From positions 18,016-82,015 of the forward strand of contig CAMKEG010000009.1 of assembly GCA_946411505.1 (NCBI GenBank): a DNA stretch of 64,000 bases, written 5' to 3'. Within the stretch, counting starts at the first letter, position 1. The number at the start of each line of letters is the position of its first letter. The position numbers and the translations under genes were made by a program. Of the stretch, positions 1 to 64,000 are shown piece after piece. This DNA comes from an uncultured Treponema sp. Lineage in GTDB: Bacteria > Spirochaetota > Spirochaetia > Treponematales > Treponemataceae. The notes under the pieces were generated by a model that ran no database searches, was not told the origin of the DNA, and saw nothing but the letters and a program-made list of their open reading frames with translations.

Positions 1-1
1 T

Positions 2-1036
2 CCGGCGCGCCTCTTGCAGTCATACGCGGTTTTAATCAGCGTTTCGCTTTACTTGGGATTTTTTTGCGCGCTAAAGCTCTTGCCTAAATTCTACAACTTG
101 CTGCCGCATGACAGGGGCCGCGAGTTCGCGCTTGCGTCGACCAGCGAGGCGGCCAAGGGAAAGCCTACCGGCGCCGGCGTTGTCTTCATAAGCTTTTTTG
201 TTTTGGTTTGCCTTTTGTGCGTTCCGATGACAGGCTTGGAATTGGCCGCCGTCGCGTTCACTTGGCTTACGATGCTTAGCGGCTTTTTGGACGACCGAAG
301 CGTCACCTCGTGGGGCGAATATTTAAAGGGAGCGCTTGACTTGATTTTGAGCGCGGCCTTTACCGCCATCATGTATTATTTTCTTTCTAAGTTTTCGGAA
401 GACGGCGCGGTGCGCTTTTGGTTCCCCTTTGTGACAAATCCAGTCGCGATTCCATTTTGGCTTTACATGATTGTCGGAACGGTTTTGCTTTGGACTTCGA
501 TTAATACGACCAACTGCACTGACGGCGTTGACGGCCTTTCTTCGACGTTGATTCTTGTGGCGCTGATGGCGCTTGGAATTATTTTCTACGTCGTTCTTGG
601 CCACGTTGACATTGCAAAGTATTTGCTGGTTCCGCACTTAAAGACGGGAGCGGCCTGGGGCATCATGACTTTCGCGATGGCCGGAACGCTGATGGGCTAC
701 TTGTGGCACAACGCCTTTCCCAGCTCCGTTTTGATGGGAGACGCCGGAAGCCGCGCGCTGGGCTTTTTTATCGGAGCCTGCGTTTTGGTTACGGGGAATC
801 CCTTTATCCTTATCGCGACAAGCCTTGTGATTTTGCTGAACGGCGGAACGGGCCTCATAAAAGTTGCGCTCTTGCGCTTCTTTAAGATTAAGATTTTCTC
901 GAACGTGCGCTTCCCCTTGCACGACCACGTGCGAAAAAATCTTGGCTGGTCTCCAACCCAGGTCTTGCTTAAGTTTTTAATCATCCAGCTTTTGGTCACA
1001 ATCTTTACGCTGGGAATCTTCTTTAAAATCCGCTAG
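2..1036 (+). CDS. mraY: Phospho-N-acetylmuramoyl-pentapeptide transferase (MraY), probably 5'-partial
   Basis: Multi-TM protein with NCTDGVDGLS, MGDAGS and PLHDH motifs. The frame is open from position 2, so the true start probably lies before the window. Confidence 0.85.
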   Translation, partial: PARLLQSYAVLISVSLYLGFFCALKLLPKFYNLLPHDRGREFALASTSEAAKGKPTGAGVVFISFFVLVCLLCVPMTGLELAAVAFTWLTMLSGFLDDRSVTSWGEYLKGALDLILSAAFTAIMYYFLSKFSEDGAVRFWFPFVTNPVAIPFWLYMIVGTVLLWTSINTTNCTDGVDGLSSTLILVALMALGIIFYVVLGHVDIAKYLLVPHLKTGAAWGIMTFAMAGTLMGYLWHNAFPSSVLMGDAGSRALGFFIGACVLVTGNPFILIATSLVILLNGGTGLIKVALLRFFKIKIFSNVRFPLHDHVRKNLGWSPTQVLLKFLIIQLLVTIFTLGIFFKIR

Positions 1037-1037
1037 C

Positions 1038-1067
1038 GGCTAGCGGCAATAAAATCGAAAGCAAGCC
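1038..1067 (+). repeat. Partial copy of the intergenic REP-like repeat
   Basis: GGCTAGCGGCAATAAAATCGAAAGCAAGCC matches the reverse complement of 38019-38048 at 27/30 nt. Both copies directly follow a stop codon. Confidence 0.7.
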
Positions 1068-1120
1068 TAAGCCTGCGGCGACAAAAACGGCTAGAAAGCC
1101 TAAAAGTGTCGCCGCCGTTG

Positions 1121-2461
1121 TCATTCAATTCCAAACAAAAGCGCGAGCGTCTTTGCGTCGCGCGTCATGTTGCTGATGACGCAGTATTCGTTGGGCATGT
1201 GCGCGGTCTCGTCAAGGCTGCTCCACACAACGCAATCGTAGCCAAGGTTGCGGAGTTCGGCGGCGACAGTTCCGCCTCCAATTCCGATTGTCTTTGCTTC
1301 TATTCCATGCGCCTCTTTTATGGCGGAAGCTAGCGCCTTGACGACCGGAGCGTTTTTGTCGGTGGCCTTGGACTGCGCGTTTTGCAAAAGCTGGAACGAA
1401 ACCTTGGCGCCCGAAACTTCTTCCTCTTTCGCGACAATCTTTTTTATCTCTTCCAAAATTTCTTCATTTTTATAGCGCGGAAGAACGCGGCAATCAAAGC
1501 AAAAAACGTCGCTTCCCGGAATTATGTTCACGCCCGCAACGTTCGCGTCGCGCTTAGTCGGCTCAAAGGTGCAAGTGGCAGGCTCAAACAAATCGTCCCT
1601 TGCGTCAAACCTTTTATGCAGGCCCTCGTAAAGCGCGACGCTCAAACGGTTGGCGGCAAGGCAAGCGTTGAGTCCTTCGTCTGGCCTGGAGCCGTGGCAC
1701 TGCTTTCCGCGGACGGTGAACTCAAGCCACAAGACGTTTTTTTCGGCGACTTCGATTGTTTGGCCAAGAGGATCGCCGCCGTCGGGGATTACAAAAAAGT
1801 CGTTTTTGCTAAAAAGGTCCGGGTGGTTTTTTAAGAGCCAAATCATTCCGTACTTGCTTCCGACTTCCTCGTCGGCCGCGAACAAAAGTTTTATCGTCCG
1901 CTCCGGCTGAACCTTGTTGGCCACAAAGGCCCAGGCGGCGGCGAAGGCCGAGCACAAGCCCTGCTGGTTGTCTTCTACGCCGCGGCCAAAAAGCTTTCCG
2001 TCCTTTTCCACTACTGTCCACGGATCGGTCTTCCAGTCGGCCAAGTTTCCGACCGGAACCACGTCCATGTGCGCGATGACCCAAATCGCGCCGGAACTTT
2101 GATTGTTCGCAAGACTAGAACTGGCGGCGCCGGAAGCCCCAGAACTGTCGCAAGCCAAAGAAGCGCCGGAATCGTTCGCAAGCCCAAGACTGCCGGCGGC
2201 GACGGACTGCTTCTTTCCCGGAATTGTCGCGATTAAGTTGGGTCGCCTTCCGTGCAAGGCGCGGCTGTCCGGCGCGTCAAAGCGCTCCAAGTTTGTTATT
2301 CCGTGGGCGCGCAAAAATTCTTCCAATGCCGCGCACTTTTCCCATTCGCCGTCGCCGCCGTTTTCCGGGGCCAGCGCTTTATGCGATGTCAAAAGTTTTT
2401 GCAGCGCGACGCATTCGTCCGCGCTGTTTTCTATGAATTTAAGAAGGTCTGATTTGTTCAT
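1121..2461 (-). CDS. M20 family metallohydrolase (DapE/ArgE-like) with a low-complexity in-frame insertion
   Basis: AHMDVVP, GRGVEDNQQG, DEEVGS and ETAH motifs, with a Ser/Ala/Gly-rich insert after 'TIPGKK'. Confidence 0.88.
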   Translation of the reverse strand: MNKSDLLKFIENSADECVALQKLLTSHKALAPENGGDGEWEKCAALEEFLRAHGITNLERFDAPDSRALHGRRPNLIATIPGKKQSVAAGSLGLANDSGASLACDSSGASGAASSSLANNQSSGAIWVIAHMDVVPVGNLADWKTDPWTVVEKDGKLFGRGVEDNQQGLCSAFAAAWAFVANKVQPERTIKLLFAADEEVGSKYGMIWLLKNHPDLFSKNDFFVIPDGGDPLGQTIEVAEKNVLWLEFTVRGKQCHGSRPDEGLNACLAANRLSVALYEGLHKRFDARDDLFEPATCTFEPTKRDANVAGVNIIPGSDVFCFDCRVLPRYKNEEILEEIKKIVAKEEEVSGAKVSFQLLQNAQSKATDKNAPVVKALASAIKEAHGIEAKTIGIGGGTVAAELRNLGYDCVVWSSLDETAHMPNEYCVISNMTRDAKTLALLFGIE

Positions 2462-2498
2462 AGGGCTATACTAGCGCTAAAACGCTGACGGCGCAAGA

Positions 2499-2806
2499 TT
2501 ATTTTTTGTTGAACCAATGCATAAGAAAATGCGCGAACTTTAAGTTTGCAATCATAAGGACAAAGGCGGCGAAAATGCAAATTATGGTCACGGCGTTGAA
2601 CGTAATGAGCTTAGCGCGCTTGTAAATGATCGCGGTGCTTATGGGCAGGCAAAGCGCGCCGTGTTAAAGTCTCGGTAAGGGGCCGTGACTTTTGGAAAGT
2701 CTCAAACAAGTCGGGGGGTCTTTTTAAAGAATCGGCCAAAGCCGATTCTCTCTTCCATGTCGTGAAAAATAAAAATGATTGGCAATAGCAGAATGTAGTC
2801 TTTCAT
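2499..2806 (-). pseudogene. Disrupted HXXEE-domain membrane protein
   Basis: Manual translation from ATG 2806 gives MKDYILLLPIIFIFHDMEERIGFG..., then an in-frame TGA, then FPKVTAPYRDFNT. A hydrophobic C-terminal segment (..LCLPISTAIIY..HFLMHWFNKK*) lies in another frame. Not in the ORF track. Confidence 0.65.
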
Positions 2807-2812
2807 TGTTCC

Positions 2813-3619
2813 TTAAAGCAAGTTTTTAAAAACTTTCGTGATTTTTGATTCTCCGTTCCGCTTCCAGATAAACTGAACGTCGCTTCCGACCGCGGGCGCT
2901 TTTTCCAAGCCGTCGGCCTTTGCGGGAATCAAAAGCTCCCAGTAGCGGACATAAAAAGCGCCGTCCTTGATTGATTCGACAACGCCCAAGCGCTGCTCAA
3001 AAATTTGCATGAAGCCTTCCTGGACTTTTACCTTGCGGTAGGAGGGAAATTCCTTGTTGATTTCTTGCAGGCGCTTTTGGTCTTCGAGCTTTTTAAAGTC
3101 TGGGCTTTCGATGATTCGTCCTTTGATTTTTGAAAAGCCGTCGTTTAAGGGGAGGCACATTATCGCGTCAAAGGAATTTCCTTCCGCGTCGGTGACGCCA
3201 AAGTCCGAAGCGCGCTTAAAGCCAAAGCGTGGGTAGTAGTTGGGCTCTCCGATTACGACAATGCCCGCGACGCCCGCTTTTTTTGCCGCCTCGATTGACT
3301 CTCGCATAAGGGCGCCGCCAATGTCGTTTCCTTCAAGCGTTGGCTCCACCGCAAGCGGGCCAAAGGTTACGACCTCATGCCGCGCGCTTCCGTCGTCAAT
3401 CCAAGCGCGCGTGTAGTAAACCGCTCCGACGATTTTTTTGTCAAGCTCGGCCACGCGGCTCAATTGCGGAAGATAGTCGTTGGACTCGCGAATGATTCTG
3501 ACAAGGAAATGCTCGCTGCAGCCCGGCCAATACTTGTTCCAAAAGCTTCGCATTGTCATAAGCTCCGTGTCTTTATAGTCGGTGGGTCTTTCTTGTCGAA
3601 TGATTAGGTTTTTTAGCAT
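2813..3619 (-). CDS. GNAT family N-acetyltransferase (YhbS-like)
   Basis: FGPLAVEP..GNDIGGALM and GEPNYYPRFGF GNAT motifs. Confidence 0.88.
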   Translation of the reverse strand: MLKNLIIRQERPTDYKDTELMTMRSFWNKYWPGCSEHFLVRIIRESNDYLPQLSRVAELDKKIVGAVYYTRAWIDDGSARHEVVTFGPLAVEPTLEGNDIGGALMRESIEAAKKAGVAGIVVIGEPNYYPRFGFKRASDFGVTDAEGNSFDAIMCLPLNDGFSKIKGRIIESPDFKKLEDQKRLQEINKEFPSYRKVKVQEGFMQIFEQRLGVVESIKDGAFYVRYWELLIPAKADGLEKAPAVGSDVQFIWKRNGESKITKVFKNLL

Positions 3620-4044
3620 GATGCAGTTCCATCCACTTTGTACATTATTCTTAGGCGCTGCGCCTCGTTTGCTTCAAAGCCGAATTTTTGGTAAAAGGGA
3701 ATCTTGTCCGGCATCGCGCAAAGTTCCACAAAGATTTGCGTGCCCGGCGTTCCGTTTGCGTCGATGTATTTTAGAATCTCTTGAATCAAAATTTTTCCCA
3801 AGCCTTTCTTTTGCCAGTCGGGGTGAACGACGACGTCCTTTATGTAATAGCACAAGCCCTTGTCGCCAATCGCCCGCGCCATCGCCACGATTTTCTCTCC
3901 GTCAAAAACCGAAACGCGGAATAGCGTGTTCTTCATCGCAAGCGCCGTTTGCTCCAGCGTCGGCGGCTCTCCCCAAACCGATTCCCAAAGATAGCGGAAC
4001 TGCTCCGCGGTAAGTTCGTTGTGTTTTATCGTAAAGGTGGACAT
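3613..4044 (-). CDS. GNAT family N-acetyltransferase
   Basis: YIKDVVVHPDWQKKGLGK acetyl-CoA motif and PFYQKFGF. Confidence 0.9.
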   Translation of the reverse strand: MSTFTIKHNELTAEQFRYLWESVWGEPPTLEQTALAMKNTLFRVSVFDGEKIVAMARAIGDKGLCYYIKDVVVHPDWQKKGLGKILIQEILKYIDANGTPGTQIFVELCAMPDKIPFYQKFGFEANEAQRLRIMYKVDGTASC

Positions 4045-4089
4045 GAGGGAAGTATAGCGGATTTTTTTGGTTTTGGAAAGCCAAGTTTT

Positions 4090-5412
4090 TTACAAAAACA
4101 TTGCCATGTAAAATGGAATGAATGTTATGCCGCTTTCTGTCTTTAAGTCTTTGCCGCAAATGACATATTGTTTTGAAACTTGCTTTGAATATTTATTGCA
4201 GAATAAGTCAAGCGAACGGTGGCTCTTATATACAGAGGATTTTACTTCTAGAGGGATGATTTTCTTTCCGTCAGGAATCATAAAGTCTATCTCGTGATGG
4301 TCAAAGTTATGGAAAAATAATTCGTATCCTTTTGAGCGAAGAATTTGCGCAATCGCATTTTCAAAAATCATGCCTAGATTTATATTTATTTTGTCTACAA
4401 TAAGTTGTTTGTAAATTGATTCTTGTATCGGCTGATTTGAATTCATGAAAATTTGCGTTGTCAACAAGCCGGTGTCTCCCATAAAAATTTTTTGGCAAGA
4501 AATATCTTTGTTGAGCGCAAAGGCAAAATTTGGATCGGAGCAATTGTTCGCAATGTTTACTATCATTGAATCTTTTATCGCTTCAAATGAATTATAGTTT
4601 CTGGAAACTCTTGCGTTTTTTCCTAGCGCTGTCGCTTTAAATAGCCTTGAGTGAGATGACAGTTCGGACGGAACCGCGTCAAAAATCAATGAAGTGGAAA
4701 GATTGTATGTTGTGTCCAGTTTTTTCAAATCGTTATGGTAAAGTTGAATGATGTCGCGCTTAATTTCATCCACTCTAGAATAATCGTTTGTGTCTAGAAG
4801 TTCCGCAACCGCCTGCGGCATTCCGCCCACCGCCATATATAGGCGAAATTTTTTTATTATGGTTCTATGAACGGCATCGCCCAACGGCTTTTTGCGCAAA
4901 AAATTTTCGCGGATTAGTTCTATTGTAATGTCATCGCCTTTTGCCCATAGAAATTCCTCAAAATCCATTGGGTACATGTTTATGGTTTTTTCTTCGCTGG
5001 GGATGAGGATTTTTTCCACATTTTGCCTAAGCGTTATCAGGGAGCCTGTTTCCATATAATGAAAGCGGCCGTCCGCCACAAGCTGCTTTATTGACTGGCG
5101 GGCAAGCGGAAAAAGTTGAACTTCATCAAAAACTATTAGGCTTTTATGCGGAACAAGTTTTTTTCCGTAAATGAGCGAAAGGCTTCTGGAAAAATTGTCT
5201 AAATCGGACAAGTCTTCAAACAAGCCTTTGACTTTTGCCAAGTCGGTTTGAAAATTTATTAAAACATACGTTTCGTATTCGTTTTTTGCAAATTCTTCGA
5301 CAATGGTGGACTTGCCTATGCGCCGCGCGCCTTGCACAAGAAGAGCCCTTTTGTCCGCCCAGTTTTCTTTCCAGTTTTTGAACTGCTCGTATATTTTGCG
5401 TTTAAAAGCCAT
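4090..5412 (-). CDS. COG1373-type AAA+ ATPase with C-terminal DUF4143 (PD-(D/E)XK-like) domain, paralog 1
   Basis: Walker A GARRIGKS, Walker B IVFDEVQ, GGMPQAV, and C-terminal EIDFMI..IPLEVKS. AT-rich. Confidence 0.88.
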   Translation of the reverse strand: MAFKRKIYEQFKNWKENWADKRALLVQGARRIGKSTIVEEFAKNEYETYVLINFQTDLAKVKGLFEDLSDLDNFSRSLSLIYGKKLVPHKSLIVFDEVQLFPLARQSIKQLVADGRFHYMETGSLITLRQNVEKILIPSEEKTINMYPMDFEEFLWAKGDDITIELIRENFLRKKPLGDAVHRTIIKKFRLYMAVGGMPQAVAELLDTNDYSRVDEIKRDIIQLYHNDLKKLDTTYNLSTSLIFDAVPSELSSHSRLFKATALGKNARVSRNYNSFEAIKDSMIVNIANNCSDPNFAFALNKDISCQKIFMGDTGLLTTQIFMNSNQPIQESIYKQLIVDKININLGMIFENAIAQILRSKGYELFFHNFDHHEIDFMIPDGKKIIPLEVKSSVYKSHRSLDLFCNKYSKQVSKQYVICGKDLKTESGITFIPFYMAMFL

Positions 5413-5417
5413 AAGTT

Positions 5418-5447
5418 ATTATATGCACAAATATTAAGGTTTGTAAA
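5418..5447 (-). promoter_or_regulatory. Sigma70-like promoter of AAA paralog 1 (near-leaderless)
   Basis: TTTACA (5447-5442), 18 nt, then TATAAT (5423-5418), 5 nt before the ATG. The -35 lies inside the gene-proximal repeat. Confidence 0.55.
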
Positions 5448-5513
5448 GTGGAATTTTGCACAAATATTGAGATTTTTAAATGCGAAAGTTGCACAAATAT
5501 TGAGGTTTTTAAA
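5424..5513. repeat. Three direct repeats of a 24-bp box with a 33-bp period upstream of AAA paralog 1
   Basis: TGCACAAATATT(A/G)AG(G/A)TTT(G/T)TAAA starts at 5424, 5457 and 5490, with 9-nt variable spacers. Confidence 0.95.
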
Positions 5514-5534
5514 TAATATTTCATGATTTCTATA

Positions 5535-5562
5535 AAAAAAGGCTTTCACGAAGAAAGCCTTT
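5535..5562 (-). terminator. Rho-independent terminator downstream of the XRE-HTH gene
   Basis: Stem AGGCTTTC-ACGAA-GAAAGCCT flanked by an A7 run (a U-tract on the minus strand). Confidence 0.65.
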
Positions 5563-5675
5563 GTAAGACTGTTTTCAGTCTTGTTTTGAATCGTCCACGA
5601 AGCAGGACCACTCTATAATTAGGTATAGCATAAAATTGAGTTTTGTCAAGAAAAAATGATGTGAAGCTTAAAAAA

Positions 5676-6005
5676 TTATTCCGCTTCAATTTCTTTAAGG
5701 CTGGTTTCAATAAATCGGCGAAGGTTTTCTACAATGTTGGCTTTAATTTGTTTTTTATCGTCGGAAAGTTTTTTGTCAAAGGTTGAAGAAACGGGAAGAA
5801 ATAGAGTGTGAATGTCAATTTTCAGTGCTTCAGTCAATTGAGCGAGTGTTTTTTCGCTTGTCCAGGTTTTGCAAAGCTCAATGTTTTTGATTGTTTCATC
5901 TGATATGCTAGCCTTTTCCGCAAGTTCAAATTGAGTGAGTTTTTGAGCTTTTCTTACACGTTTTAAGTTTTCTGCCAATCGTTTTTGAATTTCCGAGTCT
6001 TTCAT
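5676..6005 (-). CDS. XRE-family helix-turn-helix transcriptional regulator
   Basis: LKRVRKAQKLTQFELAEKASIS..IKNIE HTH_3 pattern. Start set at MKDSEIQ (ATG 6005). Confidence 0.85.
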   Translation of the reverse strand: MKDSEIQKRLAENLKRVRKAQKLTQFELAEKASISDETIKNIELCKTWTSEKTLAQLTEALKIDIHTLFLPVSSTFDKKLSDDKKQIKANIVENLRRFIETSLKEIEAE

Positions 6006-6137
6006 ATCTAAAATGAATTTTAAAGGCAATTTGGAATAATAAAAATATCTTGTTAAACCATATTTATGTAAAAATGGGTTGTAAATTTGGATTTTATGTG
6101 TTATAATAAGCCATATTTTTATAAAAGGGGGTATGAG

Positions 6138-6593
6138 GTGAAAGTTTTTTTAATAAAATATGTTTGTTGCGTGGCTCTTCTTTTTAGCGGCTTGGCTTCG
6201 ATATGGGCGTCTCCTTGGGGGGATGAGGTAATGGTCGATGAGCGAATAAACGGAGTTCGCTTTTACTGTGCTTATAGCGATGCCTCAAACAAGACTTTGG
6301 TTGTGGGTGATGCAGCAGCGATTGTGAGTATGTATCTTCCAACAAGAGGAATTATGGGCATTATCCCGTTCAAGAAAGTTTCTGATGCAACTACCTTTGT
6401 GTCATGTTATAAAATGCTTGCAGATAGTGCTGGGAAACTTTCATTCGAAAGAGTTGGGCATATGGAGGAAGTTCTCTTGAAAGCTTTAGGAGATGTCAAA
6501 TATACAGAACCGAAGCCTATGCAAGGGGAGGTTGTGTTTGCTACGACTATGTGCGAGCATTTGGATTTTTCAAGGGCGGGAAATCCGAAATGA
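6138..6593 (+). CDS. Hypothetical exported protein
   Basis: Open frame with a probable GTG start after a purine-rich SD-like sequence and a signal-peptide-like N-terminus (FLIKYVCCVALLFSGLASIWA). The start is uncertain. Confidence 0.55.
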   Translation: MKVFLIKYVCCVALLFSGLASIWASPWGDEVMVDERINGVRFYCAYSDASNKTLVVGDAAAIVSMYLPTRGIMGIIPFKKVSDATTFVSCYKMLADSAGKLSFERVGHMEEVLLKALGDVKYTEPKPMQGEVVFATTMCEHLDFSRAGNPK

Positions 6594-6617
6594 CGAGTAA
6601 TCTGTCAAAAGGAAAAA

Positions 6618-7544
6618 ATGAGAATAGAATTGCCTGAAATTGGCGTGTCAAATATCCTGGACGGCTTTAATAATGTTTACGGACTCAATGGTTTTGCTTC
6701 AAAATTGTCAAAGGTTGAATTAGATAAAACGCGTTTGTATAGGTATGTCAAGCTTGAACAATTCAAAGAAAATGTAAAATCTAATGAACTTGTTTTTGTT
6801 TCTCCTGTTTTATGGGAAGATAAGTATGAGAGGCGTTTTTTGTTCACAGATTATTCTTCCCTAAACTTTCAACAGGGAAAAATACGTTGCATGTGCATAA
6901 CGAATGAACCGTATTATGGCGAGGAAGCGTGTTGGAAGAGTTATAGTTGGAAGGAAGTGGAATTTGAGTGTAAAGATGGTAAAAAAGAGTGTAAAATTAT
7001 GCGAAATAAAGAAATGGTTCGTTTAACTTTTAATCTTGGAGAGTTATTATCGACTTTAGATGATTTTTTTAAGGACTCGCGCGCAAAAATATATATAGGC
7101 GAAACAATATATGGGCTTGAAGTAATTGAAATAAATAACCTTCATCGTGAAGGGAAGGAATTCCATGATGTTTTCTTTCCCAAAAAATTTGATGTTGAAA
7201 ATTATCTTTCACTTATGCTTATAAAGCGAAAAGCCTTTTCTTATGAAAATGAGATACGAATCTTTATTTATTATGGCGAAGAAGCCGGAAAAATTGAAAA
7301 AAGTAGAAATAAAAAATATAATGAAGAAGAAAAAGAAAAATTGCTTGAGAGAATTCCAGTGACTTATAAAAACATTGTTTCTGAAGTTCGAACTTCGCCT
7401 TTTTTAACTGATGTTGAGCATGAAAATCAGAAAAATGAACTTTCAAAATATTTTTCAGAAAATAGCATTGTTAGATCAAAATTATATTCAAGCGGCTGGG
7501 AATTAAAATCTGTTTCTTGCGATGAAACCAAGAAAAAACTTTAG
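6618..7544 (+). CDS. DUF2971-like domain protein
   Basis: LYRYV..F, SPVLWEDKYE, CWKSY and KRKAFSYENEIRI resemble DUF2971 motifs. AT-rich. Confidence 0.6.
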   Translation: MRIELPEIGVSNILDGFNNVYGLNGFASKLSKVELDKTRLYRYVKLEQFKENVKSNELVFVSPVLWEDKYERRFLFTDYSSLNFQQGKIRCMCITNEPYYGEEACWKSYSWKEVEFECKDGKKECKIMRNKEMVRLTFNLGELLSTLDDFFKDSRAKIYIGETIYGLEVIEINNLHREGKEFHDVFFPKKFDVENYLSLMLIKRKAFSYENEIRIFIYYGEEAGKIEKSRNKKYNEEEKEKLLERIPVTYKNIVSEVRTSPFLTDVEHENQKNELSKYFSENSIVRSKLYSSGWELKSVSCDETKKKL

Positions 7545-7577
7545 GAACACTCTCTCGTTTTCAGCCGTTTTGCGCCC

Positions 7578-8900
7578 TTACAAAAACATCGCCATAAAAT
7601 GCGGAAGGGAGATTTTCTTTTCGTTGGCTCCGATGTTTCCGTCGATAAGTTTTATGGCGTATTTGGATTCAAAACGTTCCATAAAATTATTGAGGGATGG
7701 CGTTGACGTGTTTCCGGACTTCACTTCCACTGGAATCACGCCGCCGTCTTTTTCTATTATGAATTCAATTTCCATTTGGGAATTTTCGGTTTTATAATAG
7801 TGAAGGGAATGTCCGTTCTTTATTAGAATTTCGGAGACCAGGTTTTCGTAAATTCCGCCTTTGGCGTTGCCCAAAATTTTGTTTGTCATTACCGCAAGCT
7901 TTGTTTCCGCGCCGTATCTTGCCATCAAAAGCCCGGTGTCGTTGTAGTAAATTTTAAACTCGTTTTCTTTTTCGTTGGCTTTTAAGGGCAGCCGCGGCTC
8001 GTAAACGTTTCGGCAAACATTCACCATGTTTGAATCTTCAAGCCACATTACGCTGTCGGAATATTTGCGGGCGGTTGATTTTTTTTCCACTTCGGAATAT
8101 TTGAATTTTTTGTTTTCTTTTGCAAGCTGTCGCGGAACGCTGTCGTAGCACTTGCGGACTTTTACTTTTTCCACGCCTGTCGCATGGTTCGCGATGTCGT
8201 CGTCATAAGACGAAAGTATTTTTTCCTGAATCTGCTGGACTCGTCCAAAATCTTTTCGCGCCGCAAAGTCCGCGACAACTTCCGGCATTCCGCCCACTAT
8301 GATATATTCCTTTAAAATGTTCCTAAACTTTTCATTTATGTCGTCGGGAATTTTTTCTTGCTTGTCGTAAAAGGATTTTAAATATTCAATGTCGCTGTCT
8401 TTGTATCCGTAAGCCCAAAGAAATTCTTTAAAGTCAAGAGAATGCATGACAAGCTGCCGCTCATATCCAACAGGAATTGACTCAACTTCCTCAACTTCGG
8501 TGTCCGCGTCCTGCCCGTAATGAAGACCCAAAAGCGAGCCGGAAGCGATTACGTCATAGCGGTTGTCTTCCGCCAAAAATTTTAGCGAGGTTCGGGCTTT
8601 TGCGCATTTTTGTATTTCGTCAAGAAAAATGAGCGAGTTTCCTTTTAATAAGTTTTCTTTTGGAAAATGAATGGAAATTCGTTTGTAGATTTCTTCCGCG
8701 GAAAGTTCGCCTTCAAAAATCGATTTGAGGCTTGGTTTTTGCATGAAATTTATTTCAATAAATGTTTTATACTCTTTTTTGCCGAATTCGCGAACGATAT
8801 AAGTTTTTCCAATCTGGCGCGCGCCTTTAATTAAGAGACACTCTTTGCTTTTTGTCCGCTTCCACTTTAGAAGGTCGTCATAAGCTTTTCTTCGCAACAT
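7578..8900 (-). CDS. COG1373-type AAA+ ATPase with C-terminal DUF4143 domain, paralog 2
   Basis: Walker A GARQIGKT, Walker B IFLDEIQ, GGMPEVV, and C-terminal EIEFII..IPVEVKSG. It is 440 aa like paralog 1 and ends in the same (F)..FMAMFL-type motif. Confidence 0.88.
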   Translation of the reverse strand: MLRRKAYDDLLKWKRTKSKECLLIKGARQIGKTYIVREFGKKEYKTFIEINFMQKPSLKSIFEGELSAEEIYKRISIHFPKENLLKGNSLIFLDEIQKCAKARTSLKFLAEDNRYDVIASGSLLGLHYGQDADTEVEEVESIPVGYERQLVMHSLDFKEFLWAYGYKDSDIEYLKSFYDKQEKIPDDINEKFRNILKEYIIVGGMPEVVADFAARKDFGRVQQIQEKILSSYDDDIANHATGVEKVKVRKCYDSVPRQLAKENKKFKYSEVEKKSTARKYSDSVMWLEDSNMVNVCRNVYEPRLPLKANEKENEFKIYYNDTGLLMARYGAETKLAVMTNKILGNAKGGIYENLVSEILIKNGHSLHYYKTENSQMEIEFIIEKDGGVIPVEVKSGNTSTPSLNNFMERFESKYAIKLIDGNIGANEKKISLPHFMAMFL

Positions 8901-8906
8901 GTATAT

Positions 8907-8935
8907 ATATTACAAGGAATTGCGGTTTTTTTCAA
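8907..8935 (-). promoter_or_regulatory. Sigma70-like promoter of AAA paralog 2 (near-leaderless)
   Basis: TTGAAA (8935-8930), 17 nt, then TAATAT (8912-8907), 6 nt before the ATG. Confidence 0.55.
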
Positions 8936-8938
8936 GCA

Positions 8939-9024
8939 AAAAATGCATATTTTTGGACTATTAAATGCGTTAAAAATGCATATTTTTGGACCAATAAATG
9001 CATTAAAAATGCATATTTTTGGAC
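8939..9024. repeat. Three direct repeats of a 20-bp box with a 33-bp period upstream of AAA paralog 2
   Basis: AAAAATGCATATTTTTGGAC is identical at 8939, 8972 and 9005. The spacers TATTAAATGCGTT and CAATAAATGCATT are also similar. Confidence 0.95.
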
Positions 9025-9065
9025 AGTGTAGCGGCTCTTTTTGTACCAGTCAATAACTTCCTCTT

Positions 9066-9114
9066 AAAAATGACAAAAATGCCCCTGAAAATCCTTTGAA
9101 AAATGACAAAAATG
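9066..9114. repeat. Two direct repeats of a 16-bp box with a 33-bp period at the start of the AAA remnant
   Basis: AAAAATGACAAAAATG occurs at 9066 and 9099. Confidence 0.85.
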
Positions 9115-9299
9115 ATGTGATTTACCTTGACTTGCGTGCCAACGCCGCGGTTCACAAGGCCTTTGAGGGCGACTTTGACGTGGACCAAATGATCCTTGCA
9201 ATCACATCTCTTGTTCCGGGCGCGCGTTTTGTTCCCAAAAAAACGCTTTTGATTTTGGACGAAATCCAAGATTGCGCCAAGCGGCTCGCCCGAGCTTGA
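9096..9299 (+). pseudogene. Truncated fragment of a third COG1373-type AAA+ ATPase
   Basis: VIYLDLR..AFEGDFD..LLILDEIQDC aligns by eye with paralog 2 (FIEINF..IFEGELS..LIFLDEIQKC). Walker A and the C-terminal three quarters are missing. Confidence 0.8.
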
Positions 9300-9402
9300 C
9301 TTTCTTTTTGAAAAGAATGTAGTGAAAATGATTGACGCGACAAAAATAAAAGCGCCAAAGTGACCCTTTGCAAAAACGCCCAAAACGCGCTAGTATTCCA
9401 TC

Positions 9403-11622
9403 ATGCCCAAAAGCAAAACTGACCACGACATTTTCGCCCGCCTCAACTCGGAACAGTTGGACGCGGTCCAAAGCACGGAAGGCCACATTCGCGTTTTGGC
9501 CGGAGCGGGGAGCGGAAAGACGCGCGCTTTGGTAAGCCGTTACGTTTACCTTGTCCGCGACTTGGGAATATCGCCCAAAAACATTTTGTGCGTAACGTTC
9601 ACCAACCGCGCGGCAGAAGAAATGAAGGCCCGCGTCCGTTCAGAATTGGGCGACATGGACTTGGGCTACATTTGCACTTTCCACGCATTCTGCACTCTGC
9701 TTCTTCACGAAGACATAAACAAAATTAATTTTCCCAAAGACTTTGTGATTTTGGACAAGGAAGACTGGCGCTCGATTCTGCTGCGCGTTTTTGCCGACAT
9801 GGGCTTGACCTTAAAGGAAGCGACAATCCAGCAGAAAATCGACGAGGTGTTGGAAGCAAAGAAAACGCAGGCCGACAGTTACATCGACTATTTTTACAAG
9901 CTGAACAACGAGGAGCTTAAAGAAAAATTTTTGGCCAAGGGAATCGAGCGAAACCAAGAAATCTTTTTGCGTTTTTTGTATGAGCAAAAAAAATGCTTTG
10001 GCGTTGACTTTAACGACTTGATAAATTTCGCCGTTTACATTTTGGAAAAATTCCCGGACGTCGCGCAAAAATGGCAGGACAGAATTCAATACATAATGGT
10101 TGACGAGTTCCAGGACGTGAGCGCAAAGCAATATTCCATAGCGCAAATCTTAAGCCGAAAGCACAAGAATCTTTTTATCGTCGGAGACTCAGACCAAACG
10201 ATTTACTCTTGGCGGGGAAGCCACGTCAAGTTGATTTTGGACTTTGAAAAAGTTTACAAGGACGCGCGGACGATTTTGCTTTTAAAGAACTACCGTTCAA
10301 CTCCGCAAATACTCGCGGCGGCCAATTCGTTGATTGCCCATAACACTGTCCGCTATCCCAAGGAGCTTTCGCCCACAAAAAAGGCTGGCCCCAAGCCCCT
10401 CTACTATCACGCTCCCAGCGAGGAGGACGAGGCCAAGTGGATTTGCAAAAAGGTTAAGGAATTATGCAAGTCTGGAAATCTGCGCGACATCGCGATCCTT
10501 TACCGCGCCCACTACCTTTCGCGCTCGCTTGAAGAAGCCTTCATCAAAAACGACATTCCTTACCGCATCCTTGCCGGAACGGAATTTTACGGCCGGCGCG
10601 AAATCAAGGACATGATAAGCTACCTGCGAATGTTGACCGTCGCCGACGACGTTTCATTTTACCGCACGGTAAACCTTCCCAGCCGCAAAATCGGAAAGAA
10701 CAAAATCGCCGCCATAAAAGAGCGCGCCGACAAATTCGACTGTTCCGCCTACACCGCGCTAAAGGGCCTCTTGGCGCAAGACGACCCAATCTTAAAAGGA
10801 ACAAAGGCGCAGGCCTACGTTGACGCGATAGAAGAAAGCCGCGCGCTTTTAAACGACAAAAACTCTTTTGTCTACACGGTCGGATCGGGCACAAGCAAGC
10901 TGGGGAGCGTCTTGCAGTCGATTTTGGACAAGAGCGGCTATGAAGCCTTTTTGCGCCTGGAGGCCGACCAAGACCGCTTGGACAACGCCGCCGAATTCAA
11001 GCGCGCGGTGAACCAGGCCGGCTTTGACGACGACGCGACCTTGGAAGACTTTTTGCAGCGCGCGGCGCTATTCACCGACCTTGACCGCGAGGACAAGCGC
11101 GACGCCGTCAAAATGCTCACGATTCACGCGGCAAAGGGAATGGAGTTTAAAAACGTTTTCCTGTGCGGCATGAACGAGGGAATCTTCCCCAGCCGCAAGG
11201 TTCAAACGCCCGAGGACATGGAGGAGGAGCGACGGATTGCCTACGTCGCCATGACGCGCGCCAAGGACAGGCTCTTTATTACGGACGCGGGAGGAAAAGC
11301 CAACGACGGAATCTTTAAATACCCCAGCCGCTTTGTCTTTGAGGCCGCGGGCGAGGGCATGAAAAATTTTGACATTGAAAAGCCGCTTGACAAGGGCCTT
11401 GTGGAACAGTCGCAAAAAATAATCAAGTATGACGAAAGCCGCCTAAAGGCCGCGGCCACGCAATTAAAAAAAGGAGACCGAGTCCGCCACAAAGTTTTTG
11501 GCGCGGGAACAATCGTTCTTGTAAACGACAAGGCTTTTTGCTACACGATAAAGTTTGACGATTTGGCCACCGAGCGAAGCGTTCAGTTTTCGGCGCCGCT
11601 GGAATTGATTGCAGCCCAGTAG
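9403..11622 (+). CDS. uvrD: ATP-dependent DNA helicase UvrD/PcrA
   Basis: LAGAGSGKT, VDEFQD, VGDSDQTIYSWRG, NYRST, TIHAAKGMEF and EEERRIAYVAMTRA motifs, plus a C-terminal Tudor-like RVRHKVFGAG. Confidence 0.93.
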   Translation: MPKSKTDHDIFARLNSEQLDAVQSTEGHIRVLAGAGSGKTRALVSRYVYLVRDLGISPKNILCVTFTNRAAEEMKARVRSELGDMDLGYICTFHAFCTLLLHEDINKINFPKDFVILDKEDWRSILLRVFADMGLTLKEATIQQKIDEVLEAKKTQADSYIDYFYKLNNEELKEKFLAKGIERNQEIFLRFLYEQKKCFGVDFNDLINFAVYILEKFPDVAQKWQDRIQYIMVDEFQDVSAKQYSIAQILSRKHKNLFIVGDSDQTIYSWRGSHVKLILDFEKVYKDARTILLLKNYRSTPQILAAANSLIAHNTVRYPKELSPTKKAGPKPLYYHAPSEEDEAKWICKKVKELCKSGNLRDIAILYRAHYLSRSLEEAFIKNDIPYRILAGTEFYGRREIKDMISYLRMLTVADDVSFYRTVNLPSRKIGKNKIAAIKERADKFDCSAYTALKGLLAQDDPILKGTKAQAYVDAIEESRALLNDKNSFVYTVGSGTSKLGSVLQSILDKSGYEAFLRLEADQDRLDNAAEFKRAVNQAGFDDDATLEDFLQRAALFTDLDREDKRDAVKMLTIHAAKGMEFKNVFLCGMNEGIFPSRKVQTPEDMEEERRIAYVAMTRAKDRLFITDAGGKANDGIFKYPSRFVFEAAGEGMKNFDIEKPLDKGLVEQSQKIIKYDESRLKAAATQLKKGDRVRHKVFGAGTIVLVNDKAFCYTIKFDDLATERSVQFSAPLELIAAQ

Positions 11623-11689
11623 CGTCCAAAGGACGCGGCGGAACCGCTCGAAACAGCCTTTAAGGTCTTTCAAACAAAAACACGAGCGG

Positions 11690-12424
11690 CTACCACACTT
11701 CCACCGCGCAAGCCAGCGCGCCGGCCTCTCCGTCCGTTCCCGCCGCGTAAATGGCAACGACGCTTTTTCCGTCAACGGCGGCGTATTTTGCAACCGCATT
11801 GTCGCCTTCCTTTAGCGCGGTCTTGTAGCTTATGCGCGCGTTCTTAAAGGCGGCCGCCGCTTTTGCAGGAAGCGCCTCAAGCGCGAAGTCGTAGTAGTTA
11901 AGGTTATGGACGTGGTTGTTAAAGTCAAAGTCGGAGCGGCGGAGCTGGATTTTTGTTTCGGCCTCAAAGGCTTCCGGCAATGAAATCTTGGCAAGTTTTT
12001 CTCCGCCAAAAACTTTTTTTCCTGGCTCCGGGCCGTAGCGGTCAAGCAAGTCCGCCTCCACCTTTATCGGCCGGCCAGCCCTTATGTCAAAGCGAACCCA
12101 CTTGCTTGTTCCCTCCACGGCGGGGTTTCCGTCGGCGTACAAGTAGTAGTTGCGCGAGGTTCCAAACGGCGAGACCAAGCCTTCGCTCCAAGTCTCAACC
12201 TTGATTTTTTGTCCGTAGCGGGGGAATTCTTTTACGCAAACTTTCCAATCGGTCAAAACCCAGGCCACGCCAAGGGTCTCGCTCACCTTTATGGCCGAGT
12301 CTCCGGCCGCGTCCGAGTGGCGGCTTCCGGCGTTTTCAAAATACTTTAAAATCGCGGCCATCGTAAGGCGCTCGCTTTTGTCAAAGTCTTCAAGCAGGGG
12401 AGAGAAGTTCGTTGAAAAAATCAT
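11690..12424 (-). CDS. Acyl-ACP thioesterase (FatA/B-like)
   Basis: Double hotdog pattern with DFDFNNHVHNLNY catalytic motif. Confidence 0.88.
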   Translation of the reverse strand: MIFSTNFSPLLEDFDKSERLTMAAILKYFENAGSRHSDAAGDSAIKVSETLGVAWVLTDWKVCVKEFPRYGQKIKVETWSEGLVSPFGTSRNYYLYADGNPAVEGTSKWVRFDIRAGRPIKVEADLLDRYGPEPGKKVFGGEKLAKISLPEAFEAETKIQLRRSDFDFNNHVHNLNYYDFALEALPAKAAAAFKNARISYKTALKEGDNAVAKYAAVDGKSVVAIYAAGTDGEAGALACAVEVW

Positions 12425-12445
12425 GGGGCAGTTCCTTTGTAAAAA

Positions 12446-13420
12446 TTATTCTTTTATGATCGTTTGGTAAAGCCTGTCCAAGTCGGCGCGGCTAAAGTAG
12501 TCGATTACAAGCTGGCCCTTTTCCAAGCCGCCGTTAAGCGAAACTTTTGTTCCAAGCGTTTCCATAAATTTTTGCTCGATGCTGATTATGTCTGGGTCTC
12601 GGACGCGCGCTCCGTCTTTTTTGGCGGAACTTTTTGACGCGCGGCCTCCGTCGTTAAGGGTTGCGGCTTGGGCTTCCGCCTGGCGGACCGACAAGTTGCT
12701 TGCGATTATCTTTCCGAACAATACGCGCTGGTCGGCGGGGTTTTCCACGCTAAGAAGCGCTCGCGCGTGGCCGCTTGTGATTTGTCCGACAATCAAGGAG
12801 TTTTGCATGTCTTCGGGCAACTTTAAAAGGCGCAGGGCGTTGGCCACGGTCGGGCGGCCTTTTCCTACTTTTTGGGCAACCTCGTCTTGGTTAAGTCCGC
12901 CCACTTTCATAAGCTCGTAGTAGGCCTGCGCCTCTTCTATCGGGTTTAGGTTTGAGCGCTGAACGTTTTCAATCAGCGCCACTTCCAGTTTTTTTTCGTC
13001 GCTGAATTTTCGCAGCTGCACCGGAACTTTTTTTAAGCCTACGATTTTTGCGGCGCGCGTTCTTCGTTCGCCCGCGATGATGTAAAAAGTTCCGTCGCCC
13101 GCGTCTTCGATTATGATGGGCTGAACGATTCCGTGCTCAACAATGGAGTCCGAAAGCTCCTTAAGTTCCGCCTCGTCAAAAACCTGTCGGGGCTGGTGGG
13201 GGTTGGGCTTTAGCAAGTTGGGGTCAACCCACAAGGTTCCGTTTTCGTCGGTTTCTATCGCGTCTGGAATGTTGGCGCTCTTCGCGCTTTTTTTGAAGGA
13301 GGCTTTTGGCGCGCTTTGGATTTTGTCAACTGAAGGCTCGCTGTCGTTTTGCGCTTGGTGTTCGGCCTCGCCCAGAAGGACGTCCAATCCGTGTCCAAGG
13401 CCTGGTTTTCTTTTAGCCAC
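12446..13420 (-). CDS. parB: Chromosome partitioning protein ParB/Spo0J
   Basis: GLGHGLDVLL N-terminus, NPHQPR, IIAGERR and ALIENVQRSNLNPIEEA. GTG start. Confidence 0.95.
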   Translation of the reverse strand: MAKRKPGLGHGLDVLLGEAEHQAQNDSEPSVDKIQSAPKASFKKSAKSANIPDAIETDENGTLWVDPNLLKPNPHQPRQVFDEAELKELSDSIVEHGIVQPIIIEDAGDGTFYIIAGERRTRAAKIVGLKKVPVQLRKFSDEKKLEVALIENVQRSNLNPIEEAQAYYELMKVGGLNQDEVAQKVGKGRPTVANALRLLKLPEDMQNSLIVGQITSGHARALLSVENPADQRVLFGKIIASNLSVRQAEAQAATLNDGGRASKSSAKKDGARVRDPDIISIEQKFMETLGTKVSLNGGLEKGQLVIDYFSRADLDRLYQTIIKE

Positions 13421-14168
13421 GGTGAATCACCTCCTCCGCCAACTTCTGGTAGCTTTTGGCTCCAACGCAGTCGGGGTCGTACTTGCAAATCGGAAGTCCG
13501 TGCGAAGGCGCTTCGCTAAGGCGCACGTTGCGGGGGATGATTGTGTTGAAGACCACGTCCTTAAAGTATGACTTCACTTGAACGACAACGTCCTGCGCCA
13601 ATCTTGTGCGCGAGTCGTACATCGTGAAAAATATTCCGCCGATTGTCAAATTGGGATTGATAGACTTTTGGACTTTTTTTACGGTTTGAAGCAAAAGCGT
13701 GATTCCTTCCAAGGCAAAGTATTCGCATTGCATCGGAACAAGCACGGCGTCCGCCGCCGCAAGGCCGTTAAGCGTAAGGATGCCGAGCGAGGGCGGGCAG
13801 TCGATAAGAATGTAGTCGTATTTTTCCTGCAGCGGCTCAAGCGCGTCCTTTAAAAAGTATTCGCGGCGCTCTTGGTCAACCAATTCGATGGCCGCTCCCG
13901 AAAGGTCAAGGCTGGCGCTGATAGCGTCCAATGTGGGTATGGAAGTTTTTTTAACCGCTTCGGCGGCCTCGCATTCGCCGCTCAAAAGTTCGTAAATTGT
14001 AGGCTTGTCTTTTGAAACGCCCACGCCGCTGGACATGTTTCCCTGCGAGTCAAAGTCAACAAGAAGGACGCGCTTTTTTGCCAACGCGATGTAGGCGCCG
14101 ATATTGATTGCGGAAGTCGTCTTTCCGACTCCGCCTTTTTGATTTACAAAAACAAAAGTTTTAGCCAT
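13413..14168 (-). CDS. parA: Chromosome partitioning ATPase ParA/Soj
   Basis: NQKGGVGKTT, DFDSQGN, IDCPPSLG and PRNVRLSEAPSHG. Start set at MAKTF (ATG 14168). Confidence 0.95.
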   Translation of the reverse strand: MAKTFVFVNQKGGVGKTTSAINIGAYIALAKKRVLLVDFDSQGNMSSGVGVSKDKPTIYELLSGECEAAEAVKKTSIPTLDAISASLDLSGAAIELVDQERREYFLKDALEPLQEKYDYILIDCPPSLGILTLNGLAAADAVLVPMQCEYFALEGITLLLQTVKKVQKSINPNLTIGGIFFTMYDSRTRLAQDVVVQVKSYFKDVVFNTIIPRNVRLSEAPSHGLPICKYDPDCVGAKSYQKLAEEVIHRG

Positions 14169-14277
14169 AAGGTTTATTATAGCATTTTTGGCCTTTGTTG
14201 ACAATATGTTTGTTCTGGGCCGAGACACTAGCAAAAGCGGGCGAAGCGTGGTATAATGGAACTATGGAGGAATACAG

Positions 14278-14532
14278 ATGCCGGAAGTCTCGCGCTTTTA
14301 CGGAATTGTCATAAAAATGTTTTTCAAGCCAAAGGAGCATGAGCCGTCGCATATTCACGCTCTTTATGGCGAATATGTGGGCATGTTTGATATAAAGACC
14401 CATGAAATGACTGACGGTGATTTGCCGCAAAAAGCGCAGAATTTAGTAAAAGAATGGCTCGCGTTGAATGACAAAAAATTGCAGGAAATGTGGGACACGC
14501 AAACAATAACAAAGCTTCCTCCGCTGGAGTGA
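14278..14532 (+). CDS. DUF4160 domain protein (putative toxin-antitoxin component)
   Basis: MPEVSRFYGIVIKMFF..EHEPSHIHALYG signature, with SD GGAGG. Confidence 0.85.
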   Translation: MPEVSRFYGIVIKMFFKPKEHEPSHIHALYGEYVGMFDIKTHEMTDGDLPQKAQNLVKEWLALNDKKLQEMWDTQTITKLPPLE

Positions 14533-14534
14533 TT

Positions 14535-14786
14535 ATGATTCCAAAGATAAAAGACTTGCAGGCTTTGAATGATTATAAATTAAAGATTCTCTTTGATGAC
14601 GGAAGACGAGTTGTGTACGATGTCAACGACGACATCGAAAAAATCGAAGACTTTAAGCAGCTAAAAAATCAACTAGGACTTTGGAACTGCGTTCAACTTG
14701 ACCAAAGCAAGACTTGCGTTTTTTGGAACGACAGAATAGATTTGCCGAGCGATACTTTGTATGAGTTCGGCATTCCAATTGATTAA
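14535..14786 (+). CDS. DUF2442 domain protein (putative partner of DUF4160)
   Basis: PKIKDLQAL.DYKL.ILFDDG..W.DRIDL.SDTLY. It follows DUF4160 directly, which is the usual pairing. Confidence 0.8.
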   Translation: MIPKIKDLQALNDYKLKILFDDGRRVVYDVNDDIEKIEDFKQLKNQLGLWNCVQLDQSKTCVFWNDRIDLPSDTLYEFGIPID

Positions 14787-14795
14787 AAACACTCC

Positions 14796-16217
14796 ATGAT
14801 TCTTTCGGCCACCCTTTCAAAGCCCACGTCTCAGGTGGAAGCCATTCTCGGAAAAAAATACGAGCGCGTCAAAATTCGCTTTAAGGGCGGGCCTGTTTCG
14901 CCGTATTTCGCCGAATTCTTCACCCAAACGCAAAGCTTCCATAAAAATTTTTCGCAGGCGGAATTGGAGGAATTTTTACAAAAGAACATCGGCCGCTCAT
15001 TTAAAAACTGCGTTGAACGGACAGAAGACAAGGAAATCACTTTTTTAGCCAACAAGCGCGGCGAAGTAAAACGGCTTGAAAAAGCGCTCGCAAAAACTGG
15101 CGGCAAGCCCAAAAACGCCGCCGCGCAAACTGATTTCAAGCCTAAAAACGGCGCCGCGCAAACAGGCGGAAAAACCAAAGCTGCCGCCGCCTTTGGCGAA
15201 AAAGCCGCGCTTTTCGGCGCCGCCGCAAGCGCCTTTAACGCCCACAAGGTCGCCTTAAACCGTTCCAAAAACTACATCATACAAGAAGGAACGCAAGTTC
15301 CATTTTTGCAGGCGCTGGGCGTTATGACCGACGCTGGAAAAGTCGTCGCCGCAAAGTACGACAAGTTCCGGCAAGTCAACCGCTTTTTGGAGCTTTTGGA
15401 CGACGTTTTGCCCGCCGTCCTCAATGCGCGCTCGCAAGTCCAAGACTGCGCCGCTTTTGGCGCTGACAACAACTTGTCGCAAGCCCAAGAAGGCGGGCGG
15501 CCAATAGAGCCGCTTCAAATCCTTGACTTTGGCTCCGGCAAGTCTTACTTGACCTTTGCCGTACAGTACTTTTTGGAAAGCGTAAAAAAGATTCCCTGCC
15601 AAATAACCGGCGTCGACTTGAAGGAAGACGTCATCAAATCCTGCTCCGACTTGGCCGCCCGCCTTGGCGTCAAAAACATGAATTTTGTTTGCGGCGACAT
15701 CGCCAAATACAGCGGAAAAAATCCCGACATAGTGATAACGCTTCACGCCTGCGACATTGCCACCGACTACGCGCTTGCCTTTGCGGTGGAACGCGGCGCC
15801 AAGGCTATTTTGTCGGTTCCCTGCTGCCAAAAGGAAGTCAACGCGCAGCTTGGTAAGTCGTCCAACGCGCTTTTCGCGCCGCTTTTAAAGCATGGAATTT
15901 TCCGCGAGCGATTTTCCGCGCTGATGACTGACGCGGTCCGCGCCCAGCTTTTGGAAGCGCGCGGCTACAAGGTTCAAGTTTTGGAATTCATCGACATGGA
16001 AGGGACGCCAAAGAATCTTATGATTAGGGCGCTGTTGAAGGGCGGCGCGCGTCTTGGTCAGGAAGCGATTTCTGGCGCCGCGCCTTCCGGTAAAGAATCC
16101 GCGCTGGGTGGCGGCGCCGCAGCACAGTCTAGGGCTTTTGAACAATCCGCGCGCGATTTGCTTACCGCATTTGGCGCAAGGCAAAAGCTCGCGGATTTGT
16201 TGGGCGGCGGCCTTTAA
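14796..16217 (+). CDS. Class I SAM-dependent methyltransferase with several low-complexity insertions
   Basis: ILDFGSGKSYLTF, LHACDIATD, VPCCQ and TPKNLMIRA. Confidence 0.85.
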   Translation: MILSATLSKPTSQVEAILGKKYERVKIRFKGGPVSPYFAEFFTQTQSFHKNFSQAELEEFLQKNIGRSFKNCVERTEDKEITFLANKRGEVKRLEKALAKTGGKPKNAAAQTDFKPKNGAAQTGGKTKAAAAFGEKAALFGAAASAFNAHKVALNRSKNYIIQEGTQVPFLQALGVMTDAGKVVAAKYDKFRQVNRFLELLDDVLPAVLNARSQVQDCAAFGADNNLSQAQEGGRPIEPLQILDFGSGKSYLTFAVQYFLESVKKIPCQITGVDLKEDVIKSCSDLAARLGVKNMNFVCGDIAKYSGKNPDIVITLHACDIATDYALAFAVERGAKAILSVPCCQKEVNAQLGKSSNALFAPLLKHGIFRERFSALMTDAVRAQLLEARGYKVQVLEFIDMEGTPKNLMIRALLKGGARLGQEAISGAAPSGKESALGGGAAAQSRAFEQSARDLLTAFGARQKLADLLGGGL

Positions 16218-16309
16218 AGTTTTTATGCCGCGCGCCTTGGTTGCCCGCGCTCGTAAGAGCGCAGTTGAATCGCTTCCTAATGCAAAATTAGCGAAGCGAC
16301 ATACCGTTC

Positions 16310-17374
16310 CTAGTGCTCGTCGTCGGGGTTGTATTCCTTGGCGCTTTCGGACTCAATCGCCTCGCGGGTTGTCCTTGACTTTGCGCGGCCTTTTGCGGCG
16401 GACTTTTTTGAACTAGACGCGGACGCGGCTTTTGATTTTCGCTCGGCGGCGCTTTTTGTCTTTGCCAAAGTTCCCGCGATAAACTGCGACTCGCTGTCGT
16501 AAACCTTTACGTCCAGCTTGTTGTAAGGAATGTCGATTCCGGCCTCGTCAAAGACGCGCTTTATGGCGACAAAGGTTTGGTTTTTGGCGTTTAAGAAATC
16601 GTCTTTTTTAAACCAAACGGCAAGCGTCATGTTTATTCCGCTGTCGCCAAAGCCGTCAAACCAAACAAGCGGCGCGGGGTCCTGCAAGTCGCATTTGCAA
16701 TAGTTGGGGGCCTTTGCCAAAGTGTCCAAGGCTGTCTGCATGTCCGTTTCGTAAGAGACAGAAACTTTTACGTCCAAGCGCCGCTTGTCAAAGTAGCTTG
16801 TGTTCCGCAAAGTTGAGTTGATGATAGTTGAGTTTGGAATGCGAATCATTTGGTTGTCCAGCGTGTGGACTTTTACGCTTAGCAAGCCTATTGTGTCGAC
16901 GATTCCAGTCTCGCCCGCGACGTTTATCAAGTCTCCGATTTTGAGCGTCTTTTCCACGATTAGAAAAACGCCGGAGATGATGTTGCTGACGGAAGTTTGA
17001 GCGGCAAAGGCGATCGCGATACCGGCAACTCCAGCCGCTCCCCATATCGCGCTAAGCTTTATTCCGAACAAACTTAGAATGAACATTATCAAAATTGCGT
17101 AGTATATGTACTTGATGAATTTTAGAAGAATGACCGAGCGGTGCGCCGGAAGCTTTTTTTCGGGGATTTTCTTGACCGAGCGGATGACCAATTTGTAGAC
17201 GGCCATGAGCGCGAAAAAGATTAAGAGAACTCCCACGAGCCTAAAAAAGTTGTCCCAAGTGGCAAAGCCCTTTACCCATTTGACAAAGGAAATGTAGGCC
17301 CAGTTGAGGTCCTCTGTGATTGTGTTGTCTGAATGGAGAAGCGTGTTGCCCTCTTCGATAATTGTTTCTTCCAT
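16310..17374 (-). CDS. mscS: Small-conductance mechanosensitive channel (MscS family)
   Basis: GIAIAFAAQTSVSNIISG, IGDLI, RIPNS and GIDIPY, followed by a basic low-complexity C-terminal tail. Confidence 0.9.
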   Translation of the reverse strand: MEETIIEEGNTLLHSDNTITEDLNWAYISFVKWVKGFATWDNFFRLVGVLLIFFALMAVYKLVIRSVKKIPEKKLPAHRSVILLKFIKYIYYAILIMFILSLFGIKLSAIWGAAGVAGIAIAFAAQTSVSNIISGVFLIVEKTLKIGDLINVAGETGIVDTIGLLSVKVHTLDNQMIRIPNSTIINSTLRNTSYFDKRRLDVKVSVSYETDMQTALDTLAKAPNYCKCDLQDPAPLVWFDGFGDSGINMTLAVWFKKDDFLNAKNQTFVAIKRVFDEAGIDIPYNKLDVKVYDSESQFIAGTLAKTKSAAERKSKAASASSSKKSAAKGRAKSRTTREAIESESAKEYNPDDEH

Positions 17375-17405
17375 CGTCTACTCCTGAATAATTATTGTCT
17401 AATAA

Positions 17406-17500
17406 TACGGCTGTTTGCGCGAGTTTTGTTGCGAGCGCAAATGTTGCCGCTTATGCGGCGTCAAGCATTTGTGGGCTTGCAATCAATCTTCTCGCCGCTG
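17406..17500. repeat. REP-like palindromic intergenic repeat, copy A (nth-mscS)
   Basis: The 54-nt core 17406-17459 matches 37950-38003 at 49/54 nt. It contains two hairpins. Confidence 0.85.
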
Positions 17501-17508
17501 CTATTATA

Positions 17509-18144
17509 TCATGCTTGATTCTTTTTGCAAAGGTCTTTGATTATGCATTCCCCGCATTTTGGGGAACGGGCTGTACAAACATAGCGGCCGTGCAAAATCA
17601 GCCAATGGTGCGCGTGTTCCATATATTTTTTCGGAATCCGTTCCACAAGGCTTTTTTCCACTTCAAGGGGCGTGGTCCCTTCCGCCAAGCCAATCTTTGG
17701 ACAAATGCGCAAGAGATGGGTGTCCACCGGCATGGTGGGCTTTTTAAAAATCACGTTAAGGACAACGTTGGCGGTTTTGCGGCCAACGCCTGGAAGGGAT
17801 TCCAATTCCTCCCGGGTGTCAGGAACCTGGCCGCCAAAATCGTCAAGCAGCTTTTGGCTTAGGGCTATGACATGAGCCGCCTTTGTTCGGTAAAGGCCGA
17901 TGGACTTTATGTAGTCCATAAGTTTTTCTTGTCCCAGCGCGAGCATTTTTTTTGGCGTGTCGGCGATTTTGTAAAGGGGCTCGGTGGCCTTGTTGACGCT
18001 TTTGTCCGTGGCCTGCGCCGAAAGGACAACGCTTACCAAAAGAGTGTAGGCGTTCTTCCATTTTAATTCAGACTGAGGATTGGGATTTGCTTTTTTAAAG
18101 CGCTCAAAGACTTTGCGGATTTCCGCTTGCGACAAAAGTTCCAT
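17509..18144 (-). CDS. nth: Endonuclease III
   Basis: LSAQATD, LPGVGRKTANVV HhH motif, VDTH, and the C-X6-C-X2-C-X5-C Fe-S motif. Confidence 0.96.
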   Translation of the reverse strand: MELLSQAEIRKVFERFKKANPNPQSELKWKNAYTLLVSVVLSAQATDKSVNKATEPLYKIADTPKKMLALGQEKLMDYIKSIGLYRTKAAHVIALSQKLLDDFGGQVPDTREELESLPGVGRKTANVVLNVIFKKPTMPVDTHLLRICPKIGLAEGTTPLEVEKSLVERIPKKYMEHAHHWLILHGRYVCTARSPKCGECIIKDLCKKNQA

Positions 18145-18225
18145 TAAGAATACTCTAGCGCGCTTTTCGCGCTTTTGCTAGTAGAAGTATTTACTGCGCT
18201 CTCGCGAGCGCTACTGGCAATAGCA

Positions 18226-18260
18226 TAAAAAAAACGCGGAGCAAGAGCTCCGCGCTTTTT
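18226..18260 (-). terminator. Rho-independent terminator
   Basis: CGCGGAGC-loop-GCTCCGCG stem with A/T runs on both sides, downstream of 18275..19084. Confidence 0.75.
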
Positions 18261-18274
18261 GGCCTTGAATTGTT

Positions 18275-19084
18275 TTACTCCAAGTCGGTAAGGGTGACGC
18301 AAATGTCGTCGTTTTTGTTTTGGAAGGCAAAGCCGTAATCTTTTTTTCCGTTGACCGCGAATCCAAAATAATAGAATTCGTTAATGTCGTATTGCTCCAT
18401 TTCCAAAACGCCCTTGTTCTTTCCGCCGACGACATTGACGTAAGAAACGATTGAGCCAAGCGGAATCCATTTCAATTCCTTTTTGTGGTAGCCGAAGACT
18501 TTCATTGAAATAGCCTGCACGCTCGTTCTGTTTATGACTGAAATGTTTTCGTCGGAGTCGTCGGGAATCTCCGATTCGGCCAAAACATAAGAGTGCGGCT
18601 CGTTAAGAACGGGCTTTGGCGTCATGTCAAGGCCGTCTTCAGGGCGACGGACTTCAAGCAAAAGCGGCGCGTTGGCCACCTTGCCTCGGCTTTTTGTAGG
18701 GTTGAACAAGTAATTGTTTCCAGCCTCTTTTTCTGACGGAACAATGGCGAAGTATCTCATTTTTCCGAGCGAAGGATACTTGTTTCCGACATCGGTTCTA
18801 TCGGCAAAGGCGCGAAGGTTGGCCTTTCCCAAACTGTCCCACTGTTTTGTGGCCGCCGAGTGGACAAAAACTTCAAAGGTGATGTTTCTGTATTCCGTGT
18901 AGTTTATGACCCTGATTTTTGAAATGCCTTTTCCCTTTAAGTCCGTGGCGTCAAAGACAAAGGCGTTTTTGCTCGGCCCGTCAGGCATTTCGTAATTTGT
19001 GTCGATTTTAACGACGGCCTTTTGTGCGGCCGCGCTAAAAAGAATTCCAAAGGCAATAATAAATGTAGAAAAGATTTTTTTCAT
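18275..19084 (-). CDS. Secreted hypothetical protein with two internally repeated domains
   Basis: Signal peptide MKKIFSTFIIAFGILFSAAAQ and SD GGAG. Repeated pattern I.VIN.T...I...VF.......W..LG occurs in both halves. Confidence 0.75.
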   Translation of the reverse strand: MKKIFSTFIIAFGILFSAAAQKAVVKIDTNYEMPDGPSKNAFVFDATDLKGKGISKIRVINYTEYRNITFEVFVHSAATKQWDSLGKANLRAFADRTDVGNKYPSLGKMRYFAIVPSEKEAGNNYLFNPTKSRGKVANAPLLLEVRRPEDGLDMTPKPVLNEPHSYVLAESEIPDDSDENISVINRTSVQAISMKVFGYHKKELKWIPLGSIVSYVNVVGGKNKGVLEMEQYDINEFYYFGFAVNGKKDYGFAFQNKNDDICVTLTDLE

Positions 19085-19136
19085 AAAAGCGCTCCTTATT
19101 AGGGAACATTTTACAAAAAACGCCGTTGTCATAAAA

Positions 19137-19151
19137 GGGAGAAAAACTCCT
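19137..19151. promoter_or_regulatory. Putative response-regulator box
   Basis: GGGAG-AAAAA-CTCCT lies 23 nt upstream of a TGTAAAAT -10 on the minus strand, the same geometry as at the GH5 promoter. Confidence 0.55.
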
Positions 19152-19190
19152 AATTTTCCGCACAAGCGCGGCCTGCGCGGCCTGCGTTTT

Positions 19191-19802
19191 TCAACCAAAC
19201 GCGGCTTCAAGTTCGGCGCGGCTTTTGACGCAAAGCTTGTCGTAAATGTAGCTTACGTAGTTTTCCACGGTGTGGAGCGAGATGAAAAGCTCGCCCGCGA
19301 TTTCTTCGTTGCTCTTTTGCTGCAAAAGTTTTTCCAAAATGCGCTTTTCCTGCCGCGTCAAAAGCGGGGAGACTTTTTCAATTTTTTCCAAGGAGCCGCG
19401 CGCCTTTCCCTCAAAATATTCCTTGCCCGAAAGAACCGTTTCAAGGCAGCGTACTAGTTCCTCTTCGCTGGCCACCTTGCTGATGTAGCCCTTTACGCCG
19501 GCGGACGCGGCTTGCATTATGTAACCGGCTGTGTCATACATTGAATACATTACGCATTTTACGCTTGGAAAATCGCGCGCGATTTGAGAGGCCAGCGCGA
19601 TTCCGCTTTCGTTTAAAAGCTGGACGTCAACGATTACGATTTGCGGAAGCTCATTGCGGCCGCCGGCGTCTTTTAGGGCTTTTAAGCATTCCTGGCTTTG
19701 GGAAAAGGTTTTTGGAACGCGCCAGTCGGTGTTCTCTTCCAAATAATCCTTCACGCCCTTTTGCATCATTTTGTGGTCGTCCACAATGTAAAGCGTCTTC
19801 AT
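19191..19802 (-). CDS. NarL/LuxR-family response regulator
   Basis: IVDDH, IVDVQL (phospho-Asp), GYISK, and C-terminal LTRQEKRIL..SNEEIAGELFISLHTVENY. Confidence 0.93.
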   Translation of the reverse strand: MKTLYIVDDHKMMQKGVKDYLEENTDWRVPKTFSQSQECLKALKDAGGRNELPQIVIVDVQLLNESGIALASQIARDFPSVKCVMYSMYDTAGYIMQAASAGVKGYISKVASEEELVRCLETVLSGKEYFEGKARGSLEKIEKVSPLLTRQEKRILEKLLQQKSNEEIAGELFISLHTVENYVSYIYDKLCVKSRAELEAAFG

Positions 19803-19805
19803 TTT

Positions 19806-21710
19806 TTAAATCTCCACGCTGAGCTTGATTTGCATTCCGTCGTCTGGGGCGGAACGGAAGCTTATCGCCGCTCCGATTGTCTTCGCTCGTTCCTGCATTT
19901 GCCTAAGGCCAAAATGCGTCCGCCAGTTGGCGCCGGACCTGGCCTTGTCCAAGTCGCAGCCGCGGCCGTTGTCTATTATAAAAAGCGTAAGAACTTTTTT
20001 GTCCTGCTGGCTTTCCGTCCGCGCCAAAATTTGCGCCTCGGTCGCGTAGGAATGTTTTTCGATGTTGGCAAACGCCTCTTGGACGATTCTTACAAGGCAT
20101 TGGCACTTTTCCTTTTCCACAAGAATTTCTTCAAGGCATTGCGCCGCGTTAAGCGAGCATTTGATTTTTGACTTGGCCTCAAACTGCTCGCCCAGGGATT
20201 TTAGGATCGAAAGCAAATTTATTTTTCCGGGATTGGGCGACGGAAGCGAAAATTCCGCAGGCTCCAGGCCGTAGCAAATGTTCCGCATCTTTACTATGCA
20301 GTCCGTGATTTTTTCGGACAAGTCCTTTTGCTTTTGCTCTTGCCCTTCTTGGACTTTTAGCATTTCCGCCTCAATGCGAATCGCTCGGATGTCCTGCACG
20401 ATTGAGTCGTGGATGTCGCGGGAAATTTTTCCACGCTCCTCCTCTTGGATTTGAAAGGCGATTCTTCTTTGCCAAGAAACGGAAAAGCGGCCTTTTAAAA
20501 ATTCGTAAAACAAGAGCAGCAAAAGCAAAATGACAAACACAAGGCCCGCGCAAATTCTTATAAGCCAAGCCGTCGCGGAGTCGCCGCCCATGCGCGCCAA
20601 ATTGAAAAGCCCCTTTGAGGCCTGCGCGACATTGATTCCGTCGTAAAGCCATTTTGTCTTTTTGTCCGCGTCGCGAATCAAAAGGCCGCCCTTTGTTCCT
20701 TCTATTGGAAGCGGGTCGCTTGTGTTAAAGGAATATGTGACGGCGTAAATTTCTTTTAGCGCTTCCGGGATAAAAAAGCGAAGCCCGTTTTGGCCGTCTG
20801 TGATTTCAAAAACAAGCGAATAGTCCCAGGTCCATTTTTCAGACGGAAGGCCTTTGTCTTTAAATGAGCCTTTCATCAAGATTGCGTAAAGGCTTTCGTT
20901 GGCCTCGGCGAATGTCGTTTCGGTCCAAATCATTCCAATGTTCATTGCGTTGACTTTGTCGCGCTCCCGTATTGTCACGGCGCTTTCTTTTAAGGCTTTT
21001 CCGTCCTTGTCGCGGCGGAACAAATATTTTTCAAGCGGAACGATTGAAACCTTGTCCGCTTGGTTCAAAAAATCCTCGGCCCTGCCGCTTTCCAAAAGCC
21101 ATTCAAGCGCCTCGGCCCCGTAGACAAAGGCGCCGTCGTCTTTTTGGAGCGCGAAAATCGGATTTGCTCCCGGGTCCGCGAATGTGTAAAGCGCGTTCAA
21201 AAAACCGTCGTGGTCGGGACGCGCGGGGCTTTGAATGTAGGCCGTCCAAAGGTCTTGAAAAAGCCAGCCCTCCAAAGCGTTGTGCCGCCAAACGCCGGCC
21301 GCCGAATATTTTCGCTCGCCGTCCATTTGCGCGGTGTGAAGGCCTTCATGCAAAAATAGGTTTCCGCTTCCGTGGGCTTTGTAGTTTCCGCAGTGAACCA
21401 TAAAGTAAAGCTTTTGCGTTTTTGGCCAAAAATGCATTCCGTAAACAAAGCGCGCTCTTGTGTCGGGGAACGGCTCGAACAGGACGCGCGTTTCGCCGCT
21501 GGATTTTTCAAAAGAGTACAAGCGGTTCTTTCCGTCGGCGGCGCTTGCCGCGCTCACAAAAATCCACTGGCCGTCGTCGGATTGCGTCCATTCGTAAACA
21601 GCTTGGGTCTCGCTTAAAATTTCTTGCGGCAAGCTTTGAGATGTCGCCTTTGCCGCCAAAAAAAATACGGCGGCGAAAAAAAGAAAATGCCTTTTCATCG
21701 CCGCCATCAT
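19806..21710 (-). CDS. Sensor histidine kinase (HisKA_3 type) with a large extracytoplasmic domain
   Basis: Signal/TM segment, a second TM at ~LIRICAGLVFVILLLLLLF, then EERGKISRDIHDSIVQ, QEAFANIEKH, IDNGRG and HFGL. Confidence 0.9.
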   Translation of the reverse strand: MMAAMKRHFLFFAAVFFLAAKATSQSLPQEILSETQAVYEWTQSDDGQWIFVSAASAADGKNRLYSFEKSSGETRVLFEPFPDTRARFVYGMHFWPKTQKLYFMVHCGNYKAHGSGNLFLHEGLHTAQMDGERKYSAAGVWRHNALEGWLFQDLWTAYIQSPARPDHDGFLNALYTFADPGANPIFALQKDDGAFVYGAEALEWLLESGRAEDFLNQADKVSIVPLEKYLFRRDKDGKALKESAVTIRERDKVNAMNIGMIWTETTFAEANESLYAILMKGSFKDKGLPSEKWTWDYSLVFEITDGQNGLRFFIPEALKEIYAVTYSFNTSDPLPIEGTKGGLLIRDADKKTKWLYDGINVAQASKGLFNLARMGGDSATAWLIRICAGLVFVILLLLLLFYEFLKGRFSVSWQRRIAFQIQEEERGKISRDIHDSIVQDIRAIRIEAEMLKVQEGQEQKQKDLSEKITDCIVKMRNICYGLEPAEFSLPSPNPGKINLLSILKSLGEQFEAKSKIKCSLNAAQCLEEILVEKEKCQCLVRIVQEAFANIEKHSYATEAQILARTESQQDKKVLTLFIIDNGRGCDLDKARSGANWRTHFGLRQMQERAKTIGAAISFRSAPDDGMQIKLSVEI

Positions 21711-21734
21711 AGCGCAAATCGCCGATAAATTATA

Positions 21735-21771
21735 GGGAGAGAAACTCCCAAAAAAAAGGAGTCAAACTCCC
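21735..21771. promoter_or_regulatory. Tandem putative response-regulator boxes upstream of GH5
   Basis: GGGAG-AGAAA-CTCCC (21735-21749) and AGGAG-TCAAA-CTCCC (21757-21771) with a 22-bp period. A TAAAAT -10 follows 23 nt later. Confidence 0.6.
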
Positions 21772-21807
21772 AATACACATAGAAGAAAAGAATGTAAAAT
21801 TGGCGCT

Positions 21808-23628
21808 ATGAAAAAGACAAATTTATTGACAATCACAACTCTTTTGCTTTTGGGCGCGCTCTTTTTTTCGTGCTCCAATTCTTCCAGCGGCTCCATTCCC
21901 GCTTTGCCAAGCGGCGGCGGCTCTTCCGATTCTAGCGGAACTCCATCCAGCGACCCGCAGGAACAACCGCAAGTTCAGCCGCGTCCTAATGTCACATTGA
22001 ACGCAAGCCTTTCCGCGCTTGACATAGCCCAAAAAATGGAATGCGGCTGGAATCTTGGAAACAGTCTTGACTATCGATTGTGCGACGGAAATTATCCGTG
22101 CAACTATGGCCTTGGCGCCGAAACCGCTTGGGGAGAAGTTTTGACAACTGAACAAATCATAAAGACAGGAATTCAAAACGGTTATAAGACAATAAGGATT
22201 CCCGTGACTTGGTTCAACCATCTTGTGGACGCCAACTACACGATTGACCCAAAATGGATGGCGCGTGTAAAGCAAGTTGTCAACTGGGCGATTGACGCGG
22301 GCTATTACGTTATCTTGAACGAACACCATTCTGTCCGAGATGAAATCGAAAAACCTTTGCAGCGCTATGCGGGCTACAACATAAGACGCGGCGACGAGGA
22401 GGAGTCAAAGAGATTTTTGGAAGCGGTGTGGAAGCAAATCGCGGCGGCCTTTAACAACGAATATGACGAACATCTTATTTTTGAAACGCTGAACGAGCCG
22501 CGAAACATCGGCCACAAAGTTGGCAACGCCGACCACGAATGGTCGCCGGTTCCCGACTCTTGCGAAGAATGCAAGGCTAACGTCCAGCTTTTAAAAGAAT
22601 GCAACCAATTGATTTTGAACACAATACGCTCAAGCGGCGGAAACAACGCCAACCGCTGCGTTATGGTTCCTGCGTTGGGTACTCAATTGCAGTCTGCGCT
22701 TGACTTGGGCCTTAATATGCTTCCGGTTGATTCCGCAAGCCAAAAGCTTATGGCAACCGTCCACTGGTATCCGCTTGACGGCGGAAACACCGGCCACTAT
22801 TCCCATCACTTTGACAGCGCCACAAAAAATTCAATCAAGTCAAACATGGAAGCCTTGAATCAAAAATTTGTTTCGCATGGTATTCCTGTGGTCATTGGTG
22901 AATACGGCGCGGCTCGAAAGGCCTATGATTGGAACACCAATCAGCCCATAGCGGATTATGTCGTTACATATCAAGACAGGCTGGAATGTTTTAGCTATCT
23001 TGCAAGCTTTGGCGGAAAATATTCCGTTCCGCTTTTAAATTGGGACGCGGACAACAAGTGGGGGTCTGGCTCAAACACCATCGACCGTAAGACTTGCTCT
23101 TTGGTGGAGCCGGAATGCGTCGCGGCAATCATAAAGGCGTGGAAGGAAAAGTCGTGGGACGAAGCGAGCCTTGCGACTATTACCGAGCTTTCTGTCGGAA
23201 GCCAAACGCTTCCTTCCAGCGGCGCCGATTGGGGCTGCGTTGAATTTTCGTCGGCCGCTATTTCCGCCGCCGCGCGGGGTTCTGTCTTAAAGCTGAACAT
23301 TGAAAAAATACCGGCCGCCCCATACAGCCAAATCCGCCTTTGCCCAAGGCAAAACAGCTCTGGCGGCGAAGACTGGACGTCGTTGGACATGGGCAAGAAT
23401 GCGGGCGGCAAGGATTTTTGCGCGGCGATTGGAGAAAGCGAAGGCGGCGCGGTCTTAATAGACGCGGAGCCTTCTTCCAACGGAAAGGACATTCAGCCTT
23501 CTTCCGACGCTGCCGTTGACGTTTACTACTGGCTTTCGGAAGCCGACTGCGCGCGGCTTTCCACCGGCCTTGCGATTCGCGGCCTTGGCGTGAAAATCAA
23601 TTCCGCTTCAATCAAAAACAAAAAATAG
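21808..23628 (+). CDS. Glycoside hydrolase family 5 lipoprotein (endoglucanase-like) with a C-terminal accessory domain
   Basis: Lipobox FFSC, GWNLGN, IRIPVTW, ILNEHH, FETLNEP (acid/base) and VIGEYG (nucleophile). Confidence 0.92.
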   Translation: MKKTNLLTITTLLLLGALFFSCSNSSSGSIPALPSGGGSSDSSGTPSSDPQEQPQVQPRPNVTLNASLSALDIAQKMECGWNLGNSLDYRLCDGNYPCNYGLGAETAWGEVLTTEQIIKTGIQNGYKTIRIPVTWFNHLVDANYTIDPKWMARVKQVVNWAIDAGYYVILNEHHSVRDEIEKPLQRYAGYNIRRGDEEESKRFLEAVWKQIAAAFNNEYDEHLIFETLNEPRNIGHKVGNADHEWSPVPDSCEECKANVQLLKECNQLILNTIRSSGGNNANRCVMVPALGTQLQSALDLGLNMLPVDSASQKLMATVHWYPLDGGNTGHYSHHFDSATKNSIKSNMEALNQKFVSHGIPVVIGEYGAARKAYDWNTNQPIADYVVTYQDRLECFSYLASFGGKYSVPLLNWDADNKWGSGSNTIDRKTCSLVEPECVAAIIKAWKEKSWDEASLATITELSVGSQTLPSSGADWGCVEFSSAAISAAARGSVLKLNIEKIPAAPYSQIRLCPRQNSSGGEDWTSLDMGKNAGGKDFCAAIGESEGGAVLIDAEPSSNGKDIQPSSDAAVDVYYWLSEADCARLSTGLAIRGLGVKINSASIKNKK

Positions 23629-23656
23629 ATTGATTTTTTCATTATCAATCCGCGAT

Positions 23657-23687
23657 AAAAAAAAGCGGGGCAGCCGCCCCGCTTTTT
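23657..23687. terminator. Bidirectional Rho-independent terminator between GH5 and metK
   Basis: A8-GCGGGGC-AGCC-GCCCCGC-T5. Confidence 0.85.
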
Positions 23688-23701
23688 GGCCTTTCAACCG
23701 A

Positions 23702-24871
23702 TTACAGCGCTTTTTTCAGCGCGTCCTTTTTGTCGGTCTTTTCCCAGCTGAATTCCTTGCGGCCAAAGTGTCCGTAAGAGGCTGTCGGAGAATAAACCGG
23801 CTTTTTAAGGTCAAGCGTCTTTATGATTCCCGCAGGAGAGCAGTCAAAGACCTTTGAGACGGCCTTTGAAATTTCCGAGTCGGGAACTTTTCCAGTTCCA
23901 AAAGTGTCAACCATAATCGAAACCGGGAAGGGAACGCCAATCGCGTAGGCAAGCTCCACCTCGGCGCGGTCGGCAAGACCGGCGGCCACTATGTTCTTTG
24001 CGATGTAGCGAGCCATGTAGGCGGCCGAGCGGTCAACCTTTGACGGGTCCTTTCCGCTAAAGGCGCCGCCGCCGTGACGGCCCATTCCGCCGTAAGTGTC
24101 AACGATAATCTTTCGGCCTGTCAAGCCGGAATCTCCGTGCGGGCCGCCAACGACGAACTGGCCTGTGGGGTTGATGAAGTACTTGGTCTTTTTGTCCAAA
24201 AGGCCTGTGGGCTCCAAAACGGGCTTGATGATTTGTTCAATCAAGTCGTCCTTGATTGTCTTGTATTTTACTCCGGGATTGTGCTGGTGCGAAAGGACAA
24301 CCGTGTCAATGTGAACGGGCTTGTGGCCTTCGTATTCCAGCGTGACCTGGGCTTTTGCGTCCGGGCGCATCCATTCGATTTTCTTTGAATGGCGGGCCTT
24401 TGAGGCGGCGCGCAGAAGCTTGTGGGCGTACATTACGGGCGCGGGCATAAGCTCCGGCGTTTCGTTGCAGGCAAAGCCGAACATCATTCCTTGGTCTCCG
24501 GCGCCCTGCTGGCCCTTGTATTCGGCCAATCCCGTTCCAACAACGCCTTGGTTGATGTCGGGCGACTGCGCGTGAACGGTGTTCAAAACCGCCATCGAAT
24601 CCGCGTCCAGGCCGTAGTCGGCGTTTGTGTAGCCGATTTTGCGCGCAACGTCGCGCGCGATTGTTTGGATGTCCAGCTCCTTGAATTTGGTGGAAATTTC
24701 TCCGCCAACTAAGACCATTCCAGTCGTCGTAAAGCACTCGCAGGCAACGTGACTGTTAGGATCTTTGGCCAGACAAGCGTCCAACACTGCGTCGGAAATC
24801 TGGTCGCACACCTTGTCCGGGTGTCCTTCGCTTACAGACTCCGAAGTGAACAAATAACGCTCTTCTGTCAT
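23702..24871 (-). CDS. metK: S-adenosylmethionine synthetase
   Basis: [38 protein letters not shown] and [16 protein letters not shown]. Confidence 0.98.
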
Positions 24872-25023
24872 TATTCTGCTCCTAAAGATAAAGATTTTTT
24901 TAGGCGGGCATGTGGCGAGCGCGTCCGCCTTTTTTGCAAGCGTTCAAATTCTCTAAAAAAAGACTTGAACAACTTTGAAAAATATATTATAGTAATCTAT
25001 CATTAAATTCAAGGGGATACGAT

Positions 25024-25341
25024 ATGCCTTTAAAGAAGACTTTTTCAAAAGATAAAAAAAAGTGTACTGTAACATTCAGTGTTCCGCCTGAGGCCGCCCA
25101 GGGAGCGGAGACAATCAACCTTGCCGGCGATTTCAACAGTTGGAGCAGCAAGGAAAATCCCCTAAAAAAAGGCAAGGACGGAACTTTCTCCGTAAAATTG
25201 ACACTTGACGCCGGCCGCGAATACCAGTTCCGCTATTTGGTTGACGGAAAAAAATGGGAAAACGACTGGAAGGCCGACAAGTACGTCGCCGCGCCTTACT
25301 CAAACGCCGACAATTCTGTTGTTAGCACTATAATTGAATAG
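25024..25341 (+). CDS. Isoamylase early-set / CBM48-like glycogen-binding protein
   Basis: LAGDFNSW, YQFRYLVDGKKWEND and NSV motifs. Confidence 0.85.
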   Translation: MPLKKTFSKDKKKCTVTFSVPPEAAQGAETINLAGDFNSWSSKENPLKKGKDGTFSVKLTLDAGREYQFRYLVDGKKWENDWKADKYVAAPYSNADNSVVSTIIE

Positions 25342-25410
25342 TTGACCATAAAACGGCCGCTCTGTTGAGCGGCCTTGTTCTTTTAAAGCGGCGCCGTTTT
25401 GCGACGGCCG

Positions 25411-25443
25411 AAAAAAAAACCGCTCCTTTCGGGGCGGTTTTTT
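25411..25443. terminator. Bidirectional terminator
   Basis: A9-CCGCTCC-TTTC-GGGGCGG-T6 between convergent genes. Confidence 0.8.
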
Positions 25444-25454
25444 GTTTTTGCGAA

Positions 25455-27011
25455 TTAGAACTTTGCCTTGCGCAGGCGGACTCTTTCGATGTCCTCGCTA
25501 AAGAGCTCGCGCAAGTCGTTTAGGCCCAGCGCCATGAGCGCCATGCGGTCGATTCCGATTCCCCAGGCCAAGACGGGAACGTCGATTCCCATCGCCTTTG
25601 TGACTTCCGGCCTAAAGATGCCCGAGCCGCCAAGCTCAAACCAGCCCAACTTGGGGTGCTTGATGTGCACTTCTATGCTGGGCTCGGTGAAGGGGAAGTA
25701 GCCGGGAACGTATTTCACTTCCGTGGCGCCCGCGATTTCCTTGGCGAACATTTCCAAAAAGCCCAAAAGGGTTCGCAAGTTGACGTCGTTTCCCAAAACG
25801 ATTCCTTCCGTCTGGTAAAAGTCGCTAAGGTGGGTCGCGTCAACTTTGTCGTATCTAAAGCAGCGGGCGATTCCAAAGTATTTTCCGGGAATCTTGGCCT
25901 TGTGCAGCTGGTGGGCGCTCAAAACCGTTCCCTGGCTTCGCAAAATCAAGCGGCGGGTGAACTCGTTGTCAAACTGGTAGTTCCAGCCGCGGCTTCCGCT
26001 GTTGCCGCCGTTTTCGTGGACGGCCTTTACGTTGCTAAGATACGGCTCCTCGATTGCCTTTGCGTGCGTCGGGTTTTTGATGCGGTAAACGTCGTGGATG
26101 TCGCGGGCGGCGTGGAACTGCGGCATGAATAGGGCGTCGCCGTTCCAGAATTCGGTCTCGACAAGCGGGCCGTCAAACTCTTCAAAGCCAAGCGAGCAAA
26201 GCTTGTCCTTTACAGATTCCAAGAACTGGACGTAAGGATTGGTGCGGCCCGGAATGATTCTGGCCGGCGGAACTCCGATGTTGTAGCCTCGGAAGGTTCC
26301 TTTTTTCCATTCGCCCGAGGCCAGCATGGCCGGAGTGATTTCTCCGATTTCATTGCCTGTGACGCCGGCCTTTTTAAGGGCTTCGGCCACTTTCTCAAAG
26401 GCTTCCTTTAGTTTGTAGACGACCGTCTCGCGCTCAATCGTGCGGAATGGCGTTTCCGACACGCCGCGCTTTTTGGTAAGGCCGGCCATCACCTGCTTTT
26501 CCTCTTCGCTAAGGTCTTTTGCGTCAAGCGTGGCGTTCTCAGCGGCGGCCGCCTTTTGGACCAAGGCCTTGGCGACCGTGATTCTTTGCGGCAAGGGCTT
26601 TCCTGTGGCTTCGGCCTTTTTTTCGGCGTTCATCTGCAGGACGCCTTCCTTGCTCAAAGGGCCGAAGGCTGAACCGACATCCTTTCCTTCTATGTTCAAG
26701 GCCGCCGCGATTTCGGGCATGGACTTGGCTCCCTCTTTTTGAAGGAGGCTGACGATTTTTTCCTCCACAAAGCCTTCAGATTGAACCTTGCGGCCAAAGT
26801 CCGTCAATTCGTAATAGGTGTGCGGAGTTCTGGCGACTTCCGACAAGAGCTCTTTTCCCATAAGCCAGCTGAAGGCTTGGTTTGCGTGGCCTTCCTTGTA
26901 GCCAAGCTCCGACTGAAGTTTTGCCGAAGTAAGCTCGTCCTTAAGGCCGTAGCGCAGCAAAACTTTTGTTTCCAAAGGGTGAAGGTTTTTAATGACGCTT
27001 GAGATGTCCAT
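25455..27011 (-). CDS. pheS: Phenylalanine-tRNA ligase alpha subunit (long, archaeal/spirochaete type)
   Basis: N-terminal wHTH-like extension, FWNGDALFMPQFHAARDIHD, FYQTEG and YFPFTEPS. Confidence 0.95.
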   Translation of the reverse strand: MDISSVIKNLHPLETKVLLRYGLKDELTSAKLQSELGYKEGHANQAFSWLMGKELLSEVARTPHTYYELTDFGRKVQSEGFVEEKIVSLLQKEGAKSMPEIAAALNIEGKDVGSAFGPLSKEGVLQMNAEKKAEATGKPLPQRITVAKALVQKAAAAENATLDAKDLSEEEKQVMAGLTKKRGVSETPFRTIERETVVYKLKEAFEKVAEALKKAGVTGNEIGEITPAMLASGEWKKGTFRGYNIGVPPARIIPGRTNPYVQFLESVKDKLCSLGFEEFDGPLVETEFWNGDALFMPQFHAARDIHDVYRIKNPTHAKAIEEPYLSNVKAVHENGGNSGSRGWNYQFDNEFTRRLILRSQGTVLSAHQLHKAKIPGKYFGIARCFRYDKVDATHLSDFYQTEGIVLGNDVNLRTLLGFLEMFAKEIAGATEVKYVPGYFPFTEPSIEVHIKHPKLGWFELGGSGIFRPEVTKAMGIDVPVLAWGIGIDRMALMALGLNDLRELFSEDIERVRLRKAKF

Positions 27012-27090
27012 TTTCTTAAATAGTCCTTGTGAATTTAAAGAAACGCCAAGGCCTTTTGCCCCGGCGTTTTCTTGTCAGTTTATTTTATTT

Positions 27091-27489
27091 TTAGCGCTGG
27101 AATTTGACTTGGCAGGCGTAAGTGGCCTGCTTGAGTCCGCGCGCGTTTTTCTTGTAAGAAAGGCGGTCCTGCTTCATGTACTTGTAGCCGTAGTAGTTCT
27201 TTTCAAGCTGAAAGTCATTGAGGCAGGCGTGGATTGTTTCGCGCGCCTCCGATTCCTTGAAAGAAACCTCAAGGCAAGTGTAGTAAATGCGGACTTCGTC
27301 CAAGGCCGCGATGTATTCGATGCGGACCTGGGCGGTCTTGTTCTGTGTATGCATGTCTTCCGGAACGATTACCTGGACGCTTGTGTCCATGGACGCGTTT
27401 TCGTCGTCAGCGTTTGCCGAGCCGCTCTGCGCGAAAACTGTCGCGGAAAGGGCCGCCATAATCGCGATAATTCCTAGAAATTTTTTCAT
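27091..27489 (-). CDS. Hypothetical exported protein
   Basis: Signal peptide MKKFLGIIAIMAALSATVFAQ, SD GGAGG, and backbone codon usage. Confidence 0.75.
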   Translation of the reverse strand: MKKFLGIIAIMAALSATVFAQSGSANADDENASMDTSVQVIVPEDMHTQNKTAQVRIEYIAALDEVRIYYTCLEVSFKESEARETIHACLNDFQLEKNYYGYKYMKQDRLSYKKNARGLKQATYACQVKFQR

Positions 27490-27546
27490 AATTTGCCTCC
27501 TGTAAGCCAGATAAAGCCGCCCGCCGCTTGGACGGAAAGCGCCTTC

Positions 27547-28311
27547 CTAAAAATTCTGGTATTCTTTTATTATACCAGTTTCCAGAAAAAAATCAAGTTG
27601 TAATTGATATTCTCCGGATTTTATTAAAATCGCCGGAATTTTGTTTATCAAGACTTTTCCGGTAATTTGCTTGGGTTTGTTGCGCAATATTTTTCTATAA
27701 TAGTTGCGAACCGCGTCCTTTAGCGCGTTTTGGGCGGCTTCCTCGATTCCTTCAAAGCCTTTGGAAACCCGGCCTCCTCCGATGCCCAATATGCGCGGGT
27801 TTCTTACGTCCGCCCACTGCTTCCAGCTTGCAACCATCGCGTCGTCGCGCTCAAAGTTGGCCCAGCAATGCACTTTGCTTTGGTCAAACCAAGGCTGCTC
27901 GTAATGGATTTTTTTGCTCTCGCTGTCAAAGGAACGAATTTCGCGGACCTCAAAATATTCGGAGACGCCGCGCAGCCTGTCGCTGGGCGTGTAGTCAAAT
28001 TCCCAGCCGTAGACCATTCCGTTGAGCAAAAAGGGCGTCAGTTTTTTCATTTGGCCGATTGCGTGGTCAAAAATTCCTTGGTTGTAGTTGAATTTTCCGC
28101 TTTCCGACGAGCCGCTTTCCACCAAACCCGGATAAGCGTCCAGTTCCGCCCATAGCGGCAGACGGATTTTTCGTTGGAAGGAGGTTTCCTGCGGATATAG
28201 TTGCCCAATGAAAACGGCTAGCAAGACCGCAATTGCCGCGCCGCGCGCCAAGGCATGTTTTCTTGCCGTTGGCCAAAACTTTTTTCCGGCCCGCGAAATC
28301 GCTTTTTTCAC
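27547..28311 (-). CDS. Conserved hypothetical exported/membrane-anchored protein
   Basis: The GTG start overlaps the rhomboid stop (GTGA) and there is an N-terminal hydrophobic segment. Confidence 0.7.
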   Translation of the reverse strand: MKKAISRAGKKFWPTARKHALARGAAIAVLLAVFIGQLYPQETSFQRKIRLPLWAELDAYPGLVESGSSESGKFNYNQGIFDHAIGQMKKLTPFLLNGMVYGWEFDYTPSDRLRGVSEYFEVREIRSFDSESKKIHYEQPWFDQSKVHCWANFERDDAMVASWKQWADVRNPRILGIGGGRVSKGFEGIEEAAQNALKDAVRNYYRKILRNKPKQITGKVLINKIPAILIKSGEYQLQLDFFLETGIIKEYQNF

Positions 28312-28949
28312 CTTAACGCGTTTTTCCATACCTTTATCGGGTTCACTCCGTATCGGACAAGGCAAAAGAGCCAGGCCGCCGCAAAGCCGCTCAGGTGCGT
28401 CAAGTGCGCCACGCCTTGGTTCATTCCAAAGACTTGGTCAAAAACCGCGACGCCGGCGTAAAGCGCTATCAAAAGCGGAGCCGGAACGGGAACCAGTCCT
28501 AATATAAAAACCGTTGACCGCGGAAAGATTACAGCGAAAAGCAGCAAAACCGCGTAAACCGCTCCGCTGGCTCCGACCAAGACTATTTGCCAGTAGCCGC
28601 CGACTGCGTATATTGCCAATGACGCGGCGCCGCACAGGATTCCGCACAAAACGTAAAAAAGCCAAAATTCCTTGCTTCCCACCTGCTTCTCCACGTAAAC
28701 GCCGAAAAAAAGAAGTCCTATCATGTTGCTGACCAAGTGGCTCCAGGAGCCGTGCATGAACATGTAGGTGAAAAGCTGCCAGTAGTAGTGGCCGCGAAGG
28801 AACAAAATCGGCTGCAGGCCAAAAAGGTATTGCGCGTTCAAATTGCGGCCGCTTCCGGTCAACATGAAGGCGACGACGTTGAGCGCCGCGATTACAAGGG
28901 TCGCGTAGTTGAAGGAGTAGGAGAATTTTTTGTGGAGAATGTTGGGCAT
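28308..28949 (-). CDS. Rhomboid family intramembrane serine protease
   Basis: YWQLFTYMFMH, HLVSNM, GASG (catalytic Ser) and AHLTHLSG (catalytic His). Confidence 0.93.
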   Translation of the reverse strand: MPNILHKKFSYSFNYATLVIAALNVVAFMLTGSGRNLNAQYLFGLQPILFLRGHYYWQLFTYMFMHGSWSHLVSNMIGLLFFGVYVEKQVGSKEFWLFYVLCGILCGAASLAIYAVGGYWQIVLVGASGAVYAVLLLFAVIFPRSTVFILGLVPVPAPLLIALYAGVAVFDQVFGMNQGVAHLTHLSGFAAAWLFCLVRYGVNPIKVWKNALR

Positions 28950-28951
28950 GG

Positions 28952-30085
28952 CTAGTTTTCTGTCTTTACGTCAGAATCAATTATGCTTTTGTCGGCAAAG
29001 GTTATTCGGTTTCTGCCGGAAGTCTTTGAAACATAAAGCGCCTTGTCGGCTTGGATTACAAATTCCTTGGCGCTCGTCACGGGGTTTTCTTCCTTGTCAA
29101 AAACGCTGACTCCGCCGGAAATCGTCACCTTCACTATTTGTCCTTCGTAGTTGAATTCCATGTTTTCGATGTTGCTTCTGATTCGCTCGGCCACCTGCAT
29201 GGCGTCCTCTTTGAGCGTGTTGGGAAGCATCACCGTAAATTCCTCTCCGCCGTAGCGGCTGGCCATGTCCTGGCTTCTTATGGAATTTTTTATGACTTTG
29301 GCCACCGTGGTAAGGACGTAGTCTCCGCAAGTGTGGCCGTGCGTGTCGTTGAAGCTCTTGAAGTGGTCGATGTCAAACATTATCACGCCGATTGGAAGGC
29401 CTTGCGCGTACGCCAAGTCCAAGCGGTCGGTGAGCTGGTTGAAGAAGAAATACTTGAGCTTTAGGCGGGTCATCATGTCGGTTGACGAGCGCTCCAAAAG
29501 GGCGGCGTTGTTGATGGCCATGCTGGCAAGGGACGATATGTTCAAGATTTGCTTTATGTCGTAGTCGCTGTATGAGGTGCCGTCGCCCAAGTCCATTCTT
29601 TCGCCCAAAAGCAGAATTCCGTTCATTCTGTTCTTTTGGAAAAGGGGAACGATTAGCGAGGGCTTCAGCGAGTAGATTTGGTCCAGCTTTTCGTCGGGCA
29701 GTTTTCTTTGGAGGTCGCGGACTGTGAAGACCTTTTCCTTTTCGTTTAGGAGGTCCACCAAGGGCGAGGCCATTGGTATAGTGTAATCGATTTGGCTGTC
29801 CAAATCCATTCCGGTGTAGTTGTTGCTCAGGCTGTAGGCTTCGGTCTCAAAGTCGTCAAGGACAAAGATTCCCGCTCCCAAAACCCGCATTTGGCACATG
29901 CAGGTGTAAAGGATTGATTCTATGAGAGTGGGATAGTCTAGCGTCGAACAAAGGGAGCGGGCGACTTCAAGCAATTGCTGCAAGTCGTAGAGCCGCTTTT
30001 CGTAGCGGGCTGTGAGCTCCTCAGTTGTCTCGTTTCTCTCCGCCTTCAATTCAAAGGCGTTCCTGTCCGTTTTCTTTCTTCCCAT
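28952..30085 (-). CDS. GAF-GGDEF diguanylate cyclase
   Basis: DMMTRL, DIDHFKSFNDTHGH, RSQD I-site and RYGGEEF active site, with an N-terminal GAF-like region. Confidence 0.93.
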   Translation of the reverse strand: MGRKKTDRNAFELKAERNETTEELTARYEKRLYDLQQLLEVARSLCSTLDYPTLIESILYTCMCQMRVLGAGIFVLDDFETEAYSLSNNYTGMDLDSQIDYTIPMASPLVDLLNEKEKVFTVRDLQRKLPDEKLDQIYSLKPSLIVPLFQKNRMNGILLLGERMDLGDGTSYSDYDIKQILNISSLASMAINNAALLERSSTDMMTRLKLKYFFFNQLTDRLDLAYAQGLPIGVIMFDIDHFKSFNDTHGHTCGDYVLTTVAKVIKNSIRSQDMASRYGGEEFTVMLPNTLKEDAMQVAERIRSNIENMEFNYEGQIVKVTISGGVSVFDKEENPVTSAKEFVIQADKALYVSKTSGRNRITFADKSIIDSDVKTEN

Positions 30086-30087
30086 AC

Positions 30088-31677
30088 CTATTCTTTGACT
30101 TTCTTTATTATAACATAGTTTCTTATAATTTCAAAGAAATTTTGCCACAAAGGGAACTGCAATTCCAAAAGCGACGTGCTTTCCCTGTTCCTTGAAGAAA
30201 ACATAATTCCCTTCAAGTTGGATACAAACTCGCTCTTTGAACGCTTTGTGTCCGCTATGCAGTCGCTCAAATTTGCGTGCAGCGAAAGCAGCAAAGACGA
30301 CACCTTTTGGATTATTTCCTTTGCCTCGTTATTTATATTATCGACCAAATTTGTAAGTTTTTTAGTGAATTCAGAGTTCTTGTGGCTGTCCGAAATCAAG
30401 TTGTTTATAGTCTGGAGGCTGTATTTTTGCCCAGACATGAACTGAGCCTCAAATTGGTCGATTAGGCCCAGGCTGTCGTTGACCGAAAAGACCAGCTGCG
30501 AGAAAGTTGTTTTTGTGGCCGGGTTTGTGAACAAGCCTTCCACGACGATGTCGTTGACGACGTTGCGGATTTGCTCCGTGTAGTATCTCTTTAGGAAGGT
30601 TTTTAGGATCCTAAGCGGCATGACCCACATGAAGTTTGACGAGGCGTTTTTTCCGATTGTGTCCATCGTGTCTGTGTTGTAGCCCATCAAAGGCTCCAAG
30701 TTTCCGTCGGGGAACAAAACGTCAAGCTCTTGCTTGACGTACATGTCCTTCATCTCGTTCCTGATTCTCAAGTCGTCGGCCGCGAACTGCTTTTGCAATT
30801 CCTCGGCGAAGTTGCGGCGGACGTTTTCCTTGTAGCTTGCCTTTTGCGGAACAAAATTTGGGTCCTTTTTGGCGACGCAAATTAGGTTTTTCAAGGTTTC
30901 GGCGTTAAGCGTGTTCTTTAGAATCGCCTGGATGCGCCTTAAATTTTGCAGGCATTCCTTCTTTGTCCGCGTGTCGTTGGGCTGGCCGTGAAGCAGCTCG
31001 TTTAGGGCCAAAATCGCGTTGGCCGTCGACATGTTTATCGTGTAGTCGGCGGTCAAATAGTAAAGGTCCAAGAAGACGTTTTCAAGCGTTGACGGCGGAA
31101 TCGGCTGGTATTCCGGAGTGTAGTCCTCCTCTCCGTTCCTTGCGGCGAAGTCGCCGTCAAAAAGCTGCAAGGGAACCACAAAGTTAAAGTGGCACAAGTC
31201 CGCCAATTGGTGCAGGGAAGTGACCACGTCGTCCATTTTGTTGAACTGCGGGCCGTTCAGCGCCGTGACGATTTTTTCAAGCGCCTTTTTTTGCGTGTCC
31301 AAGATGTCCCTCTGGCCGTTTTCTCCGGCCGCGGAGACGCTCTTTTTTCGCTCGTCGTAGGAAAGCGAGTCCAAGAGCCTTTTGTCTTCTTCCGAGTAGG
31401 CGGTTACGATAAGCTCTTCCTCAAAACGGTGGTTCCTTTTTATGTCGGGGCCTGAAACCGTGTTGTCCAAGATTTTTCCGACAGCCTGCGTGTTTTCGTA
31501 AAGGACGCGGAGGGCTTCCGCGAAGTTGGGCTGAATCAATTCATTCTTGTAAAGGCCGGCCGGATGAAGGCGCAATTCGCTTTCCATTTTGCGGAGCTTG
31601 ATTTTTTTTTGCACTTCCGGTGAATTTGAGCGGAACAAAATGTCAAGAAAGTCCGTCAAGGCCTGTAACAAAGACAT
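30088..31677 (-). CDS. Conserved spirochaete hypothetical protein (DUF5312-like)
   Basis: Helical 529-aa ORF. The start is set at MSLLQAL, downstream of a TATAAT, because the track's longer N-terminus overlaps dusB. Confidence 0.7.
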   Translation of the reverse strand: MSLLQALTDFLDILFRSNSPEVQKKIKLRKMESELRLHPAGLYKNELIQPNFAEALRVLYENTQAVGKILDNTVSGPDIKRNHRFEEELIVTAYSEEDKRLLDSLSYDERKKSVSAAGENGQRDILDTQKKALEKIVTALNGPQFNKMDDVVTSLHQLADLCHFNFVVPLQLFDGDFAARNGEEDYTPEYQPIPPSTLENVFLDLYYLTADYTINMSTANAILALNELLHGQPNDTRTKKECLQNLRRIQAILKNTLNAETLKNLICVAKKDPNFVPQKASYKENVRRNFAEELQKQFAADDLRIRNEMKDMYVKQELDVLFPDGNLEPLMGYNTDTMDTIGKNASSNFMWVMPLRILKTFLKRYYTEQIRNVVNDIVVEGLFTNPATKTTFSQLVFSVNDSLGLIDQFEAQFMSGQKYSLQTINNLISDSHKNSEFTKKLTNLVDNINNEAKEIIQKVSSLLLSLHANLSDCIADTKRSKSEFVSNLKGIMFSSRNRESTSLLELQFPLWQNFFEIIRNYVIIKKVKE

Positions 31678-31744
31678 AACATTACTATTATAATATAATT
31701 TTCCGATCTTTGCAAGAAAATCATTGCTAATTCTTAATTCATAA

Positions 31745-32734
31745 TTAAGAATTAATGATGGGGGCGAAGGCGGCGCGGTAGTCGGCCTTGCTCTCGGCCT
31801 GAACGATGCGGCGGCGCAGCTCCCCCACGCCGGGAACGCCCTTGGAGTAGGCGCAAAAGCGCTTTCGCATTTCAAGGCAGGCGCCTTTTTCGCCGATGTC
31901 GGCGGCCAGCAAGTCCAATTCCTCAAAGCCGGCCTCAATCGACTCGCGGATTGGAATAGGCTCACAGGCGCCTGTTTCCAAAAGTTGCCGCGTCTGCCTA
32001 AAGATAAAGGGCCGGCCCATCGCTCCGCGCGCGAACATGACAGCGTCGCAGCCGGTCTCCTCCAGCATGCGCTTGGCTTCCTCGGGCGTAAAGGCGTCGC
32101 CGCTTCCAAAAATCGGGACGCGGCCATTTGCGAACTTCACAAGGTCGGCCAAAATATTCCAGTCGGCCTTGCCCTCGTAGCCCTGCGCGCGGGTTCTTGG
32201 GTGTATCGTGATTGCCGAGCAGCCCGCCTGGATCGCGGCGTCGGCGGCTTCTTTCCAGGTAAGGCTTTGCGCGTCCCAGCCGCTCCTAATCTTTACGGTG
32301 ACGGGGACTTTTCCTTCCACCGCCTGGACCACGGCGGACGCGATTTGGAAAAGCTTTTGGGGATTGCGGGTCAATTCCGAGCCGGCGCCGCTTTTTATGA
32401 TTTTGGGAACCGGGCAGCCGCAGTTGATGTCAATCAGCTCGCAGTTTGTGGCCTGCAAGACCATGCGGGTGCCCTTTTGCATGACCTCGGGGTTTCCGCC
32501 AAAAATCTGGACGGCGTAGGCCTTTTCGTTTGGAGCGCGGCGCATCAAAAGCGCGGTTTTGTCGCTTCCGCGGGTAAGGGCCTCCATGCTGACCATCTCT
32601 GTGTAGCAAAAACTAGCGCCGCCGCGGACGCAAACGCTCCTAAAGGCGCGGTCGCTGTAGCCGGCCACCGGCGCCAAAAAGAGGTTTCCGTCAAGCTTGA
32701 GGCTTCCGATTTGAACGGAATGGTAAAGGCTCAT
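31745..32734 (-). CDS. dusB: tRNA-dihydrouridine synthase B
   Basis: LAPVAGYSD, IDINCGCPVPK, VTVKIRSG, IHPRT and VMFARG. The start has an ATGA overlap with the tatD stop. Confidence 0.93.
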   Translation of the reverse strand: MSLYHSVQIGSLKLDGNLFLAPVAGYSDRAFRSVCVRGGASFCYTEMVSMEALTRGSDKTALLMRRAPNEKAYAVQIFGGNPEVMQKGTRMVLQATNCELIDINCGCPVPKIIKSGAGSELTRNPQKLFQIASAVVQAVEGKVPVTVKIRSGWDAQSLTWKEAADAAIQAGCSAITIHPRTRAQGYEGKADWNILADLVKFANGRVPIFGSGDAFTPEEAKRMLEETGCDAVMFARGAMGRPFIFRQTRQLLETGACEPIPIRESIEAGFEELDLLAADIGEKGACLEMRKRFCAYSKGVPGVGELRRRIVQAESKADYRAAFAPIINS

Positions 32735-33513
32735 TCGGGCAAATTGAAGACTTTGCAGCTGTTCTTCCAAAGCTGGACGCTAAGGTCTTCCAAGGGCATC
32801 TCAAGCATTTCGGACAAAAACTTGGCCGTGCTGGGGAGCATCTTGGGCATCGTGCGCTTTTTTTCGCGGAATTCCGCCGGAATCATGAAGGGGCTTTCGG
32901 TCTCTATCAAGATTCGCTCCACCGGAATGTTCAAAACCGTCTCGTGCAAGTTGCGCGCGTTGCGGTATGTCAAGTTTCCGGCAAAACTGAACCAAACGTT
33001 TAAGTTTGCGTCAAGGCATTTTTTTGCGTAGGCCGCGTCCTCGCTGTAGCAGTGGAGAATCGCGCCTTTTTCAGGAATGCGCTGGCTAAGGATGTCAAAG
33101 ACGTCCTTTCCGGCGTCGCGGTTGTGGATGATTACCGGCAAGTTGTGCTTTTGCGCCAGTTCCAGCTGCGTGATGAAGGCCTCGATTTGAGTGCGCTTGT
33201 CTCCGTACTGCTTGTAGTAGTCAAGGCCGGTCTCTCCGACGGCGATAACGTTCGGGAGCTTGAGGTTTTCCTCGATTGTGTGAATCCAGTCCTTTCCGGG
33301 ATTGGTAATTTCCGACGGAGCGACTCCGCAAGCGTGGTAGACCCCGGCGACGTTCTTTAGCGCGGGGTAAACCTTTGCAAAGTCGTGGAGAGAGTTGTTT
33401 ATGCTGACAATGCGGTTGACGCCGGCCATCTTGGCCTGCTGAACCACGCGCAATTGTTCAATAGGGTCATCGTAAATCAGCCCGATGTGAGCATGAGTAT
33501 CAAAAAACTGCAT
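32731..33513 (-). CDS. tatD: TatD family hydrolase
   Basis: FDTHAH, GETGLDYY, IIHNRDA, LHCYS and ETESPF. Confidence 0.94.
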   Translation of the reverse strand: MQFFDTHAHIGLIYDDPIEQLRVVQQAKMAGVNRIVSINNSLHDFAKVYPALKNVAGVYHACGVAPSEITNPGKDWIHTIEENLKLPNVIAVGETGLDYYKQYGDKRTQIEAFITQLELAQKHNLPVIIHNRDAGKDVFDILSQRIPEKGAILHCYSEDAAYAKKCLDANLNVWFSFAGNLTYRNARNLHETVLNIPVERILIETESPFMIPAEFREKKRTMPKMLPSTAKFLSEMLEMPLEDLSVQLWKNSCKVFNLPE

Positions 33514-33714
33514 GGCTTATGTCCTAAAAAACTGTGGTGAGTAAATCGCGCCCTTGCGGCGAAACTTACATTTTATATCCGTAAATAATAGCGCCATTTA
33601 TGAATTTTGTCAAATTTTTGCCGAAAAATGCCGACAAAGTTAATGAAGCTTCAATTGTTTCTATATATTGACGAATATTGACAAAAAAACTGAATTTTGA
33701 TAGGATAGGGAATA

Positions 33715-34725
33715 ATGGCTAAAAAGCGCGATTTGTCTAAAGTAATGTCCAAGTCATTCTCAACAAAGCAGTCTTTTGGCGACAAGCTTGCGTCCACGGC
33801 GTCAAAGATTTTTCACGTCTTTGACAACAAGCTGACCGTGATGATTGTTCCCCACGCGCAGGGAAAAGTGATGAATTTTCAGACCAACGTTTTTGCGATG
33901 GTTTTGGGAATCATAATCGCCTTTGGAATTATTCTTAGCTTTGTTTTCTTCAATAAAAACGCGATTAACGCAAGCGCGGAAATAAGCCGCCTTTTTACCG
34001 AGAACCGCCAGACTATGGCCAGCCTTGACGAGCTGCGCGACGAGAACAACAACCTTTTGCAGACCGCCAAGCGCTTCCAGTCGTCGCTCAACCAGTCGCT
34101 TTCCCTTTTGGGAATCGAAAGCCAAAACGACGCCACAAACGCTCCGCTCAACAACGGCGACCTTTCTTCCTTGTTCAGCATGGAGGAGTTGGCCACCGGA
34201 AGCGTGCGCGAAGCCGCCGACATCCGCCAGTTGACTTCTTACTTGGAAGGCGCGGTTCAGCCGATTGAGCAAATCGGAAAAATGCTTGAAACGCAAAATT
34301 CTTTGTTCAGCGACATTCCCAGCATTTGGCCCGTCCGCAGCGCCCAGCTTCACATTTCCATGGGCTTTGGCCCGATGGTTCACCCGATTACCGGCCAGTG
34401 GTATGTCCACAAGGGAATCGACCTTTCCACATGGCGCAGCGGCGACCCGATTCACGTGGCCGCCAACGGCCAGGTCGTGACCGTCGCCTACGACATGGGT
34501 TACGGCAACAATGTCATCGTAAAGCACAAGCACGGCATTTACACCCGCTACGCGCATATGAACACAATCCGCGTGACAAAGGGACAGTTTGTTTCCCAGG
34601 GTGACGTAATCGGAACAATCGGAAACACCGGCGTCACCACCGGCCCCCACCTTCACTACGAAGTTCACATCGGAAGCGACGTGGTCGATCCTATCAAATA
34701 CCTTAACATAAAGGTTTCAAACTAA
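33715..34725 (+). CDS. M23 family metallopeptidase with an N-terminal TM and coiled coil
   Basis: HKGID, TRYAHM and TGPHLHYEV. Confidence 0.93.
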   Translation: MAKKRDLSKVMSKSFSTKQSFGDKLASTASKIFHVFDNKLTVMIVPHAQGKVMNFQTNVFAMVLGIIIAFGIILSFVFFNKNAINASAEISRLFTENRQTMASLDELRDENNNLLQTAKRFQSSLNQSLSLLGIESQNDATNAPLNNGDLSSLFSMEELATGSVREAADIRQLTSYLEGAVQPIEQIGKMLETQNSLFSDIPSIWPVRSAQLHISMGFGPMVHPITGQWYVHKGIDLSTWRSGDPIHVAANGQVVTVAYDMGYGNNVIVKHKHGIYTRYAHMNTIRVTKGQFVSQGDVIGTIGNTGVTTGPHLHYEVHIGSDVVDPIKYLNIKVSN

Positions 34726-35138
34726 TGGCTCTTCTTTCCGACGACATTTCAATTTGCACTATCGTCGGATCCGGCTCCGCCTTTTCCGGCAACATGCGCG
34801 TAAACGGCGCGATGATGATTGACGGCGACGTTGACGGAGATTTGGAAGTGAGCGGCAATTTAATCATCGGCGAAAAGGCCCGCGTGCGCGGAAACATCAA
34901 CGCAAAGAGCGCCGTTATAAGCGGAATTGTTTTGGGCGACATCAACGCTCCCGAAGGAATAAAGCTTATGGCAACCTCGACGGTTTTGGGCGACATAGCC
35001 ACGCATCGCCTTCAAATCGCGCAAGGGGTTGTTTTTCACGGCCATTGCATCGCCCTTAGCGACGAGGACCTTTTTGAAAAAGAAGCCACAAAGCAACGGC
35101 AAATTAAAGAAATAAAAAGCAAAACGATTATTAAATGA
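34725..35138 (+). CDS. Bactofilin (polymer-forming cytoskeletal protein)
   Basis: Beta-helix repeats TIVGSGSAFSG..IDG.V.G..IGEKARVRGNI, translationally coupled to the M23 gene. Confidence 0.9.
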   Translation: MALLSDDISICTIVGSGSAFSGNMRVNGAMMIDGDVDGDLEVSGNLIIGEKARVRGNINAKSAVISGIVLGDINAPEGIKLMATSTVLGDIATHRLQIAQGVVFHGHCIALSDEDLFEKEATKQRQIKEIKSKTIIK

Positions 35139-35686
35139 ATTCGATAGATTCAACAAGCAACGGTTTGTATTACAACGCCACGCAAGCGGCCGCCAACCAA
35201 GCTGCGGCTCAAGCGGCGGCGCAGGCCGCGCGCAAGAACGAAAAGGAAAAGGCCGTAAAAAAGCCCGCCTTTTCTTCAATGGTGGACAGGCGCGCCGCCG
35301 AAAATCTTTTGGCCAGCCAAGGCCTTCCGCCCGAGATTGCGGGGCTAAGCCAAGAGGACGCGCTTGTTTGGCTTAAGGACCAGTTGGACATGGCCGGCGA
35401 CGCGCTTAGCCAAAATTCCACCGTTCAGGAATTTGACAATTACAAAAAGGCTGTGCGCCAGTTCATAAGCTTCATGCAAAAGAACAATTTTGTTTTGGAG
35501 GAGCATAAGCGTTTTGGCAGGTCGCGTACGGGAAAGAAAAAAGACCCCGCCGTCTTGATTCAAACGATTGACAAAAGGCTTGAGCGGCTTAACTACGACA
35601 TTTGGTACAATCATTTGGACAAGCTTAAGCTGCTTGAAAAAATTCATGAGATAAACGGCTTGGTGGTAGACTTGACCGCCGTTTGA
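35135..35686 (+). CDS. YaaR family protein (DUF327)
   Basis: GDAL..NSTV.EF..YKKAVRQFI..IDKRL pattern, adjacent to PSP1 as in Firmicutes yaaR-yaaT. Confidence 0.75.
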   Translation: MNSIDSTSNGLYYNATQAAANQAAAQAAAQAARKNEKEKAVKKPAFSSMVDRRAAENLLASQGLPPEIAGLSQEDALVWLKDQLDMAGDALSQNSTVQEFDNYKKAVRQFISFMQKNNFVLEEHKRFGRSRTGKKKDPAVLIQTIDKRLERLNYDIWYNHLDKLKLLEKIHEINGLVVDLTAV

Positions 35687-35711
35687 GAATAGGCTAAAAT
35701 TAGAGTGATTT

Positions 35712-36635
35712 ATGAGCGACATTTTTGAAAACGAAATAGAAGACGACAACGAAGACCTTTCGCAGCTCGAAGACGAAGGCGCGGACGGCGCCGAAGAGTC
35801 GGGCGAAAAATTTGTATACAACGAGCCTCTTTACGCCTTGCGTTTGGATTATTCGCGCGAGGGCGTTTTTGCCAAGCAAGGCAATTTTAAGCTGGAACCC
35901 GGCGACGCGGTTATAATTCCAACCCGCTACGGCAAGGACTTGGCGCGCGTTTTGGGCAAGGCCAAAAGCCCGGTCGGAATAAAGAAGGACGACATAATCC
36001 AAATTGACCGCAAGGCAAGCGACGACGACTTGAGCCGCGCCGCCGAGCTTAAGGAAAAAGAGAAGGGCGCCTTTAAGGTTTTTCAAGAAAAAGTTGCCGC
36101 AAGAAAATTGAACATGAAATTGATTGGCGCGCACTTTTTGGTTGACGAGCCCAAGGCCTTATTCTTCTTTAGCGCCGAGCAGCGGGTTGACTTTAGGGAA
36201 TTGGTCAAGGATTTGGTGAGCGTGTTCAAGATGCGAATCGAGTTGCGTCAAATCGGCGTGCGCGACGAGTCAAGGATTACAGGGGGCTTGGGAATTTGCG
36301 GCCGCCCTTATTGCTGCCACGCCATCAGCGACAAGCTTCGTCCTGTTTCCATCCGAATGGCCAAGGACCAAAACCTTTCGCTCAACTCGATGAAGATTTC
36401 CGGCCAGTGCGGCCGCCTTTTGTGCTGCCTTTCCTACGAATACGATTTTTACGCCGAGTCGCGCAAAAAGCTTCCCAACGAGGGAACGCGCATTTTTTAC
36501 GACGGAACGAATTTTAGGATTACGGAAATCAATCCTTTGAGTTCAATGATAAAGCTTTACGGAGAGGACGGCCGCATAATCGAGATTAACTCAAGCCGCT
36601 TTGTAAAGGAAAACAACCGCTGGAAAATCAATTAG
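35712..36635 (+). CDS. PSP1/RicT (YaaT) family regulatory Fe-S protein
   Basis: RVDFRELVK, RIELRQIGVRDE, GICGRPYCC and KISGQCGRLLCCLSYE. Confidence 0.92.
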   Translation: MSDIFENEIEDDNEDLSQLEDEGADGAEESGEKFVYNEPLYALRLDYSREGVFAKQGNFKLEPGDAVIIPTRYGKDLARVLGKAKSPVGIKKDDIIQIDRKASDDDLSRAAELKEKEKGAFKVFQEKVAARKLNMKLIGAHFLVDEPKALFFFSAEQRVDFRELVKDLVSVFKMRIELRQIGVRDESRITGGLGICGRPYCCHAISDKLRPVSIRMAKDQNLSLNSMKISGQCGRLLCCLSYEYDFYAESRKKLPNEGTRIFYDGTNFRITEINPLSSMIKLYGEDGRIIEINSSRFVKENNRWKIN

Positions 36636-36647
36636 CCGGAGCGCCTT

Positions 36648-37376
36648 TTAGTCAAGAACCGCCAGCAAGTAGTCCGAATCTTCGTAGGACGAGAGGCCGT
36701 CGTAGCCGCTGAAAAATTGGGCGCTCTTGAAGCCCGCTTCTTTTGAAAATTCTTCAATTTCCGATTTTCTTAACGGATAGACTTTCGCCTGTTCGTATAC
36801 GGGCATGGACTTGTTGTTTTTTTCCAAAAAGCTGTCGATTAAAAAACTTCCGTCCTGGCATTTTGAAAGCACGCTTTTGTAGCGGACGCGGGCGCTGCTA
36901 AGTTCCGGCAGGCAGCACTTGGCGCTGTTTTTGTATTTTTCAAAGTTAAAGAGTTGCAGCACAACCTTTCCGCCGTCGGCCAAAAGTTCCTTGCAGTCAA
37001 AGAAGAATTTTCGCATCAAGGTTTTGTCGTGGATAAAAATGATGCGGCTGTTTAGGCATGAAATTATGTTGTAGAATTTTTTTCCTAAAAATCGGGTCAT
37101 TTCCAGCGTGGACATTTGAAAGTATCGCAGCGACATTAGCTGGTTTCTGTATTTTAGGCTTGCGGAATCAAGCAATTCCCGTTGTGTTTCCAAGCCGGTC
37201 ACGTCCACGTCGTCTTTTGCCAGCCTGTGGCAAAGAACGCCGGTTCCGCAGCCGATGCTTAAAACTTTTGCGGGATGCGGGTATTTTTGCGCCAATGTCT
37301 CATAAAATGTCTGTTGAGCCAATGACACAGGGTAGAGTTCATCGTAATATTCAACCAAATTTTTAATTGATTCCAT
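36648..37376 (-). CDS. Class I SAM-dependent methyltransferase
   Basis: VLSIGCGTG motif I. Start set at MESIKN. Confidence 0.85.
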   Translation of the reverse strand: MESIKNLVEYYDELYPVSLAQQTFYETLAQKYPHPAKVLSIGCGTGVLCHRLAKDDVDVTGLETQRELLDSASLKYRNQLMSLRYFQMSTLEMTRFLGKKFYNIISCLNSRIIFIHDKTLMRKFFFDCKELLADGGKVVLQLFNFEKYKNSAKCCLPELSSARVRYKSVLSKCQDGSFLIDSFLEKNNKSMPVYEQAKVYPLRKSEIEEFSKEAGFKSAQFFSGYDGLSSYEDSDYLLAVLD

Positions 37377-37417
37377 TTTGCATATAATTATAAACCCAAA
37401 ACGGAAATAACGCAAGG

Positions 37418-37601
37418 AAAAAAAACGGCTGAAAAGCGCGGCTCCCAGTCGCGGACGGCATTGCGAAACCGCTCGATATCGTCGCTACACGCTGTTTGCG
37501 CTTGAAACCATTAAACGCTGCCGCTTGCGCGGCAGGCGCAAACAGAGTGTTTTCGCAATGCCGTCCGCTCCTTCGCGCCGCGCTTTTCAGCCGTTTTTTT
37601 T
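37418..37601. repeat. 184-bp nested inverted-repeat element (MITE/REP-like)
   Basis: 25-bp perfect terminal inverted repeat AAAAAAAACGGCTGAAAAGCGCGGC. Inner arms GCGGACGGCATTGCGAAA/TTTCGCAATGCCGTCCGC and CTGTTTGCGC/GCGCAAACAG, plus an apical CTGCCGC/GCGGCAG hairpin. Confidence 0.9.
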
Positions 37602-37635
37602 GAGAAAAGGGGTGGCGTCCAAGGAACGCGGCCGC

Positions 37636-37932
37636 CTAGATTTTTTCTAATTTTTTTGCCTTTACAAAGAAGACTTTTACGCCTTCGTCGGGGAACTGCT
37701 TTTTTACGGCCTTGATTATGGCCTTGACTTTGCTTGCGTCCGATTTTTCGATGTAGGCAAAGAGCGCGAAGTTCACTTCGGGCCAGCTGGAAGTTCCCAG
37801 CTTGTAGCCGGCCTTTCCGCGTCCGTGGACCAGCGGAATCAGCGTGTACAAAAAGTCGGGGATGTTTTCTTCCAGCGTCTCTATGATGTCGTCCTGAACC
37901 GATTGGTTCGCGATGATTTCAACTCGATACAT
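37636..37932 (-). CDS. P-II-like transporter-associated protein (PG0541-like)
   Basis: RVEIIANQSVQDDI..VHGRGK.G.KLG.SSWPEVNF. It is the last gene of the RND operon. Confidence 0.75.
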   Translation of the reverse strand: MYRVEIIANQSVQDDIIETLEENIPDFLYTLIPLVHGRGKAGYKLGTSSWPEVNFALFAYIEKSDASKVKAIIKAVKKQFPDEGVKVFFVKAKKLEKI

Positions 37933-37949
37933 TATGACCTCTCAAAAAT

Positions 37950-38048
37950 TACGGCTGTCCGCGCGAGTTTGGTTGCGAGCGCGGATGTTGCCGCTTATGC
38001 GGCTAACATAAGTTTTTTGGCTTGCCTCCGATTTCATTGCCGCTAGCC
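37950..38048. repeat. REP-like palindromic intergenic repeat, copy B (acrB to P-II-like gene)
   Basis: The core is 49/54 identical to 17406-17459, and the distal 30 nt match 1038-1067. Confidence 0.85.
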
Positions 38049-38049
38049 T

Positions 38050-41000
38050 TCATTCCGTAAGGAATACCTTAATGCGGCTCTTCTTTGTTTTCTTTTCCTT
38101 CATAATCAGCGAGTACAAAACCGGAATGAAGAAAAGCGTGATGAAGGTGGAGCTTGTCAAGCCGCCTACAACCGCCACGCCAATCGGCTGGACCATGCCG
38201 GCGCTTCCGCTTGAGGCGAAGCACATCGGAAGCATTCCCAAAATCGTCGTCAGCGTTGTCATCAAGACCGGGCGCAGGCGGCTAGAGCCGGCTTCAAGGC
38301 AGGCGTCATGCATTTTTAGGCCGCGGTCAAGAAGGAGGTTTGTGTAGTCAACCAAAATGATTCCGTTGTTGACGACGATTCCAACCAGCATGATTAGGCC
38401 CACCGCGCTCATCATCGAAATCGCCTGGCCCGAAATTTTGTAAATCGCGACGACTCCGATTACCAAGAATGGAATCGTGCAAAGGTTTATGAAGGGCGCC
38501 TTGAAGCTTTCGTAAGTTCCGGCCATGACGCCAAAGACCAAAAGGATTGCCATCAAGATGATTCCCGCGTAGGCCTTGCCCTGGTCCTGCATGTCCTTCC
38601 ACGCGCCTTCGTAGGAGACGCTTATGTTGTCGGGAATGATGAAGGAGTCGGAGATTCCCTTTTTGATTCTGTTCTCGACTTCGTAGGCGTTGACTTCGCT
38701 TGTGAGGTTTGCGCTGATTGTCACGACGCGCGTTTGGTTTTCGCGCTTGATTGTGACAGGCCCCAAGCCTTTTACGACGCGCGCGAAGTTGGCCACGCTG
38801 ACTTTTCCCGCGCTTCCCTTTACGTAAATCTGCTCCAAGTCAGTGACGGATTTTCTGTCGCCGCCCTCGTACATCAAGACAACCGAGTATTCTTTTCCGG
38901 CCTTGCGGTAGGTGGTGGCCGTCACGCCGTTAATCGCGTAGTTGATTTCGCGCGCGACGGTCGTGACGTCAACGCCAAAGGAGTAGGCGCGGTCGCGGTC
39001 GATTTCCACTTCGATTTCGGGAACGCCTTCCTCGGTGTCCACGGAAGGCTCGCCCAAGTCGCTTATGCCGTCCATAACGTCGCGGATTTTTCCGGCGTAT
39101 TTTATGGCCGAGTCAAGGTCGTCGCTTCGCAATTTGATTACGATGTCGCTTCCGGTCATTTGTCCGCGGAAGCCTTGGCTGAACGAAAAGCGCGCTCCGG
39201 CAAAGTCGTTGAAGTGGGCGCGAAGTTTTCTTTGTATGTCCTCCGCCTTGTCGATTTGCTCTTCGCTTTTGGGAAGCTGGATTTGAATCGTTCCCCTGTA
39301 GGCGGTGGCGTTGCGCGAGCCGGTTCCGATGCTGGTGATGATTGTCGTGTAGCCCTTGACTTCCTTTTTGCAAATCTCTTCAAGCTCGGCCATGACGGCG
39401 GCGGTTGAGTCGAGCGTAGTTCCTATCGGAAGGTTCACGTTGAGAGAGACGCTGTCGTCGCGGCCGTTTGGCATCATGTTGATTGTCATCGTCGGGATGA
39501 AGGCGAATGCCGTGATGAGCGTTGTCACGCAAACCGTGACTGTTATCGCGCGGTGGGTTAGGGCCGCGTCCAAGGCCTTTTTGTAAACGGCGGTCAAGGC
39601 GTTCATCGGAACGTCAAGCAGCGCGTAAAGCTTTTTTAGGATTTTTGACTTTACGGGCTTTTCCTTTCTGTTTGAAAGCGGAAGGAATTTTCCGGCCAAA
39701 ACCGGCACCAAGAAAATCGCGACAAAGAGCGACGACATCAGCGCGATTACGACGGTGAAAATTATTCCCTTGAACATTTGGCCCATCATTCCCAATTCCT
39801 TCATGTAAAAAAGGAAGGGAATGAAAACGCAAATCGTAGTCAAGTTTCCGCTGGTGACCGACATGACCATTTCGCTAGAGCCAAGTTCCGCCGAAACCAA
39901 AGGCTTTGCGCCGCGCGAACGGTAAACGTAAATGTTTTCTATCATTACGATCGACGCGTCCACAATCATTCCAACGCCAAGAATCAAGCCGGTGAGCGTC
40001 ATCATGTTCAGCGTAAGGCCGGCAAAGTTCATGCAAAGCATTGTGATGATGATTGAAAGCGGAATCGAAATCGCGATGATGATTGTGCTCTTGAAATTTT
40101 TTAGGAAGAGGAACAAAATCAAGACCGCCAAAACCAAGCCCTGCATCGCGCTTTCCAAAAGCGTGTTGATTGTGTCGCGGATTGAGTCGGTGGTGTCCCA
40201 TACGATTTGCATCGACATGTCGCCGGGAAGAATTTCCTGTATCTCGTCAAGCTTTTTGTAAACCGCGTTGGCGACCGTGACGCTGTTCTTTCCCGACTGC
40301 TTTGTGACGCTGATGTAAACGCCGGGCTGGCCGTTAATCAAGACTTCGTTGGACTTGTCGCGGTAGCCAAGGTAGGCTTTTCCGATGTCGGCAAGGCGGA
40401 CGATGTAGCCGTTCCTTGTCGTTATTACGGTGGAATTGATCTGCTCCACGCTGGCAAATTCTCCGGTCGTCCTGATCGTGTAGTCGTAAAAGCCTTCGGT
40501 GATTTTTCCGCCGCCCAATTCCAGGTTTTGGCGCGAAAGCGCGGAAGAGACTTCGGTAATCGTTATGCCGTAGGCGGACAAGCGGTTTTGCGAAAGGTCG
40601 ACGCGGACTATTTTGTCGCGGCCGCCGTAAACGCTCGCTTCGGCAACGCCGTCGGTTTGCTCGATCAAGTCGGTGATTGTGTTGTCCGCGATTTCGCGCA
40701 ATTCGTTGCGGTCGCGGTTTCCGTTGACCGCGATGCGCATGATCGGCATGGAGTTGCTGTCCATCTTAAAGATTGAAGGCGTTCCGGCGTCGTCGGGAAG
40801 GCTTCGGACAACGCGGTCGATTTTGTCGCGCACGTTGTTGGTGGCGATGTCAAGGTCGGTTCCGTAGTTGAACTCAAGCGAAATGCTGGAGCGGCCTTCC
40901 GAAGAAGTGCTGGTGATTTTTTTAAGGCCGGTCACGCTTACTAGCTGCGACTCCAAAAGCTTTGTGACGGATTTTTCGACTGACTCAGGGCCTGCGTTTT

Positions 41001-41154
41001 GGTAGGTCGTGCTGATGTTGAGATAAGGATAGTCTACGTCCGGCATGAGGCTTATCGAAACGTTCTTTAACGTGAAGAGGCCCATGATTCCCAAAAGGAC
41101 AAAGACAATCAGCGTGAGGACGGGATGGCGCAGCGTTGTTTTTGTTATGCTCAT
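38050..41154 (-). CDS. RND efflux transporter permease (AcrB/AcrD/AcrF family)
   Basis: 1034 aa with a 12-TM pattern, GMIVDASIVMIENI, GIVVNNGIILVD and RLRPVLMTTLTT. Confidence 0.96.
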   Translation of the reverse strand: MSITKTTLRHPVLTLIVFVLLGIMGLFTLKNVSISLMPDVDYPYLNISTTYQNAGPESVEKSVTKLLESQLVSVTGLKKITSTSSEGRSSISLEFNYGTDLDIATNNVRDKIDRVVRSLPDDAGTPSIFKMDSNSMPIMRIAVNGNRDRNELREIADNTITDLIEQTDGVAEASVYGGRDKIVRVDLSQNRLSAYGITITEVSSALSRQNLELGGGKITEGFYDYTIRTTGEFASVEQINSTVITTRNGYIVRLADIGKAYLGYRDKSNEVLINGQPGVYISVTKQSGKNSVTVANAVYKKLDEIQEILPGDMSMQIVWDTTDSIRDTINTLLESAMQGLVLAVLILFLFLKNFKSTIIIAISIPLSIIITMLCMNFAGLTLNMMTLTGLILGVGMIVDASIVMIENIYVYRSRGAKPLVSAELGSSEMVMSVTSGNLTTICVFIPFLFYMKELGMMGQMFKGIIFTVVIALMSSLFVAIFLVPVLAGKFLPLSNRKEKPVKSKILKKLYALLDVPMNALTAVYKKALDAALTHRAITVTVCVTTLITAFAFIPTMTINMMPNGRDDSVSLNVNLPIGTTLDSTAAVMAELEEICKKEVKGYTTIITSIGTGSRNATAYRGTIQIQLPKSEEQIDKAEDIQRKLRAHFNDFAGARFSFSQGFRGQMTGSDIVIKLRSDDLDSAIKYAGKIRDVMDGISDLGEPSVDTEEGVPEIEVEIDRDRAYSFGVDVTTVAREINYAINGVTATTYRKAGKEYSVVLMYEGGDRKSVTDLEQIYVKGSAGKVSVANFARVVKGLGPVTIKRENQTRVVTISANLTSEVNAYEVENRIKKGISDSFIIPDNISVSYEGAWKDMQDQGKAYAGIILMAILLVFGVMAGTYESFKAPFINLCTIPFLVIGVVAIYKISGQAISMMSAVGLIMLVGIVVNNGIILVDYTNLLLDRGLKMHDACLEAGSSRLRPVLMTTLTTILGMLPMCFASSGSAGMVQPIGVAVVGGLTSSTFITLFFIPVLYSLIMKEKKTKKSRIKVFLTE

Positions 41155-42143
41155 TTTTTGCCCCGCGCCTCTTTTTCGCCGTACTTTTCGTTAAGCGCGT
41201 CGGCGGCGCCTGTAATGTCCTTGACCTTGGCTCCGTTGCTGAGCGAAGTTTGTCCTTGGATGACAACGCGCTCGCCTTGGCGCAAGCCGCTTACAATTTG
41301 AACGATTCCGTCAACTTCCTCGCCCAAAGAGACTTCGCGCTTTTCGACGGTGGAGTCTCCTTGCATAACGTAGGCAAAGTATTTGTCTTCGTTTGTGACA
41401 AGAGCGCTTTTTGGAACGGTGACCGCTCCCGAATAGTCTTTGGTGTACAAAATTATTTGCGAGAACATTCCCGCGTTTATTTTTGAGTCGCGCTCGTCAA
41501 AGTTCAAGATTATTTGCTTGGTTCTGCTTGCCGCGTCAACGACAGGCGAGACGCGCTTTACTGTGGCCGCGAATTTTTCTTCGGGGTAGGCTTGGACGGA
41601 GACAAGCGCCTTTAGGCCGGGCTTTAAAAACGATACGTAGCGCTCCGGAATGTCGGCCACGATTTGCAAGTTGTTTATGTCGCCGATTCTAGTGATTTCC
41701 GTGTTGGGCGAAACCGTCGTTCCGTTTTTGGCCGGCGTTGAGATTACGCTTCCTGCGATGGGAGCGTAGACCGGGCTTTGCTTGTAGTATTCGCCGGGCT
41801 GGCTGGGGTCAACGTAGGCGATTACGTCTCCGCGCTTTACGGCTGAACCAAGCAGCACCGCGGTGGAAACGATTTTTCCGGAAACATTTGGGTAAACCGA
41901 AACGGAATTTTGCGACTCAATCTCTCCGTTGGCGACGATGTAGCCGTGAAGGGTTTCCGGCTCCACGGCTTTTGTGACGACGCTGAACTCGGTGTTGCCG
42001 GCCGCTCCCCACGCGCCCTTGCCGGGCTTTCCTTTCCCGGGCGCGCCGTTCTTGCTTTTTCCAAAGGTAAAGGCGTAGGCAATCAAGAGCGCGGCGGCCG
42101 TTAAAAATACGATTAAAAACAAGTGGGCTTTTTTTACTTTCAT
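41151..42143 (-). CDS. RND efflux periplasmic adaptor (MFP)
   Basis: N-terminal TM, biotinyl-lipoyl-like GSAVKRGDVI and APIAG, VSPVVDAASRT, and GLRQGERVVI. Confidence 0.92.
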   Translation of the reverse strand: MKVKKAHLFLIVFLTAAALLIAYAFTFGKSKNGAPGKGKPGKGAWGAAGNTEFSVVTKAVEPETLHGYIVANGEIESQNSVSVYPNVSGKIVSTAVLLGSAVKRGDVIAYVDPSQPGEYYKQSPVYAPIAGSVISTPAKNGTTVSPNTEITRIGDINNLQIVADIPERYVSFLKPGLKALVSVQAYPEEKFAATVKRVSPVVDAASRTKQIILNFDERDSKINAGMFSQIILYTKDYSGAVTVPKSALVTNEDKYFAYVMQGDSTVEKREVSLGEEVDGIVQIVSGLRQGERVVIQGQTSLSNGAKVKDITGAADALNEKYGEKEARGKK

Positions 42144-42144
42144 T

Positions 42145-43446
42145 TTAATTTCCTCCAGCCAAGGTTCCAAATGGAACGCCAAGCGTGTTTTCTAGATTCA
42201 ATATTGACGAAGCCAAGTTGTAGGCTTGCTGCTTTAAGTTGAGCCGCGCTTTTTCCAAAGAAGTGCGCGCGTTCAAAAGTTCCGTCCAATTGCGGGAGCC
42301 TCGGTTGTAGGCCTCTTGCGTCATGCGGTAGCTTTGCTCGGCTAGTCCAACGCTTGCCTTGAGCGATTGTATGGCGGAAATCGACTGCTCGATTTTTTTA
42401 AGGCCGCTCTGCGCGCTGACCGCAAGGCTTGTCTTTTTGTCCGCGATTTGCAACTCGTAATTGGCGATTGAGTCCTTGGCAGCGCTTACGGCGTCGGCCT
42501 TTTTTGACCATGGCAAAAATCCGTCAAGCGGAAGCGTGACGCTTAGCGAAAGGCTTCCGTTGTCGTTCATTCCGTTTGAGCTGTTTGTCCATGTGGGCCT
42601 GTAAGACCAGCCCGCGCTGATTGTGGGGCCGTACGCCGAAAAGCGCTTGTCCAAAAGGCTGTTCCGCGCTATTTCAAGATTTTTTTCAAGCGCCAAAAGT
42701 TCCAGAGACTGCGACTCGATTCCTTCTACCGAAACTGCCTGCAAATTGGAGAATGAGTCAAGGCTTCCCTCAAGCGAAATTTGCGCGTCCTGTTCGATTC
42801 CCAAAGTTTGCTTAAAGGCGGCCAAATCCGCGTCGTATGAAATTTGCGCGCTTTGCAAGGCGGGCAATTGCGTTTCGTAGTTGACTTGGCTTGAAAGGAC
42901 GTCAAGCTGGCTTATCGCGCCCTGGCCGTACTTTCTGCGGTTGGTTTCGTAAGTTTGCCGCGCGGTCTCGGCGTTGGTCTTTTGCAAGTTGATGTTGTCG
43001 GCCTGGTAGAGCAAATTGTAAAAGGCGTTCCTCACTTTCATTTCTACGGAACGGCAGGCGGTTTCGTAGTTTATAAGGCCGGCCTGGTATTTTAGCGCGG
43101 CGTTTTTAATGTCGGTGTAAAGGTTTGTCGAAAGGGTCACGTTGACCGAGCCTTGTACGTAGGCAGAATAGTTTTCGCTGAAATTTTTGTTGGCCTTGGA
43201 AAGGCCGCCGCTTGCGGTCAGCGAAGGGCTAGCGCTGTTCCACGAGTTTTTTTTGGAACGCTTGGCCGCGTCCAGTTGGATTTGGCTTTGCTTTATTTGA
43301 ACGTTGTTCTTTAGCGCCAAGTCCACCGCGTCCTGTATTGAAAGCGAAAGCGGCCCGGCGGCGGCCCCGGCGTTTTGCGCGTCTTGGGCTTGCGCCGTTC
43401 CAAACGACAAGGCGGCCGCGACAATCGCGCATAAGACTTTTTTCAT
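42145..43446 (-). CDS. TolC family outer membrane efflux protein
   Basis: Signal peptide MKKVLCAIVAAALSFGTAQA, LSIQDAVDLALKNN, and two OEP repeats (YGQGAISQLDV; YNRGSRNWTEL). Confidence 0.9.
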   Translation of the reverse strand: MKKVLCAIVAAALSFGTAQAQDAQNAGAAAGPLSLSIQDAVDLALKNNVQIKQSQIQLDAAKRSKKNSWNSASPSLTASGGLSKANKNFSENYSAYVQGSVNVTLSTNLYTDIKNAALKYQAGLINYETACRSVEMKVRNAFYNLLYQADNINLQKTNAETARQTYETNRRKYGQGAISQLDVLSSQVNYETQLPALQSAQISYDADLAAFKQTLGIEQDAQISLEGSLDSFSNLQAVSVEGIESQSLELLALEKNLEIARNSLLDKRFSAYGPTISAGWSYRPTWTNSSNGMNDNGSLSLSVTLPLDGFLPWSKKADAVSAAKDSIANYELQIADKKTSLAVSAQSGLKKIEQSISAIQSLKASVGLAEQSYRMTQEAYNRGSRNWTELLNARTSLEKARLNLKQQAYNLASSILNLENTLGVPFGTLAGGN

Positions 43447-43573
43447 CGTATTCTCCTGCGTAGAGCGACAATATCCTATCATATTTTCGCTTGGAATTCT
43501 ATAGTAGCGATGTGTCAAAGATGTGACAAAAAAGGGCGGAATTTTGAAAATTCCTGGGGAAATTTGGGCGAGC

Positions 43574-43669
43574 ATTTTCAAAAAATAGGGTGTTTTTGAA
43601 AATATTAAGGTAAAATTAGGGGAGAATTTTCAAAAAGTGTTGACTTTTTGAAAATAGTAGGGTAAAATT
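43574..43669 (+). promoter_or_regulatory. Fic promoter with duplicated palindromic operator
   Basis: ATTTTCAAAAA-N8-TTTTTGAAAAT occurs at 43574-43603 and 43626-43655 (52-bp period). TTGACT (43640)-N17-TAAAAT (43663) overlaps the second copy. Confidence 0.75.
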
Positions 43670-43700
43670 GGCATGGAATTTTCAGAAAAAGGAGGAAAAA

Positions 43701-44864
43701 ATGGCAAATCAAGAAATGACCCGCTCGGGCGGCCTTGTCCAAAACCTTTCGGGCGAATTGGCCTATTTTTCCTTTAAGCCGTCGCCGCTTCCTCCCGTTC
43801 CGCCCCTGCAAATTGATTCCGCGACCCTTGCGCTTTTGGTGGAAGCCAACAGAAAGGTCGCCTTTTTGGACGCGATTTCAGAAAAGATACCCAACCTCAA
43901 TTTGTTCCTCTCGATGTACATTAGAAAGGAGGCTTTGGTTTCTTCCCAAATCGAAGGAACGCAGTGCACCCTTGACGACGTCCTTGACCCAAGCGTCAGT
44001 CAAAACGCCAACCTTGACGTTGGCGAAGTAATCAACTACATTGCCGCCACCAATTACGCCCTAAAGAGGCTTTCCGATTTGCCCTTGTGCGCTCGGCTTT
44101 TAAAAGAGACGCATGCGATTCTTATAAATGGCGGCCGCGGAAGCGACAAAACGCCAGGAAAATTCAGGACAAGCCAAAACTGGATTGGCGGGCAGGGAAG
44201 CAGCTTAAAGAACGCGCGCTACATTCCGCCGAATGTTGAAGACATGAAAGCCGCTTTGACTGACCTTGAAAAATACATGAACTCAAACGACTCGCTTGAT
44301 CCGCTTGTCCAAGCGGCGCTGATTCATTATCAGTTTGAAACGATTCATCCTTTTTTAGACGGAAACGGAAGAATCGGCAGGCTTTTGATAACGCTATTTT
44401 TGATTCATAAAAAAATAATTTCAAAGCCTGTCTTGTATATTTCATGTTTTCTCAAAATGAACAGAGTCGAGTATTACGACCGGCTGGGCGAAGTTCGCAG
44501 AAACGGAAACTACGAGCAGTGGGCAATCTTTTTTTTGCAGATGATTTTACAAACCGCGAACGACGCGATTGACTCTATAAACGCGCTGGAAGCCTTGCAT
44601 AAAAAAAATATTTCACTGATAGAAGCGCTTCCTGTTCGCGCGCGGGAAAACGCGCTTTTATTGTTTGAATACATCGAGCGAAAGGCGATTGTTGACACAA
44701 GCCTTACCGCCCGCGAGCTTGGCCTTTCTTACAACACAACCGCAAAGAACATCGAGCTTTTGCGCGCCTTGAAAATTCTTTCTCCTTCTTCAAAAAACGG
44801 CAAGGCCAGCCTCTATTCTTACAGCGAGTATTTGGACATCTTGCGCAAGGGCACGGAGTTGTAG
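43701..44864 (+). CDS. Fic family protein (N-terminal DUF4172-like region, C-terminal HTH)
   Basis: HPFLDGNGRIGR Fic motif and EALVSSQIEGT inhibitory-type motif, with SD GGAGG. Confidence 0.93.
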   Translation: MANQEMTRSGGLVQNLSGELAYFSFKPSPLPPVPPLQIDSATLALLVEANRKVAFLDAISEKIPNLNLFLSMYIRKEALVSSQIEGTQCTLDDVLDPSVSQNANLDVGEVINYIAATNYALKRLSDLPLCARLLKETHAILINGGRGSDKTPGKFRTSQNWIGGQGSSLKNARYIPPNVEDMKAALTDLEKYMNSNDSLDPLVQAALIHYQFETIHPFLDGNGRIGRLLITLFLIHKKIISKPVLYISCFLKMNRVEYYDRLGEVRRNGNYEQWAIFFLQMILQTANDAIDSINALEALHKKNISLIEALPVRARENALLLFEYIERKAIVDTSLTARELGLSYNTTAKNIELLRALKILSPSSKNGKASLYSYSEYLDILRKGTEL

Positions 44865-44922
44865 GGTGGAAGTTTGTTTTTGGGTTGAGACTGTGGTAGA
44901 ATAGAGATGTGAAGGACGGTTT

Positions 44923-45453
44923 ATGAATAAAATAACTCTTTCAAAATATAAGAAATTGTATTTTGATCCGAAAAAATGTATCCCCGGTGAACATCATTTT
45001 GTCGCTGTGTATTTGTTGAGTAAATTTCAACGGATTCCTGATTATGTAAATCCTGATGGAACAAAAGGTGTGTGCGGAGATATTGTATTTGAGAATGGCG
45101 GGGGCAAAAAAAGATTTTCCATTGAGGTAAAAATAGGGAAAACATCTTTTTGCTTTTCAAAGAATGAAACAAATTCCTGGTTTGTATATAAAACAGGACA
45201 TTTTCCCAATTATTTGATTGCATTAACACAAAATTATTTGTTTGTTATAAAATGGAAAAAGTTTTCAAATTTTTTCATTAAAGCAAATCCAAAAAGAATA
45301 GAATCTAAGTCTGGAAATAGTAATAGAATTTCTGAAAAAAAATTATTAAGTGAGTTTAAAAATGATTCTTTTGAAATAGATGCGATAAAAGAAAAAGATA
45401 TAAAGGTTTGTTTTGATAAACTCAACAAGGAGATAGAAAAACTCTATGAATGA
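44923..45453 (+). CDS. Hypothetical protein with a PD-(D/E)XK nuclease-like motif
   Basis: GEHHF..PD..GDIVF..FSIEVK. Very AT-rich. Confidence 0.55.
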   Translation: MNKITLSKYKKLYFDPKKCIPGEHHFVAVYLLSKFQRIPDYVNPDGTKGVCGDIVFENGGGKKRFSIEVKIGKTSFCFSKNETNSWFVYKTGHFPNYLIALTQNYLFVIKWKKFSNFFIKANPKRIESKSGNSNRISEKKLLSEFKNDSFEIDAIKEKDIKVCFDKLNKEIEKLYE

Positions 45454-45688
45454 TTTAGGTTCATCTTGGTATTCAAACTCAGAGTCGTATGATGTAGAGG
45501 TTTATGAAATAACCTCTGATATGATTACTGATAAAATTTTGGAAAAATATGACCAGGATTTGTCTCTTTGCAATCTTGGAAGAGAAAATATGACGGAAAT
45601 GTTTTATGATAAAGACGGTTGGATTTATTTCAAGGTAGAAAAGTATTACAGATTCAATTTACGAATAAAGGAATTTGCGAGAAAATAA
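45446..45688 (+). CDS. Hypothetical acidic protein
   Basis: 80-aa ORF overlapping the upstream stop, preceded by SD AGGAG. Confidence 0.55.
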   Translation: MNDLGSSWYSNSESYDVEVYEITSDMITDKILEKYDQDLSLCNLGRENMTEMFYDKDGWIYFKVEKYYRFNLRIKEFARK

Positions 45689-45849
45689 CTTTTACCCATG
45701 GACAACATTCTTCTAAACACTTGGATTGAACTAAAGAAGGGACTCAAGGCGCGGCTTACAAACGCAGGCTAGCGGCTTGGGGAAATCTTAAACTTTTCAA
45801 ACCCTAACAGTATTGACTAATTTCCAAATACATTGTATTTTGTTCTTTA

Positions 45850-45869
45850 ATATTAGCAAATGCTAATAT
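45850..45869. promoter_or_regulatory. Palindromic operator upstream of the HMA gene
   Basis: ATATTAGCA-AA-TGCTAATAT lies just downstream of TTGACT (45813)-N17-TATTTT. Confidence 0.65.
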
Positions 45870-45910
45870 AAGTTGTAATAACCTTCCGTATTTTCTTTTA
45901 GGAGCAGTTT

Positions 45911-46291
45911 ATGGGAAGCTTTGTCGTTGGATTTATTTTGCTTGTGATTGTCGTCCTTGCCGTAAAAAGCTCGGTTCATAGAATTCTCCACGGTTCCGCG
46001 TGCTGCGGAGAGCGTGACGCCCCAGAAAAAAAGATAAAGCCCGCGGATAAAAATAAATCGCATTATCCGTATGAATACATTCTTGTCGTGGACGGAATGC
46101 GCTGCTCAAATTGCGTTCGCCGCGTGGAAAACGTTTTGAACTCCGTGGACGGTTTTTGGGCAAAGGCCAATCTAGAAAAAAAGACTGTCAATGTTTTGTC
46201 AAAGACGCAAGCGGAAGCTTCGTTTTTTGAAAAGCGGATCGGCGAGGCCGGCTACACGGTCTTGTCGGTTTCGCAGGTGGAAAAATCTTGA
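45911..46291 (+). CDS. Heavy-metal-associated (HMA) domain protein with an N-terminal TM/Cys-Cys segment
   Basis: TM followed by SACCG, then VDGMRCSNCV (GMxCxxC). Confidence 0.88.
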   Translation: MGSFVVGFILLVIVVLAVKSSVHRILHGSACCGERDAPEKKIKPADKNKSHYPYEYILVVDGMRCSNCVRRVENVLNSVDGFWAKANLEKKTVNVLSKTQAEASFFEKRIGEAGYTVLSVSQVEKS

Positions 46292-46316
46292 CAATACTAC
46301 GTATGCGTAGTAAAAT
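46288..46316 (+). promoter_or_regulatory. Promoter with an embedded palindrome for the CPBP-PadR-HEAT operon
   Basis: TTGACA-N17-TAAAAT with TACTACG-TATG-CGTAGTA (46295-46312) in the spacer. Confidence 0.75.
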
Positions 46317-46336
46317 GGTCTCGTTTGGAGACCTTT

Positions 46337-47077
46337 ATGAAAAATTTCTTTCGCTTTAATTTTACAAAAAACACCGCCGTCGCCTTTGCGGCCGGAGCGG
46401 CTATGCTTGCCCTTAGCCTTTTGATGCTGCCCTTTATGGGCGCGTCTTTGTTCGACAAAATCGCTTCATTTGTCCTCCGCGACTTGCTTATGATTTTTGG
46501 ACTGGGCGTTGTTTTTGTTTCGCTTTATGTGGAACGGAACAAAGACGGCGTTAAGGCGATTGGCTTTACAGGAAAGAAAACGGCCTTAAGTTTTTTGCTG
46601 GACATTGTTTTTGCCGCGGCTCTTTTGGCGATGTTCTTGAAGGAAGGCCGGCCGCAAGGAATTTGGGAAGCCAAAAATCTTTACGCGGCCGCTTACATTT
46701 TGGTCGCCGGCGTTTTTGAGATGACTTTTATTTACGGCTATTTGCGCGCGTGCTTTGAGAAGGCCTTTGGGATTATTCCCGCGATTATTTTGACGGCGGC
46801 CTTTTATTCTTTCCATCACGCGGGCTTTCAGCCGGAGTTCTTGCATTTGTTTTTTGTGGGCCTTATGTATTGCGCGGTTTATTACATCACGCAAAACCTG
46901 TTGATTGTTTTTCCTTTCTTTTGGGCGGTGGGCGCTTTGTGGGACGTGATTGTGTCTTCGGACGCGGGGGAGGAAATCAAAAATTTTGAGTCGTTCGCCA
47001 TCGCGCTTGCGATTCTGGCTTTGTCCGCGATTTGGATTTTTGTTTTCAAAAAGAGATTATCGGGTCAAGCCCGATAA
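46337..47077 (+). CDS. CPBP family (CAAX/Abi) intramembrane metalloprotease
   Basis: Multi-TM with FEMTFIYGY (EE-like), FYSFHH and later aromatic motifs. Start set at the ATG after GGAG. Confidence 0.75.
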   Translation: MKNFFRFNFTKNTAVAFAAGAAMLALSLLMLPFMGASLFDKIASFVLRDLLMIFGLGVVFVSLYVERNKDGVKAIGFTGKKTALSFLLDIVFAAALLAMFLKEGRPQGIWEAKNLYAAAYILVAGVFEMTFIYGYLRACFEKAFGIIPAIILTAAFYSFHHAGFQPEFLHLFFVGLMYCAVYYITQNLLIVFPFFWAVGALWDVIVSSDAGEEIKNFESFAIALAILALSAIWIFVFKKRLSGQAR

Positions 47078-47098
47078 TGACACATTTGGAGTGATATT

Positions 47099-47599
47099 AT
47101 GTTATCTAAAACTTCAATCGTAATTTGCGGAATGCTTTTGCAGGGCGAGATGAACGCTTACGACATGCTCAAAATGATTGAGCGCATGAACATGCAGTAC
47201 TGGCATCCGATTGGTGCGACCACGCTTTACGAAACTTGCTTGCGGCTGGAAAAAAAAGGCTTTATAGAGGACACGGGCAGGGCGGAAAACAAGGCCGTTT
47301 ACCGTTTGACAAAAAATGGCCGCGCGGAATTAAAAGCCGCGATACGCGCCCTTTTTGAGCGCGTCGATTTTGATTCAGTCTGGTTTTGTCTGGCAGTGAT
47401 GTATTCCGGCGTTCTTACAAAAAAAGAGTTGGAAGCGGAAAAGAAAAAGCGCGCCGCCCTTCTTGACGACTACGAAAAAGGAACGATTGAAAACCGCGAG
47501 AAAATGCTCGCCGCAAAAGTTCCCTACATCGACATCTGCGCGATCGATCGAATGATTCAAATTGTGCGGATGGAAAAAGAAACGCTGGGAAAGTTATGA
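47099..47599 (+). CDS. PadR family transcriptional regulator
   Basis: GEMNAYDM..TLYETCLRLEKKGFI..VYRLTKNGR wHTH. Confidence 0.88.
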   Translation: MLSKTSIVICGMLLQGEMNAYDMLKMIERMNMQYWHPIGATTLYETCLRLEKKGFIEDTGRAENKAVYRLTKNGRAELKAAIRALFERVDFDSVWFCLAVMYSGVLTKKELEAEKKKRAALLDDYEKGTIENREKMLAAKVPYIDICAIDRMIQIVRMEKETLGKL

Positions 47600-48219
47600 C
47601 GGAAACGGAACTGTATAAAAAACTCGGACAGCTTACAAAGAACAAAGACGAATGGGAGCAAAATATTCCGTATGTCGCCGTCTTGCTGGAACATGACTCT
47701 CCAAAAATAAAGGCCAAAGCCTTGTGGCTGCTCGGCGAGATGGGGCTGAAATGGCCACGCGAAATTACTTGCTACGTTTCTTCGGTTGCGTCGTTTCTTA
47801 ACAGCGCAGAACCTCTTTTGCGCGAGCGCGCGCTCAACGCGCTTGGCAGAATCGGGCGGGCAGATTTTGAGCTTATAAGGCCTTACTGGAAAGATTTGTT
47901 CCGATTTGCAAAAGACGGCGCGCCGAACGTAAGGCTCAACTTTATTTGGTCGGCGGAAAACATCGCGACAAACACGCCGGACATTTACGCGGATTTTATG
48001 GATGTTTTTGCGGAACTCCTGCGCGACTCGGATGACAAAGCGCGCATGGAAGCGCCTGAGATTTTCCGCGTTCTTGGAAAACGCAAGCCGCAGTTTGTGG
48101 AACCATATATAAGGCTTCTAAAAAAGATTTCGGAAAGCGACGCGAACAGAGTCGTAAGAATTCATGCCTCTGGCGCGATTAAAGCGACAGAGGCATCGAA
48201 GTCTAAAACTTTTTTGTAA
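47596..48219 (+). CDS. HEAT/ARM-repeat protein
   Basis: Repeated (D/S)..P.(I/V/L)R..AL..LG pattern, with an ATGA overlap with padR. Confidence 0.8.
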   Translation: MTETELYKKLGQLTKNKDEWEQNIPYVAVLLEHDSPKIKAKALWLLGEMGLKWPREITCYVSSVASFLNSAEPLLRERALNALGRIGRADFELIRPYWKDLFRFAKDGAPNVRLNFIWSAENIATNTPDIYADFMDVFAELLRDSDDKARMEAPEIFRVLGKRKPQFVEPYIRLLKKISESDANRVVRIHASGAIKATEASKSKTFL

Positions 48220-48763
48220 TTATAATTTCAACTTTCTTTTCGTGGATGCGGACAACCACGTCGTCGGAAATGCTTGCGATGATGGACTTTTCCAATTCGT
48301 CCCAAGCTTCGCCCTTTTCCTTTCCGGCGTAAGAGCGGTAGGTGTCCAACGACCAGCTTCTGCCCATCTCGTAAAAGTTTCCGGCAGTCGCGCTGACTTG
48401 CGCGTAGTCAATCATCATCAACTGCGCGGCGACGAGGATTTTTCCCAACACGCCTTTGCCGGCGTCGTTCTTTCCTGAAGTGGAAATAGAAAGCAATTTG
48501 TCGCGCTTGTCGGAAGACATCGGCTTTGTCGGAACAAGGCTTGTGCGCAACTTGTACTTGTTGTTTTCCGCCTCAATCCAAAAGTCGCCCTCGGCGTACT
48601 CAAGAAGTTCAGGCAGCATCGATATCAATTCTTCGGCCATGAGGCGCAAGAGCTTTGTGTTTTTTTCGTCAAGCTTGTTGTAGGCCGCGGCTTTTTCCGT
48701 TTCGTTCAAGATGGCGGAAAGTGATTCTTTGTCGCCAGTGATTTTGCAAACGTCAGATTTCAT
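48203..48763 (-). CDS. Conserved hypothetical protein (possibly HATPase/anti-sigma-like fold)
   Basis: LRLMAEELISM..EGDFWIE..SGKND.GKG. SD GGAGG. The fold call is inference. Confidence 0.7.
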   Translation of the reverse strand: MKSDVCKITGDKESLSAILNETEKAAAYNKLDEKNTKLLRLMAEELISMLPELLEYAEGDFWIEAENNKYKLRTSLVPTKPMSSDKRDKLLSISTSGKNDAGKGVLGKILVAAQLMMIDYAQVSATAGNFYEMGRSWSLDTYRSYAGKEKGEAWDELEKSIIASISDDVVVRIHEKKVEIIITKKF

Positions 48764-48773
48764 TGTGTCCTCC

Positions 48774-50513
48774 TTAATTTTTTTTGCATTGCTTAGAGAA
48801 AGTCCTTGCTCCCTCTACGACAAGAACTACCGCAAGAATCGCCATCGCGCTTGCGAACACAAGCTGGAACCAGTTGCCCCAGTGGAAGGCTTTTGCGGCA
48901 AGTTCCGGAGTGGCCGCATGGGTCATTGCCGTAACCTTTGTGATGATCGTTCGGACAAGCTGGGTCAACGTTGCGCCAAGCATAAAGATTGTCGGAATGA
49001 TGAACATCTTGTTGTTCTTTCCGACTTCGCCCAACCATGCGGCCACGGCCATAAGCGCGATGCCGGCGAGCAATTGGTTGGCAGCGCCGAACAAGCCCCA
49101 AATCTGCGAAAGCTTTAGGCCGCCCAAAACGCAGCCGATTACAACCATCAATACCGTTCCGAACAAGGGAAAGGCCAAAACTTTGCGGACAGGACTCTTT
49201 GCGTCCTTATAAGTCGCCTCTCCTTCCTTAAGGAAAAGCTCGCTGAACATAAAGCGGCTTAGACGCGTTCCCGTGTCCAAAGAAGTCAGCGCGAATACAG
49301 AAACCGCCAAAGTCAAAAGCGCGTAAATAGCGTTGTTGTTGTCCGCGTAGCCGAACATCTTTGCGATGCCCTGCGCGAACGCAACCGGCGGCGCTCCTTT
49401 GAACGCTCCGTCAACGATGAAAGTTTTTGATACCATTCCGACCGCGATCAAAGAGATTACGCCAAGCGCGGACTCGATGAGCATTGAGCCGTAGCCGATC
49501 GCCTTGGCGTTCTTCTCGTTGTCAAGCTGCTTGGAAGTCGTTCCTGTGGAAATCAACGAGTGGAAGCCCGAGCACGCGCCGCACGCGACGGTGATGAACA
49601 AGGCCGGGAACATCGGGCCGATTTTTGTTGACCAGCCGGTAAAGGCGGGAAGCTCGAACGTCGCGGTTCCTGTAATCGCCGAGACGACGATTCCGACCAA
49701 AGCCAAAGCCATCATCGCGTAAAGCAGGAACGACGAAAGGTAGTCGCGCGGTTGGAGCAAAATCCAAACCGGAACAAGCGAAGCGACCGTGATGTAAACG
49801 CCGATAAAAACAATCCACGCCGTTCTGCTCATCGCAAAGCCAAAGTTCAATCCGATGACGACGGCCACTACGATTCCAATCAAGCCGATGACTGTCGCCG
49901 GCAAAGTTGAGAGGCCCAAGCGGTTTGTAAGAATTCCGTAGACGACGGCCAAGACGATGAACAAAAGCGAAATCATCGCGGTTGTCTGCGGGCCTGTCGG
50001 GTTTGAAACGATTCCAAAGGCGACTTTGCCGGCCGCGTTGGCGGCGCTGGCAAAAGTTCCCGCGACGACATTTACGAACGAGGCGATTACCAAAATCAAA
50101 ACCAAAAGCGCGAAAAGAATGAAGAGCTTCTTGGAAGTTTTTCCCATCGAAGCCTTGATGATTTCGCCGACCGACTTTCCTTCGTTGCGGGCGGAAGCGA
50201 AAAGGGAGCTAAAGTCTTGCAAGCCGCCGAAGAAAATTCCTCCGACAACGCACCACAAGAAAACCGGAACCCAGCCAAAAACCGCGGCCTGAATCGGACC
50301 GTTGATCGGGCCCGCTCCCGCGATTGAAGAAAAGTGGTGTCCCATAAGGACCGCCGGTTTTGCGGCGACATAATCCACTCCGTCCGCATTTTCTTGGGCG
50401 GGCGTTTTTCGGGTGGGGTCGATTCCCCACTGCTTTGCCAACCATGAGCCATAAAAAACATAGCCGCAGAAAAGCAAGGCGATTGCCGCGATGATGATAA
50501 GCAACGCTGACAT
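48774..50513 (-). CDS. cstA: Carbon starvation protein A (peptide/pyruvate transporter family)
   Basis: GHHFSSIAGAGPINGP, LLQPRDYL, ACGACSGFHSL, TSLDTGTRL and FGAANQLLA. Confidence 0.95.
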   Translation of the reverse strand: MSALLIIIAAIALLFCGYVFYGSWLAKQWGIDPTRKTPAQENADGVDYVAAKPAVLMGHHFSSIAGAGPINGPIQAAVFGWVPVFLWCVVGGIFFGGLQDFSSLFASARNEGKSVGEIIKASMGKTSKKLFILFALLVLILVIASFVNVVAGTFASAANAAGKVAFGIVSNPTGPQTTAMISLLFIVLAVVYGILTNRLGLSTLPATVIGLIGIVVAVVIGLNFGFAMSRTAWIVFIGVYITVASLVPVWILLQPRDYLSSFLLYAMMALALVGIVVSAITGTATFELPAFTGWSTKIGPMFPALFITVACGACSGFHSLISTGTTSKQLDNEKNAKAIGYGSMLIESALGVISLIAVGMVSKTFIVDGAFKGAPPVAFAQGIAKMFGYADNNNAIYALLTLAVSVFALTSLDTGTRLSRFMFSELFLKEGEATYKDAKSPVRKVLAFPLFGTVLMVVIGCVLGGLKLSQIWGLFGAANQLLAGIALMAVAAWLGEVGKNNKMFIIPTIFMLGATLTQLVRTIITKVTAMTHAATPELAAKAFHWGNWFQLVFASAMAILAVVLVVEGARTFSKQCKKN

Positions 50514-50529
50514 TTTTTTCCTCCTGTTG

Positions 50530-51042
50530 TTATATCGAGCCTATGAGTTTTTTGAGGCCGCGTCCGCGCCAATTCGTCGCAAGGCGGCCCGTCGAACTTT
50601 CATAAGCCAATGTCCTAAAACTGCTCCAACCGTAAAGGCCGAATTTATACGATTTGTAATGGTTTAATTTTTTGATTTTTTTGAACGCGTCTTCGCCGAT
50701 TTTTTCCGAAAGGACGATCAGCGTGATGTCCGTGTTGCGGTGGCCGTAGTAGGGCGTTATTCTGGAAAGGCCCCGCTCCCACGCGGCGTCTGCGATTTGC
50801 GCGATGTCGTCTTGTGTTTGCGGCGGAACATTGTCATTTGAATAGAAGAAAACGAATTCGTTGGAATCGATGTCCGCGACCTTTGCGGCCTTGACCAAAA
50901 AATACTGCTCGCTATGGGACTTGAACGCGGCTTCGGCGGCAAAGGGCGCTTCCACCCCCTCGGTTGTGACGTTGTAGTAGCGCTTGAACTTCTTTAAAAT
51001 TGTCTCCAACGCGTCATTGGCGCCCTTGCCAAGCTTATTCAT
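50530..51042 (-). CDS. Conserved hypothetical protein
   Basis: 170-aa ORF with backbone codon usage and a TATAAT 8 nt upstream. Confidence 0.7.
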   Translation of the reverse strand: MNKLGKGANDALETILKKFKRYYNVTTEGVEAPFAAEAAFKSHSEQYFLVKAAKVADIDSNEFVFFYSNDNVPPQTQDDIAQIADAAWERGLSRITPYYGHRNTDITLIVLSEKIGEDAFKKIKKLNHYKSYKFGLYGWSSFRTLAYESSTGRLATNWRGRGLKKLIGSI

Positions 51043-51271
51043 TGTCGCTTATTATATTAAGTATTGTTAAAGTTTGTCAATAGCCGCTCCGCTCGCGCTG
51101 TCATTCCTCTCTCATTGCGCAATTGCCGCTCATAGAATGCTATTTTATGCCTAATGGGCGTTTCGGTCAATAGAAGCGCGAATGCGGGCGGGCCTCTGGT
51201 CCGTTTTTTGGTGCAAGAAAATATCCCCAAACATAAAATTCTCCTCAAAAAAATTTCGCTTCGCGAAAAAA

Positions 51272-51350
51272 ATGCTCAGTGTACACTGAGCATAGGAATT
51301 GACTAATTCCTATGCTGCGAAAACGTTGCTACGCTCGTTTTCGCAGCATA
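51272..51350. repeat. Chain of three overlapping perfect inverted repeats
   Basis: 22-bp palindrome at 51272-51293, 12-bp stem with 4-nt loop at 51289-51316, and 15-bp stem with 10-nt loop at 51311-51350. Confidence 0.92.
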
Positions 51351-51376
51351 ATATAAATAAACAAAGGAGAAGTTTA

Positions 51377-51823
51377 ATGAATTTTAATCTTTTTGGAAAA
51401 AAAGGAACTGAACATATTATAGCCTCGTATTCAAGAGTTGATCCTGCAAAATATGAAGAAATTTGGCAAAAAGTTTTTGACGATACTATAAAAATGATTA
51501 AAGAATGTAATGTAGATTTTAAGAACTTTGCGAAGCAAAAAGATATGACTTTTTCAATCAGAAATTTTCCAAATATACTGGCTGAATTCAAAGAATACTT
51601 AGAACAAAACAGCTCTTTTGATGACTTTCAAATAACCAGTACACTTAGTAGTATAGAAATGAAAATGAGAGAAGTATTTATTACAAATCTCGAAAAAGAA
51701 CTTGGATTTGAATTTGATTCTCATTCTAAGATAGTGCTTGCGCAATACTTTTTTACAAATGAAACTGTGGCTTGGAGCGAGACTATTCACATCATTGAAT
51801 GTCTCAAAAAAAACAGTCAATAA
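51377..51823 (+). CDS. Hypothetical protein
   Basis: AT-rich ORF, with start set at MNFNLF after SD AAGGAG. Confidence 0.6.
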   Translation: MNFNLFGKKGTEHIIASYSRVDPAKYEEIWQKVFDDTIKMIKECNVDFKNFAKQKDMTFSIRNFPNILAEFKEYLEQNSSFDDFQITSTLSSIEMKMREVFITNLEKELGFEFDSHSKIVLAQYFFTNETVAWSETIHIIECLKKNSQ

Positions 51824-51848
51824 AGAAGTGGAAGTGGAGATAAATATC

Positions 51849-52403
51849 ATGGCAAATTTAGGAACGAAGCTCAAGGCCCTATTGGCGGCAGGATTGATTG
51901 GAACGGCGGGGTTGGGAATGCAGAGCTGCTCTAACCCGAGCGATTCAGTCTATTACCCTTATACAGTGGAGGCGCCGTCCACTGACAACCCGGGAAGCGG
52001 GGGCGGAACCGAGAACCCTGGCAATGGCGGGGGCGCGGAAACCTCCAACCCGAGCGGCAGCGAAGAAAACAGAGGAGAAACAGAAGTGACTTTTGATACA
52101 CTCGGCGTTAATGATATTGATGCCGCGAGAATAGCATCTACAGCAGCTATTAAGACATATAATGGAGTTAAGGCTAGTTTTTTTAAGAAGTTGGTGAGAG
52201 ATTTTGGAAAAGAAAGTGTGTATTTATATACTGGGAAAACATTTCAGTATGTATCAGAGGTAATAAATTTGGAAGATCCGGACCTTATCGTCCCAAATCT
52301 CATTGAGTATGCTAAGGATGACTATTATTATTATATTCCTGAAAGTATGAAAAAAAGCTTTAACCAAGCTATTGAGGCTTACAAAGCCAGCCATAACCAG
52401 TAA
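51849..52403 (+). CDS. Hypothetical lipoprotein with a Gly/Ser/Pro-rich linker
   Basis: Signal ..AGLGMQSC lipobox, followed by repeats TDNPGSGGG/TENPGNGGG/TSNPSGS. Confidence 0.7.
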   Translation: MANLGTKLKALLAAGLIGTAGLGMQSCSNPSDSVYYPYTVEAPSTDNPGSGGGTENPGNGGGAETSNPSGSEENRGETEVTFDTLGVNDIDAARIASTAAIKTYNGVKASFFKKLVRDFGKESVYLYTGKTFQYVSEVINLEDPDLIVPNLIEYAKDDYYYYIPESMKKSFNQAIEAYKASHNQ

Positions 52404-52407
52404 TTAA

Positions 52408-52436
52408 AAAGCCCTGAAAGCGATTTTCAGGGCTTT
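52408..52436 (+). terminator. Terminator copy 1
   Basis: AAAGCCCTGAAA-GCGAT-TTTCAGGGCTTT followed by an AT-run. Confidence 0.8.
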
Positions 52437-52509
52437 ATTATTTTAAAAATGGTTTTTCACAAAAATGTCCAAGCTTTATCTATATTATATTTAAATCAAA
52501 TTTATAAGG

Positions 52510-52935
52510 ATGGTAAAGCCTATGATTATTTATGACAATGAAGAAGAATTTTTATCTTCAGATGAAAGATTTATCGGTATAAACGATGAAATCTGGCAGT
52601 TTGTAAAAGATGAACTTCATATGACTGATGAAAATTACTGGTTTGATGTTGAAAATGCCATTGTTCTTTTTAGCAAAGCAATAGCCGAAAAGAAATTTAC
52701 AGCGCAACAATGCATTCATTATCTTCTTGAACGCGAAGACATTACATTCGCGCAAGTTGTAATACCTGAATTACTGAAAAAAGACGCCGCAAACAAGTTT
52801 AACCAAATAATGGCCAAATGCGAAGCTGACTTGAAGCAGCTTTTGACAAACGACGAAAATATGCTTCATAGTGAAGACAAAGAATTCGCCAAAACTCTTG
52901 ATTATTTGAAAGAACGAGGCTTCGTTTCTAAATAA
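52510..52935 (+). CDS. Hypothetical protein
   Basis: 141-aa AT-rich ORF between two near-identical terminators. Confidence 0.6.
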   Translation: MVKPMIIYDNEEEFLSSDERFIGINDEIWQFVKDELHMTDENYWFDVENAIVLFSKAIAEKKFTAQQCIHYLLEREDITFAQVVIPELLKKDAANKFNQIMAKCEADLKQLLTNDENMLHSEDKEFAKTLDYLKERGFVSK

Positions 52936-52972
52936 AGCCTTGGTTAAAAGCTCTCTTCAATTAAGAAGCGTT

Positions 52973-53001
52973 AAAGCCCTGAATGTTGTTTTCAGGGCTT
53001 T
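52973..53001. terminator. Terminator copy 2 (bidirectional)
   Basis: AAAGCCCTGAA-TGTTGTT-TTCAGGGCTTT, with the same stem as copy 1. Confidence 0.8.
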
Positions 53002-53007
53002 ATTTTT

Positions 53008-54291
53008 TTACGCCATATCCGTAGTGTATTCCAAGTTCGTAAGGTGTACATACTTGCTTATGTCGGGATTGTTAAGGCTGCAAACATCGAGAACTTCATC
53101 CACGCTTTTATCGGTGAAAATGAACTTTAAGTTGTTGTTGCCGCTGTATTTATAGTTTACGGTGACGGCGAGCTTTTCATAAACTGTATGTGGGGCGTTT
53201 GGAACTTTGGATATTCCACTTAATGCTGCTCCTGTAAATAGCGGAAAGTCCGCTTGATTGAAAGTTTGCCATTTGCTATAGCCAATTGCGGGCTCTCCAG
53301 AGTTTTCATCAGCTAAAAGGAGTGTTCCATCATTAGGTGGAAGACTATTTGGATAGTGCCACTGCTCGTTCCATGTATAAAACGAATTGTCAGCGGCAGG
53401 GTCTCTAGGATCTGTTATGAAAGTAATTTCTGCATTAAATGGCAGCGCGCTCAGCTTAGCTCCATCTTTTATATAAAGGCAGTCAAGGTGTCCTATGTCA
53501 CTGTCGCTCAATTTATAAAGGCTGGCAGCGGTGTCTTCAATGCCTGAACTCCAAATACCTTCATTAAATGTTACATTAAGTAATTGAATTGTAAAGGTGT
53601 TAGAGTCATAACGTTTGAATGCTAAATAATATCCACTTTCTGCTAAAACGTCGCCATTGTTTCGCCAAGTGTATATACGAACAGAGTTCCCATCTGGGTC
53701 TTTAATAATGTTTCCTTCTTCGTTTCTAGCCAGCTGATATTCATAGCAATATTCATTGCTTTCACTCCAGTCAACCTCGCCGCTTTTTTTAAAAGTGTCA
53801 TATACTGTATCGCCTTGCCTTTTATAGCTATCATTTTCTTTTTTATAGTAGCCTTGGCCTTCAATATAGATTCTTTCATCTTCCTGCGAAATGGAGTACA
53901 GTTCTTTGTCTTTTATGGCGTCGCTGAAACTAAGCTTCGCTTCCCATGACCCTGTGGGAGGAACAGCATTATATTTATAGTCGTCGCCTTCTTTCGTATA
54001 GTAATGGTCCATGCTTCCGTCAAGGCTGCAGTAGCCGTCCCGGACGCAGTAAAAATGGGCCTCGTTCTCAATCGAAAGGTATTTATTCGGGTCCGTTTCC
54101 GGCCAATTGGAGTTGGGGTACGCGTATTTTTTCTTGTCGTTGTACGGCTCGCCCTGGGCCAGCTCCTTCACCGTGGCCGCTTCGAACAGCTTCTCAAGCT
54201 GGAGCTGGGGAAAGCCTATGTCTCCCCCTTGGCTGGAATTGGTCACGCTATGGACGCCTCTTACGCGCGCTACTTCTGGTTTCAAGCTCAT
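53008..54291 (-). CDS. Hypothetical Tyr/Asp/Asn-rich protein, possibly 5'-truncated surface protein
   Basis: 427-aa ORF with no SD or signal peptide at the ATG. The frame stays open ~19 codons further upstream without a start codon. Confidence 0.65.
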   Translation of the reverse strand: MSLKPEVARVRGVHSVTNSSQGGDIGFPQLQLEKLFEAATVKELAQGEPYNDKKKYAYPNSNWPETDPNKYLSIENEAHFYCVRDGYCSLDGSMDHYYTKEGDDYKYNAVPPTGSWEAKLSFSDAIKDKELYSISQEDERIYIEGQGYYKKENDSYKRQGDTVYDTFKKSGEVDWSESNEYCYEYQLARNEEGNIIKDPDGNSVRIYTWRNNGDVLAESGYYLAFKRYDSNTFTIQLLNVTFNEGIWSSGIEDTAASLYKLSDSDIGHLDCLYIKDGAKLSALPFNAEITFITDPRDPAADNSFYTWNEQWHYPNSLPPNDGTLLLADENSGEPAIGYSKWQTFNQADFPLFTGAALSGISKVPNAPHTVYEKLAVTVNYKYSGNNNLKFIFTDKSVDEVLDVCSLNNPDISKYVHLTNLEYTTDMA

Positions 54292-54443
54292 AATACATAA
54301 ATTAGTCCCGCCGGGAAATTATGGTTGTTTTTTAAGGAGTTTTCACAAAATCACATCGATTTGTCTATAATATCTATAAGGATAAAGAAGATATATAGAT
54401 TTTCTAACAAAAGTTTGCTATAATCCATTAAGGAGGATTTGTT

Positions 54444-54638
54444 ATGGATCTGAATGAATTGGATTCAACCTGCGGCGTTTCAGATGACGATCTTACCAAA
54501 CGCTTTATTGAAGCCGTACGAATTGAAAATGAAATAAAGAAAGCAAAGGGAACTCCTATTTCATGTTATGACGTTGCGACAAACTCCGCTTATTTGCTTT
54601 ATTCAAATGGAACAAAAAAATATGTGCGAGCAAATTAA
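54444..54638 (+). CDS. Small hypothetical protein (possible antitoxin-like)
   Basis: 64 aa with strong SD AAGGAGG and an upstream TATAAT. Confidence 0.7.
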   Translation: MDLNELDSTCGVSDDDLTKRFIEAVRIENEIKKAKGTPISCYDVATNSAYLLYSNGTKKYVRAN

Positions 54639-54724
54639 GAAAACAGAGATTATTCTATGCCTGCTGCCGATGGAAAATCGAATAAAAAAGAAATTTATAC
54701 CCTGTGTCTATTCACTTTTTTTTC

Positions 54725-54757
54725 TTGACAAAAGTAGATACTTATGTATATACTTTT
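54725..54757 (+). promoter_or_regulatory. vapBC promoter/operator
   Basis: TTGACA followed by the inverted repeat AAAAGTAGATAC-TTAT-GTATATACTTTT (1 mismatch), which covers the -10. Confidence 0.75.
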
Positions 54758-54774
54758 AATAGAAGGAGGCGCTT

Positions 54775-55005
54775 ATGGCTTGCGCAAAGGTATTCAAAAG
54801 CGGGAACAGTCAGGCTGTCAGAATTCCAAAAGAATTTCATATTGATTATTCGGAACTTTTTATTAAGAAGATTGGCGCCACTATAATTCTCTTTCCTCGC
54901 AAACGACCTTGGGAAAATTTAAGAAAGAGCCTTTCTGAGTTTACTGATGATTTTATGTCTGAAGGCAGGAACCAGCCAAAAATCGAAACGAGGGAAGAAT
55001 TTTGA
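54775..55005 (+). CDS. vapB: VapB antitoxin (AbrB/MazE-type DNA-binding)
   Basis: AKVFKSGNSQAVRIPKEF..FMSEGRNQP. Confidence 0.93.
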   Translation: MACAKVFKSGNSQAVRIPKEFHIDYSELFIKKIGATIILFPRKRPWENLRKSLSEFTDDFMSEGRNQPKIETREEF

Positions 55006-55409
55006 TGTATCTGTTAGACACGAACATCTGCATTTTTTTAATAAAGAATAAGTTCCCGCATCTGACAAAAAAGATTTTATCATCGAAAAGCAAGAATCTT
55101 TTTTTGTCCTCTGTTTCAATTGCGGAAATGGAATACGGCGCCTCAAAAAGTCAAAACAGAGAAAAGAATCGCCAAGCCTTGCTGGATTTTTGCGCGGATT
55201 TCGAGAATGTTCTTGATTTCACGACTGAAGACGCCGAGGCTTACGGCCTAATTCGAGCGTATCTTGAAAAACAAGGAAACATAATTGGCCCTTACGACAT
55301 GCAAATTGCGGCGCAAGCTATGACAAGGAATCTTACTGTCGTTACAAATAATTATGACGAGTTTGTAAGAATTCCTTGGATAAAAGTTGAGGACTGGACT
55401 AAGAAATAA
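55002..55409 (+). CDS. vapC: VapC PIN-domain toxin
   Basis: YLLDTNICI, EMEYG, IGPYDMQIAAQA and VTNNYDEF, with an overlap with vapB. Confidence 0.95.
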   Translation: MMYLLDTNICIFLIKNKFPHLTKKILSSKSKNLFLSSVSIAEMEYGASKSQNREKNRQALLDFCADFENVLDFTTEDAEAYGLIRAYLEKQGNIIGPYDMQIAAQAMTRNLTVVTNNYDEFVRIPWIKVEDWTKK

Positions 55410-55557
55410 TTCAATTCCGCCAACTGACCAAAGACGACATACCTTCACCAAAAAGGCCTTTGACATGCGCCTGTAGCCCCGGCCCCGCGCCTTTTTGTCA
55501 GGAACCAGTCCGCGGCTTGTTGCCCAAAGACCGCGTTTTCGTTACAATAGTTCCATT

Positions 55558-57390
55558 ATGGAAAACACAAAACGCACTGTCACTTGCGGAGAATTGTCCG
55601 CTTCCGACGTAGGAAAAACTGTAATATTGAACGGCTGGGTTCACCGCTCGCGTGAGCTTGGCGGACTTACCTTTATTTTGCTGCGCGACCGCTACGGAAT
55701 CACGCAGGTTGTCGTTGGCGACAAATCCAGCGACCAGGTTAAAAAAATCGCCGCTTCGCTAAAGAGCGAGTATTGCGTTGCCGTCAAGGGAACGGTTGCC
55801 GCGCGCTCAGAAAAAGACGTGAACAAGGAAATGGCCACTGGCGCGATCGAGGTCGAAGCCGACGACATAGAAATTTTCACCACAAGCGAAGCGCTCCCCT
55901 TTGCGATTGACGAAGTGCGCCAAAAGGACGGAACGCTTGTCCTTCCCAACGAAGACTTGCGCTTGCGCTACCGCTACTTGGACTTGCGCCGCGAGCCGAT
56001 GAAGCAGAACATAATCTTGCGCTCAAACGTGACATTCGCCACGCGCGAGTATTTGACCAAGCAGGGCTTTTTGGAAATCGAAACGCCAACCTTCATCAAG
56101 TCCACGCCCGAAGGCGCGCGCGACTACTTGGTTCCAAGCCGCGTTCATCCCGGAAAATTTTATTCGCTTCCGCAAAGCCCCCAGCTTTACAAGCAGCTTT
56201 TGATGGTCTCGGGCTTTGACAAGTATTTCCAAATCGCGCGCTGCTACCGCGACGAAGACGCCCGCGGCGACCGCCAGCCTGAGTTCACGCAAATCGATAT
56301 GGAAATGTCTTTCACCAACCGCGAGGAAGTTCTTTCAACGACAGAAGGAATGATGGGCTACATTTTCAAAAAGACATTGAACTACGATCTTCCCGCAAAG
56401 TTTGACCGCATCAGTTGGGACGACGCCTTTAACCTTTACGGAAGCGACAAGCCCGACTTGCGCTTTGACCTTAAGATTCAGGACGCGGCCTTTATGGCGG
56501 GCCTTAGCGACTTTAACGCCTTTAAGGCTGGAGCCGCCAACGCCGGAATGGACATCGAGCGCCACAAGCGAAGCGGACTCAAGGCGCTTGTCGTCAAGAA
56601 TGTTGCCGACAAGTATTCCCGCAAGATGGTGGAAGAGTTGGAAGCCGTCGCAAAGAAGTACAAGGCAAAGGGCTTGGCATGGATGAAAGTCAACGCCGAA
56701 GGAACTTTTGAAGGCGGAGTTTCAAAATTCTTTGCCGGAAAAGAAGGCGAGATTTGCCCGAAGCTGGGCGCGGAAAAGAACGACCTTTTGCTTTTTGTCA
56801 GCGACGAAAAATGGCAGGTGGCCTGCGTCGCGCTTGGAGCGGTGCGAAAGCAGCTTGGAAAAGACCTTAACCTTTACAACCCCGCCGATGAATTTCACTT
56901 TGCTTGGATCATCGACTTTCCTTACTTTGCCTGGAACGAAGAAGAGAACCATTGGGAAACAGAGCACCACATGTTCACGCTTCCGCAAAAAAAATATTGG
57001 GACACATTGGAATCTGATCCCGGCAGCGTGAAGGGCGACCTTTACGACTTGGTTCTTAACGGCTACGAGTTGGCCTCAGGCTCAATGCGTATCAACGACC
57101 CGGCCTTGCAGCAGCGCATCTTTAAGATTGTCGGCTACTCGCAGGAACGCGCCGAAAAGGCCTTTGGCTTTTTGGTCCAAGCCTTTAAGTTTGGCGCTCC
57201 GCCGCACGGTGGAATCGCTCCCGGCCTAGACCGCCTTGTAATGCTCATGCGCCACGAAGAAAGCATCCACGAAGTCATCGCCTTCCCCAAGAACAACTTG
57301 GCGGCGTCACCAATGGACGAGTGTCCGTCTCCTGTAGACGAGCAGCAGCTTAAAGATTTGCATATCGTTGTGACAGAGAAAGAAGAGTAG
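55558..57390 (+). CDS. aspS: Aspartate-tRNA ligase
   Basis: GWVHRSRELGG, LRDRYG, EGARDYLVPSR, QIARCYRDED, QPEFTQID, GAPPHGGIAPGLDR and IAFPK. Confidence 0.98.
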   Translation: MENTKRTVTCGELSASDVGKTVILNGWVHRSRELGGLTFILLRDRYGITQVVVGDKSSDQVKKIAASLKSEYCVAVKGTVAARSEKDVNKEMATGAIEVEADDIEIFTTSEALPFAIDEVRQKDGTLVLPNEDLRLRYRYLDLRREPMKQNIILRSNVTFATREYLTKQGFLEIETPTFIKSTPEGARDYLVPSRVHPGKFYSLPQSPQLYKQLLMVSGFDKYFQIARCYRDEDARGDRQPEFTQIDMEMSFTNREEVLSTTEGMMGYIFKKTLNYDLPAKFDRISWDDAFNLYGSDKPDLRFDLKIQDAAFMAGLSDFNAFKAGAANAGMDIERHKRSGLKALVVKNVADKYSRKMVEELEAVAKKYKAKGLAWMKVNAEGTFEGGVSKFFAGKEGEICPKLGAEKNDLLLFVSDEKWQVACVALGAVRKQLGKDLNLYNPADEFHFAWIIDFPYFAWNEEENHWETEHHMFTLPQKKYWDTLESDPGSVKGDLYDLVLNGYELASGSMRINDPALQQRIFKIVGYSQERAEKAFGFLVQAFKFGAPPHGGIAPGLDRLVMLMRHEESIHEVIAFPKNNLAASPMDECPSPVDEQQLKDLHIVVTEKEE

Positions 57391-57408
57391 GACAAAAAGG
57401 CGGCCGTT

Positions 57409-58083
57409 ATGCAGGACTACAAAAAAGAATTCATCGACTTTATGCTTGAGTGCCAAGTGCTCAAGTTTGGAAGCTTTACATTGAAGAGCGGCAGGCATTC
57501 GCCGTTTTTTATGAACGCCGGCGCTTACGTTACTGGAAGCCAGTTGCGCCGCTTGGGCCAATACTACGCCAAGGCGATTCACGAAAACTTTGGCGACGAC
57601 TTTGACGTTTTGTTCGGTCCGGCCTACAAGGGCATTCCATTAAGCGTCGCCTGCGCGATTGCCTACAGCGAGCTTTACGGCAAGGAAGTCCGCTACTGCT
57701 CCAACCGCAAGGAAGCCAAGGACCACGGCGACGCGGGCATCTTGCTTGGAAGCAATTTGCGCGACGGCGACCGCGTTGTGATAATAGAAGACGTAACGAC
57801 AAGCGGCGCTTCGATTGAGGAAACGTTCCCCATAATAAAGGCGCAAGGCGACATTAAAATCGTCGGCGAAATCGTTTCGCTTGACCGCATGGAAAAGGCA
57901 AAGGACTCCGACAAGCGCGCGCTTGAAATCATAAGCCAAAAGTACGGCTTTAAGACCGCCGCCATCGTCACGATGGACGAAGTGATCGAGGCCTTGTGGA
58001 AGTCTGACGGAAGCGGAGCCATTTCCGCTGAAATCAAAAAGGAACTGGACGCGTATTATGCCGAATGGGGCGCCGCGCGCTAA
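57409..58083 (+). CDS. pyrE: Orotate phosphoribosyltransferase
   Basis: FTLKSGRHSPFF, GPAYKGIPL, RKEAKDHG and IIEDVTTSG. Confidence 0.96.
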   Translation: MQDYKKEFIDFMLECQVLKFGSFTLKSGRHSPFFMNAGAYVTGSQLRRLGQYYAKAIHENFGDDFDVLFGPAYKGIPLSVACAIAYSELYGKEVRYCSNRKEAKDHGDAGILLGSNLRDGDRVVIIEDVTTSGASIEETFPIIKAQGDIKIVGEIVSLDRMEKAKDSDKRALEIISQKYGFKTAAIVTMDEVIEALWKSDGSGAISAEIKKELDAYYAEWGAAR

Positions 58084-59443
58084 GGCGGAACGCTTGCAAG
58101 GCCAAAAGGCGCGGGGCGGTGACTGCTTGAAAGACAAAAAGGCGGCGGCCCGCCTTGAGCGCTACCAAAAAATTCTTTGCCCCGACTTTCCGCAGTTCCT
58201 AAAAAAATACCTCGACCTAAAAATTTTGGCGCGGCTAAAGGGCATAGGTCTTTTGTGCGGAACGGATTGGACGCCGCTCTTCCATAACCGCTTTTATTAT
58301 TCGCGCTACGACCATTCCCTAAACTGCGCTTTGATTGTGTGGAATTGGACGCGCGACAAAAAAAAGACTTTGGCCGCGCTCTTTCACGATGTTTCCACCC
58401 CGGCCTTTAGCCATGTGATCGACTTTAAAAACGGCGACGCCCTTACGCAGGAATCCACCGAAGACAAAAACGCCGCGATGATTTTGGCCGACAAGGACTT
58501 GGCCGCCGCTCTGGCCCAAGACGGACTGGCCGCCAGCGACGTTTGCGACTACCACAAATTTTCGATTTGCGACAACGAGGTTCCCCAACTAAGCGCCGAC
58601 CGCCTTGAATACATGTTCCCAAGCGGAGAGGCCTTGAAGGGCTGGTTTAGCCTGCGCGCCGTCAAGCGCTTTTACGGCGATCTGTTTGTGGCCAAGGATG
58701 AAAATGGCCGCGACGAGTTTTCCTTTAAGACAAAAAAAATCGCGTTGGACTATTTTAGGCGCATTTTAAAAATCGGATATTTTTTGCAGCGCAACAAGGA
58801 CAAGGTCGCGATGGAACTTATGGCGCGCGTAGTGGACGCGGCCATAAAATGCGGCGCCCTCCGCGAAGATGAATTGTGGCTCTTAAGCGAGCGCGAAATT
58901 ATCGGCCGCTGGGACGCGCTTTTGCGCGAAGCGGAAGGGGAGAAAGAAAATCGCTTGCAAGCCCACAATTCCGTCGCGGCGCAATCAGTCGGCGAGCGCA
59001 AAACGAAAGAAGGCCCGCAATCGGTGGAGGCCGCCGCCTTCTTGGTCAGCGAAAAATCTAGCGCAATGCCAAAAACTAACGGCCAACTAAAAGCGGACGA
59101 GGCTCGCGACTTTTTGCGCCTTTACAAAACTTATCGCACGATGAAAAAAGTCCGCGGCTCCTCGGCGCCGCTAGACGGATATTTTTGCGTCAAACTTGCC
59201 GTAAAGCGCCGCTGGATAAACCCGCTGGTCGCGCAAACGGAAGAAAGCCCCCGGACGAATGAGGCGGCGCCTCTTGGCATTGCAAGCGATTCCGCCGCGC
59301 CTTTTGGTCAGGAAACAGGCTCGGACGCAGGACAAAAAGTCCGCCGCGTTTGCGACGTTTCCCCGCGCGCGGCAAAAGAGCGCGACCGCTTTTTGGCTTA
59401 CAAGGACACGCCTTACGCTTGCGTCAAGCTGGCGCAACTGTAG
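58058..59443 (+). CDS. HD-domain phosphohydrolase with low-complexity insertions
   Basis: SRYDHSL, ALFHDV, FSHVID and SADRLEY. The start is uncertain (a later TTG is possible). Confidence 0.85.
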   Translation: MPNGAPRAKAERLQGQKARGGDCLKDKKAAARLERYQKILCPDFPQFLKKYLDLKILARLKGIGLLCGTDWTPLFHNRFYYSRYDHSLNCALIVWNWTRDKKKTLAALFHDVSTPAFSHVIDFKNGDALTQESTEDKNAAMILADKDLAAALAQDGLAASDVCDYHKFSICDNEVPQLSADRLEYMFPSGEALKGWFSLRAVKRFYGDLFVAKDENGRDEFSFKTKKIALDYFRRILKIGYFLQRNKDKVAMELMARVVDAAIKCGALREDELWLLSEREIIGRWDALLREAEGEKENRLQAHNSVAAQSVGERKTKEGPQSVEAAAFLVSEKSSAMPKTNGQLKADEARDFLRLYKTYRTMKKVRGSSAPLDGYFCVKLAVKRRWINPLVAQTEESPRTNEAAPLGIASDSAAPFGQETGSDAGQKVRRVCDVSPRAAKERDRFLAYKDTPYACVKLAQL

Positions 59444-59507
59444 TGACAATAAAACAAGAATGCGTTATAGTTCAATTAAAATAATCCATGAAAAGAAGGA
59501 AATAAAA

Positions 59508-60485
59508 ATGAAACGAATTAATGGAATGTTTTGTGTTATTGCTGCGGTCGTTTCTTTGATGGCCTGCTCAAAAGCTTCGTCGGACTTTGTCAAGGTGGAG
59601 GGCGCGACAATCGTCGGCAAAGAAAAGGTTGTTGACAGCGTGTTCGCCAGCGGCGACGACAATGACGGCGTGTTCATCAGCGGCCGAACCGTGACGCTTA
59701 GCGACTTTTATATGTGCGACCACGAGGTCACTCAGGACGAATACATGGCCATCATGGGAGCCAACCCCAGCTTCTATGACGGAACTGAGGGCGAAAAGGC
59801 GACTCCAAAAGGAGAAAAGCAAGGCGACCGTCCTGTTGATTGTGTGTCTTGGTTTGACGCGATTTGCTACTGCAACAAGAGGAGCCTTGCCGAAAATTTG
59901 GCTCCCTGTTACAGCGTGGACGGAAAGACCAACCCTGACGACTGGGGATACGTTCCGCACAAAAACAATAAGATAAGCGGAAAAATAACCTGCGACTTGT
60001 CCGTAAATGGCTACCGCTTGCCAACAGAGGCTGAATGGGAATACGCGGCATTTGGCGGAAAGAACGGCCTTGAAACCCCCACGATCTATGCGGGAACCAG
60101 TGACTTCAAGCAACTTAAAAAATACGCTTGGTGTGATTGGGAGGAGGTTGACACTTTGAACATCGAAAATCATAGCGGCAGCAAGAATGTTCCCCACGCT
60201 GTCAAGACAAAAGCCAAGAACGGCCTTGGCCTTTATGACATGAGTGGAAACGTTTTTGAGTGGTGCTGGGATAAGTTCTACACAAGCGTGACAGCTGGAG
60301 ACGGAGGAAAAAACAGCGTGACAAACCCGCTCGGTTCCGAGTTGGGGTGGATGCGCGTCATTCGTGGCGGCGATGCGGAATCTTTTGGTAAAGGCTGCAC
60401 GTGTTTTCATCGATACATGAGCGACCCTGCCAATAACAACCAAGGGATGGGCTTTCGTGTGGTCCGCTCATTCATGAGCGATTAG
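59508..60485 (+). CDS. Formylglycine-generating-enzyme (FGE-sulfatase/CLec) domain lipoprotein
   Basis: Lipobox LMAC, HEVTQ, PV..VSWFDA, GYRLPTEAEWEYAA, NGLGLYDMSGNVFEW and RGG..GFRVVR. Confidence 0.92.
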   Translation: MKRINGMFCVIAAVVSLMACSKASSDFVKVEGATIVGKEKVVDSVFASGDDNDGVFISGRTVTLSDFYMCDHEVTQDEYMAIMGANPSFYDGTEGEKATPKGEKQGDRPVDCVSWFDAICYCNKRSLAENLAPCYSVDGKTNPDDWGYVPHKNNKISGKITCDLSVNGYRLPTEAEWEYAAFGGKNGLETPTIYAGTSDFKQLKKYAWCDWEEVDTLNIENHSGSKNVPHAVKTKAKNGLGLYDMSGNVFEWCWDKFYTSVTAGDGGKNSVTNPLGSELGWMRVIRGGDAESFGKGCTCFHRYMSDPANNNQGMGFRVVRSFMSD

Positions 60486-60533
60486 CGCTTTCGCTCTTGC
60501 CACCCTTTCCCCCTTTGCACTACAATACCCCTT

Positions 60534-61151
60534 ATGCAACTTTACATCATTCGGCATGGGCAGACTGTTTGGAACGCGGCGGGAAAATTGCAGGGCCGCG
60601 CTGACATAGAGTTAAACCAAAACGGAATCGACGCGGCCGTCGCCTTGGGCCGCCGCCTTAAAGACGTTCACTTTGACAAAATATTTTCCTCGCCCTTAAA
60701 GCGCGCCGTCCACACGGCCCAGCTTATACGGCAGGGCGTTTGCGAAGGCCAGGCGCTTCCCTTGGATTCCGTTCCGATAGAGACCGACGGGCGCTTGATA
60801 GAAATGTCCTTTGGAATAGGCGAGGGCCGCTTGTGCGACGAATGGTTCGCTCCGCAAAGCCCCTACAGGTTTTTCTTTACCGAGCCAGAAAAATTTCCAC
60901 GGCCTCCCCAGGGCGAAAGTTTTTTGGACGTCATGGCGCGCACAAAGGGCTTTGTCCAAGACGCGATCGAGCCGCTTTACGGCAAGGCGGAACGGATTAT
61001 GATTGTGGCGCACGGAGCGTTGAACAAGGGAATCATGTGCTATTTGCAAAAGCACGGCGTGGAAGAGTATTGGCTTAACGGCTTGCAGGAAAATTGCCAG
61101 GCCAGCGTCTTTGACTACGACGGCGCGGCTTGGAAAACGATTGTCGCCTAA
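60534..61151 (+). CDS. Histidine phosphatase family protein (PGM-like)
   Basis: RHGQT, SSPLKRA and VAHG. Confidence 0.9.
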   Translation: MQLYIIRHGQTVWNAAGKLQGRADIELNQNGIDAAVALGRRLKDVHFDKIFSSPLKRAVHTAQLIRQGVCEGQALPLDSVPIETDGRLIEMSFGIGEGRLCDEWFAPQSPYRFFFTEPEKFPRPPQGESFLDVMARTKGFVQDAIEPLYGKAERIMIVAHGALNKGIMCYLQKHGVEEYWLNGLQENCQASVFDYDGAAWKTIVA

Positions 61152-61180
61152 GGCCCGTGCGTTTTTGGTTTTGAAAAAAT

Positions 61181-61209
61181 AAAAAAGCCGCTCCAAACGG
61201 GGCGGCTTT
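61181..61209. terminator. Terminator downstream of the YegP-like gene
   Basis: A6-GCCGCTCC-AAAC-GGGGCGGC-TTT. Confidence 0.7.
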
Positions 61210-61213
61210 GTCG

Positions 61214-61966
61214 TTATTTGCTCTTTTTTGCAGTTTTCTTTGCGGCGGGCTTTTTTGCCGTTGTCTTTTTAACAGCCTTTTTTGTGGCGGGCTTCTTTGC
61301 CGCCGCCTTCTTTACGGGCTTCTTTGCCGTCTTTTTTGCGGCGACTTTCTTGGCGGGCTTTTTTACCGCTTTCTTTGTAGTCTTCTTGGCGGCGGCTTTT
61401 TTTGCCGTTGTCTTTTTTACCGGTTTTTTGACGGCTTTTTTTGCCGTCGTTTTTTTGGCAGTAGTTTTCTTGGCGGCCGCCTTCTTTGCAGGCTTCTTTG
61501 CGTCTTTTTTCGCAGTCTTCTTTGCCGCCGTTTTCTTTGCCGGTTTTTTTGCGGCTGGCTTTTTAGCCGCGGGCTTCTTGGCGGCGGCTTTCTTTTCTGG
61601 GGCGGACTTGTCTTCTATCTCAGAGTTCACGTTGGCTTGAACGGAAAGAACGCCGGCCTTGCAAGCCTGCATTGTTGAATAGCCTTCTCCCCAAATCAAG
61701 TTGTTGCCGTTGGAGGCCACCAAGCGGAAGCGGAATTCGTTTTTGCGGTCCTGGTAAACCTGCCACTTGGGATTTGAGAGGCGCGGAGCGTCTTTTATCG
61801 TCAAATCTTCAATCGGAGCGTTGACCAATTTTTTAAGAGCGTCAATCGCCTTTTTGCAGCTGGGCTTTGACTTGTATTGCTGAGCTGTGGCGATAACCTG
61901 TCCATTGGTGGCTTCTACATTAAAATAAAAACCAGTCTTGGATTTTCTGATTACGTATTTTCCCAT
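61214..61966 (-). CDS. Tandem DUF1508 (YegP-like) protein with a histone H1-like Lys/Ala/Pro/Thr tail
   Basis: Two units, FYFNVEATNGQVIA..Y.SK..C..AI and FRFRLVASNGNNL...EGY...AC..G, followed by ~120 aa of KKPAAKK/KKTTAKK repeats. Confidence 0.88.
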   Translation of the reverse strand: MGKYVIRKSKTGFYFNVEATNGQVIATAQQYKSKPSCKKAIDALKKLVNAPIEDLTIKDAPRLSNPKWQVYQDRKNEFRFRLVASNGNNLIWGEGYSTMQACKAGVLSVQANVNSEIEDKSAPEKKAAAKKPAAKKPAAKKPAKKTAAKKTAKKDAKKPAKKAAAKKTTAKKTTAKKAVKKPVKKTTAKKAAAKKTTKKAVKKPAKKVAAKKTAKKPVKKAAAKKPATKKAVKKTTAKKPAAKKTAKKSK

Positions 61967-62108
61967 TAAAAACTCCTTTGTTGCCTTTGGGCTTATTTAT
62001 ACTATTCTAAGCCCATTTTTCAAATATTGCAAACAAATTCTTAAAAAAACTTTAATTGTTGACAAATTTTTTGGGCTCGTGTTATACTTTTTTGCAAAAG
62101 GAAGGGTT

Positions 62109-62768
62109 ATGCGGATGAAAAAAGTTATTGTTTTTTTCACGTTGGTTTTGGCGTCTTCCATTTCATTGAGCGCATGGGAACACAGCGCCGGCCTTGAAAT
62201 TGGATCGCCATATTTTTCAATCAACTCAAGGGGCGACGGCGTAAAGAAAGTGACGCAGCCGCAATTGACGGCGCGTTATTTTGGAAAGGCCTCTAACGGT
62301 TTTTGCGTTTCGGCGACGTTAAGTCCGGGCCTTGCGTTTAGCAAAGATTTTACCCTTCAAGGGGAGAGCGCGACGGCAAAAGGCTTTGGCCTTGAACTGA
62401 CTATGGGAGCGGGCTACGCTTTTGACATTACAGACCGCTTTGCTTTGGCCGCTCTTGGCTCCATGTCGCTTGATTGGACTAGATTCAAGTATAAGAAAAC
62501 TATTTATGCCGGAACTTCTTACGGCGCGGTTACGGCGGAATGGACGCAAAACGACAACGCGCTTTTTGTAGGTCTTGGGGCGGAACTTTTGGCAAGCTTC
62601 AAGCTTACGGACCATATATCAATTGTTGGCTCCTTTGCAATGCGTTTTGTGGACGGCGGAAAATTGTGGAAAAAAGGAAGCGCCATGGGCAAGAATTACG
62701 ATTCTTCCTTTGACTTGCGCGGAAACTTTAGCGTGGCGCCGTCTTTGGGCGCGCGCTGGACATTCTAG
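62109..62768 (+). CDS. Putative 8-stranded outer-membrane beta-barrel protein
   Basis: Signal peptide, amphipathic alternating strands (GAGYAF, GLGAEL) and a terminal aromatic SLGARWTF. Confidence 0.75.
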   Translation: MRMKKVIVFFTLVLASSISLSAWEHSAGLEIGSPYFSINSRGDGVKKVTQPQLTARYFGKASNGFCVSATLSPGLAFSKDFTLQGESATAKGFGLELTMGAGYAFDITDRFALAALGSMSLDWTRFKYKKTIYAGTSYGAVTAEWTQNDNALFVGLGAELLASFKLTDHISIVGSFAMRFVDGGKLWKKGSAMGKNYDSSFDLRGNFSVAPSLGARWTF

Positions 62769-62777
62769 GAGTAAAAA

Positions 62778-64000
62778 ATGAATTTTAAGATTTTAAGAAA
62801 AAATATTTTTGCCTCGCTGGCGCTTTGCTTGGCGTTCGCGCTTTTCTCTTGTACAAACGAAGTCAGCGACAATAATGTCATTGGCTTTGGCTACCAGTTC
62901 CCGGAAGCGACAGGATTTTCCAGAGCCTTTTATTCACAAGTCTATAACGAAAAAGGCGAGAAACAATTTACTGTCGTCACATTCAACTTGCAAGGCTGGG
63001 AAGACATTCCCTTTATAAGGCTTGAAGACGTTGGCAAGTTTATGAATTATATTAACGACAGAGGCTATAATTATTATCTTCCGCCAAGCGGAGAATCCGT
63101 TTATAAGTGCAAGTATTATCAAGATGACGCGGGAACTGTGTATCCTGTTGAATGGAAGGACGACACGCTTTATTTTGACGTGAAGAACCAAACGATTTAC
63201 AGCGATGACTTTACCCGCATGGTCAGCCCCAAGAACACTGTTAATAACGGCATAGGAAACGTATATGCGGCAAAAGTTGACGCCCTGCCAAATGTCTTTC
63301 CAAAAATAGACTTTAACAATAATACAACATACGTCAAGACAAAAGAGCGGACGACAATCGATTTAAAAGCCTACGGCCTAAAGATGTTTGTCTTTGACAC
63401 CTCAAAAATCAAATTTCCAGATTCTAATGGATATGAGAATGATTTGCTTGTTCCCTTTCAAGTGATTGCCGACACCTTCTTAAGAATCGCGGTATGCAGC
63501 TTTAACGGATTTGACTATTATGTGGGCATAGACGCCACAAGCGACCAATTGGCGACGACAAAGGCTTACGATTCAGGCCGCTTTGTCCGTTCCAGCCGCA
63601 GCCAGCTAAAGGCGGAATACAACTATCGAAACCTTTGCCTGCTCTTTGACAAAAATTATTGCCTAAAGGAGCGCAGGACCGAAGTTGGAAAAGACAACAT
63701 AGGCGCTTTTATCAACGACAGCATTTTTAAAGCCGGCTTGGGCTTTGACTTGCTTTCCACCGACACCGCAACTTACGACACGGCCCTTGTAAAATTCTTA
63801 AAGGGCTACATTGACGACGGCCATACCGGCTACCACGAGCCGTCAATGTATCAAAGCTACGCCTCCATCTCGCAGTACCAAAGGTTATCGTCGGAAAGTT
63901 TTAACGGTCCTAGAAACAAAGCGCTTGACGACATCTATAAAGCAAGAAAGGCTGACCGTGACCGAGCGGCCGCCAGCGAAAAGAAAAAGAAGGGCGTCTT
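62778..64000 (+). CDS. Large lipoprotein, probably S41 peptidase family (3'-partial)
   Basis: Not in the ORF track because it runs off the window. My manual reading found the frame open from ATG 62778 (SD AGGAG). Lipobox LFSC, then AEYNY..LCLLFD..Y.LKE and IDDGHT motifs that I associate with S41 N-terminal regions. The catalytic part is not visible. Confidence 0.7.
   Translation, partial: MNFKILRKNIFASLALCLAFALFSCTNEVSDNNVIGFGYQFPEATGFSRAFYSQVYNEKGEKQFTVVTFNLQGWEDIPFIRLEDVGKFMNYINDRGYNYYLPPSGESVYKCKYYQDDAGTVYPVEWKDDTLYFDVKNQTIYSDDFTRMVSPKNTVNNGIGNVYAAKVDALPNVFPKIDFNNNTTYVKTKERTTIDLKAYGLKMFVFDTSKIKFPDSNGYENDLLVPFQVIADTFLRIAVCSFNGFDYYVGIDATSDQLATTKAYDSGRFVRSSRSQLKAEYNYRNLCLLFDKNYCLKERRTEVGKDNIGAFINDSIFKAGLGFDLLSTDTATYDTALVKFLKGYIDDGHTGYHEPSMYQSYASISQYQRLSSESFNGPRNKALDDIYKARKADRDRAAASEKKKKGV

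What the first reader, a model, noticed from the sequence alone, without database searches (positions are those of the whole stretch)
2101..2200. In-frame low-complexity insertions in unrelated enzymes share a nucleotide motif with the intergenic repeats
Seen: the M20 insertion has TCGCAAGCCCAAGACTG at 2176 (variants at 2107 and 2148). The methyltransferase insertion has TCGCAAGTCCAAGACTG at 15432 (16/17 identical) and TCGCAAGCCCAAGA at 15477 (14/14 identical), in the opposite orientation relative to the gene. The HD-protein insertion starts with TTGCAAGCCCACAA (58955), identical to the reverse complement of 17469-17482 inside intergenic repeat copy A. Established: Rickettsia palindromic elements insert in-frame into genes. 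Inference: a small selfish repeat is invading coding sequence here and creating new peptide loops.
Basis: partly seen in the sequence, partly recalled or inferred. Interest (0 to 1): 0.65.

Follow-up and report, generated by a model that had tools for sequence, protein, structure and literature searches.

The report
Dispersed in-frame 33-base repeat family
A group of uncultured rumen Treponema carries a roughly 33-base DNA repeat that sits in frame, in either orientation, in floppy loops of dozens of unrelated housekeeping enzymes and varies in copy number between strains, which resembles the "selfish DNA inside genes" known from Rickettsia.

Summary
The window comes from an uncultured rumen Treponema; the closest genome is Treponema sp. 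UBA4377.

The low-complexity segments of the M20 peptidase, the SAM-methyltransferase and the HD protein are absent from orthologues outside this clade. Within the clade they vary greatly in length. AlphaFold2 predicts them as disordered loops.

They are arrays of one stop-free DNA unit of about 33 nt (consensus c.aaAAt.GTTCGCAAGCCCAAGAaGcgGgcgcc). The unit is read in several frames and in both orientations, giving SQAQE, SLGLAN, FASPRS, CKPKT or QSRAFEQ. The encoded peptides always use the same codons, including very rare ones, so the shared thing is DNA, not peptide.

A stringent 21-nt pattern hit 56 loci in 10 genomes of this clade, in more than 25 unrelated housekeeping families. Every other hit was a singleton in an unrelated genome. 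Outgroup Treponema sequence (1.1 Mb) has none.

Units often sit in tandem, most commonly 33 nt apart, and sometimes as inverted pairs. A separate 105-nt structured intergenic repeat contains one unit.

This is not a Rickettsia palindromic element. Single units are not palindromic, no terminal inverted repeats or transposase were found, and movement is not shown. My reading is a DNA repeat dispersed at the DNA level that then expands and contracts by slippage. This is a new variant of the in-frame repeat phenomenon.

The parts
1121..2461 (-). M20 family metallo-hydrolase gene, which hosts a repeat array
   Evidence: Pfam Peptidase_M20 and M20_dimer. Orthologues are named M20 family metallo-hydrolase [Treponema sp.].
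2093..2215 (-). In-frame array of three units in the M20 gene, read in R orientation as ..AAGSLGLANDSGA / SLACDSSGA / SSSLANNQSSGA. Unit footprints are about 2165-2199, 2138-2168 and 2093-2131.
   Evidence: The array is absent from outgroup orthologues and ranges from 4 to 51 residues in clade members. nhmmer hits. AF2 pLDDT is below 50 for residues 87-121, between two beta strands. An alternative allele occurs in a bovine gut metagenome.
14796..16217 (+). SAM-dependent methyltransferase gene (Methyltransf_32) with three variable regions
   Evidence: Pfam, alignment A2. AF2 low-confidence segments 99-157, 217-235 and 418-439 coincide with the three variable regions.
15081..15200 (+). Methyltransferase variable region 1: a 33-nt tandem repeat (GGCAAGCCCAAAAAC.., read as GKPKNAAAQTDF). 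It is probably the same core in another frame, but this is a weak match.
   Evidence: Tandem repeat finder gives period 33 and 2.9 copies at 15094-15190. Copy number varies among relatives. PWM and nhmmer hits are weak.
15421..15506 (+). Methyltransferase variable region 2: F units at 15421-15454 (RSQVQDC) and 15462-15501 (LSQAQEGG), with a degenerate inverted unit (AAFGADNN) between them
   Evidence: Relatives carry 0 to 3 or more units.
16040..16156 (+). Methyltransferase variable region 3: R-type variant at 16040-16081 (ARLGQE) and an R unit in a shifted frame at 16116-16156 (AAQSRAFEQS)
   Evidence: (D6). Length varies among relatives.
58058..59443 (+). HD-domain protein gene with three variable regions
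   Evidence: Weak Pfam HD match, alignment A3. The true start codon may lie downstream, because some relatives start at MQDQKAA.
58079..58149 (+). HD N-terminal F units (ERLQGQKARGGDC / LKDKKAAA), tandem with period 33
   Evidence: L100 has one extra 36-nt unit.
58925..59107 (+). HD middle variable region. It begins with an F unit at 58939-58980 (ENRLQAHNSVAA), which matches intergenic copy A at 30/39.
   Evidence: (I3).
59261..59314 (+). HD C-terminal R unit (AAPLGIASDS, 59264-59293) followed by the variant AAPFGQE
   Evidence: The 30-nt unit is present in the window and absent in L099/L100. It is flanked by a 12/14 direct repeat. Relatives have the literal SLGLANDS sequence here.
43378..43395 (-). 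F core GCGCAAGCCCAAGACGC (AQAQDA) in the low-complexity stretch after the signal peptide of the outer-membrane efflux protein (OEP) gene at 42145-43581
   Evidence: This is a weak, single copy and its membership in the family is uncertain.
10438..10480 (+). Unoccupied site in the UvrD-like helicase gene (9403-11622). The window reads KELC-KSGN-LRD.
   Evidence: L001, L002, L097 and L098 carry 41-44 extra residues here (..RRSQAQEAAAAAPLGLANDNGLKDQK..), including an inverted pair of units about 22 bp long.
11846..11863 (-). Remnant (AAA GCG GCG GCC GCC) of a unit array in the acyl-ACP thioesterase gene (11690-12424)
   Evidence: L098, L008 and L148 have ..VASPESAASENSSQAQEAAAAF.., with two cores 35 nt apart and therefore in different frames.
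17402..17507 (+). Intergenic structured repeat of about 105 nt, copy A. Its 3' module (17456-17496) is an R-type unit.
   Evidence: (D13).
37945..38052 (+). Intergenic structured repeat, copy B
   Evidence: E=1.9e-29.
1037..1117 (-). Partial intergenic repeat (3' module only), between the glycosyltransferase family 4 (Glycos_transf_4) gene and the M20 gene
   Evidence: I4; E=0.003.

Best explanation
The insertions are arrays of one clade-specific, GC-rich DNA repeat unit of about 33 nt (11 codons) that has no stop codon in any frame. Its consensus on the 'F' strand is c.aaAAt.GTTCGCAAGCCCAAGAaGcgGgcgcc.

The unit is propagated as DNA, not as a peptide. Copies sit in permissive places (disordered loops, inter-domain linkers and termini) of many unrelated housekeeping genes, in both orientations and several frames. 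One copy also forms the 3' module of a 105-nt structured intergenic repeat.

Once a gene holds a unit, the array gains, loses, inverts or locally frame-shifts units by replication slippage or template switching between units. This produces the strain-to-strain length differences. Only in-frame, stop-free, structurally harmless copies persist.

Shown:
- the family exists and is shared at the DNA level;
- it is restricted to this clade;
- it is spread across many genes;
- it lies in loops;
- unit number varies by gain and loss.

Inferred: how a first copy reaches a new gene. I favour a non-autonomous copy-and-paste event. This could be a short templated insertion or illegitimate recombination with a few bases of junction homology, or mobilisation in trans by an enzyme encoded elsewhere. 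Independent origin at each site is not credible.
For: 1. Specificity. An nhmmer profile built from 10 window copies gives 84 hits (best 25.7 bits) in 248 kb of clade sequence. It gives 4 hits (best 10.3 bits) in 1.12 Mb of outgroup Treponema and spirochaete loci.

2. Enrichment that is not just composition: the M20-only matrix test.

3. Dispersal. Fifty-six of them lie in 10 genomes of this clade and the rest are singletons in unrelated genomes. Of the 62 units, 61 lie inside open frames. The hosts include RibF, Fmt, MurB, RibD, MnmA, TruB, RsmE, Der, EarP, phosphoglucomutase, ABC-F, OppD and a Mur ligase. DUF1343, UvrD and the acyl-ACP thioesterase also carry units.

4. DNA rather than peptide. 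The unit is read as SQAQE (39 copies), SLGLAN (12), CKPKT, FASPRS, SWACE or VLGLRT. Tandem cores 35 nt apart are read in two frames within one insertion. All 9 [SL]QAQ[ED] peptides use CAA-GCC-CAA. Six of 7 LGLA[NS] peptides use GGG, which accounts for 2.9% of Gly codons in the window's genes.

5. A discrete unit. Information content falls to zero outside a block of about 33 nt.

6. Array dynamics.
- A tandem neighbour lies within 45 nt of 21/62 units upstream and 15/62 downstream, against about 4% at control positions. The modal spacing is 33 nt.
- The HD C-terminus differs by exactly one 30-nt unit flanked by a 12/14 direct repeat.
- An unbiased catalogue of in-frame indels between the window and its relatives is dominated by motif-bearing sites.
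- Metagenome contigs show a second M20 allele and compensated +1/-1 shifts inside a unit.

7. Gain at a previously empty site. The MurB site is empty in all outgroups and in 4 clade genomes, and filled in 2. One insertion is flanked by AGCGCG..AGCGCG where the empty allele has AACGCG once.

8. Position in the protein: the insertions fall in AF2 low-confidence loops.
Against: - No movement has been observed. The M20 and methyltransferase sites are occupied across much of the clade and could be old.
- An exact 20-mer is rare. It gave only 5 clade hits, 3 of them M20 orthologues, so copies are diverged and there is no sign of a recent burst.
- No terminal inverted repeats were seen.
- Only one junction repeat resembling a target-site duplication was found, and deletion by slippage would explain it equally well.
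- No transposase, reverse transcriptase or Y1 (HUH-type tyrosine) transposase is in the window. Whole genomes were not searched.
- The strong frame bias (F1 39 against F0 2 and F2 2; R0 12 against R1 3 and R2 3) is unexplained. Microhomology at in-frame Ala codons does not account for it, because GCSGCS hexamers occur in phases 0/1/2 at 102/77/8. Selection on the encoded peptide is therefore also acting.
- Recombination among lineages prevents gains and losses from being polarised at most sites. The UvrD gene of the window is closest to L008, while its M20 gene is closest to L001.
Confidence: 0.62

Rival explanations
1. The unit is a true transposase-mobilised miniature element. On this view an enzyme encoded elsewhere in the genome, such as a RAYT/IS200-type transposase, cuts and pastes it as happens for REP/REPIN, MITE or RPE-type elements.
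For: The unit is discrete with sharp boundaries. It is dispersed over dozens of loci in both orientations. Inverted pairs form a stem of about 22 bp (z=-5.6) and are 2.5-3 times enriched next to units. One insertion has a 6-bp flanking direct repeat. Orientation relative to the gene is biased 43:18, as a strand-specific mechanism would predict. A longer intergenic element carries the unit.
Against: Single units do not fold better than shuffled sequence. The consensus shows no terminal inverted repeats and no GTAG or CGTC tag. No transposase lies in the 64 kb or in the flanks inspected. Copies are diverged, and tandem arrays with a 33-nt period are the commonest arrangement, which is not typical of REP or MITE elements.
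Confidence: 0.2
2. The motif is kept by selection for a function, not spread as junk. Candidate functions are a DNA site for a binding protein or uptake machinery, an mRNA structure, or a useful flexible Q/A-rich linker peptide.
For: The 12-nt core is very well conserved while the flanks vary. There is a strong preference for two reading frames, which give polar or Ala-rich peptides. The motif is also present in a conserved, structured intergenic element with covarying stems.
Against: The peptide cannot be the selected object, because both orientations and several frames are used and rare codons are retained. The density, roughly one recognisable unit per 6 kb in the window, is far below that of uptake sequences. 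Copies are freely lost between close relatives (UvrD and thioesterase in the window). Single units have no structure.
Confidence: 0.1
3. The segments are independent low-complexity regions, each born in place by slippage. They look alike only because of shared amino-acid composition and codon usage.
For: The segments are rich in Ser, Gly, Ala and Gln. They vary in length as slippage products do. The 11-mer core alone is only about 2.6 times over expectation in the window.
Against: Column-shuffled matrices of identical composition do not find the other insertions. Cores of 14 to 21 nt are identical in unrelated genes. The same DNA is used in opposite orientations with rare codons. The motif is absent from 1.1 Mb of outgroup Treponema sequence.
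Confidence: 0.03
4. The segments are ancestral linkers shared by orthologues, or artefacts of metagenome assembly.
For: The data are metagenome-assembled genomes, and repeats can cause chimeric assemblies. Some sites are shared by many clade members.
Against: Orthologues at <=62% (M20) identity, and the more distant methyltransferase and HD orthologues, lack the segments. The same arrays recur in many independent assemblies and runs with intact reading frames.
Confidence: 0.02

Closest known systems
Rickettsia palindromic elements (RPE-1 to RPE-10; Ogata et al. 2000 and 2002, as summarised in PMC10969869 and PMC3184786)
   Same: Both are clade-restricted DNA repeats found both intergenically and in frame inside many unrelated housekeeping genes. 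Both preserve the host reading frame, mostly use one frame of the element, sit in places the protein fold tolerates, and have no known transposase.
   Different: The unit here is about 33 nt, against 105-146 bp for RPEs. A single unit has no dyad symmetry. Units form tandem arrays whose copy number varies between strains. Both orientations and several frames are used. There is no sequence relationship to RPEs, and the host is a free-living gut spirochaete rather than an obligate intracellular alphaproteobacterium.
Mycobacterial interspersed repetitive units (MIRU/VNTR); this comparison rests on my own knowledge
   Same: Both are short units dispersed at dozens of loci. Each locus holds a tandem array whose copy number differs between strains, the units are kept open for translation, and the way they disperse is unknown.
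   Different: MIRUs are 46-101 bp and lie between genes of operons. The Treponema unit is 33 nt and lies mostly inside genes, in either orientation.
REP / REPIN elements mobilised by RAYT transposases (PMC3733652)
   Same: The size range is similar (20-40 nt). Inverted doublets can form long hairpins, and the elements are GC-rich and dispersed.
   Different: REPs are extragenic, individually palindromic, carry a GTAG or CGTC tag and accompany a RAYT gene. None of these features was found here.
Ordinary low-complexity or VNTR regions made by slipped-strand mispairing
   Same: Units are gained and lost between direct repeats, the segments vary greatly in length, and they are disordered.
   Different: Ordinary low-complexity regions at different loci do not share a specific 14-33-nt sequence in both orientations.
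PARCEL repeats (palindromic amphipathic repeat coding elements, Roeske et al. 2010); from my own knowledge
   Same: Both are coding repeats defined at the DNA level, with patchy distribution and variable copy number.
   Different: PARCELs are 25-residue amphipathic units with dyad symmetry, found in surface or unknown-function ORFs and spread by horizontal transfer. Here the unit has 11 codons and lies in cytosolic housekeeping enzymes of a single clade.

Membership tests
Rickettsia palindromic elements (RPE) | Dispersed repeat inserted in frame in many unrelated protein-coding genes | tested here: met
   62 units at 56 loci in 10 genomes, 61 of them in open frames, across more than 25 Pfam families.
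Rickettsia palindromic elements (RPE) | Element length about 105-146 bp | tested here: not met
   The conserved block is about 33 nt and the flanks are unrelated.
Rickettsia palindromic elements (RPE) | Palindromic sequence (dyad symmetry, stable hairpin) | tested here: not met
   Single units and the M20 array fold no better than shuffles (z between -0.6 and +0.6). Only occasional inverted pairs do (z=-5.6).
Rickettsia palindromic elements (RPE) | Insertions lie at positions compatible with the protein fold (surface loops) | tested here: met
   pLDDT is below 50 in the M20 insertion and in all three methyltransferase insertions, with confident flanks. Pfam domains are split or extended at the insertion sites.
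Rickettsia palindromic elements (RPE) | Sequence homology to RPE families; found in Rickettsiales | not tested
   No RPE sequences were compared. The organism is a Treponema, so I do not file it as an RPE.
REP / REPIN-RAYT | Individually palindromic 20-40-nt unit with a conserved GTAG or CGTC end tag | tested here: not met
   The length fits, but there is no hairpin and no tag in the consensus.
REP / REPIN-RAYT | Extragenic location | tested here: not met
   61 of 62 exact units lie in open reading frames.
REP / REPIN-RAYT | Cognate RAYT (Y1 transposase) gene in the genome | tested here: inconclusive
   None was found among the window's ORFs that I scanned or in the annotated flanks. Whole genomes could not be searched.
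MITE | Terminal inverted repeats and fixed-length target-site duplications | tested here: inconclusive
   The consensus has no terminal inverted repeats. One insertion (MurB, L215) is flanked by a 6-bp direct repeat, and other junctions are ambiguous.
Dispersed minisatellite (MIRU-like VNTR) | The same unit at many loci, in tandem arrays whose copy number varies between strains | tested here: met
Dispersed minisatellite (MIRU-like VNTR) | Intercistronic location, with unit ORFs overlapping the neighbouring stop and start codons | tested here: not met
   The units are intragenic.
Slippage-only low-complexity region | No sequence similarity between loci beyond composition | tested here: not met
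   Searches show specific shared sequence.
DNA uptake sequence (DUS/USS) | Exact 9-12-mer at about one per kb genome-wide | tested here: not met
   The exact 12-mer core occurs twice in 64 kb.

The most novel reading that the evidence does not exclude
The 33-nt unit is a new kind of ultra-short, non-palindromic mobile coding module. On this reading it is actively copied between genes by a dedicated mechanism, possibly linked to the 105-nt structured intergenic element that carries one unit. It would continuously create strain-specific disordered loops in core enzymes of rumen Treponema.
Probability: 0.3. Interest if true: 0.85.

Novelty: new variant of a known kind. Interest (0 to 1): 0.68.

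Why it matters
In-frame spread of a DNA repeat through housekeeping genes has essentially one textbook example, the Rickettsia RPEs, whose mechanism is still unknown. A 2024 review only speculates that the same may happen elsewhere (PMC10969869).

This case is a second, independent example, in abundant and free-living rumen spirochaetes. The unit is much shorter and also behaves as a minisatellite. Hundreds of metagenome assemblies of the clade exist, and filled and empty alleles can be compared between close relatives. That makes several questions directly testable:
- how such repeats reach new genes;
- why particular frames survive;
- whether the new loops are neutral or are used.

Practically, these arrays are strain markers and a source of assembly and annotation errors in rumen metagenome-assembled genomes.

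Tried and rejected
- **Exact 20-mer scan.** CTTGGGCTTGCRAAYGAYTC across 185,579 genomes gave only 16 hits, 5 of them in the clade. This rules out a high-copy, near-identical element.
- **Rfam.** No family matched the window at gathering thresholds, and none matched the intergenic repeat at E<=1. There are no tRNAs in the window.
- **Palindrome hypothesis.** Folding of single units and of the M20 array is no better than shuffles, so the 'palindromic element' description is rejected for the unit.
- **Ala-codon microhomology as the cause of the frame bias.** Rejected, because GCSGCS hexamers are not phase-restricted enough (102/77/8).
- **Intergenic 105-nt element as the full-length parent of the coding insertions.** Its profile matches coding copies only through a module of about 30 nt. 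The relationship exists but parentage is not shown.
- **Profile built from exact-pattern hits.** It was too narrow to be useful.
- **Search for a mobilising enzyme.** Pfam scans of 33 window ORFs found no transposase, reverse transcriptase or Y1 transposase.
- **Polarising UvrD presence or absence by phylogeny.** This failed because gene trees conflict, which indicates recombination.
- **First attempt to extract MurB orthologues by a fixed frame.** It failed and was redone with peptide anchors.
- **Literature searches.** No report of this repeat in Treponema was found.
Full report
**Observation.**
- The copies at 2176, 2148, 2107, 15432 and 15477 are all on the + strand. The M20 gene (1121-2461) runs on the - strand and the methyltransferase (14796-16217) on the + strand, so the two genes read the motif in opposite orientations.
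- TTGCAAGCCCACAA at 58955 is the reverse complement of 17469-17482, and the match extends to 30/39 (I3).
- The 17-mer has 5 hits at <=3 mismatches against 0.19 expected. The 11-mer core alone is only borderline, 9 against 3.5.
A weight matrix built from the three M20 units alone places 8 of its top 20 other hits in the 669 nt (1% of the window) that form the variable segments of the methyltransferase and HD genes. Five hundred column-shuffled matrices of identical composition average 0.46, with a maximum of 3.

**Organism and insertions.** Homologues are named Treponema sp. metagenome-assembled genomes from ruminants, and the closest genome is Treponema sp. UBA4377.
- M20 orthologues at >=85% identity range from 409 to 456 residues, and all of that difference lies at one site. 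Orthologues at <=62% identity are 405-415 residues, apart from one of 438, and read G-ES-DDYS-IW at that site.
- The methyltransferase has three such variable sites and the HD protein also has three.
- AlphaFold2 models place the M20 insertion (residues 87-121) in a loop with pLDDT below 50, between two confident strands. The three methyltransferase insertions fall in low-confidence segments 99-157, 217-235 and 418-439.

**The shared thing is DNA.** Written on one strand ('F'), the copies align to AATCGYTYGCAAGCCCAAGAMKGC...
- Read forward in frame 1 this gives N-R-S/L-Q-A-Q-D/E. This reading occurs in the methyltransferase (twice) and at the HD N-terminus and middle.
- Read in reverse it gives S-L-G-L-A-N-D-S. 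This reading occurs in the M20 gene (three units) and at the HD C-terminus. HD relatives even carry the literal SLGLANDSGA sequence of the M20 insertion.
- Reverse in a shifted frame gives QSRAFEQS (methyltransferase region 3).
- In relatives, further host genes appeared:
  - a DUF1343 protein (..AAAGSLGLANDSS..);
  - an OppC-OppD linker holding SLQAQD and, in another frame, ESFASPRS;
  - a UvrD-like helicase;
  - an acyl-ACP thioesterase with two cores 35 nt apart, and so in two frames.
- Codon usage settles the point. All nine [SL]QAQ[ED] peptides in unbiased clade sequence use CAA-GCC-CAA. Six of seven LGLA[NS] peptides use GGG, which accounts for 2.9% of glycine codons in the window's genes.

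**Distribution.**
- A profile built from ten window copies finds 84 hits (up to 25.7 bits) in 248 kb of clade sequence. It finds 4 hits (at most 10.3 bits) in 1.12 Mb of outgroup Treponema and spirochaete loci.
- An exact 20-mer is rare (16 hits, 5 in the clade), so copies are diverged.
Fifty-six lie in ten genomes of this clade. The other 59 are singletons in unrelated genomes, about what chance would give by my estimate.
- Of the 62 units at those 56 loci, 61 lie in open frames. By frame: 39 SQAQE-type, 12 SLGLAN-type, 2 CKPKT, 2 FASPRS, 3 SWAC[EK] and 3 VLGL[RQ]T.
- Hosts include FAD synthetase, Fmt, MurB, RibD, MnmA, TruB, RluA-type synthases, RsmE, Der, EarP, phosphoglucomutase, ABC-F, OppD, a Mur ligase, YjeF, GT4, GH3, biotin/lipoate ligase, a radical-SAM protein and DUF72.
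- The units sit in linkers or split Pfam domains.
- Information content defines a block of about 33 nt with unrelated flanks.

**Dynamics.**
- Next to an exact unit, a second direct copy lies within 45 nt in 21/62 cases upstream and 15/62 downstream, against about 4% at control positions. The modal spacing is 33 nt but ranges from 30 to 39, including values that are not multiples of three. An inverted copy is present in 6-7 of 62.
- An unbiased catalogue of in-frame indels of >=3 residues between the window and its relatives lists 23 events. The events of >=5 residues in housekeeping genes that are not start-codon artefacts, the 5-residue thioesterase site (11729-11743) or the repetitive HC2-like tail carry the motif (M20, UvrD, thioesterase, methyltransferase, HD). 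Separate exceptions are a Ser/Gly linker and small indels in a diverged GH5 cellulase.
- The HD C-terminus of the window has exactly one extra 30-nt unit, flanked by a 12/14 direct repeat. The window's thioesterase keeps only the unit's GC-rich tail, and its UvrD site is empty.
- The MurB site is empty in all outgroups and in four clade genomes. It is filled in two genomes, which makes it a genuine gain. One 63-nt insertion is bounded by AGCGCG..AGCGCG where the empty allele has AACGCG once.
- Contigs from sheep and cattle gut runs carry either the same three-unit M20 array or an allele that replaces 69 nt with 33 others. One shows compensated +1/+1/-1/-1 shifts inside a unit.

**Intergenic repeat.**
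- The window holds two full copies (17402-17507 and 37945-38052) and one partial copy (1037-1117) of an element of about 105 nt. Further copies occur in relatives: seven sequences were aligned, and ten more hits were found in 527 kb.
- It has a stem with six covarying pairs and no Rfam match.
- Only its 3' module resembles the coding unit, at about 76% over 25 nt. The element's profile hits the HD-mid copy at E=0.018.

**What it is not.**
- Single units and the M20 array fold no better than shuffled sequence. Only an inverted pair, as in UvrD of UBA4377, forms a strong hairpin (z=-5.6).
- The consensus shows no terminal inverted repeats and no GTAG or CGTC tag.
- No transposase, reverse transcriptase or Y1 transposase is among the window's ORFs or the annotated flanks.
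- It therefore fails the defining features of RPE (length, palindrome), of REP/REPIN (palindrome, extragenic location, tag) and of MITEs (terminal inverted repeats). It shares the behaviour of RPEs (in frame in many housekeeping genes) and of MIRU-type dispersed minisatellites (variable tandem arrays).

**Mechanism.**
- Shown: a DNA-level, clade-specific, dispersed unit; its location in loops; gain and loss of units between direct repeats.
- Inferred: seeding of new sites by a copy-and-paste event whose nature is unknown.
- The frame bias remains unexplained. In-frame Ala-codon microhomology cannot produce it, so selection on the encoded peptide probably filters the copies.
- Gene trees conflict between loci. 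This indicates recombination among lineages, which also shuffles filled and empty alleles.

**Verdict.** This is a new variant of the 'repeat inside genes' phenomenon. I found no report of it in Treponema.

Noticed in passing
window 17402-17507, 37945-38052, partial 1037-1117; L008 10745-10847; L005 4662-4767; L009 2658-2760: A dispersed intergenic element of about 105 nt. It has a stem with six covarying base pairs and a GCCGC-TTAT-GCGGC hairpin, and it matches no Rfam family. Roughly one copy occurs per 50-60 kb in clade sequence. It could be a small RNA, a regulatory element or a MITE-like repeat.
   Followed up: partly
window 37418-37474 / 37545-37601: A 57-nt inverted repeat, 88% complementary, with a 70-nt spacer. 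It lies just upstream of the methyltransferase gene at 36648-37415 (- strand), on its high-coordinate side. It may be a large hairpin or a small inverted-repeat element.
   Followed up: no
window 4000-9100: A low-GC island (36-37% GC against about 51% elsewhere). It holds two paralogous AAA_14/DUF4143 ATPase genes (4090-5412 and 7578-8900, both - strand). Each is preceded by an AT-rich tandem repeat of 33-nt period (5424-5514 and 8939-9024). Two ORFs between them have no Pfam match.
   Followed up: no
window 9403-11622 versus 1121-2461, compared with L001 and L008: Gene trees conflict. The window's UvrD-like helicase is 98% identical to RUG14489 (L008) and 93% to UBA4377 (L001). Its M20 protein is 96% identical to UBA4377 and 85% to RUG14489. 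This implies homologous recombination among these rumen Treponema lineages.
   Followed up: partly
window 61214-61966 (- strand): A Lys/Ala-rich histone-like protein (the orthologue hits DUF1508 and HC2). Its DNA is highly repetitive, with 12-15-nt periods. This is a different repeat from the one studied here.
   Followed up: no
window 43560-45500 and 51300-54300: Two further low-GC islands. The first has a 52-nt tandem repeat (43560-43669) in front of a Fic/DOC gene (43668-44864). The second holds four ORFs with no Pfam match (51299-54291).
   Followed up: no
window 2100-2122, in metagenome run X4: A sheep-gut contig carries two +1 insertions and two -1 deletions within 22 nt of the third M20 unit. 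This is a compensated local frameshift, so part of the unit is read in another frame.
   Followed up: partly
window 58058-58147: The annotated start of the HD gene overlaps the end of the phosphoribosyltransferase gene (57409-58083). Several relatives start at MQDQKAA. The true start may therefore be the TTG near 58127, which would place the first N-terminal unit outside the coding region.
   Followed up: no
window 12446-14234: ParB and ParA genes lie next to the UvrD and methyltransferase genes, and cumulative GC skew rises monotonically across the whole window. The region may be close to the replication origin and on a single replichore.
   Followed up: no

What the first reader, a model, noticed from the sequence alone, without database searches (positions are those of the whole stretch)
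17406..17500. Dispersed intergenic repeat with compensatory base changes (copies at 17406 and 37950, partial copy at 1038)
Seen: the 54-nt cores differ at 5 positions, and 4 of them are a paired swap (TT...AA versus CC...GG) that preserves the stem T-YY-GCGC/GCGC-RR-A. A second hairpin, GCCGC-TTAT-GCGGC, is invariant. The stem extends by G-T pairs only on the plus strand. Both full copies lie between co-oriented genes, starting just after a stop codon and ending 15-30 nt before the next start (mscS and the P-II-like gene). Inference: selection acts on structure, so this is either a REP-like ssDNA/RNA element or a cis-regulatory/processing RNA that tunes downstream cistrons.
Basis: partly seen in the sequence, partly recalled or inferred. 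Interest (0 to 1): 0.65.

Follow-up and report, generated by a model that had tools for sequence, protein, structure and literature searches.

The report
Operon-spacer hairpin repeat of rumen Treponema
The repeat is real: it is one copy of a roughly 96-base, two-hairpin element scattered many times through a clade of rumen Treponema genomes, always wedged between one gene's stop codon and the next gene's ribosome-binding site, and it is most likely a small REP-like mobile repeat, not a gene-specific RNA switch.

Summary
Window 17406-17500 and 37950-38045 are two full copies of one element, and 1034-1124 is a decayed third copy. The flanking genes lie on the minus strand, so the element is read there.

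Scans found more than 130 copies in 11 species-level rumen Treponema genomes assembled from metagenomes (MAGs). None turned up in phage, plasmid or viral collections, and none matched Rfam.

Covariation is strong, but it redraws the fold as two adjacent hairpins, each closed by GCGGC:GCCGY.

Copies are almost always co-oriented with the genes. A ribosome-binding site (RBS) plus start codon follows the 3' end in 80 copies, against 3 in the antisense sense. The element's own TAG is the upstream gene's stop codon in 31 of 113 copies. The last helix ends 7-8 nt before the RBS.

Close relatives have empty sites or deletion remnants at both window loci. Downstream genes are functionally unrelated.

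There are no terminal inverted repeats, no target-site duplication and no transposase partner.

Best reading: a new REP-like, structure-defined dispersed repeat adapted to operon spacers. An added RNA role is possible but untested.

The parts
17406..17500 (-). Full copy 1, a 95-nt core read on the minus strand: CA-GCGGC...GCCGC-AUAA-GCGGC-AACAU-UUGCGC...GCGCAA-ACA-GCCGU-A. It lies between the nth stop codon (17509-17511) and the mscS start codon (17372-17374).
   Evidence: sequence; cmsearch, 111.4 bits, E 7.7e-29; flanking genes.
17455..17498 (-). Copy 1, hairpin domain I. The closing helix is GCGGC (17494-17498) with GCCGC (17455-17459), around a variable interior that carries the GCAAGCC motif.
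   Evidence: the seg1:seg2 helix, with compensated variants GCGAC:GUCGC and GCGCC:GGCGC in other copies.
17407..17450 (-). Copy 1, hairpin domain II. The outer helix is GCGGC (17446-17450) with GCCGU (17407-17411). The inner stem 1 is 17435-17441 with 17414-17420.
   Evidence: 63:103 is GC 60, CG 27, AU 1; stem 1 is 99.5% paired.
37950..38045 (-). Full copy 2, a 96-nt core read on the minus strand. It starts 4 nt after the TGA stop codon of the AcrB-type pump (38050-38052) and ends 17 nt before the ATG of the 98-aa P-II-like gene (37930-37932).
   Evidence: sequence; 117.6 bits, E 1.3e-30; flanking genes.
37999..38043 (-). Copy 2, hairpin domain I (GCGGC 38039-38043 with GCCGC 37999-38003).
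37951..37994 (-). Copy 2, hairpin domain II (GCGGC 37990-37994 with GCCGU 37951-37955; stem 1 is 37979-37985 with 37958-37964).
37938..37943 (-). Native Shine-Dalgarno sequence (GAGAGG) of the P-II-like gene, 6 nt after the element's terminal TA. The block AGAGGTCATAATG is identical at the empty orthologous site in L184.
   Evidence: filled/empty pair; RNA contigs that skip 37933-38058.
17382..17386 (-). Shine-Dalgarno sequence (AGGAG) of mscS, 19 nt after the element's terminal TA. This spacer is longer than usual for the family.
17503..17531 (-). Promoter-like site (TTGCAA, 16 nt, TG-TATAAT) at the end of nth, 2 nt upstream of copy 1. It is conserved in orthologues with and without the element, so copy 1 probably lies at the very 5' end of the mscS transcript.
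   Evidence: scan; orthologous spacers.
1034..1124 (+). Decayed copy in the sense of the upstream MraY-like gene, whose stop codon is the element's TAG (1034-1036). It holds a duplicated TAGCGGC, the 5' part of domain I up to GCAAGCCTAAG, then a second domain-I-only unit (TGCGGCGAC...GTCGCCGCC). Domain II is missing. Full copies sit at the orthologous site in L022, L025 and L048, and L120 is empty there (TAA stop codon).

Best explanation
The finding is two full copies and one decayed copy of a previously undescribed family of short dispersed repeats. The family is confined to a clade of rumen Treponema.

Structure. Read on the gene-sense strand, the unit is about 96 nt: (U)A-GCGGC-[about 35 variable nt with GGCAAGCC]-GCCGC-AUAA-GC(G/C)GC-AACAU-YYGCGC-[loop]-GCGCRR-ACA-GC(C/G)GU-A. 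It folds into two adjacent hairpins, each closed by a GCGGC:GCCGY-type helix.

Kind. It behaves like a REP-type, structure-defined, non-autonomous mobile repeat. It has no terminal inverted repeats and no target duplication. It occurs in subfamilies whose helices differ by compensating changes. It is present or absent between close relatives, it decays by internal deletion, and it hosts nested insertions.

Niche. Its niche is the operon spacer. It sits, always in the direction of transcription, between the stop codon of one gene and the 5' edge of the next gene's native ribosome-binding site. Where it displaced the old stop codon, it supplies a TAG stop itself. Insertion therefore leaves both reading frames and downstream translation intact.

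Shown: the family, its fold, its context, its orientation and its insertion/deletion polymorphism.

Inferred:
- The hairpins are the substrate of an unidentified trans-acting enzyme, acting on single-stranded DNA in the manner of IS200/IS605 or RAYT (REP-associated tyrosine transposase).
- Insertion is aimed at the RBS edge.
- The transcribed copy is largely neutral, or mildly affects mRNA stability or processing.
For: Family and spread:
- The 19-mer scan gave 74 loci, about 62 of them in rumen Treponema or Spirochaetaceae MAGs.
- The covariance model found 79 hits. nhmmer found 137 domain-I and 144 domain-II hits, 120 of them adjacent.

Fold:
- RNAalifold on 32 balanced copies predicts the two hairpins, and 9 of 17 pairs carry compensated changes.
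- On 89 copies, pair 63:103 is GC 60, CG 27, AU 1, other 1. Stem 1 is 99.5% paired. All five whole-structure measures exceed nearly all of the 500 shuffles and all the slid controls.
- The competing fold loses 27-29 copies at its central pairs.

Context:
- An RBS plus start codon lies within 45 nt of the 3' end in 80 of 113 copies, against 3 in the antisense sense.
- The stop codon of an ORF of at least 100 codons lies within -25..+4 nt of the 5' end in 64 copies, and in 31 of these it is the element's own TAG.
- The distance from the last helix to GGAG peaks at 7-8 nt. The distance from the element's end to the start codon peaks at 15-17 nt.

Polymorphism:
- The nth-mscS spacers of related species are empty, hold remnants, or hold other inserts.
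- A DNA contig skips 17375-17494. RNA contigs skip 37933-38058.
- About ten further filled/empty pairs show the downstream RBS and spacer to be native.
- A second small element is nested in the orthologue of copy 2 and in other copies.

Not a regulon: 52 downstream proteins hit 101 Pfam families.

No terminal inverted repeat or target duplication: the flank repeat signal vanishes outside tandem arrays, and the seg1/seg4 termini are inverted in one subfamily and direct in the other.
Against: - No mobilising gene was found. There was no RayT or Y1-like ORF in 1.36 Mb of element-bearing loci, though this was a single-query search with low sensitivity. No domain I ... gene ... domain II composite was found either.
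- No conserved target motif is seen on the 5' side. The junctions in different filled/empty pairs do not fit one simple rule: some show an RBS-like duplicate upstream and others do not.
- At orthologous loci the stems change four times less than the unpaired positions, and 12 of 12 double changes are compensated. The unpaired AUAA and AACA/CA are almost invariant. Both facts would also fit a structure kept by the host for a function. They could equally reflect gene conversion or repeated insertion.
- The near-absolute sense orientation is not what replication-linked ssDNA transposition alone predicts. In the window the copies follow gene direction within a stretch that shows no GC-skew switch (only three copies).
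Confidence: 0.72

Rival explanations
1. Host-serving intercistronic RNA module. The transcribed two-hairpin structure is kept because it does something for operon mRNAs. Possible roles are protecting the upstream cistron's 3' end and the downstream cistron's 5' end after processing (as REP stabilisers do), acting as an RNase III/E/Y processing site, or uncoupling translation of neighbouring cistrons. Its spread would then be secondary. This partly overlaps the best explanation and is not exclusive of it.
For: - Strict sense orientation, 80 against 3.
- Position inside transcription units. Where there is no downstream gene, a canonical terminator follows the element.
- Fixed distance of 7-8 nt to the RBS.
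- Stems are conserved and compensated at orthologous loci.
- Unpaired AUAA and AACA/CA are nearly invariant, as expected of a protein-binding or cleavage site.
- The wobble-pair count leans to the sense strand.
- Copies occur inside metatranscriptome contigs 1-3.6 kb long.
Against: - Close relatives do without the element at the same junctions.
- Copies decay to remnants and take nested insertions.
- Neighbouring genes share no function.
- In copy 1 a conserved promoter would start transcription inside the first helix.
- No strand-specific or end-mapping RNA data were available. The RNA runs were held only as contigs without direction, and DNA carry-over cannot be excluded.
- Single-sequence folding energies are unremarkable on the sense strand, z -1.3 and -0.6.
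Confidence: 0.2
2. Gene-specific cis-regulatory RNA, that is, a riboswitch or leader that tunes mscS and the P-II-like gene.
For: The element lies directly upstream of both genes' ribosome-binding sites, and its structure covaries.
Against: - The same element precedes genes from 101 Pfam families.
- Orthologous mscS and P-II-like genes in near relatives lack it.
- Copies at unrelated loci are 75-90% identical, far more than ancient leaders are.
- The Shine-Dalgarno sequence is not paired by any conserved segment.
- There is no Rfam match.
Confidence: 0.03
3. Classical transposase-mobilised MITE (miniature inverted-repeat transposable element) of the DDE type, such as the IS630 or Tc1 kind with a TA target duplication. 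Alternatively, integron attC-like recombination sites.
For: - About 75% of copies begin and end with TA, and several native sites have the element at the TA of a TAA stop codon.
- Size and copy number fit a MITE.
- Treponema genomes are reported to be rich in MITEs (PMC11602168).
Against: - The termini are not inverted repeats. In the larger subfamily the two ends are direct repeats of AGCGG.
- The sequence after the 3' TA does not continue as the native sequence in the filled/empty pairs.
- There is no target-duplication signal outside tandem arrays.
- Against attC: copies are not in cassette arrays, flank housekeeping genes in conserved order, fold into two hairpins rather than one, and the site where an attC core would be expected reads GTTGCCG, which does not fit GTTRRRY.
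Confidence: 0.05

Closest known systems
REP / BIME elements and RAYT-mobilised REPINs of proteobacteria
   Same: Short, G+C-rich, structure-defined extragenic repeats without terminal inverted repeats or target duplication. They occur in many copies per genome, lie after stop codons and between cistrons, and are transcribed with the operon. Their stems are kept by compensating changes. They are reported to affect mRNA stability (PMC3184786).
   Different: - The unit here is about 96 nt with two different hairpins in direct order. REPs are single 20-40-nt palindromes or inverted pairs.
- Orientation is essentially always sense.
- No RAYT gene was found.
- No GTAG-type 5' tetranucleotide is present.
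- The host phylum is Spirochaetota.
IS200/IS605-derived palindrome-associated elements (PATEs), including the IS200/IS605-like stem-loops at 3' ends of Borrelia genes
   Same: Two subterminal hairpins on the same strand, no terminal inverted repeats, no target duplication, and strand-specific insertion. There is a spirochaete precedent for such stem-loops near the 3' ends of genes (PMC3184786).
   Different: - No conserved 4-5-nt target next to one end was seen.
- No TnpA or TnpB was found nearby.
- Orientation follows genes and not, as far as three window copies can show, replication.
Mycobacterial interspersed repetitive units (MIRU)
   Same: Repeats lodged in intergenic spacers inside operons and transcribed as part of the polycistronic mRNA. 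Filled and empty sites occur between relatives (PMC3184786). From my own knowledge of Supply et al. 1997, they are oriented with transcription and overlap the flanking stop and start codons. Occasional tandem arrays occur here too (L050, L007, L017, L026, L054).
   Different: MIRUs are 40-100-nt units known for tandem copy-number variation and small in-frame ORFs. They are not defined by a covarying two-hairpin fold. Here only the stop codon is supplied, not the start codon, and most copies are single.
Correia (NEMIS) and ERIC elements
   Same: Elements of about 100-150 nt, cotranscribed with neighbouring genes. Their RNA hairpins are substrates for RNase III or E and change transcript levels (PMC10969869).
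   Different: Those have long terminal inverted repeats and a TA duplication (Correia), occur in both orientations, and Correia carries promoters. Here there are no inverted termini and no sigma-70-like promoter inside the element.

Membership tests
REP / REPIN (RAYT-associated) | Short extragenic imperfect palindromes in many copies per genome | tested here: met
   More than 130 copies in 11 MAGs, all intergenic, with hairpins kept by covariation.
REP / REPIN (RAYT-associated) | A RAYT (Y1/HUH) gene in the genome, typically flanked by the repeats | tested here: inconclusive
   phmmer with E. coli RayT and a crude HUH/Y motif scan found nothing in 5068 ORFs from 1.36 Mb of element-bearing loci. 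This was a single distant query on incomplete MAGs, so absence is not shown.
REP / REPIN (RAYT-associated) | Single 20-40-nt hairpin, or two in inverted order | tested here: not met
   Two different hairpins of about 45 nt in direct order.
IS200/IS605-type non-autonomous element (PATE) | No terminal inverted repeats, no target duplication, and hairpins near both ends on one strand | tested here: met
IS200/IS605-type non-autonomous element (PATE) | Conserved tetra- or pentanucleotide target abutting one end | tested here: inconclusive
   The 5' flank is variable. The 3' side is TA plus 5-6 A/T-rich nt and then GGAG at a fixed 7-8 nt, which could be a target or a result of selection.
IS200/IS605-type non-autonomous element (PATE) | A cognate full-length element with tnpA and the same ends | tested here: inconclusive
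   No composite was seen among 188 loci. Complete genomes were not available.
MITE (DDE-transposase derived) | Terminal inverted repeats | tested here: not met
   The ends are TAGCGGC...GCCGTA in one subfamily and TAGCGGC...GCGGTA in the other. The second pair is direct, not inverted.
MITE (DDE-transposase derived) | Target-site duplication of fixed length | tested here: not met
   The longest common flank word equals the shuffled expectation once tandem arrays are set aside. The filled/empty junctions are inconsistent. A 2-bp TA duplication cannot be excluded.
MIRU-like intercistronic repeat | Lies between cistrons of an operon, oriented with transcription, and overlaps the upstream stop codon | tested here: met
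   80 against 3 in orientation. The element's TAG is the stop codon in 31 of 113 copies.
MIRU-like intercistronic repeat | Overlaps the downstream start codon, carries a small in-frame ORF, and is commonly in tandem arrays | tested here: not met
   The start codon is native and lies 15-17 nt downstream. Only about 7 tandem cases were found.
Riboswitch / gene-specific leader RNA | Association with a coherent gene set and retention at orthologous loci | tested here: not met
   101 Pfam families among 52 downstream proteins. Empty orthologous sites. No Rfam hit.
Integron attC site | Cassette arrays, R''/R' core sites (RYYYAAC / GTTRRRY), and one long imperfect hairpin | tested here: not met
   Single copies sit between housekeeping genes in conserved order. 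The fold is two hairpins. Where an attC core site would be expected the sequence reads GTTGCCG, which does not fit GTTRRRY.

The most novel reading that the evidence does not exclude
The element is more than a passenger. In this reading it is a mobile intercistronic module that homes, in one orientation, to the 5' edge of Shine-Dalgarno sequences. It brings its own stop codon. Once transcribed, it works as a general two-hairpin insulator, stabiliser or processing site that the host maintains. The signs of maintenance would be the stems compensated at orthologous loci and the invariant unpaired AUAA and AACA motifs, which could serve as a protein site. That would be a repeat family built for, and acting on, operon architecture, mobilised by a structure-reading enzyme not yet identified in spirochaetes.
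Probability: 0.2. Interest if true: 0.7.

Novelty: new member of a known kind. Interest (0 to 1): 0.42.

Why it matters
The element is another lineage-specific family of small structured repeats, so it is not a new principle.

It is still an unusually clean case in three respects:
- Hundreds of nucleotides of covariation define the fold.
- Orientation is almost absolute.
- The insertion niche is exact: stop codon to RBS edge, with a built-in TAG.

It could serve as a model for how selfish repeats colonise tightly packed operons without polar damage. It could also help show what enzyme moves repeats that lack both terminal inverted repeats and target duplications in spirochaetes.

On the practical side, the family breaks metagenome assemblies of rumen Treponema at every copy. 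It can be mistaken for a riboswitch candidate in comparative screens, and it offers strain-level insertion markers.

Tried and rejected
- Rfam at gathering thresholds on the whole window, and at E up to 10 on copy 1. The only hit was a spurious plant miRNA.
- My first covariance model and RNAalifold run used copies selected with the exact 19-mer. This was an ascertainment artefact and was overturned once copies found through a different anchor were added.
- Target-site duplication. Long flank repeats occur only in tandem arrays. I first read the RBS-like motif on both sides as an 8-bp duplication, but it does not hold across the filled/empty pairs.
- An RBS carried by the element. This is rejected for most pairs, because the RBS and spacer match the empty site.
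- A promoter or terminator inside the element. Copy 2 gave none. Copy 1 gave only a conserved promoter upstream of the element, at the end of nth.
- An autonomous partner. No transposase-sized interior lies between the two halves; the two cases at 650-724 nt hold host genes. There is no RayT-like ORF, and solo halves are deletion products.
- Carriage on mobile DNA. No match in phages, plasmids or IMG/VR.
- Single-sequence folding. Energies were not informative: z was -0.6 to -1.3 on the sense strand, and -1.9 to -3.5 on the other.
- The inverted match 17454-17492 / 58945-58983 lies in coding sequence and is probably chance.
- The crude longest-ORF strand call was too noisy to use and was replaced by stop- and start-codon adjacency.
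- Chunjie paper (PMC2516098): not held in the library.

Full report
**1. What is in the window**

- The sequences at 17406-17500 and 37950-38045 are alike over about 96 nt.
- The repeat finder gives 87% identity over 62 nt (family D12). Each half of the core occurs exactly twice in 64 kb, against 0.01 expected.
Four of them are the TT..AA versus CC..GG swap.
- A third, partial copy lies at 1034-1124 on the other strand (pair I5, 23.4 bits).

**2. Strand and neighbours**

- The ORFs around both full copies are on the minus strand.
- Pfam confirms endonuclease III followed by an MscS channel, and an AcrB-type RND pump followed by a weak P-II-like 98-aa protein.
- Read on that strand, copy 1 begins 8 nt after the nth stop codon and ends 31 nt before the mscS start codon. 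Copy 2 begins 4 nt after the pump's TGA and ends 17 nt before the ATG.
- The partial copy follows an MraY-like gene on the plus strand, and its TAG is that gene's stop codon.
- A conserved extended -10 promoter at the end of nth sits 2 nt upstream of copy 1. It is also present in orthologues that lack the element.

**3. It is a family**

- An exact 19-mer from the core found 74 loci among species-representative genomes. About 62 were in rumen Treponema or Spirochaetaceae MAGs, with up to 15 loci in one MAG. The few other hits are at the level expected by chance.
- A covariance model found 79 hits in 705 kb.
- nhmmer with half-element profiles found 137 and 144 hits, 120 of them adjacent pairs.
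- The MAGs that carry the element are the 11 whose MscS is at least about 69% identical to the window's. More distant Treponema gave no hits.
- The window is closest to MAG RUG14489, with 97% MscS identity.
- Nothing matched in phage, plasmid or IMG/VR collections, nor in Rfam.

**4. The fold**

Copies that lack the exact 19-mer showed that this was an artefact of selection.

- A large subfamily has GCCGC where the others have GCGGC (segment 3), and GCGGU where the others have GCCGU (segment 4).
- On 89 copies, pair 63:103 is GC 60, CG 27, AU 1, other 1. Rarer variants (GCAGC:GCUGC, GCGAC:GUCGU) also compensate.
- Segment 1 pairs with segment 2, as shown by GCGAC:GUCGC and GCGCC:GGCGC.
- Stem 1 is paired in 99.5% of cells, and 6 of its 7 pairs have changed on both sides.
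- All five whole-structure measures exceed nearly all of the 500 shuffles and all the slid controls.
- RNAalifold on a balanced 32-copy set predicts the two-hairpin fold unaided.

The element is therefore two adjacent hairpins joined by AUAA. The "invariant hairpin" is the junction between them.

Two points qualify this. Wobble pairs favour the gene-sense strand 138 to 24, but they come mostly from one helix-end pair and a weak inner helix, so the folding strand is only a lean. The unpaired AUAA and AACA/CA are nearly invariant, at 2.6-4.7% difference against 25-41% in the loops.

**5. Context**

Among 113 well-defined copies:
- 80 have an RBS plus start codon within 45 nt of the 3' end, against 3 in the mirror orientation.
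- 64 have the stop codon of a long ORF within 25 nt of the 5' end.
- In 31 of these the stop codon is the element's own TAG.

The last helix ends 7-8 nt before GGAG in most copies. The start codon follows at 15-17 nt. Where no gene follows, a canonical terminator does. The downstream genes span 101 Pfam families in 52 proteins.

**6. Presence and absence**

- nth-mscS spacers in related species vary. Some are short and empty (L077-L079, L081). One carries a 5'-half remnant (L075). Some carry solo TAGCGGCA-type stubs (L082-L084). Others carry unrelated inserts (L076, L080).
- A sheep-gut DNA contig skips 17375-17494 and has 20 nt in their place.
- Rumen RNA contigs skip 37933-38058 and have 17 nt in their place. 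That leaves the pump and the P-II-like gene 2 nt apart, with the RBS inside the pump's last codons.
- Ten further filled/empty pairs show three things. The RBS and its spacer downstream of the element are the native ones. The element occupies the position of, or just after, the native stop codon. Many "empty" sites are deletion products that keep the TAGCGGCAA stub, probably because it had become the stop codon.
- A second element of 60-75 nt is nested at two different positions in several copies, including the RUG14489 orthologue of copy 2.
- There is no target duplication outside tandem arrays. The termini are not inverted repeats. No partner gene was seen.

**7. Selfish or useful?**

At orthologous loci the unpaired positions differ by 16.7% and the paired ones by about 4%. 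All 12 double changes keep the pair. This could mean the host maintains the structure. It could also reflect gene conversion among copies or repeated colonisation of the same site, and the data cannot separate these.

RNA runs hold the element inside contigs of kilobase length. Those contigs have no direction and may include DNA. Single-sequence folding energies are uninformative.

**8. Verdict**

- The structure and the strand were partly misdrawn.
- The regulatory reading is unlikely.
- The element is best filed as a new family of REP-like, structure-defined dispersed repeats specialised for operon spacers. REP/REPIN elements, IS200/IS605-derived elements and MIRU are the nearest known kinds (PMC3184786; PMC10969869). 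Spirochaetes, including Treponema, are reported to be rich in small repeats (PMC11602168).
- How the element moves, and whether the RNA does anything, remain open.

Noticed in passing
window 37418-37601: A long palindromic repeat with 57-nt arms that are 88% complementary, AAAAAAAACGGCTGAAAAGCGCGGC...GCCGCGCTTTTCAGCCGTTTTTTTT. It lies between the P-II-like gene and the next ORF downstream. It is itself a dispersed family, with at least 11 related copies in other Treponema loci and high word depth in RNA contigs. Its ends (ACGGCTG-N4-GCGCG) resemble the 3' end of the element studied here.
   Followed up: partly
L023, L034, L039, L041, L110, L120, L135, L137, L155, L165 (after CAACAT); L111:7286-7453 and L124 (after GCCGCATA): A second small element of about 60-75 nt (TACGGCGTTGCCGTTTTGCG...A/T-rich...TTGCnCGCTnACGCGAGCGGGCAAT) is nested inside copies of the studied element at two different positions. 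One of these copies is the RUG14489 orthologue of window copy 2.
   Followed up: partly
L080, about 2290-2400 (nth-mscS spacer of MAG RGIG9962): A different small element with inverted ends (TGTCATT...AATGACA) and two internal hairpins occupies the spacer where the window has copy 1.
   Followed up: no
L076, about 2430-2500 (nth-mscS spacer of MAG RUG239): An A/T-rich 60-nt insert made of repeated AATTAAGAATTA-like words sits in the same spacer.
   Followed up: no
window 5424-5522 and 8939-9037: Two sets of three tandem 33-nt repeats in and just beyond a low-G+C stretch (36% G+C over 4-8 kb, against about 50% elsewhere). They may be an iteron-like or regulatory array in an acquired segment.
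   Followed up: no
window 61218-61600: A dense repeat with 12/15-nt periodicity (TTTTTTGCCG/CTTCTTTGC-type units, 19 overlapping copies), probably a low-complexity Lys/Ala-rich coding repeat on the minus strand.
   Followed up: no
window 17503-17531 (-): Extended -10 promoter-like site TTGCAA-16-TGATATAAT inside the 3' end of nth. It is conserved across species, which implies mscS has its own promoter.
   Followed up: partly
window about 43397-43483: The spacer upstream of a minus-strand gene is orthologous to loci that carry a full element in L184 and L111. The window has a gap of only about 88 nt there, with no recognisable copy. It is either an empty site or a heavily decayed one.
   Followed up: no
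L113:2066-2200, L114:960-1000, L164, L013:4800-4830, window 1034-1047: Short tandem reiterations of the 8-nt 5' terminus ((T/C)AGCGGCA repeated 2-4 times) occur at the 5' end of several copies. They may be slippage products or traces of repeated insertion and loss.
   Followed up: no
window 44001-48000 and 52001-56000: Two further stretches of lowered G+C (0.43 and 0.41) in a window that is otherwise about 50% G+C.
   Followed up: no
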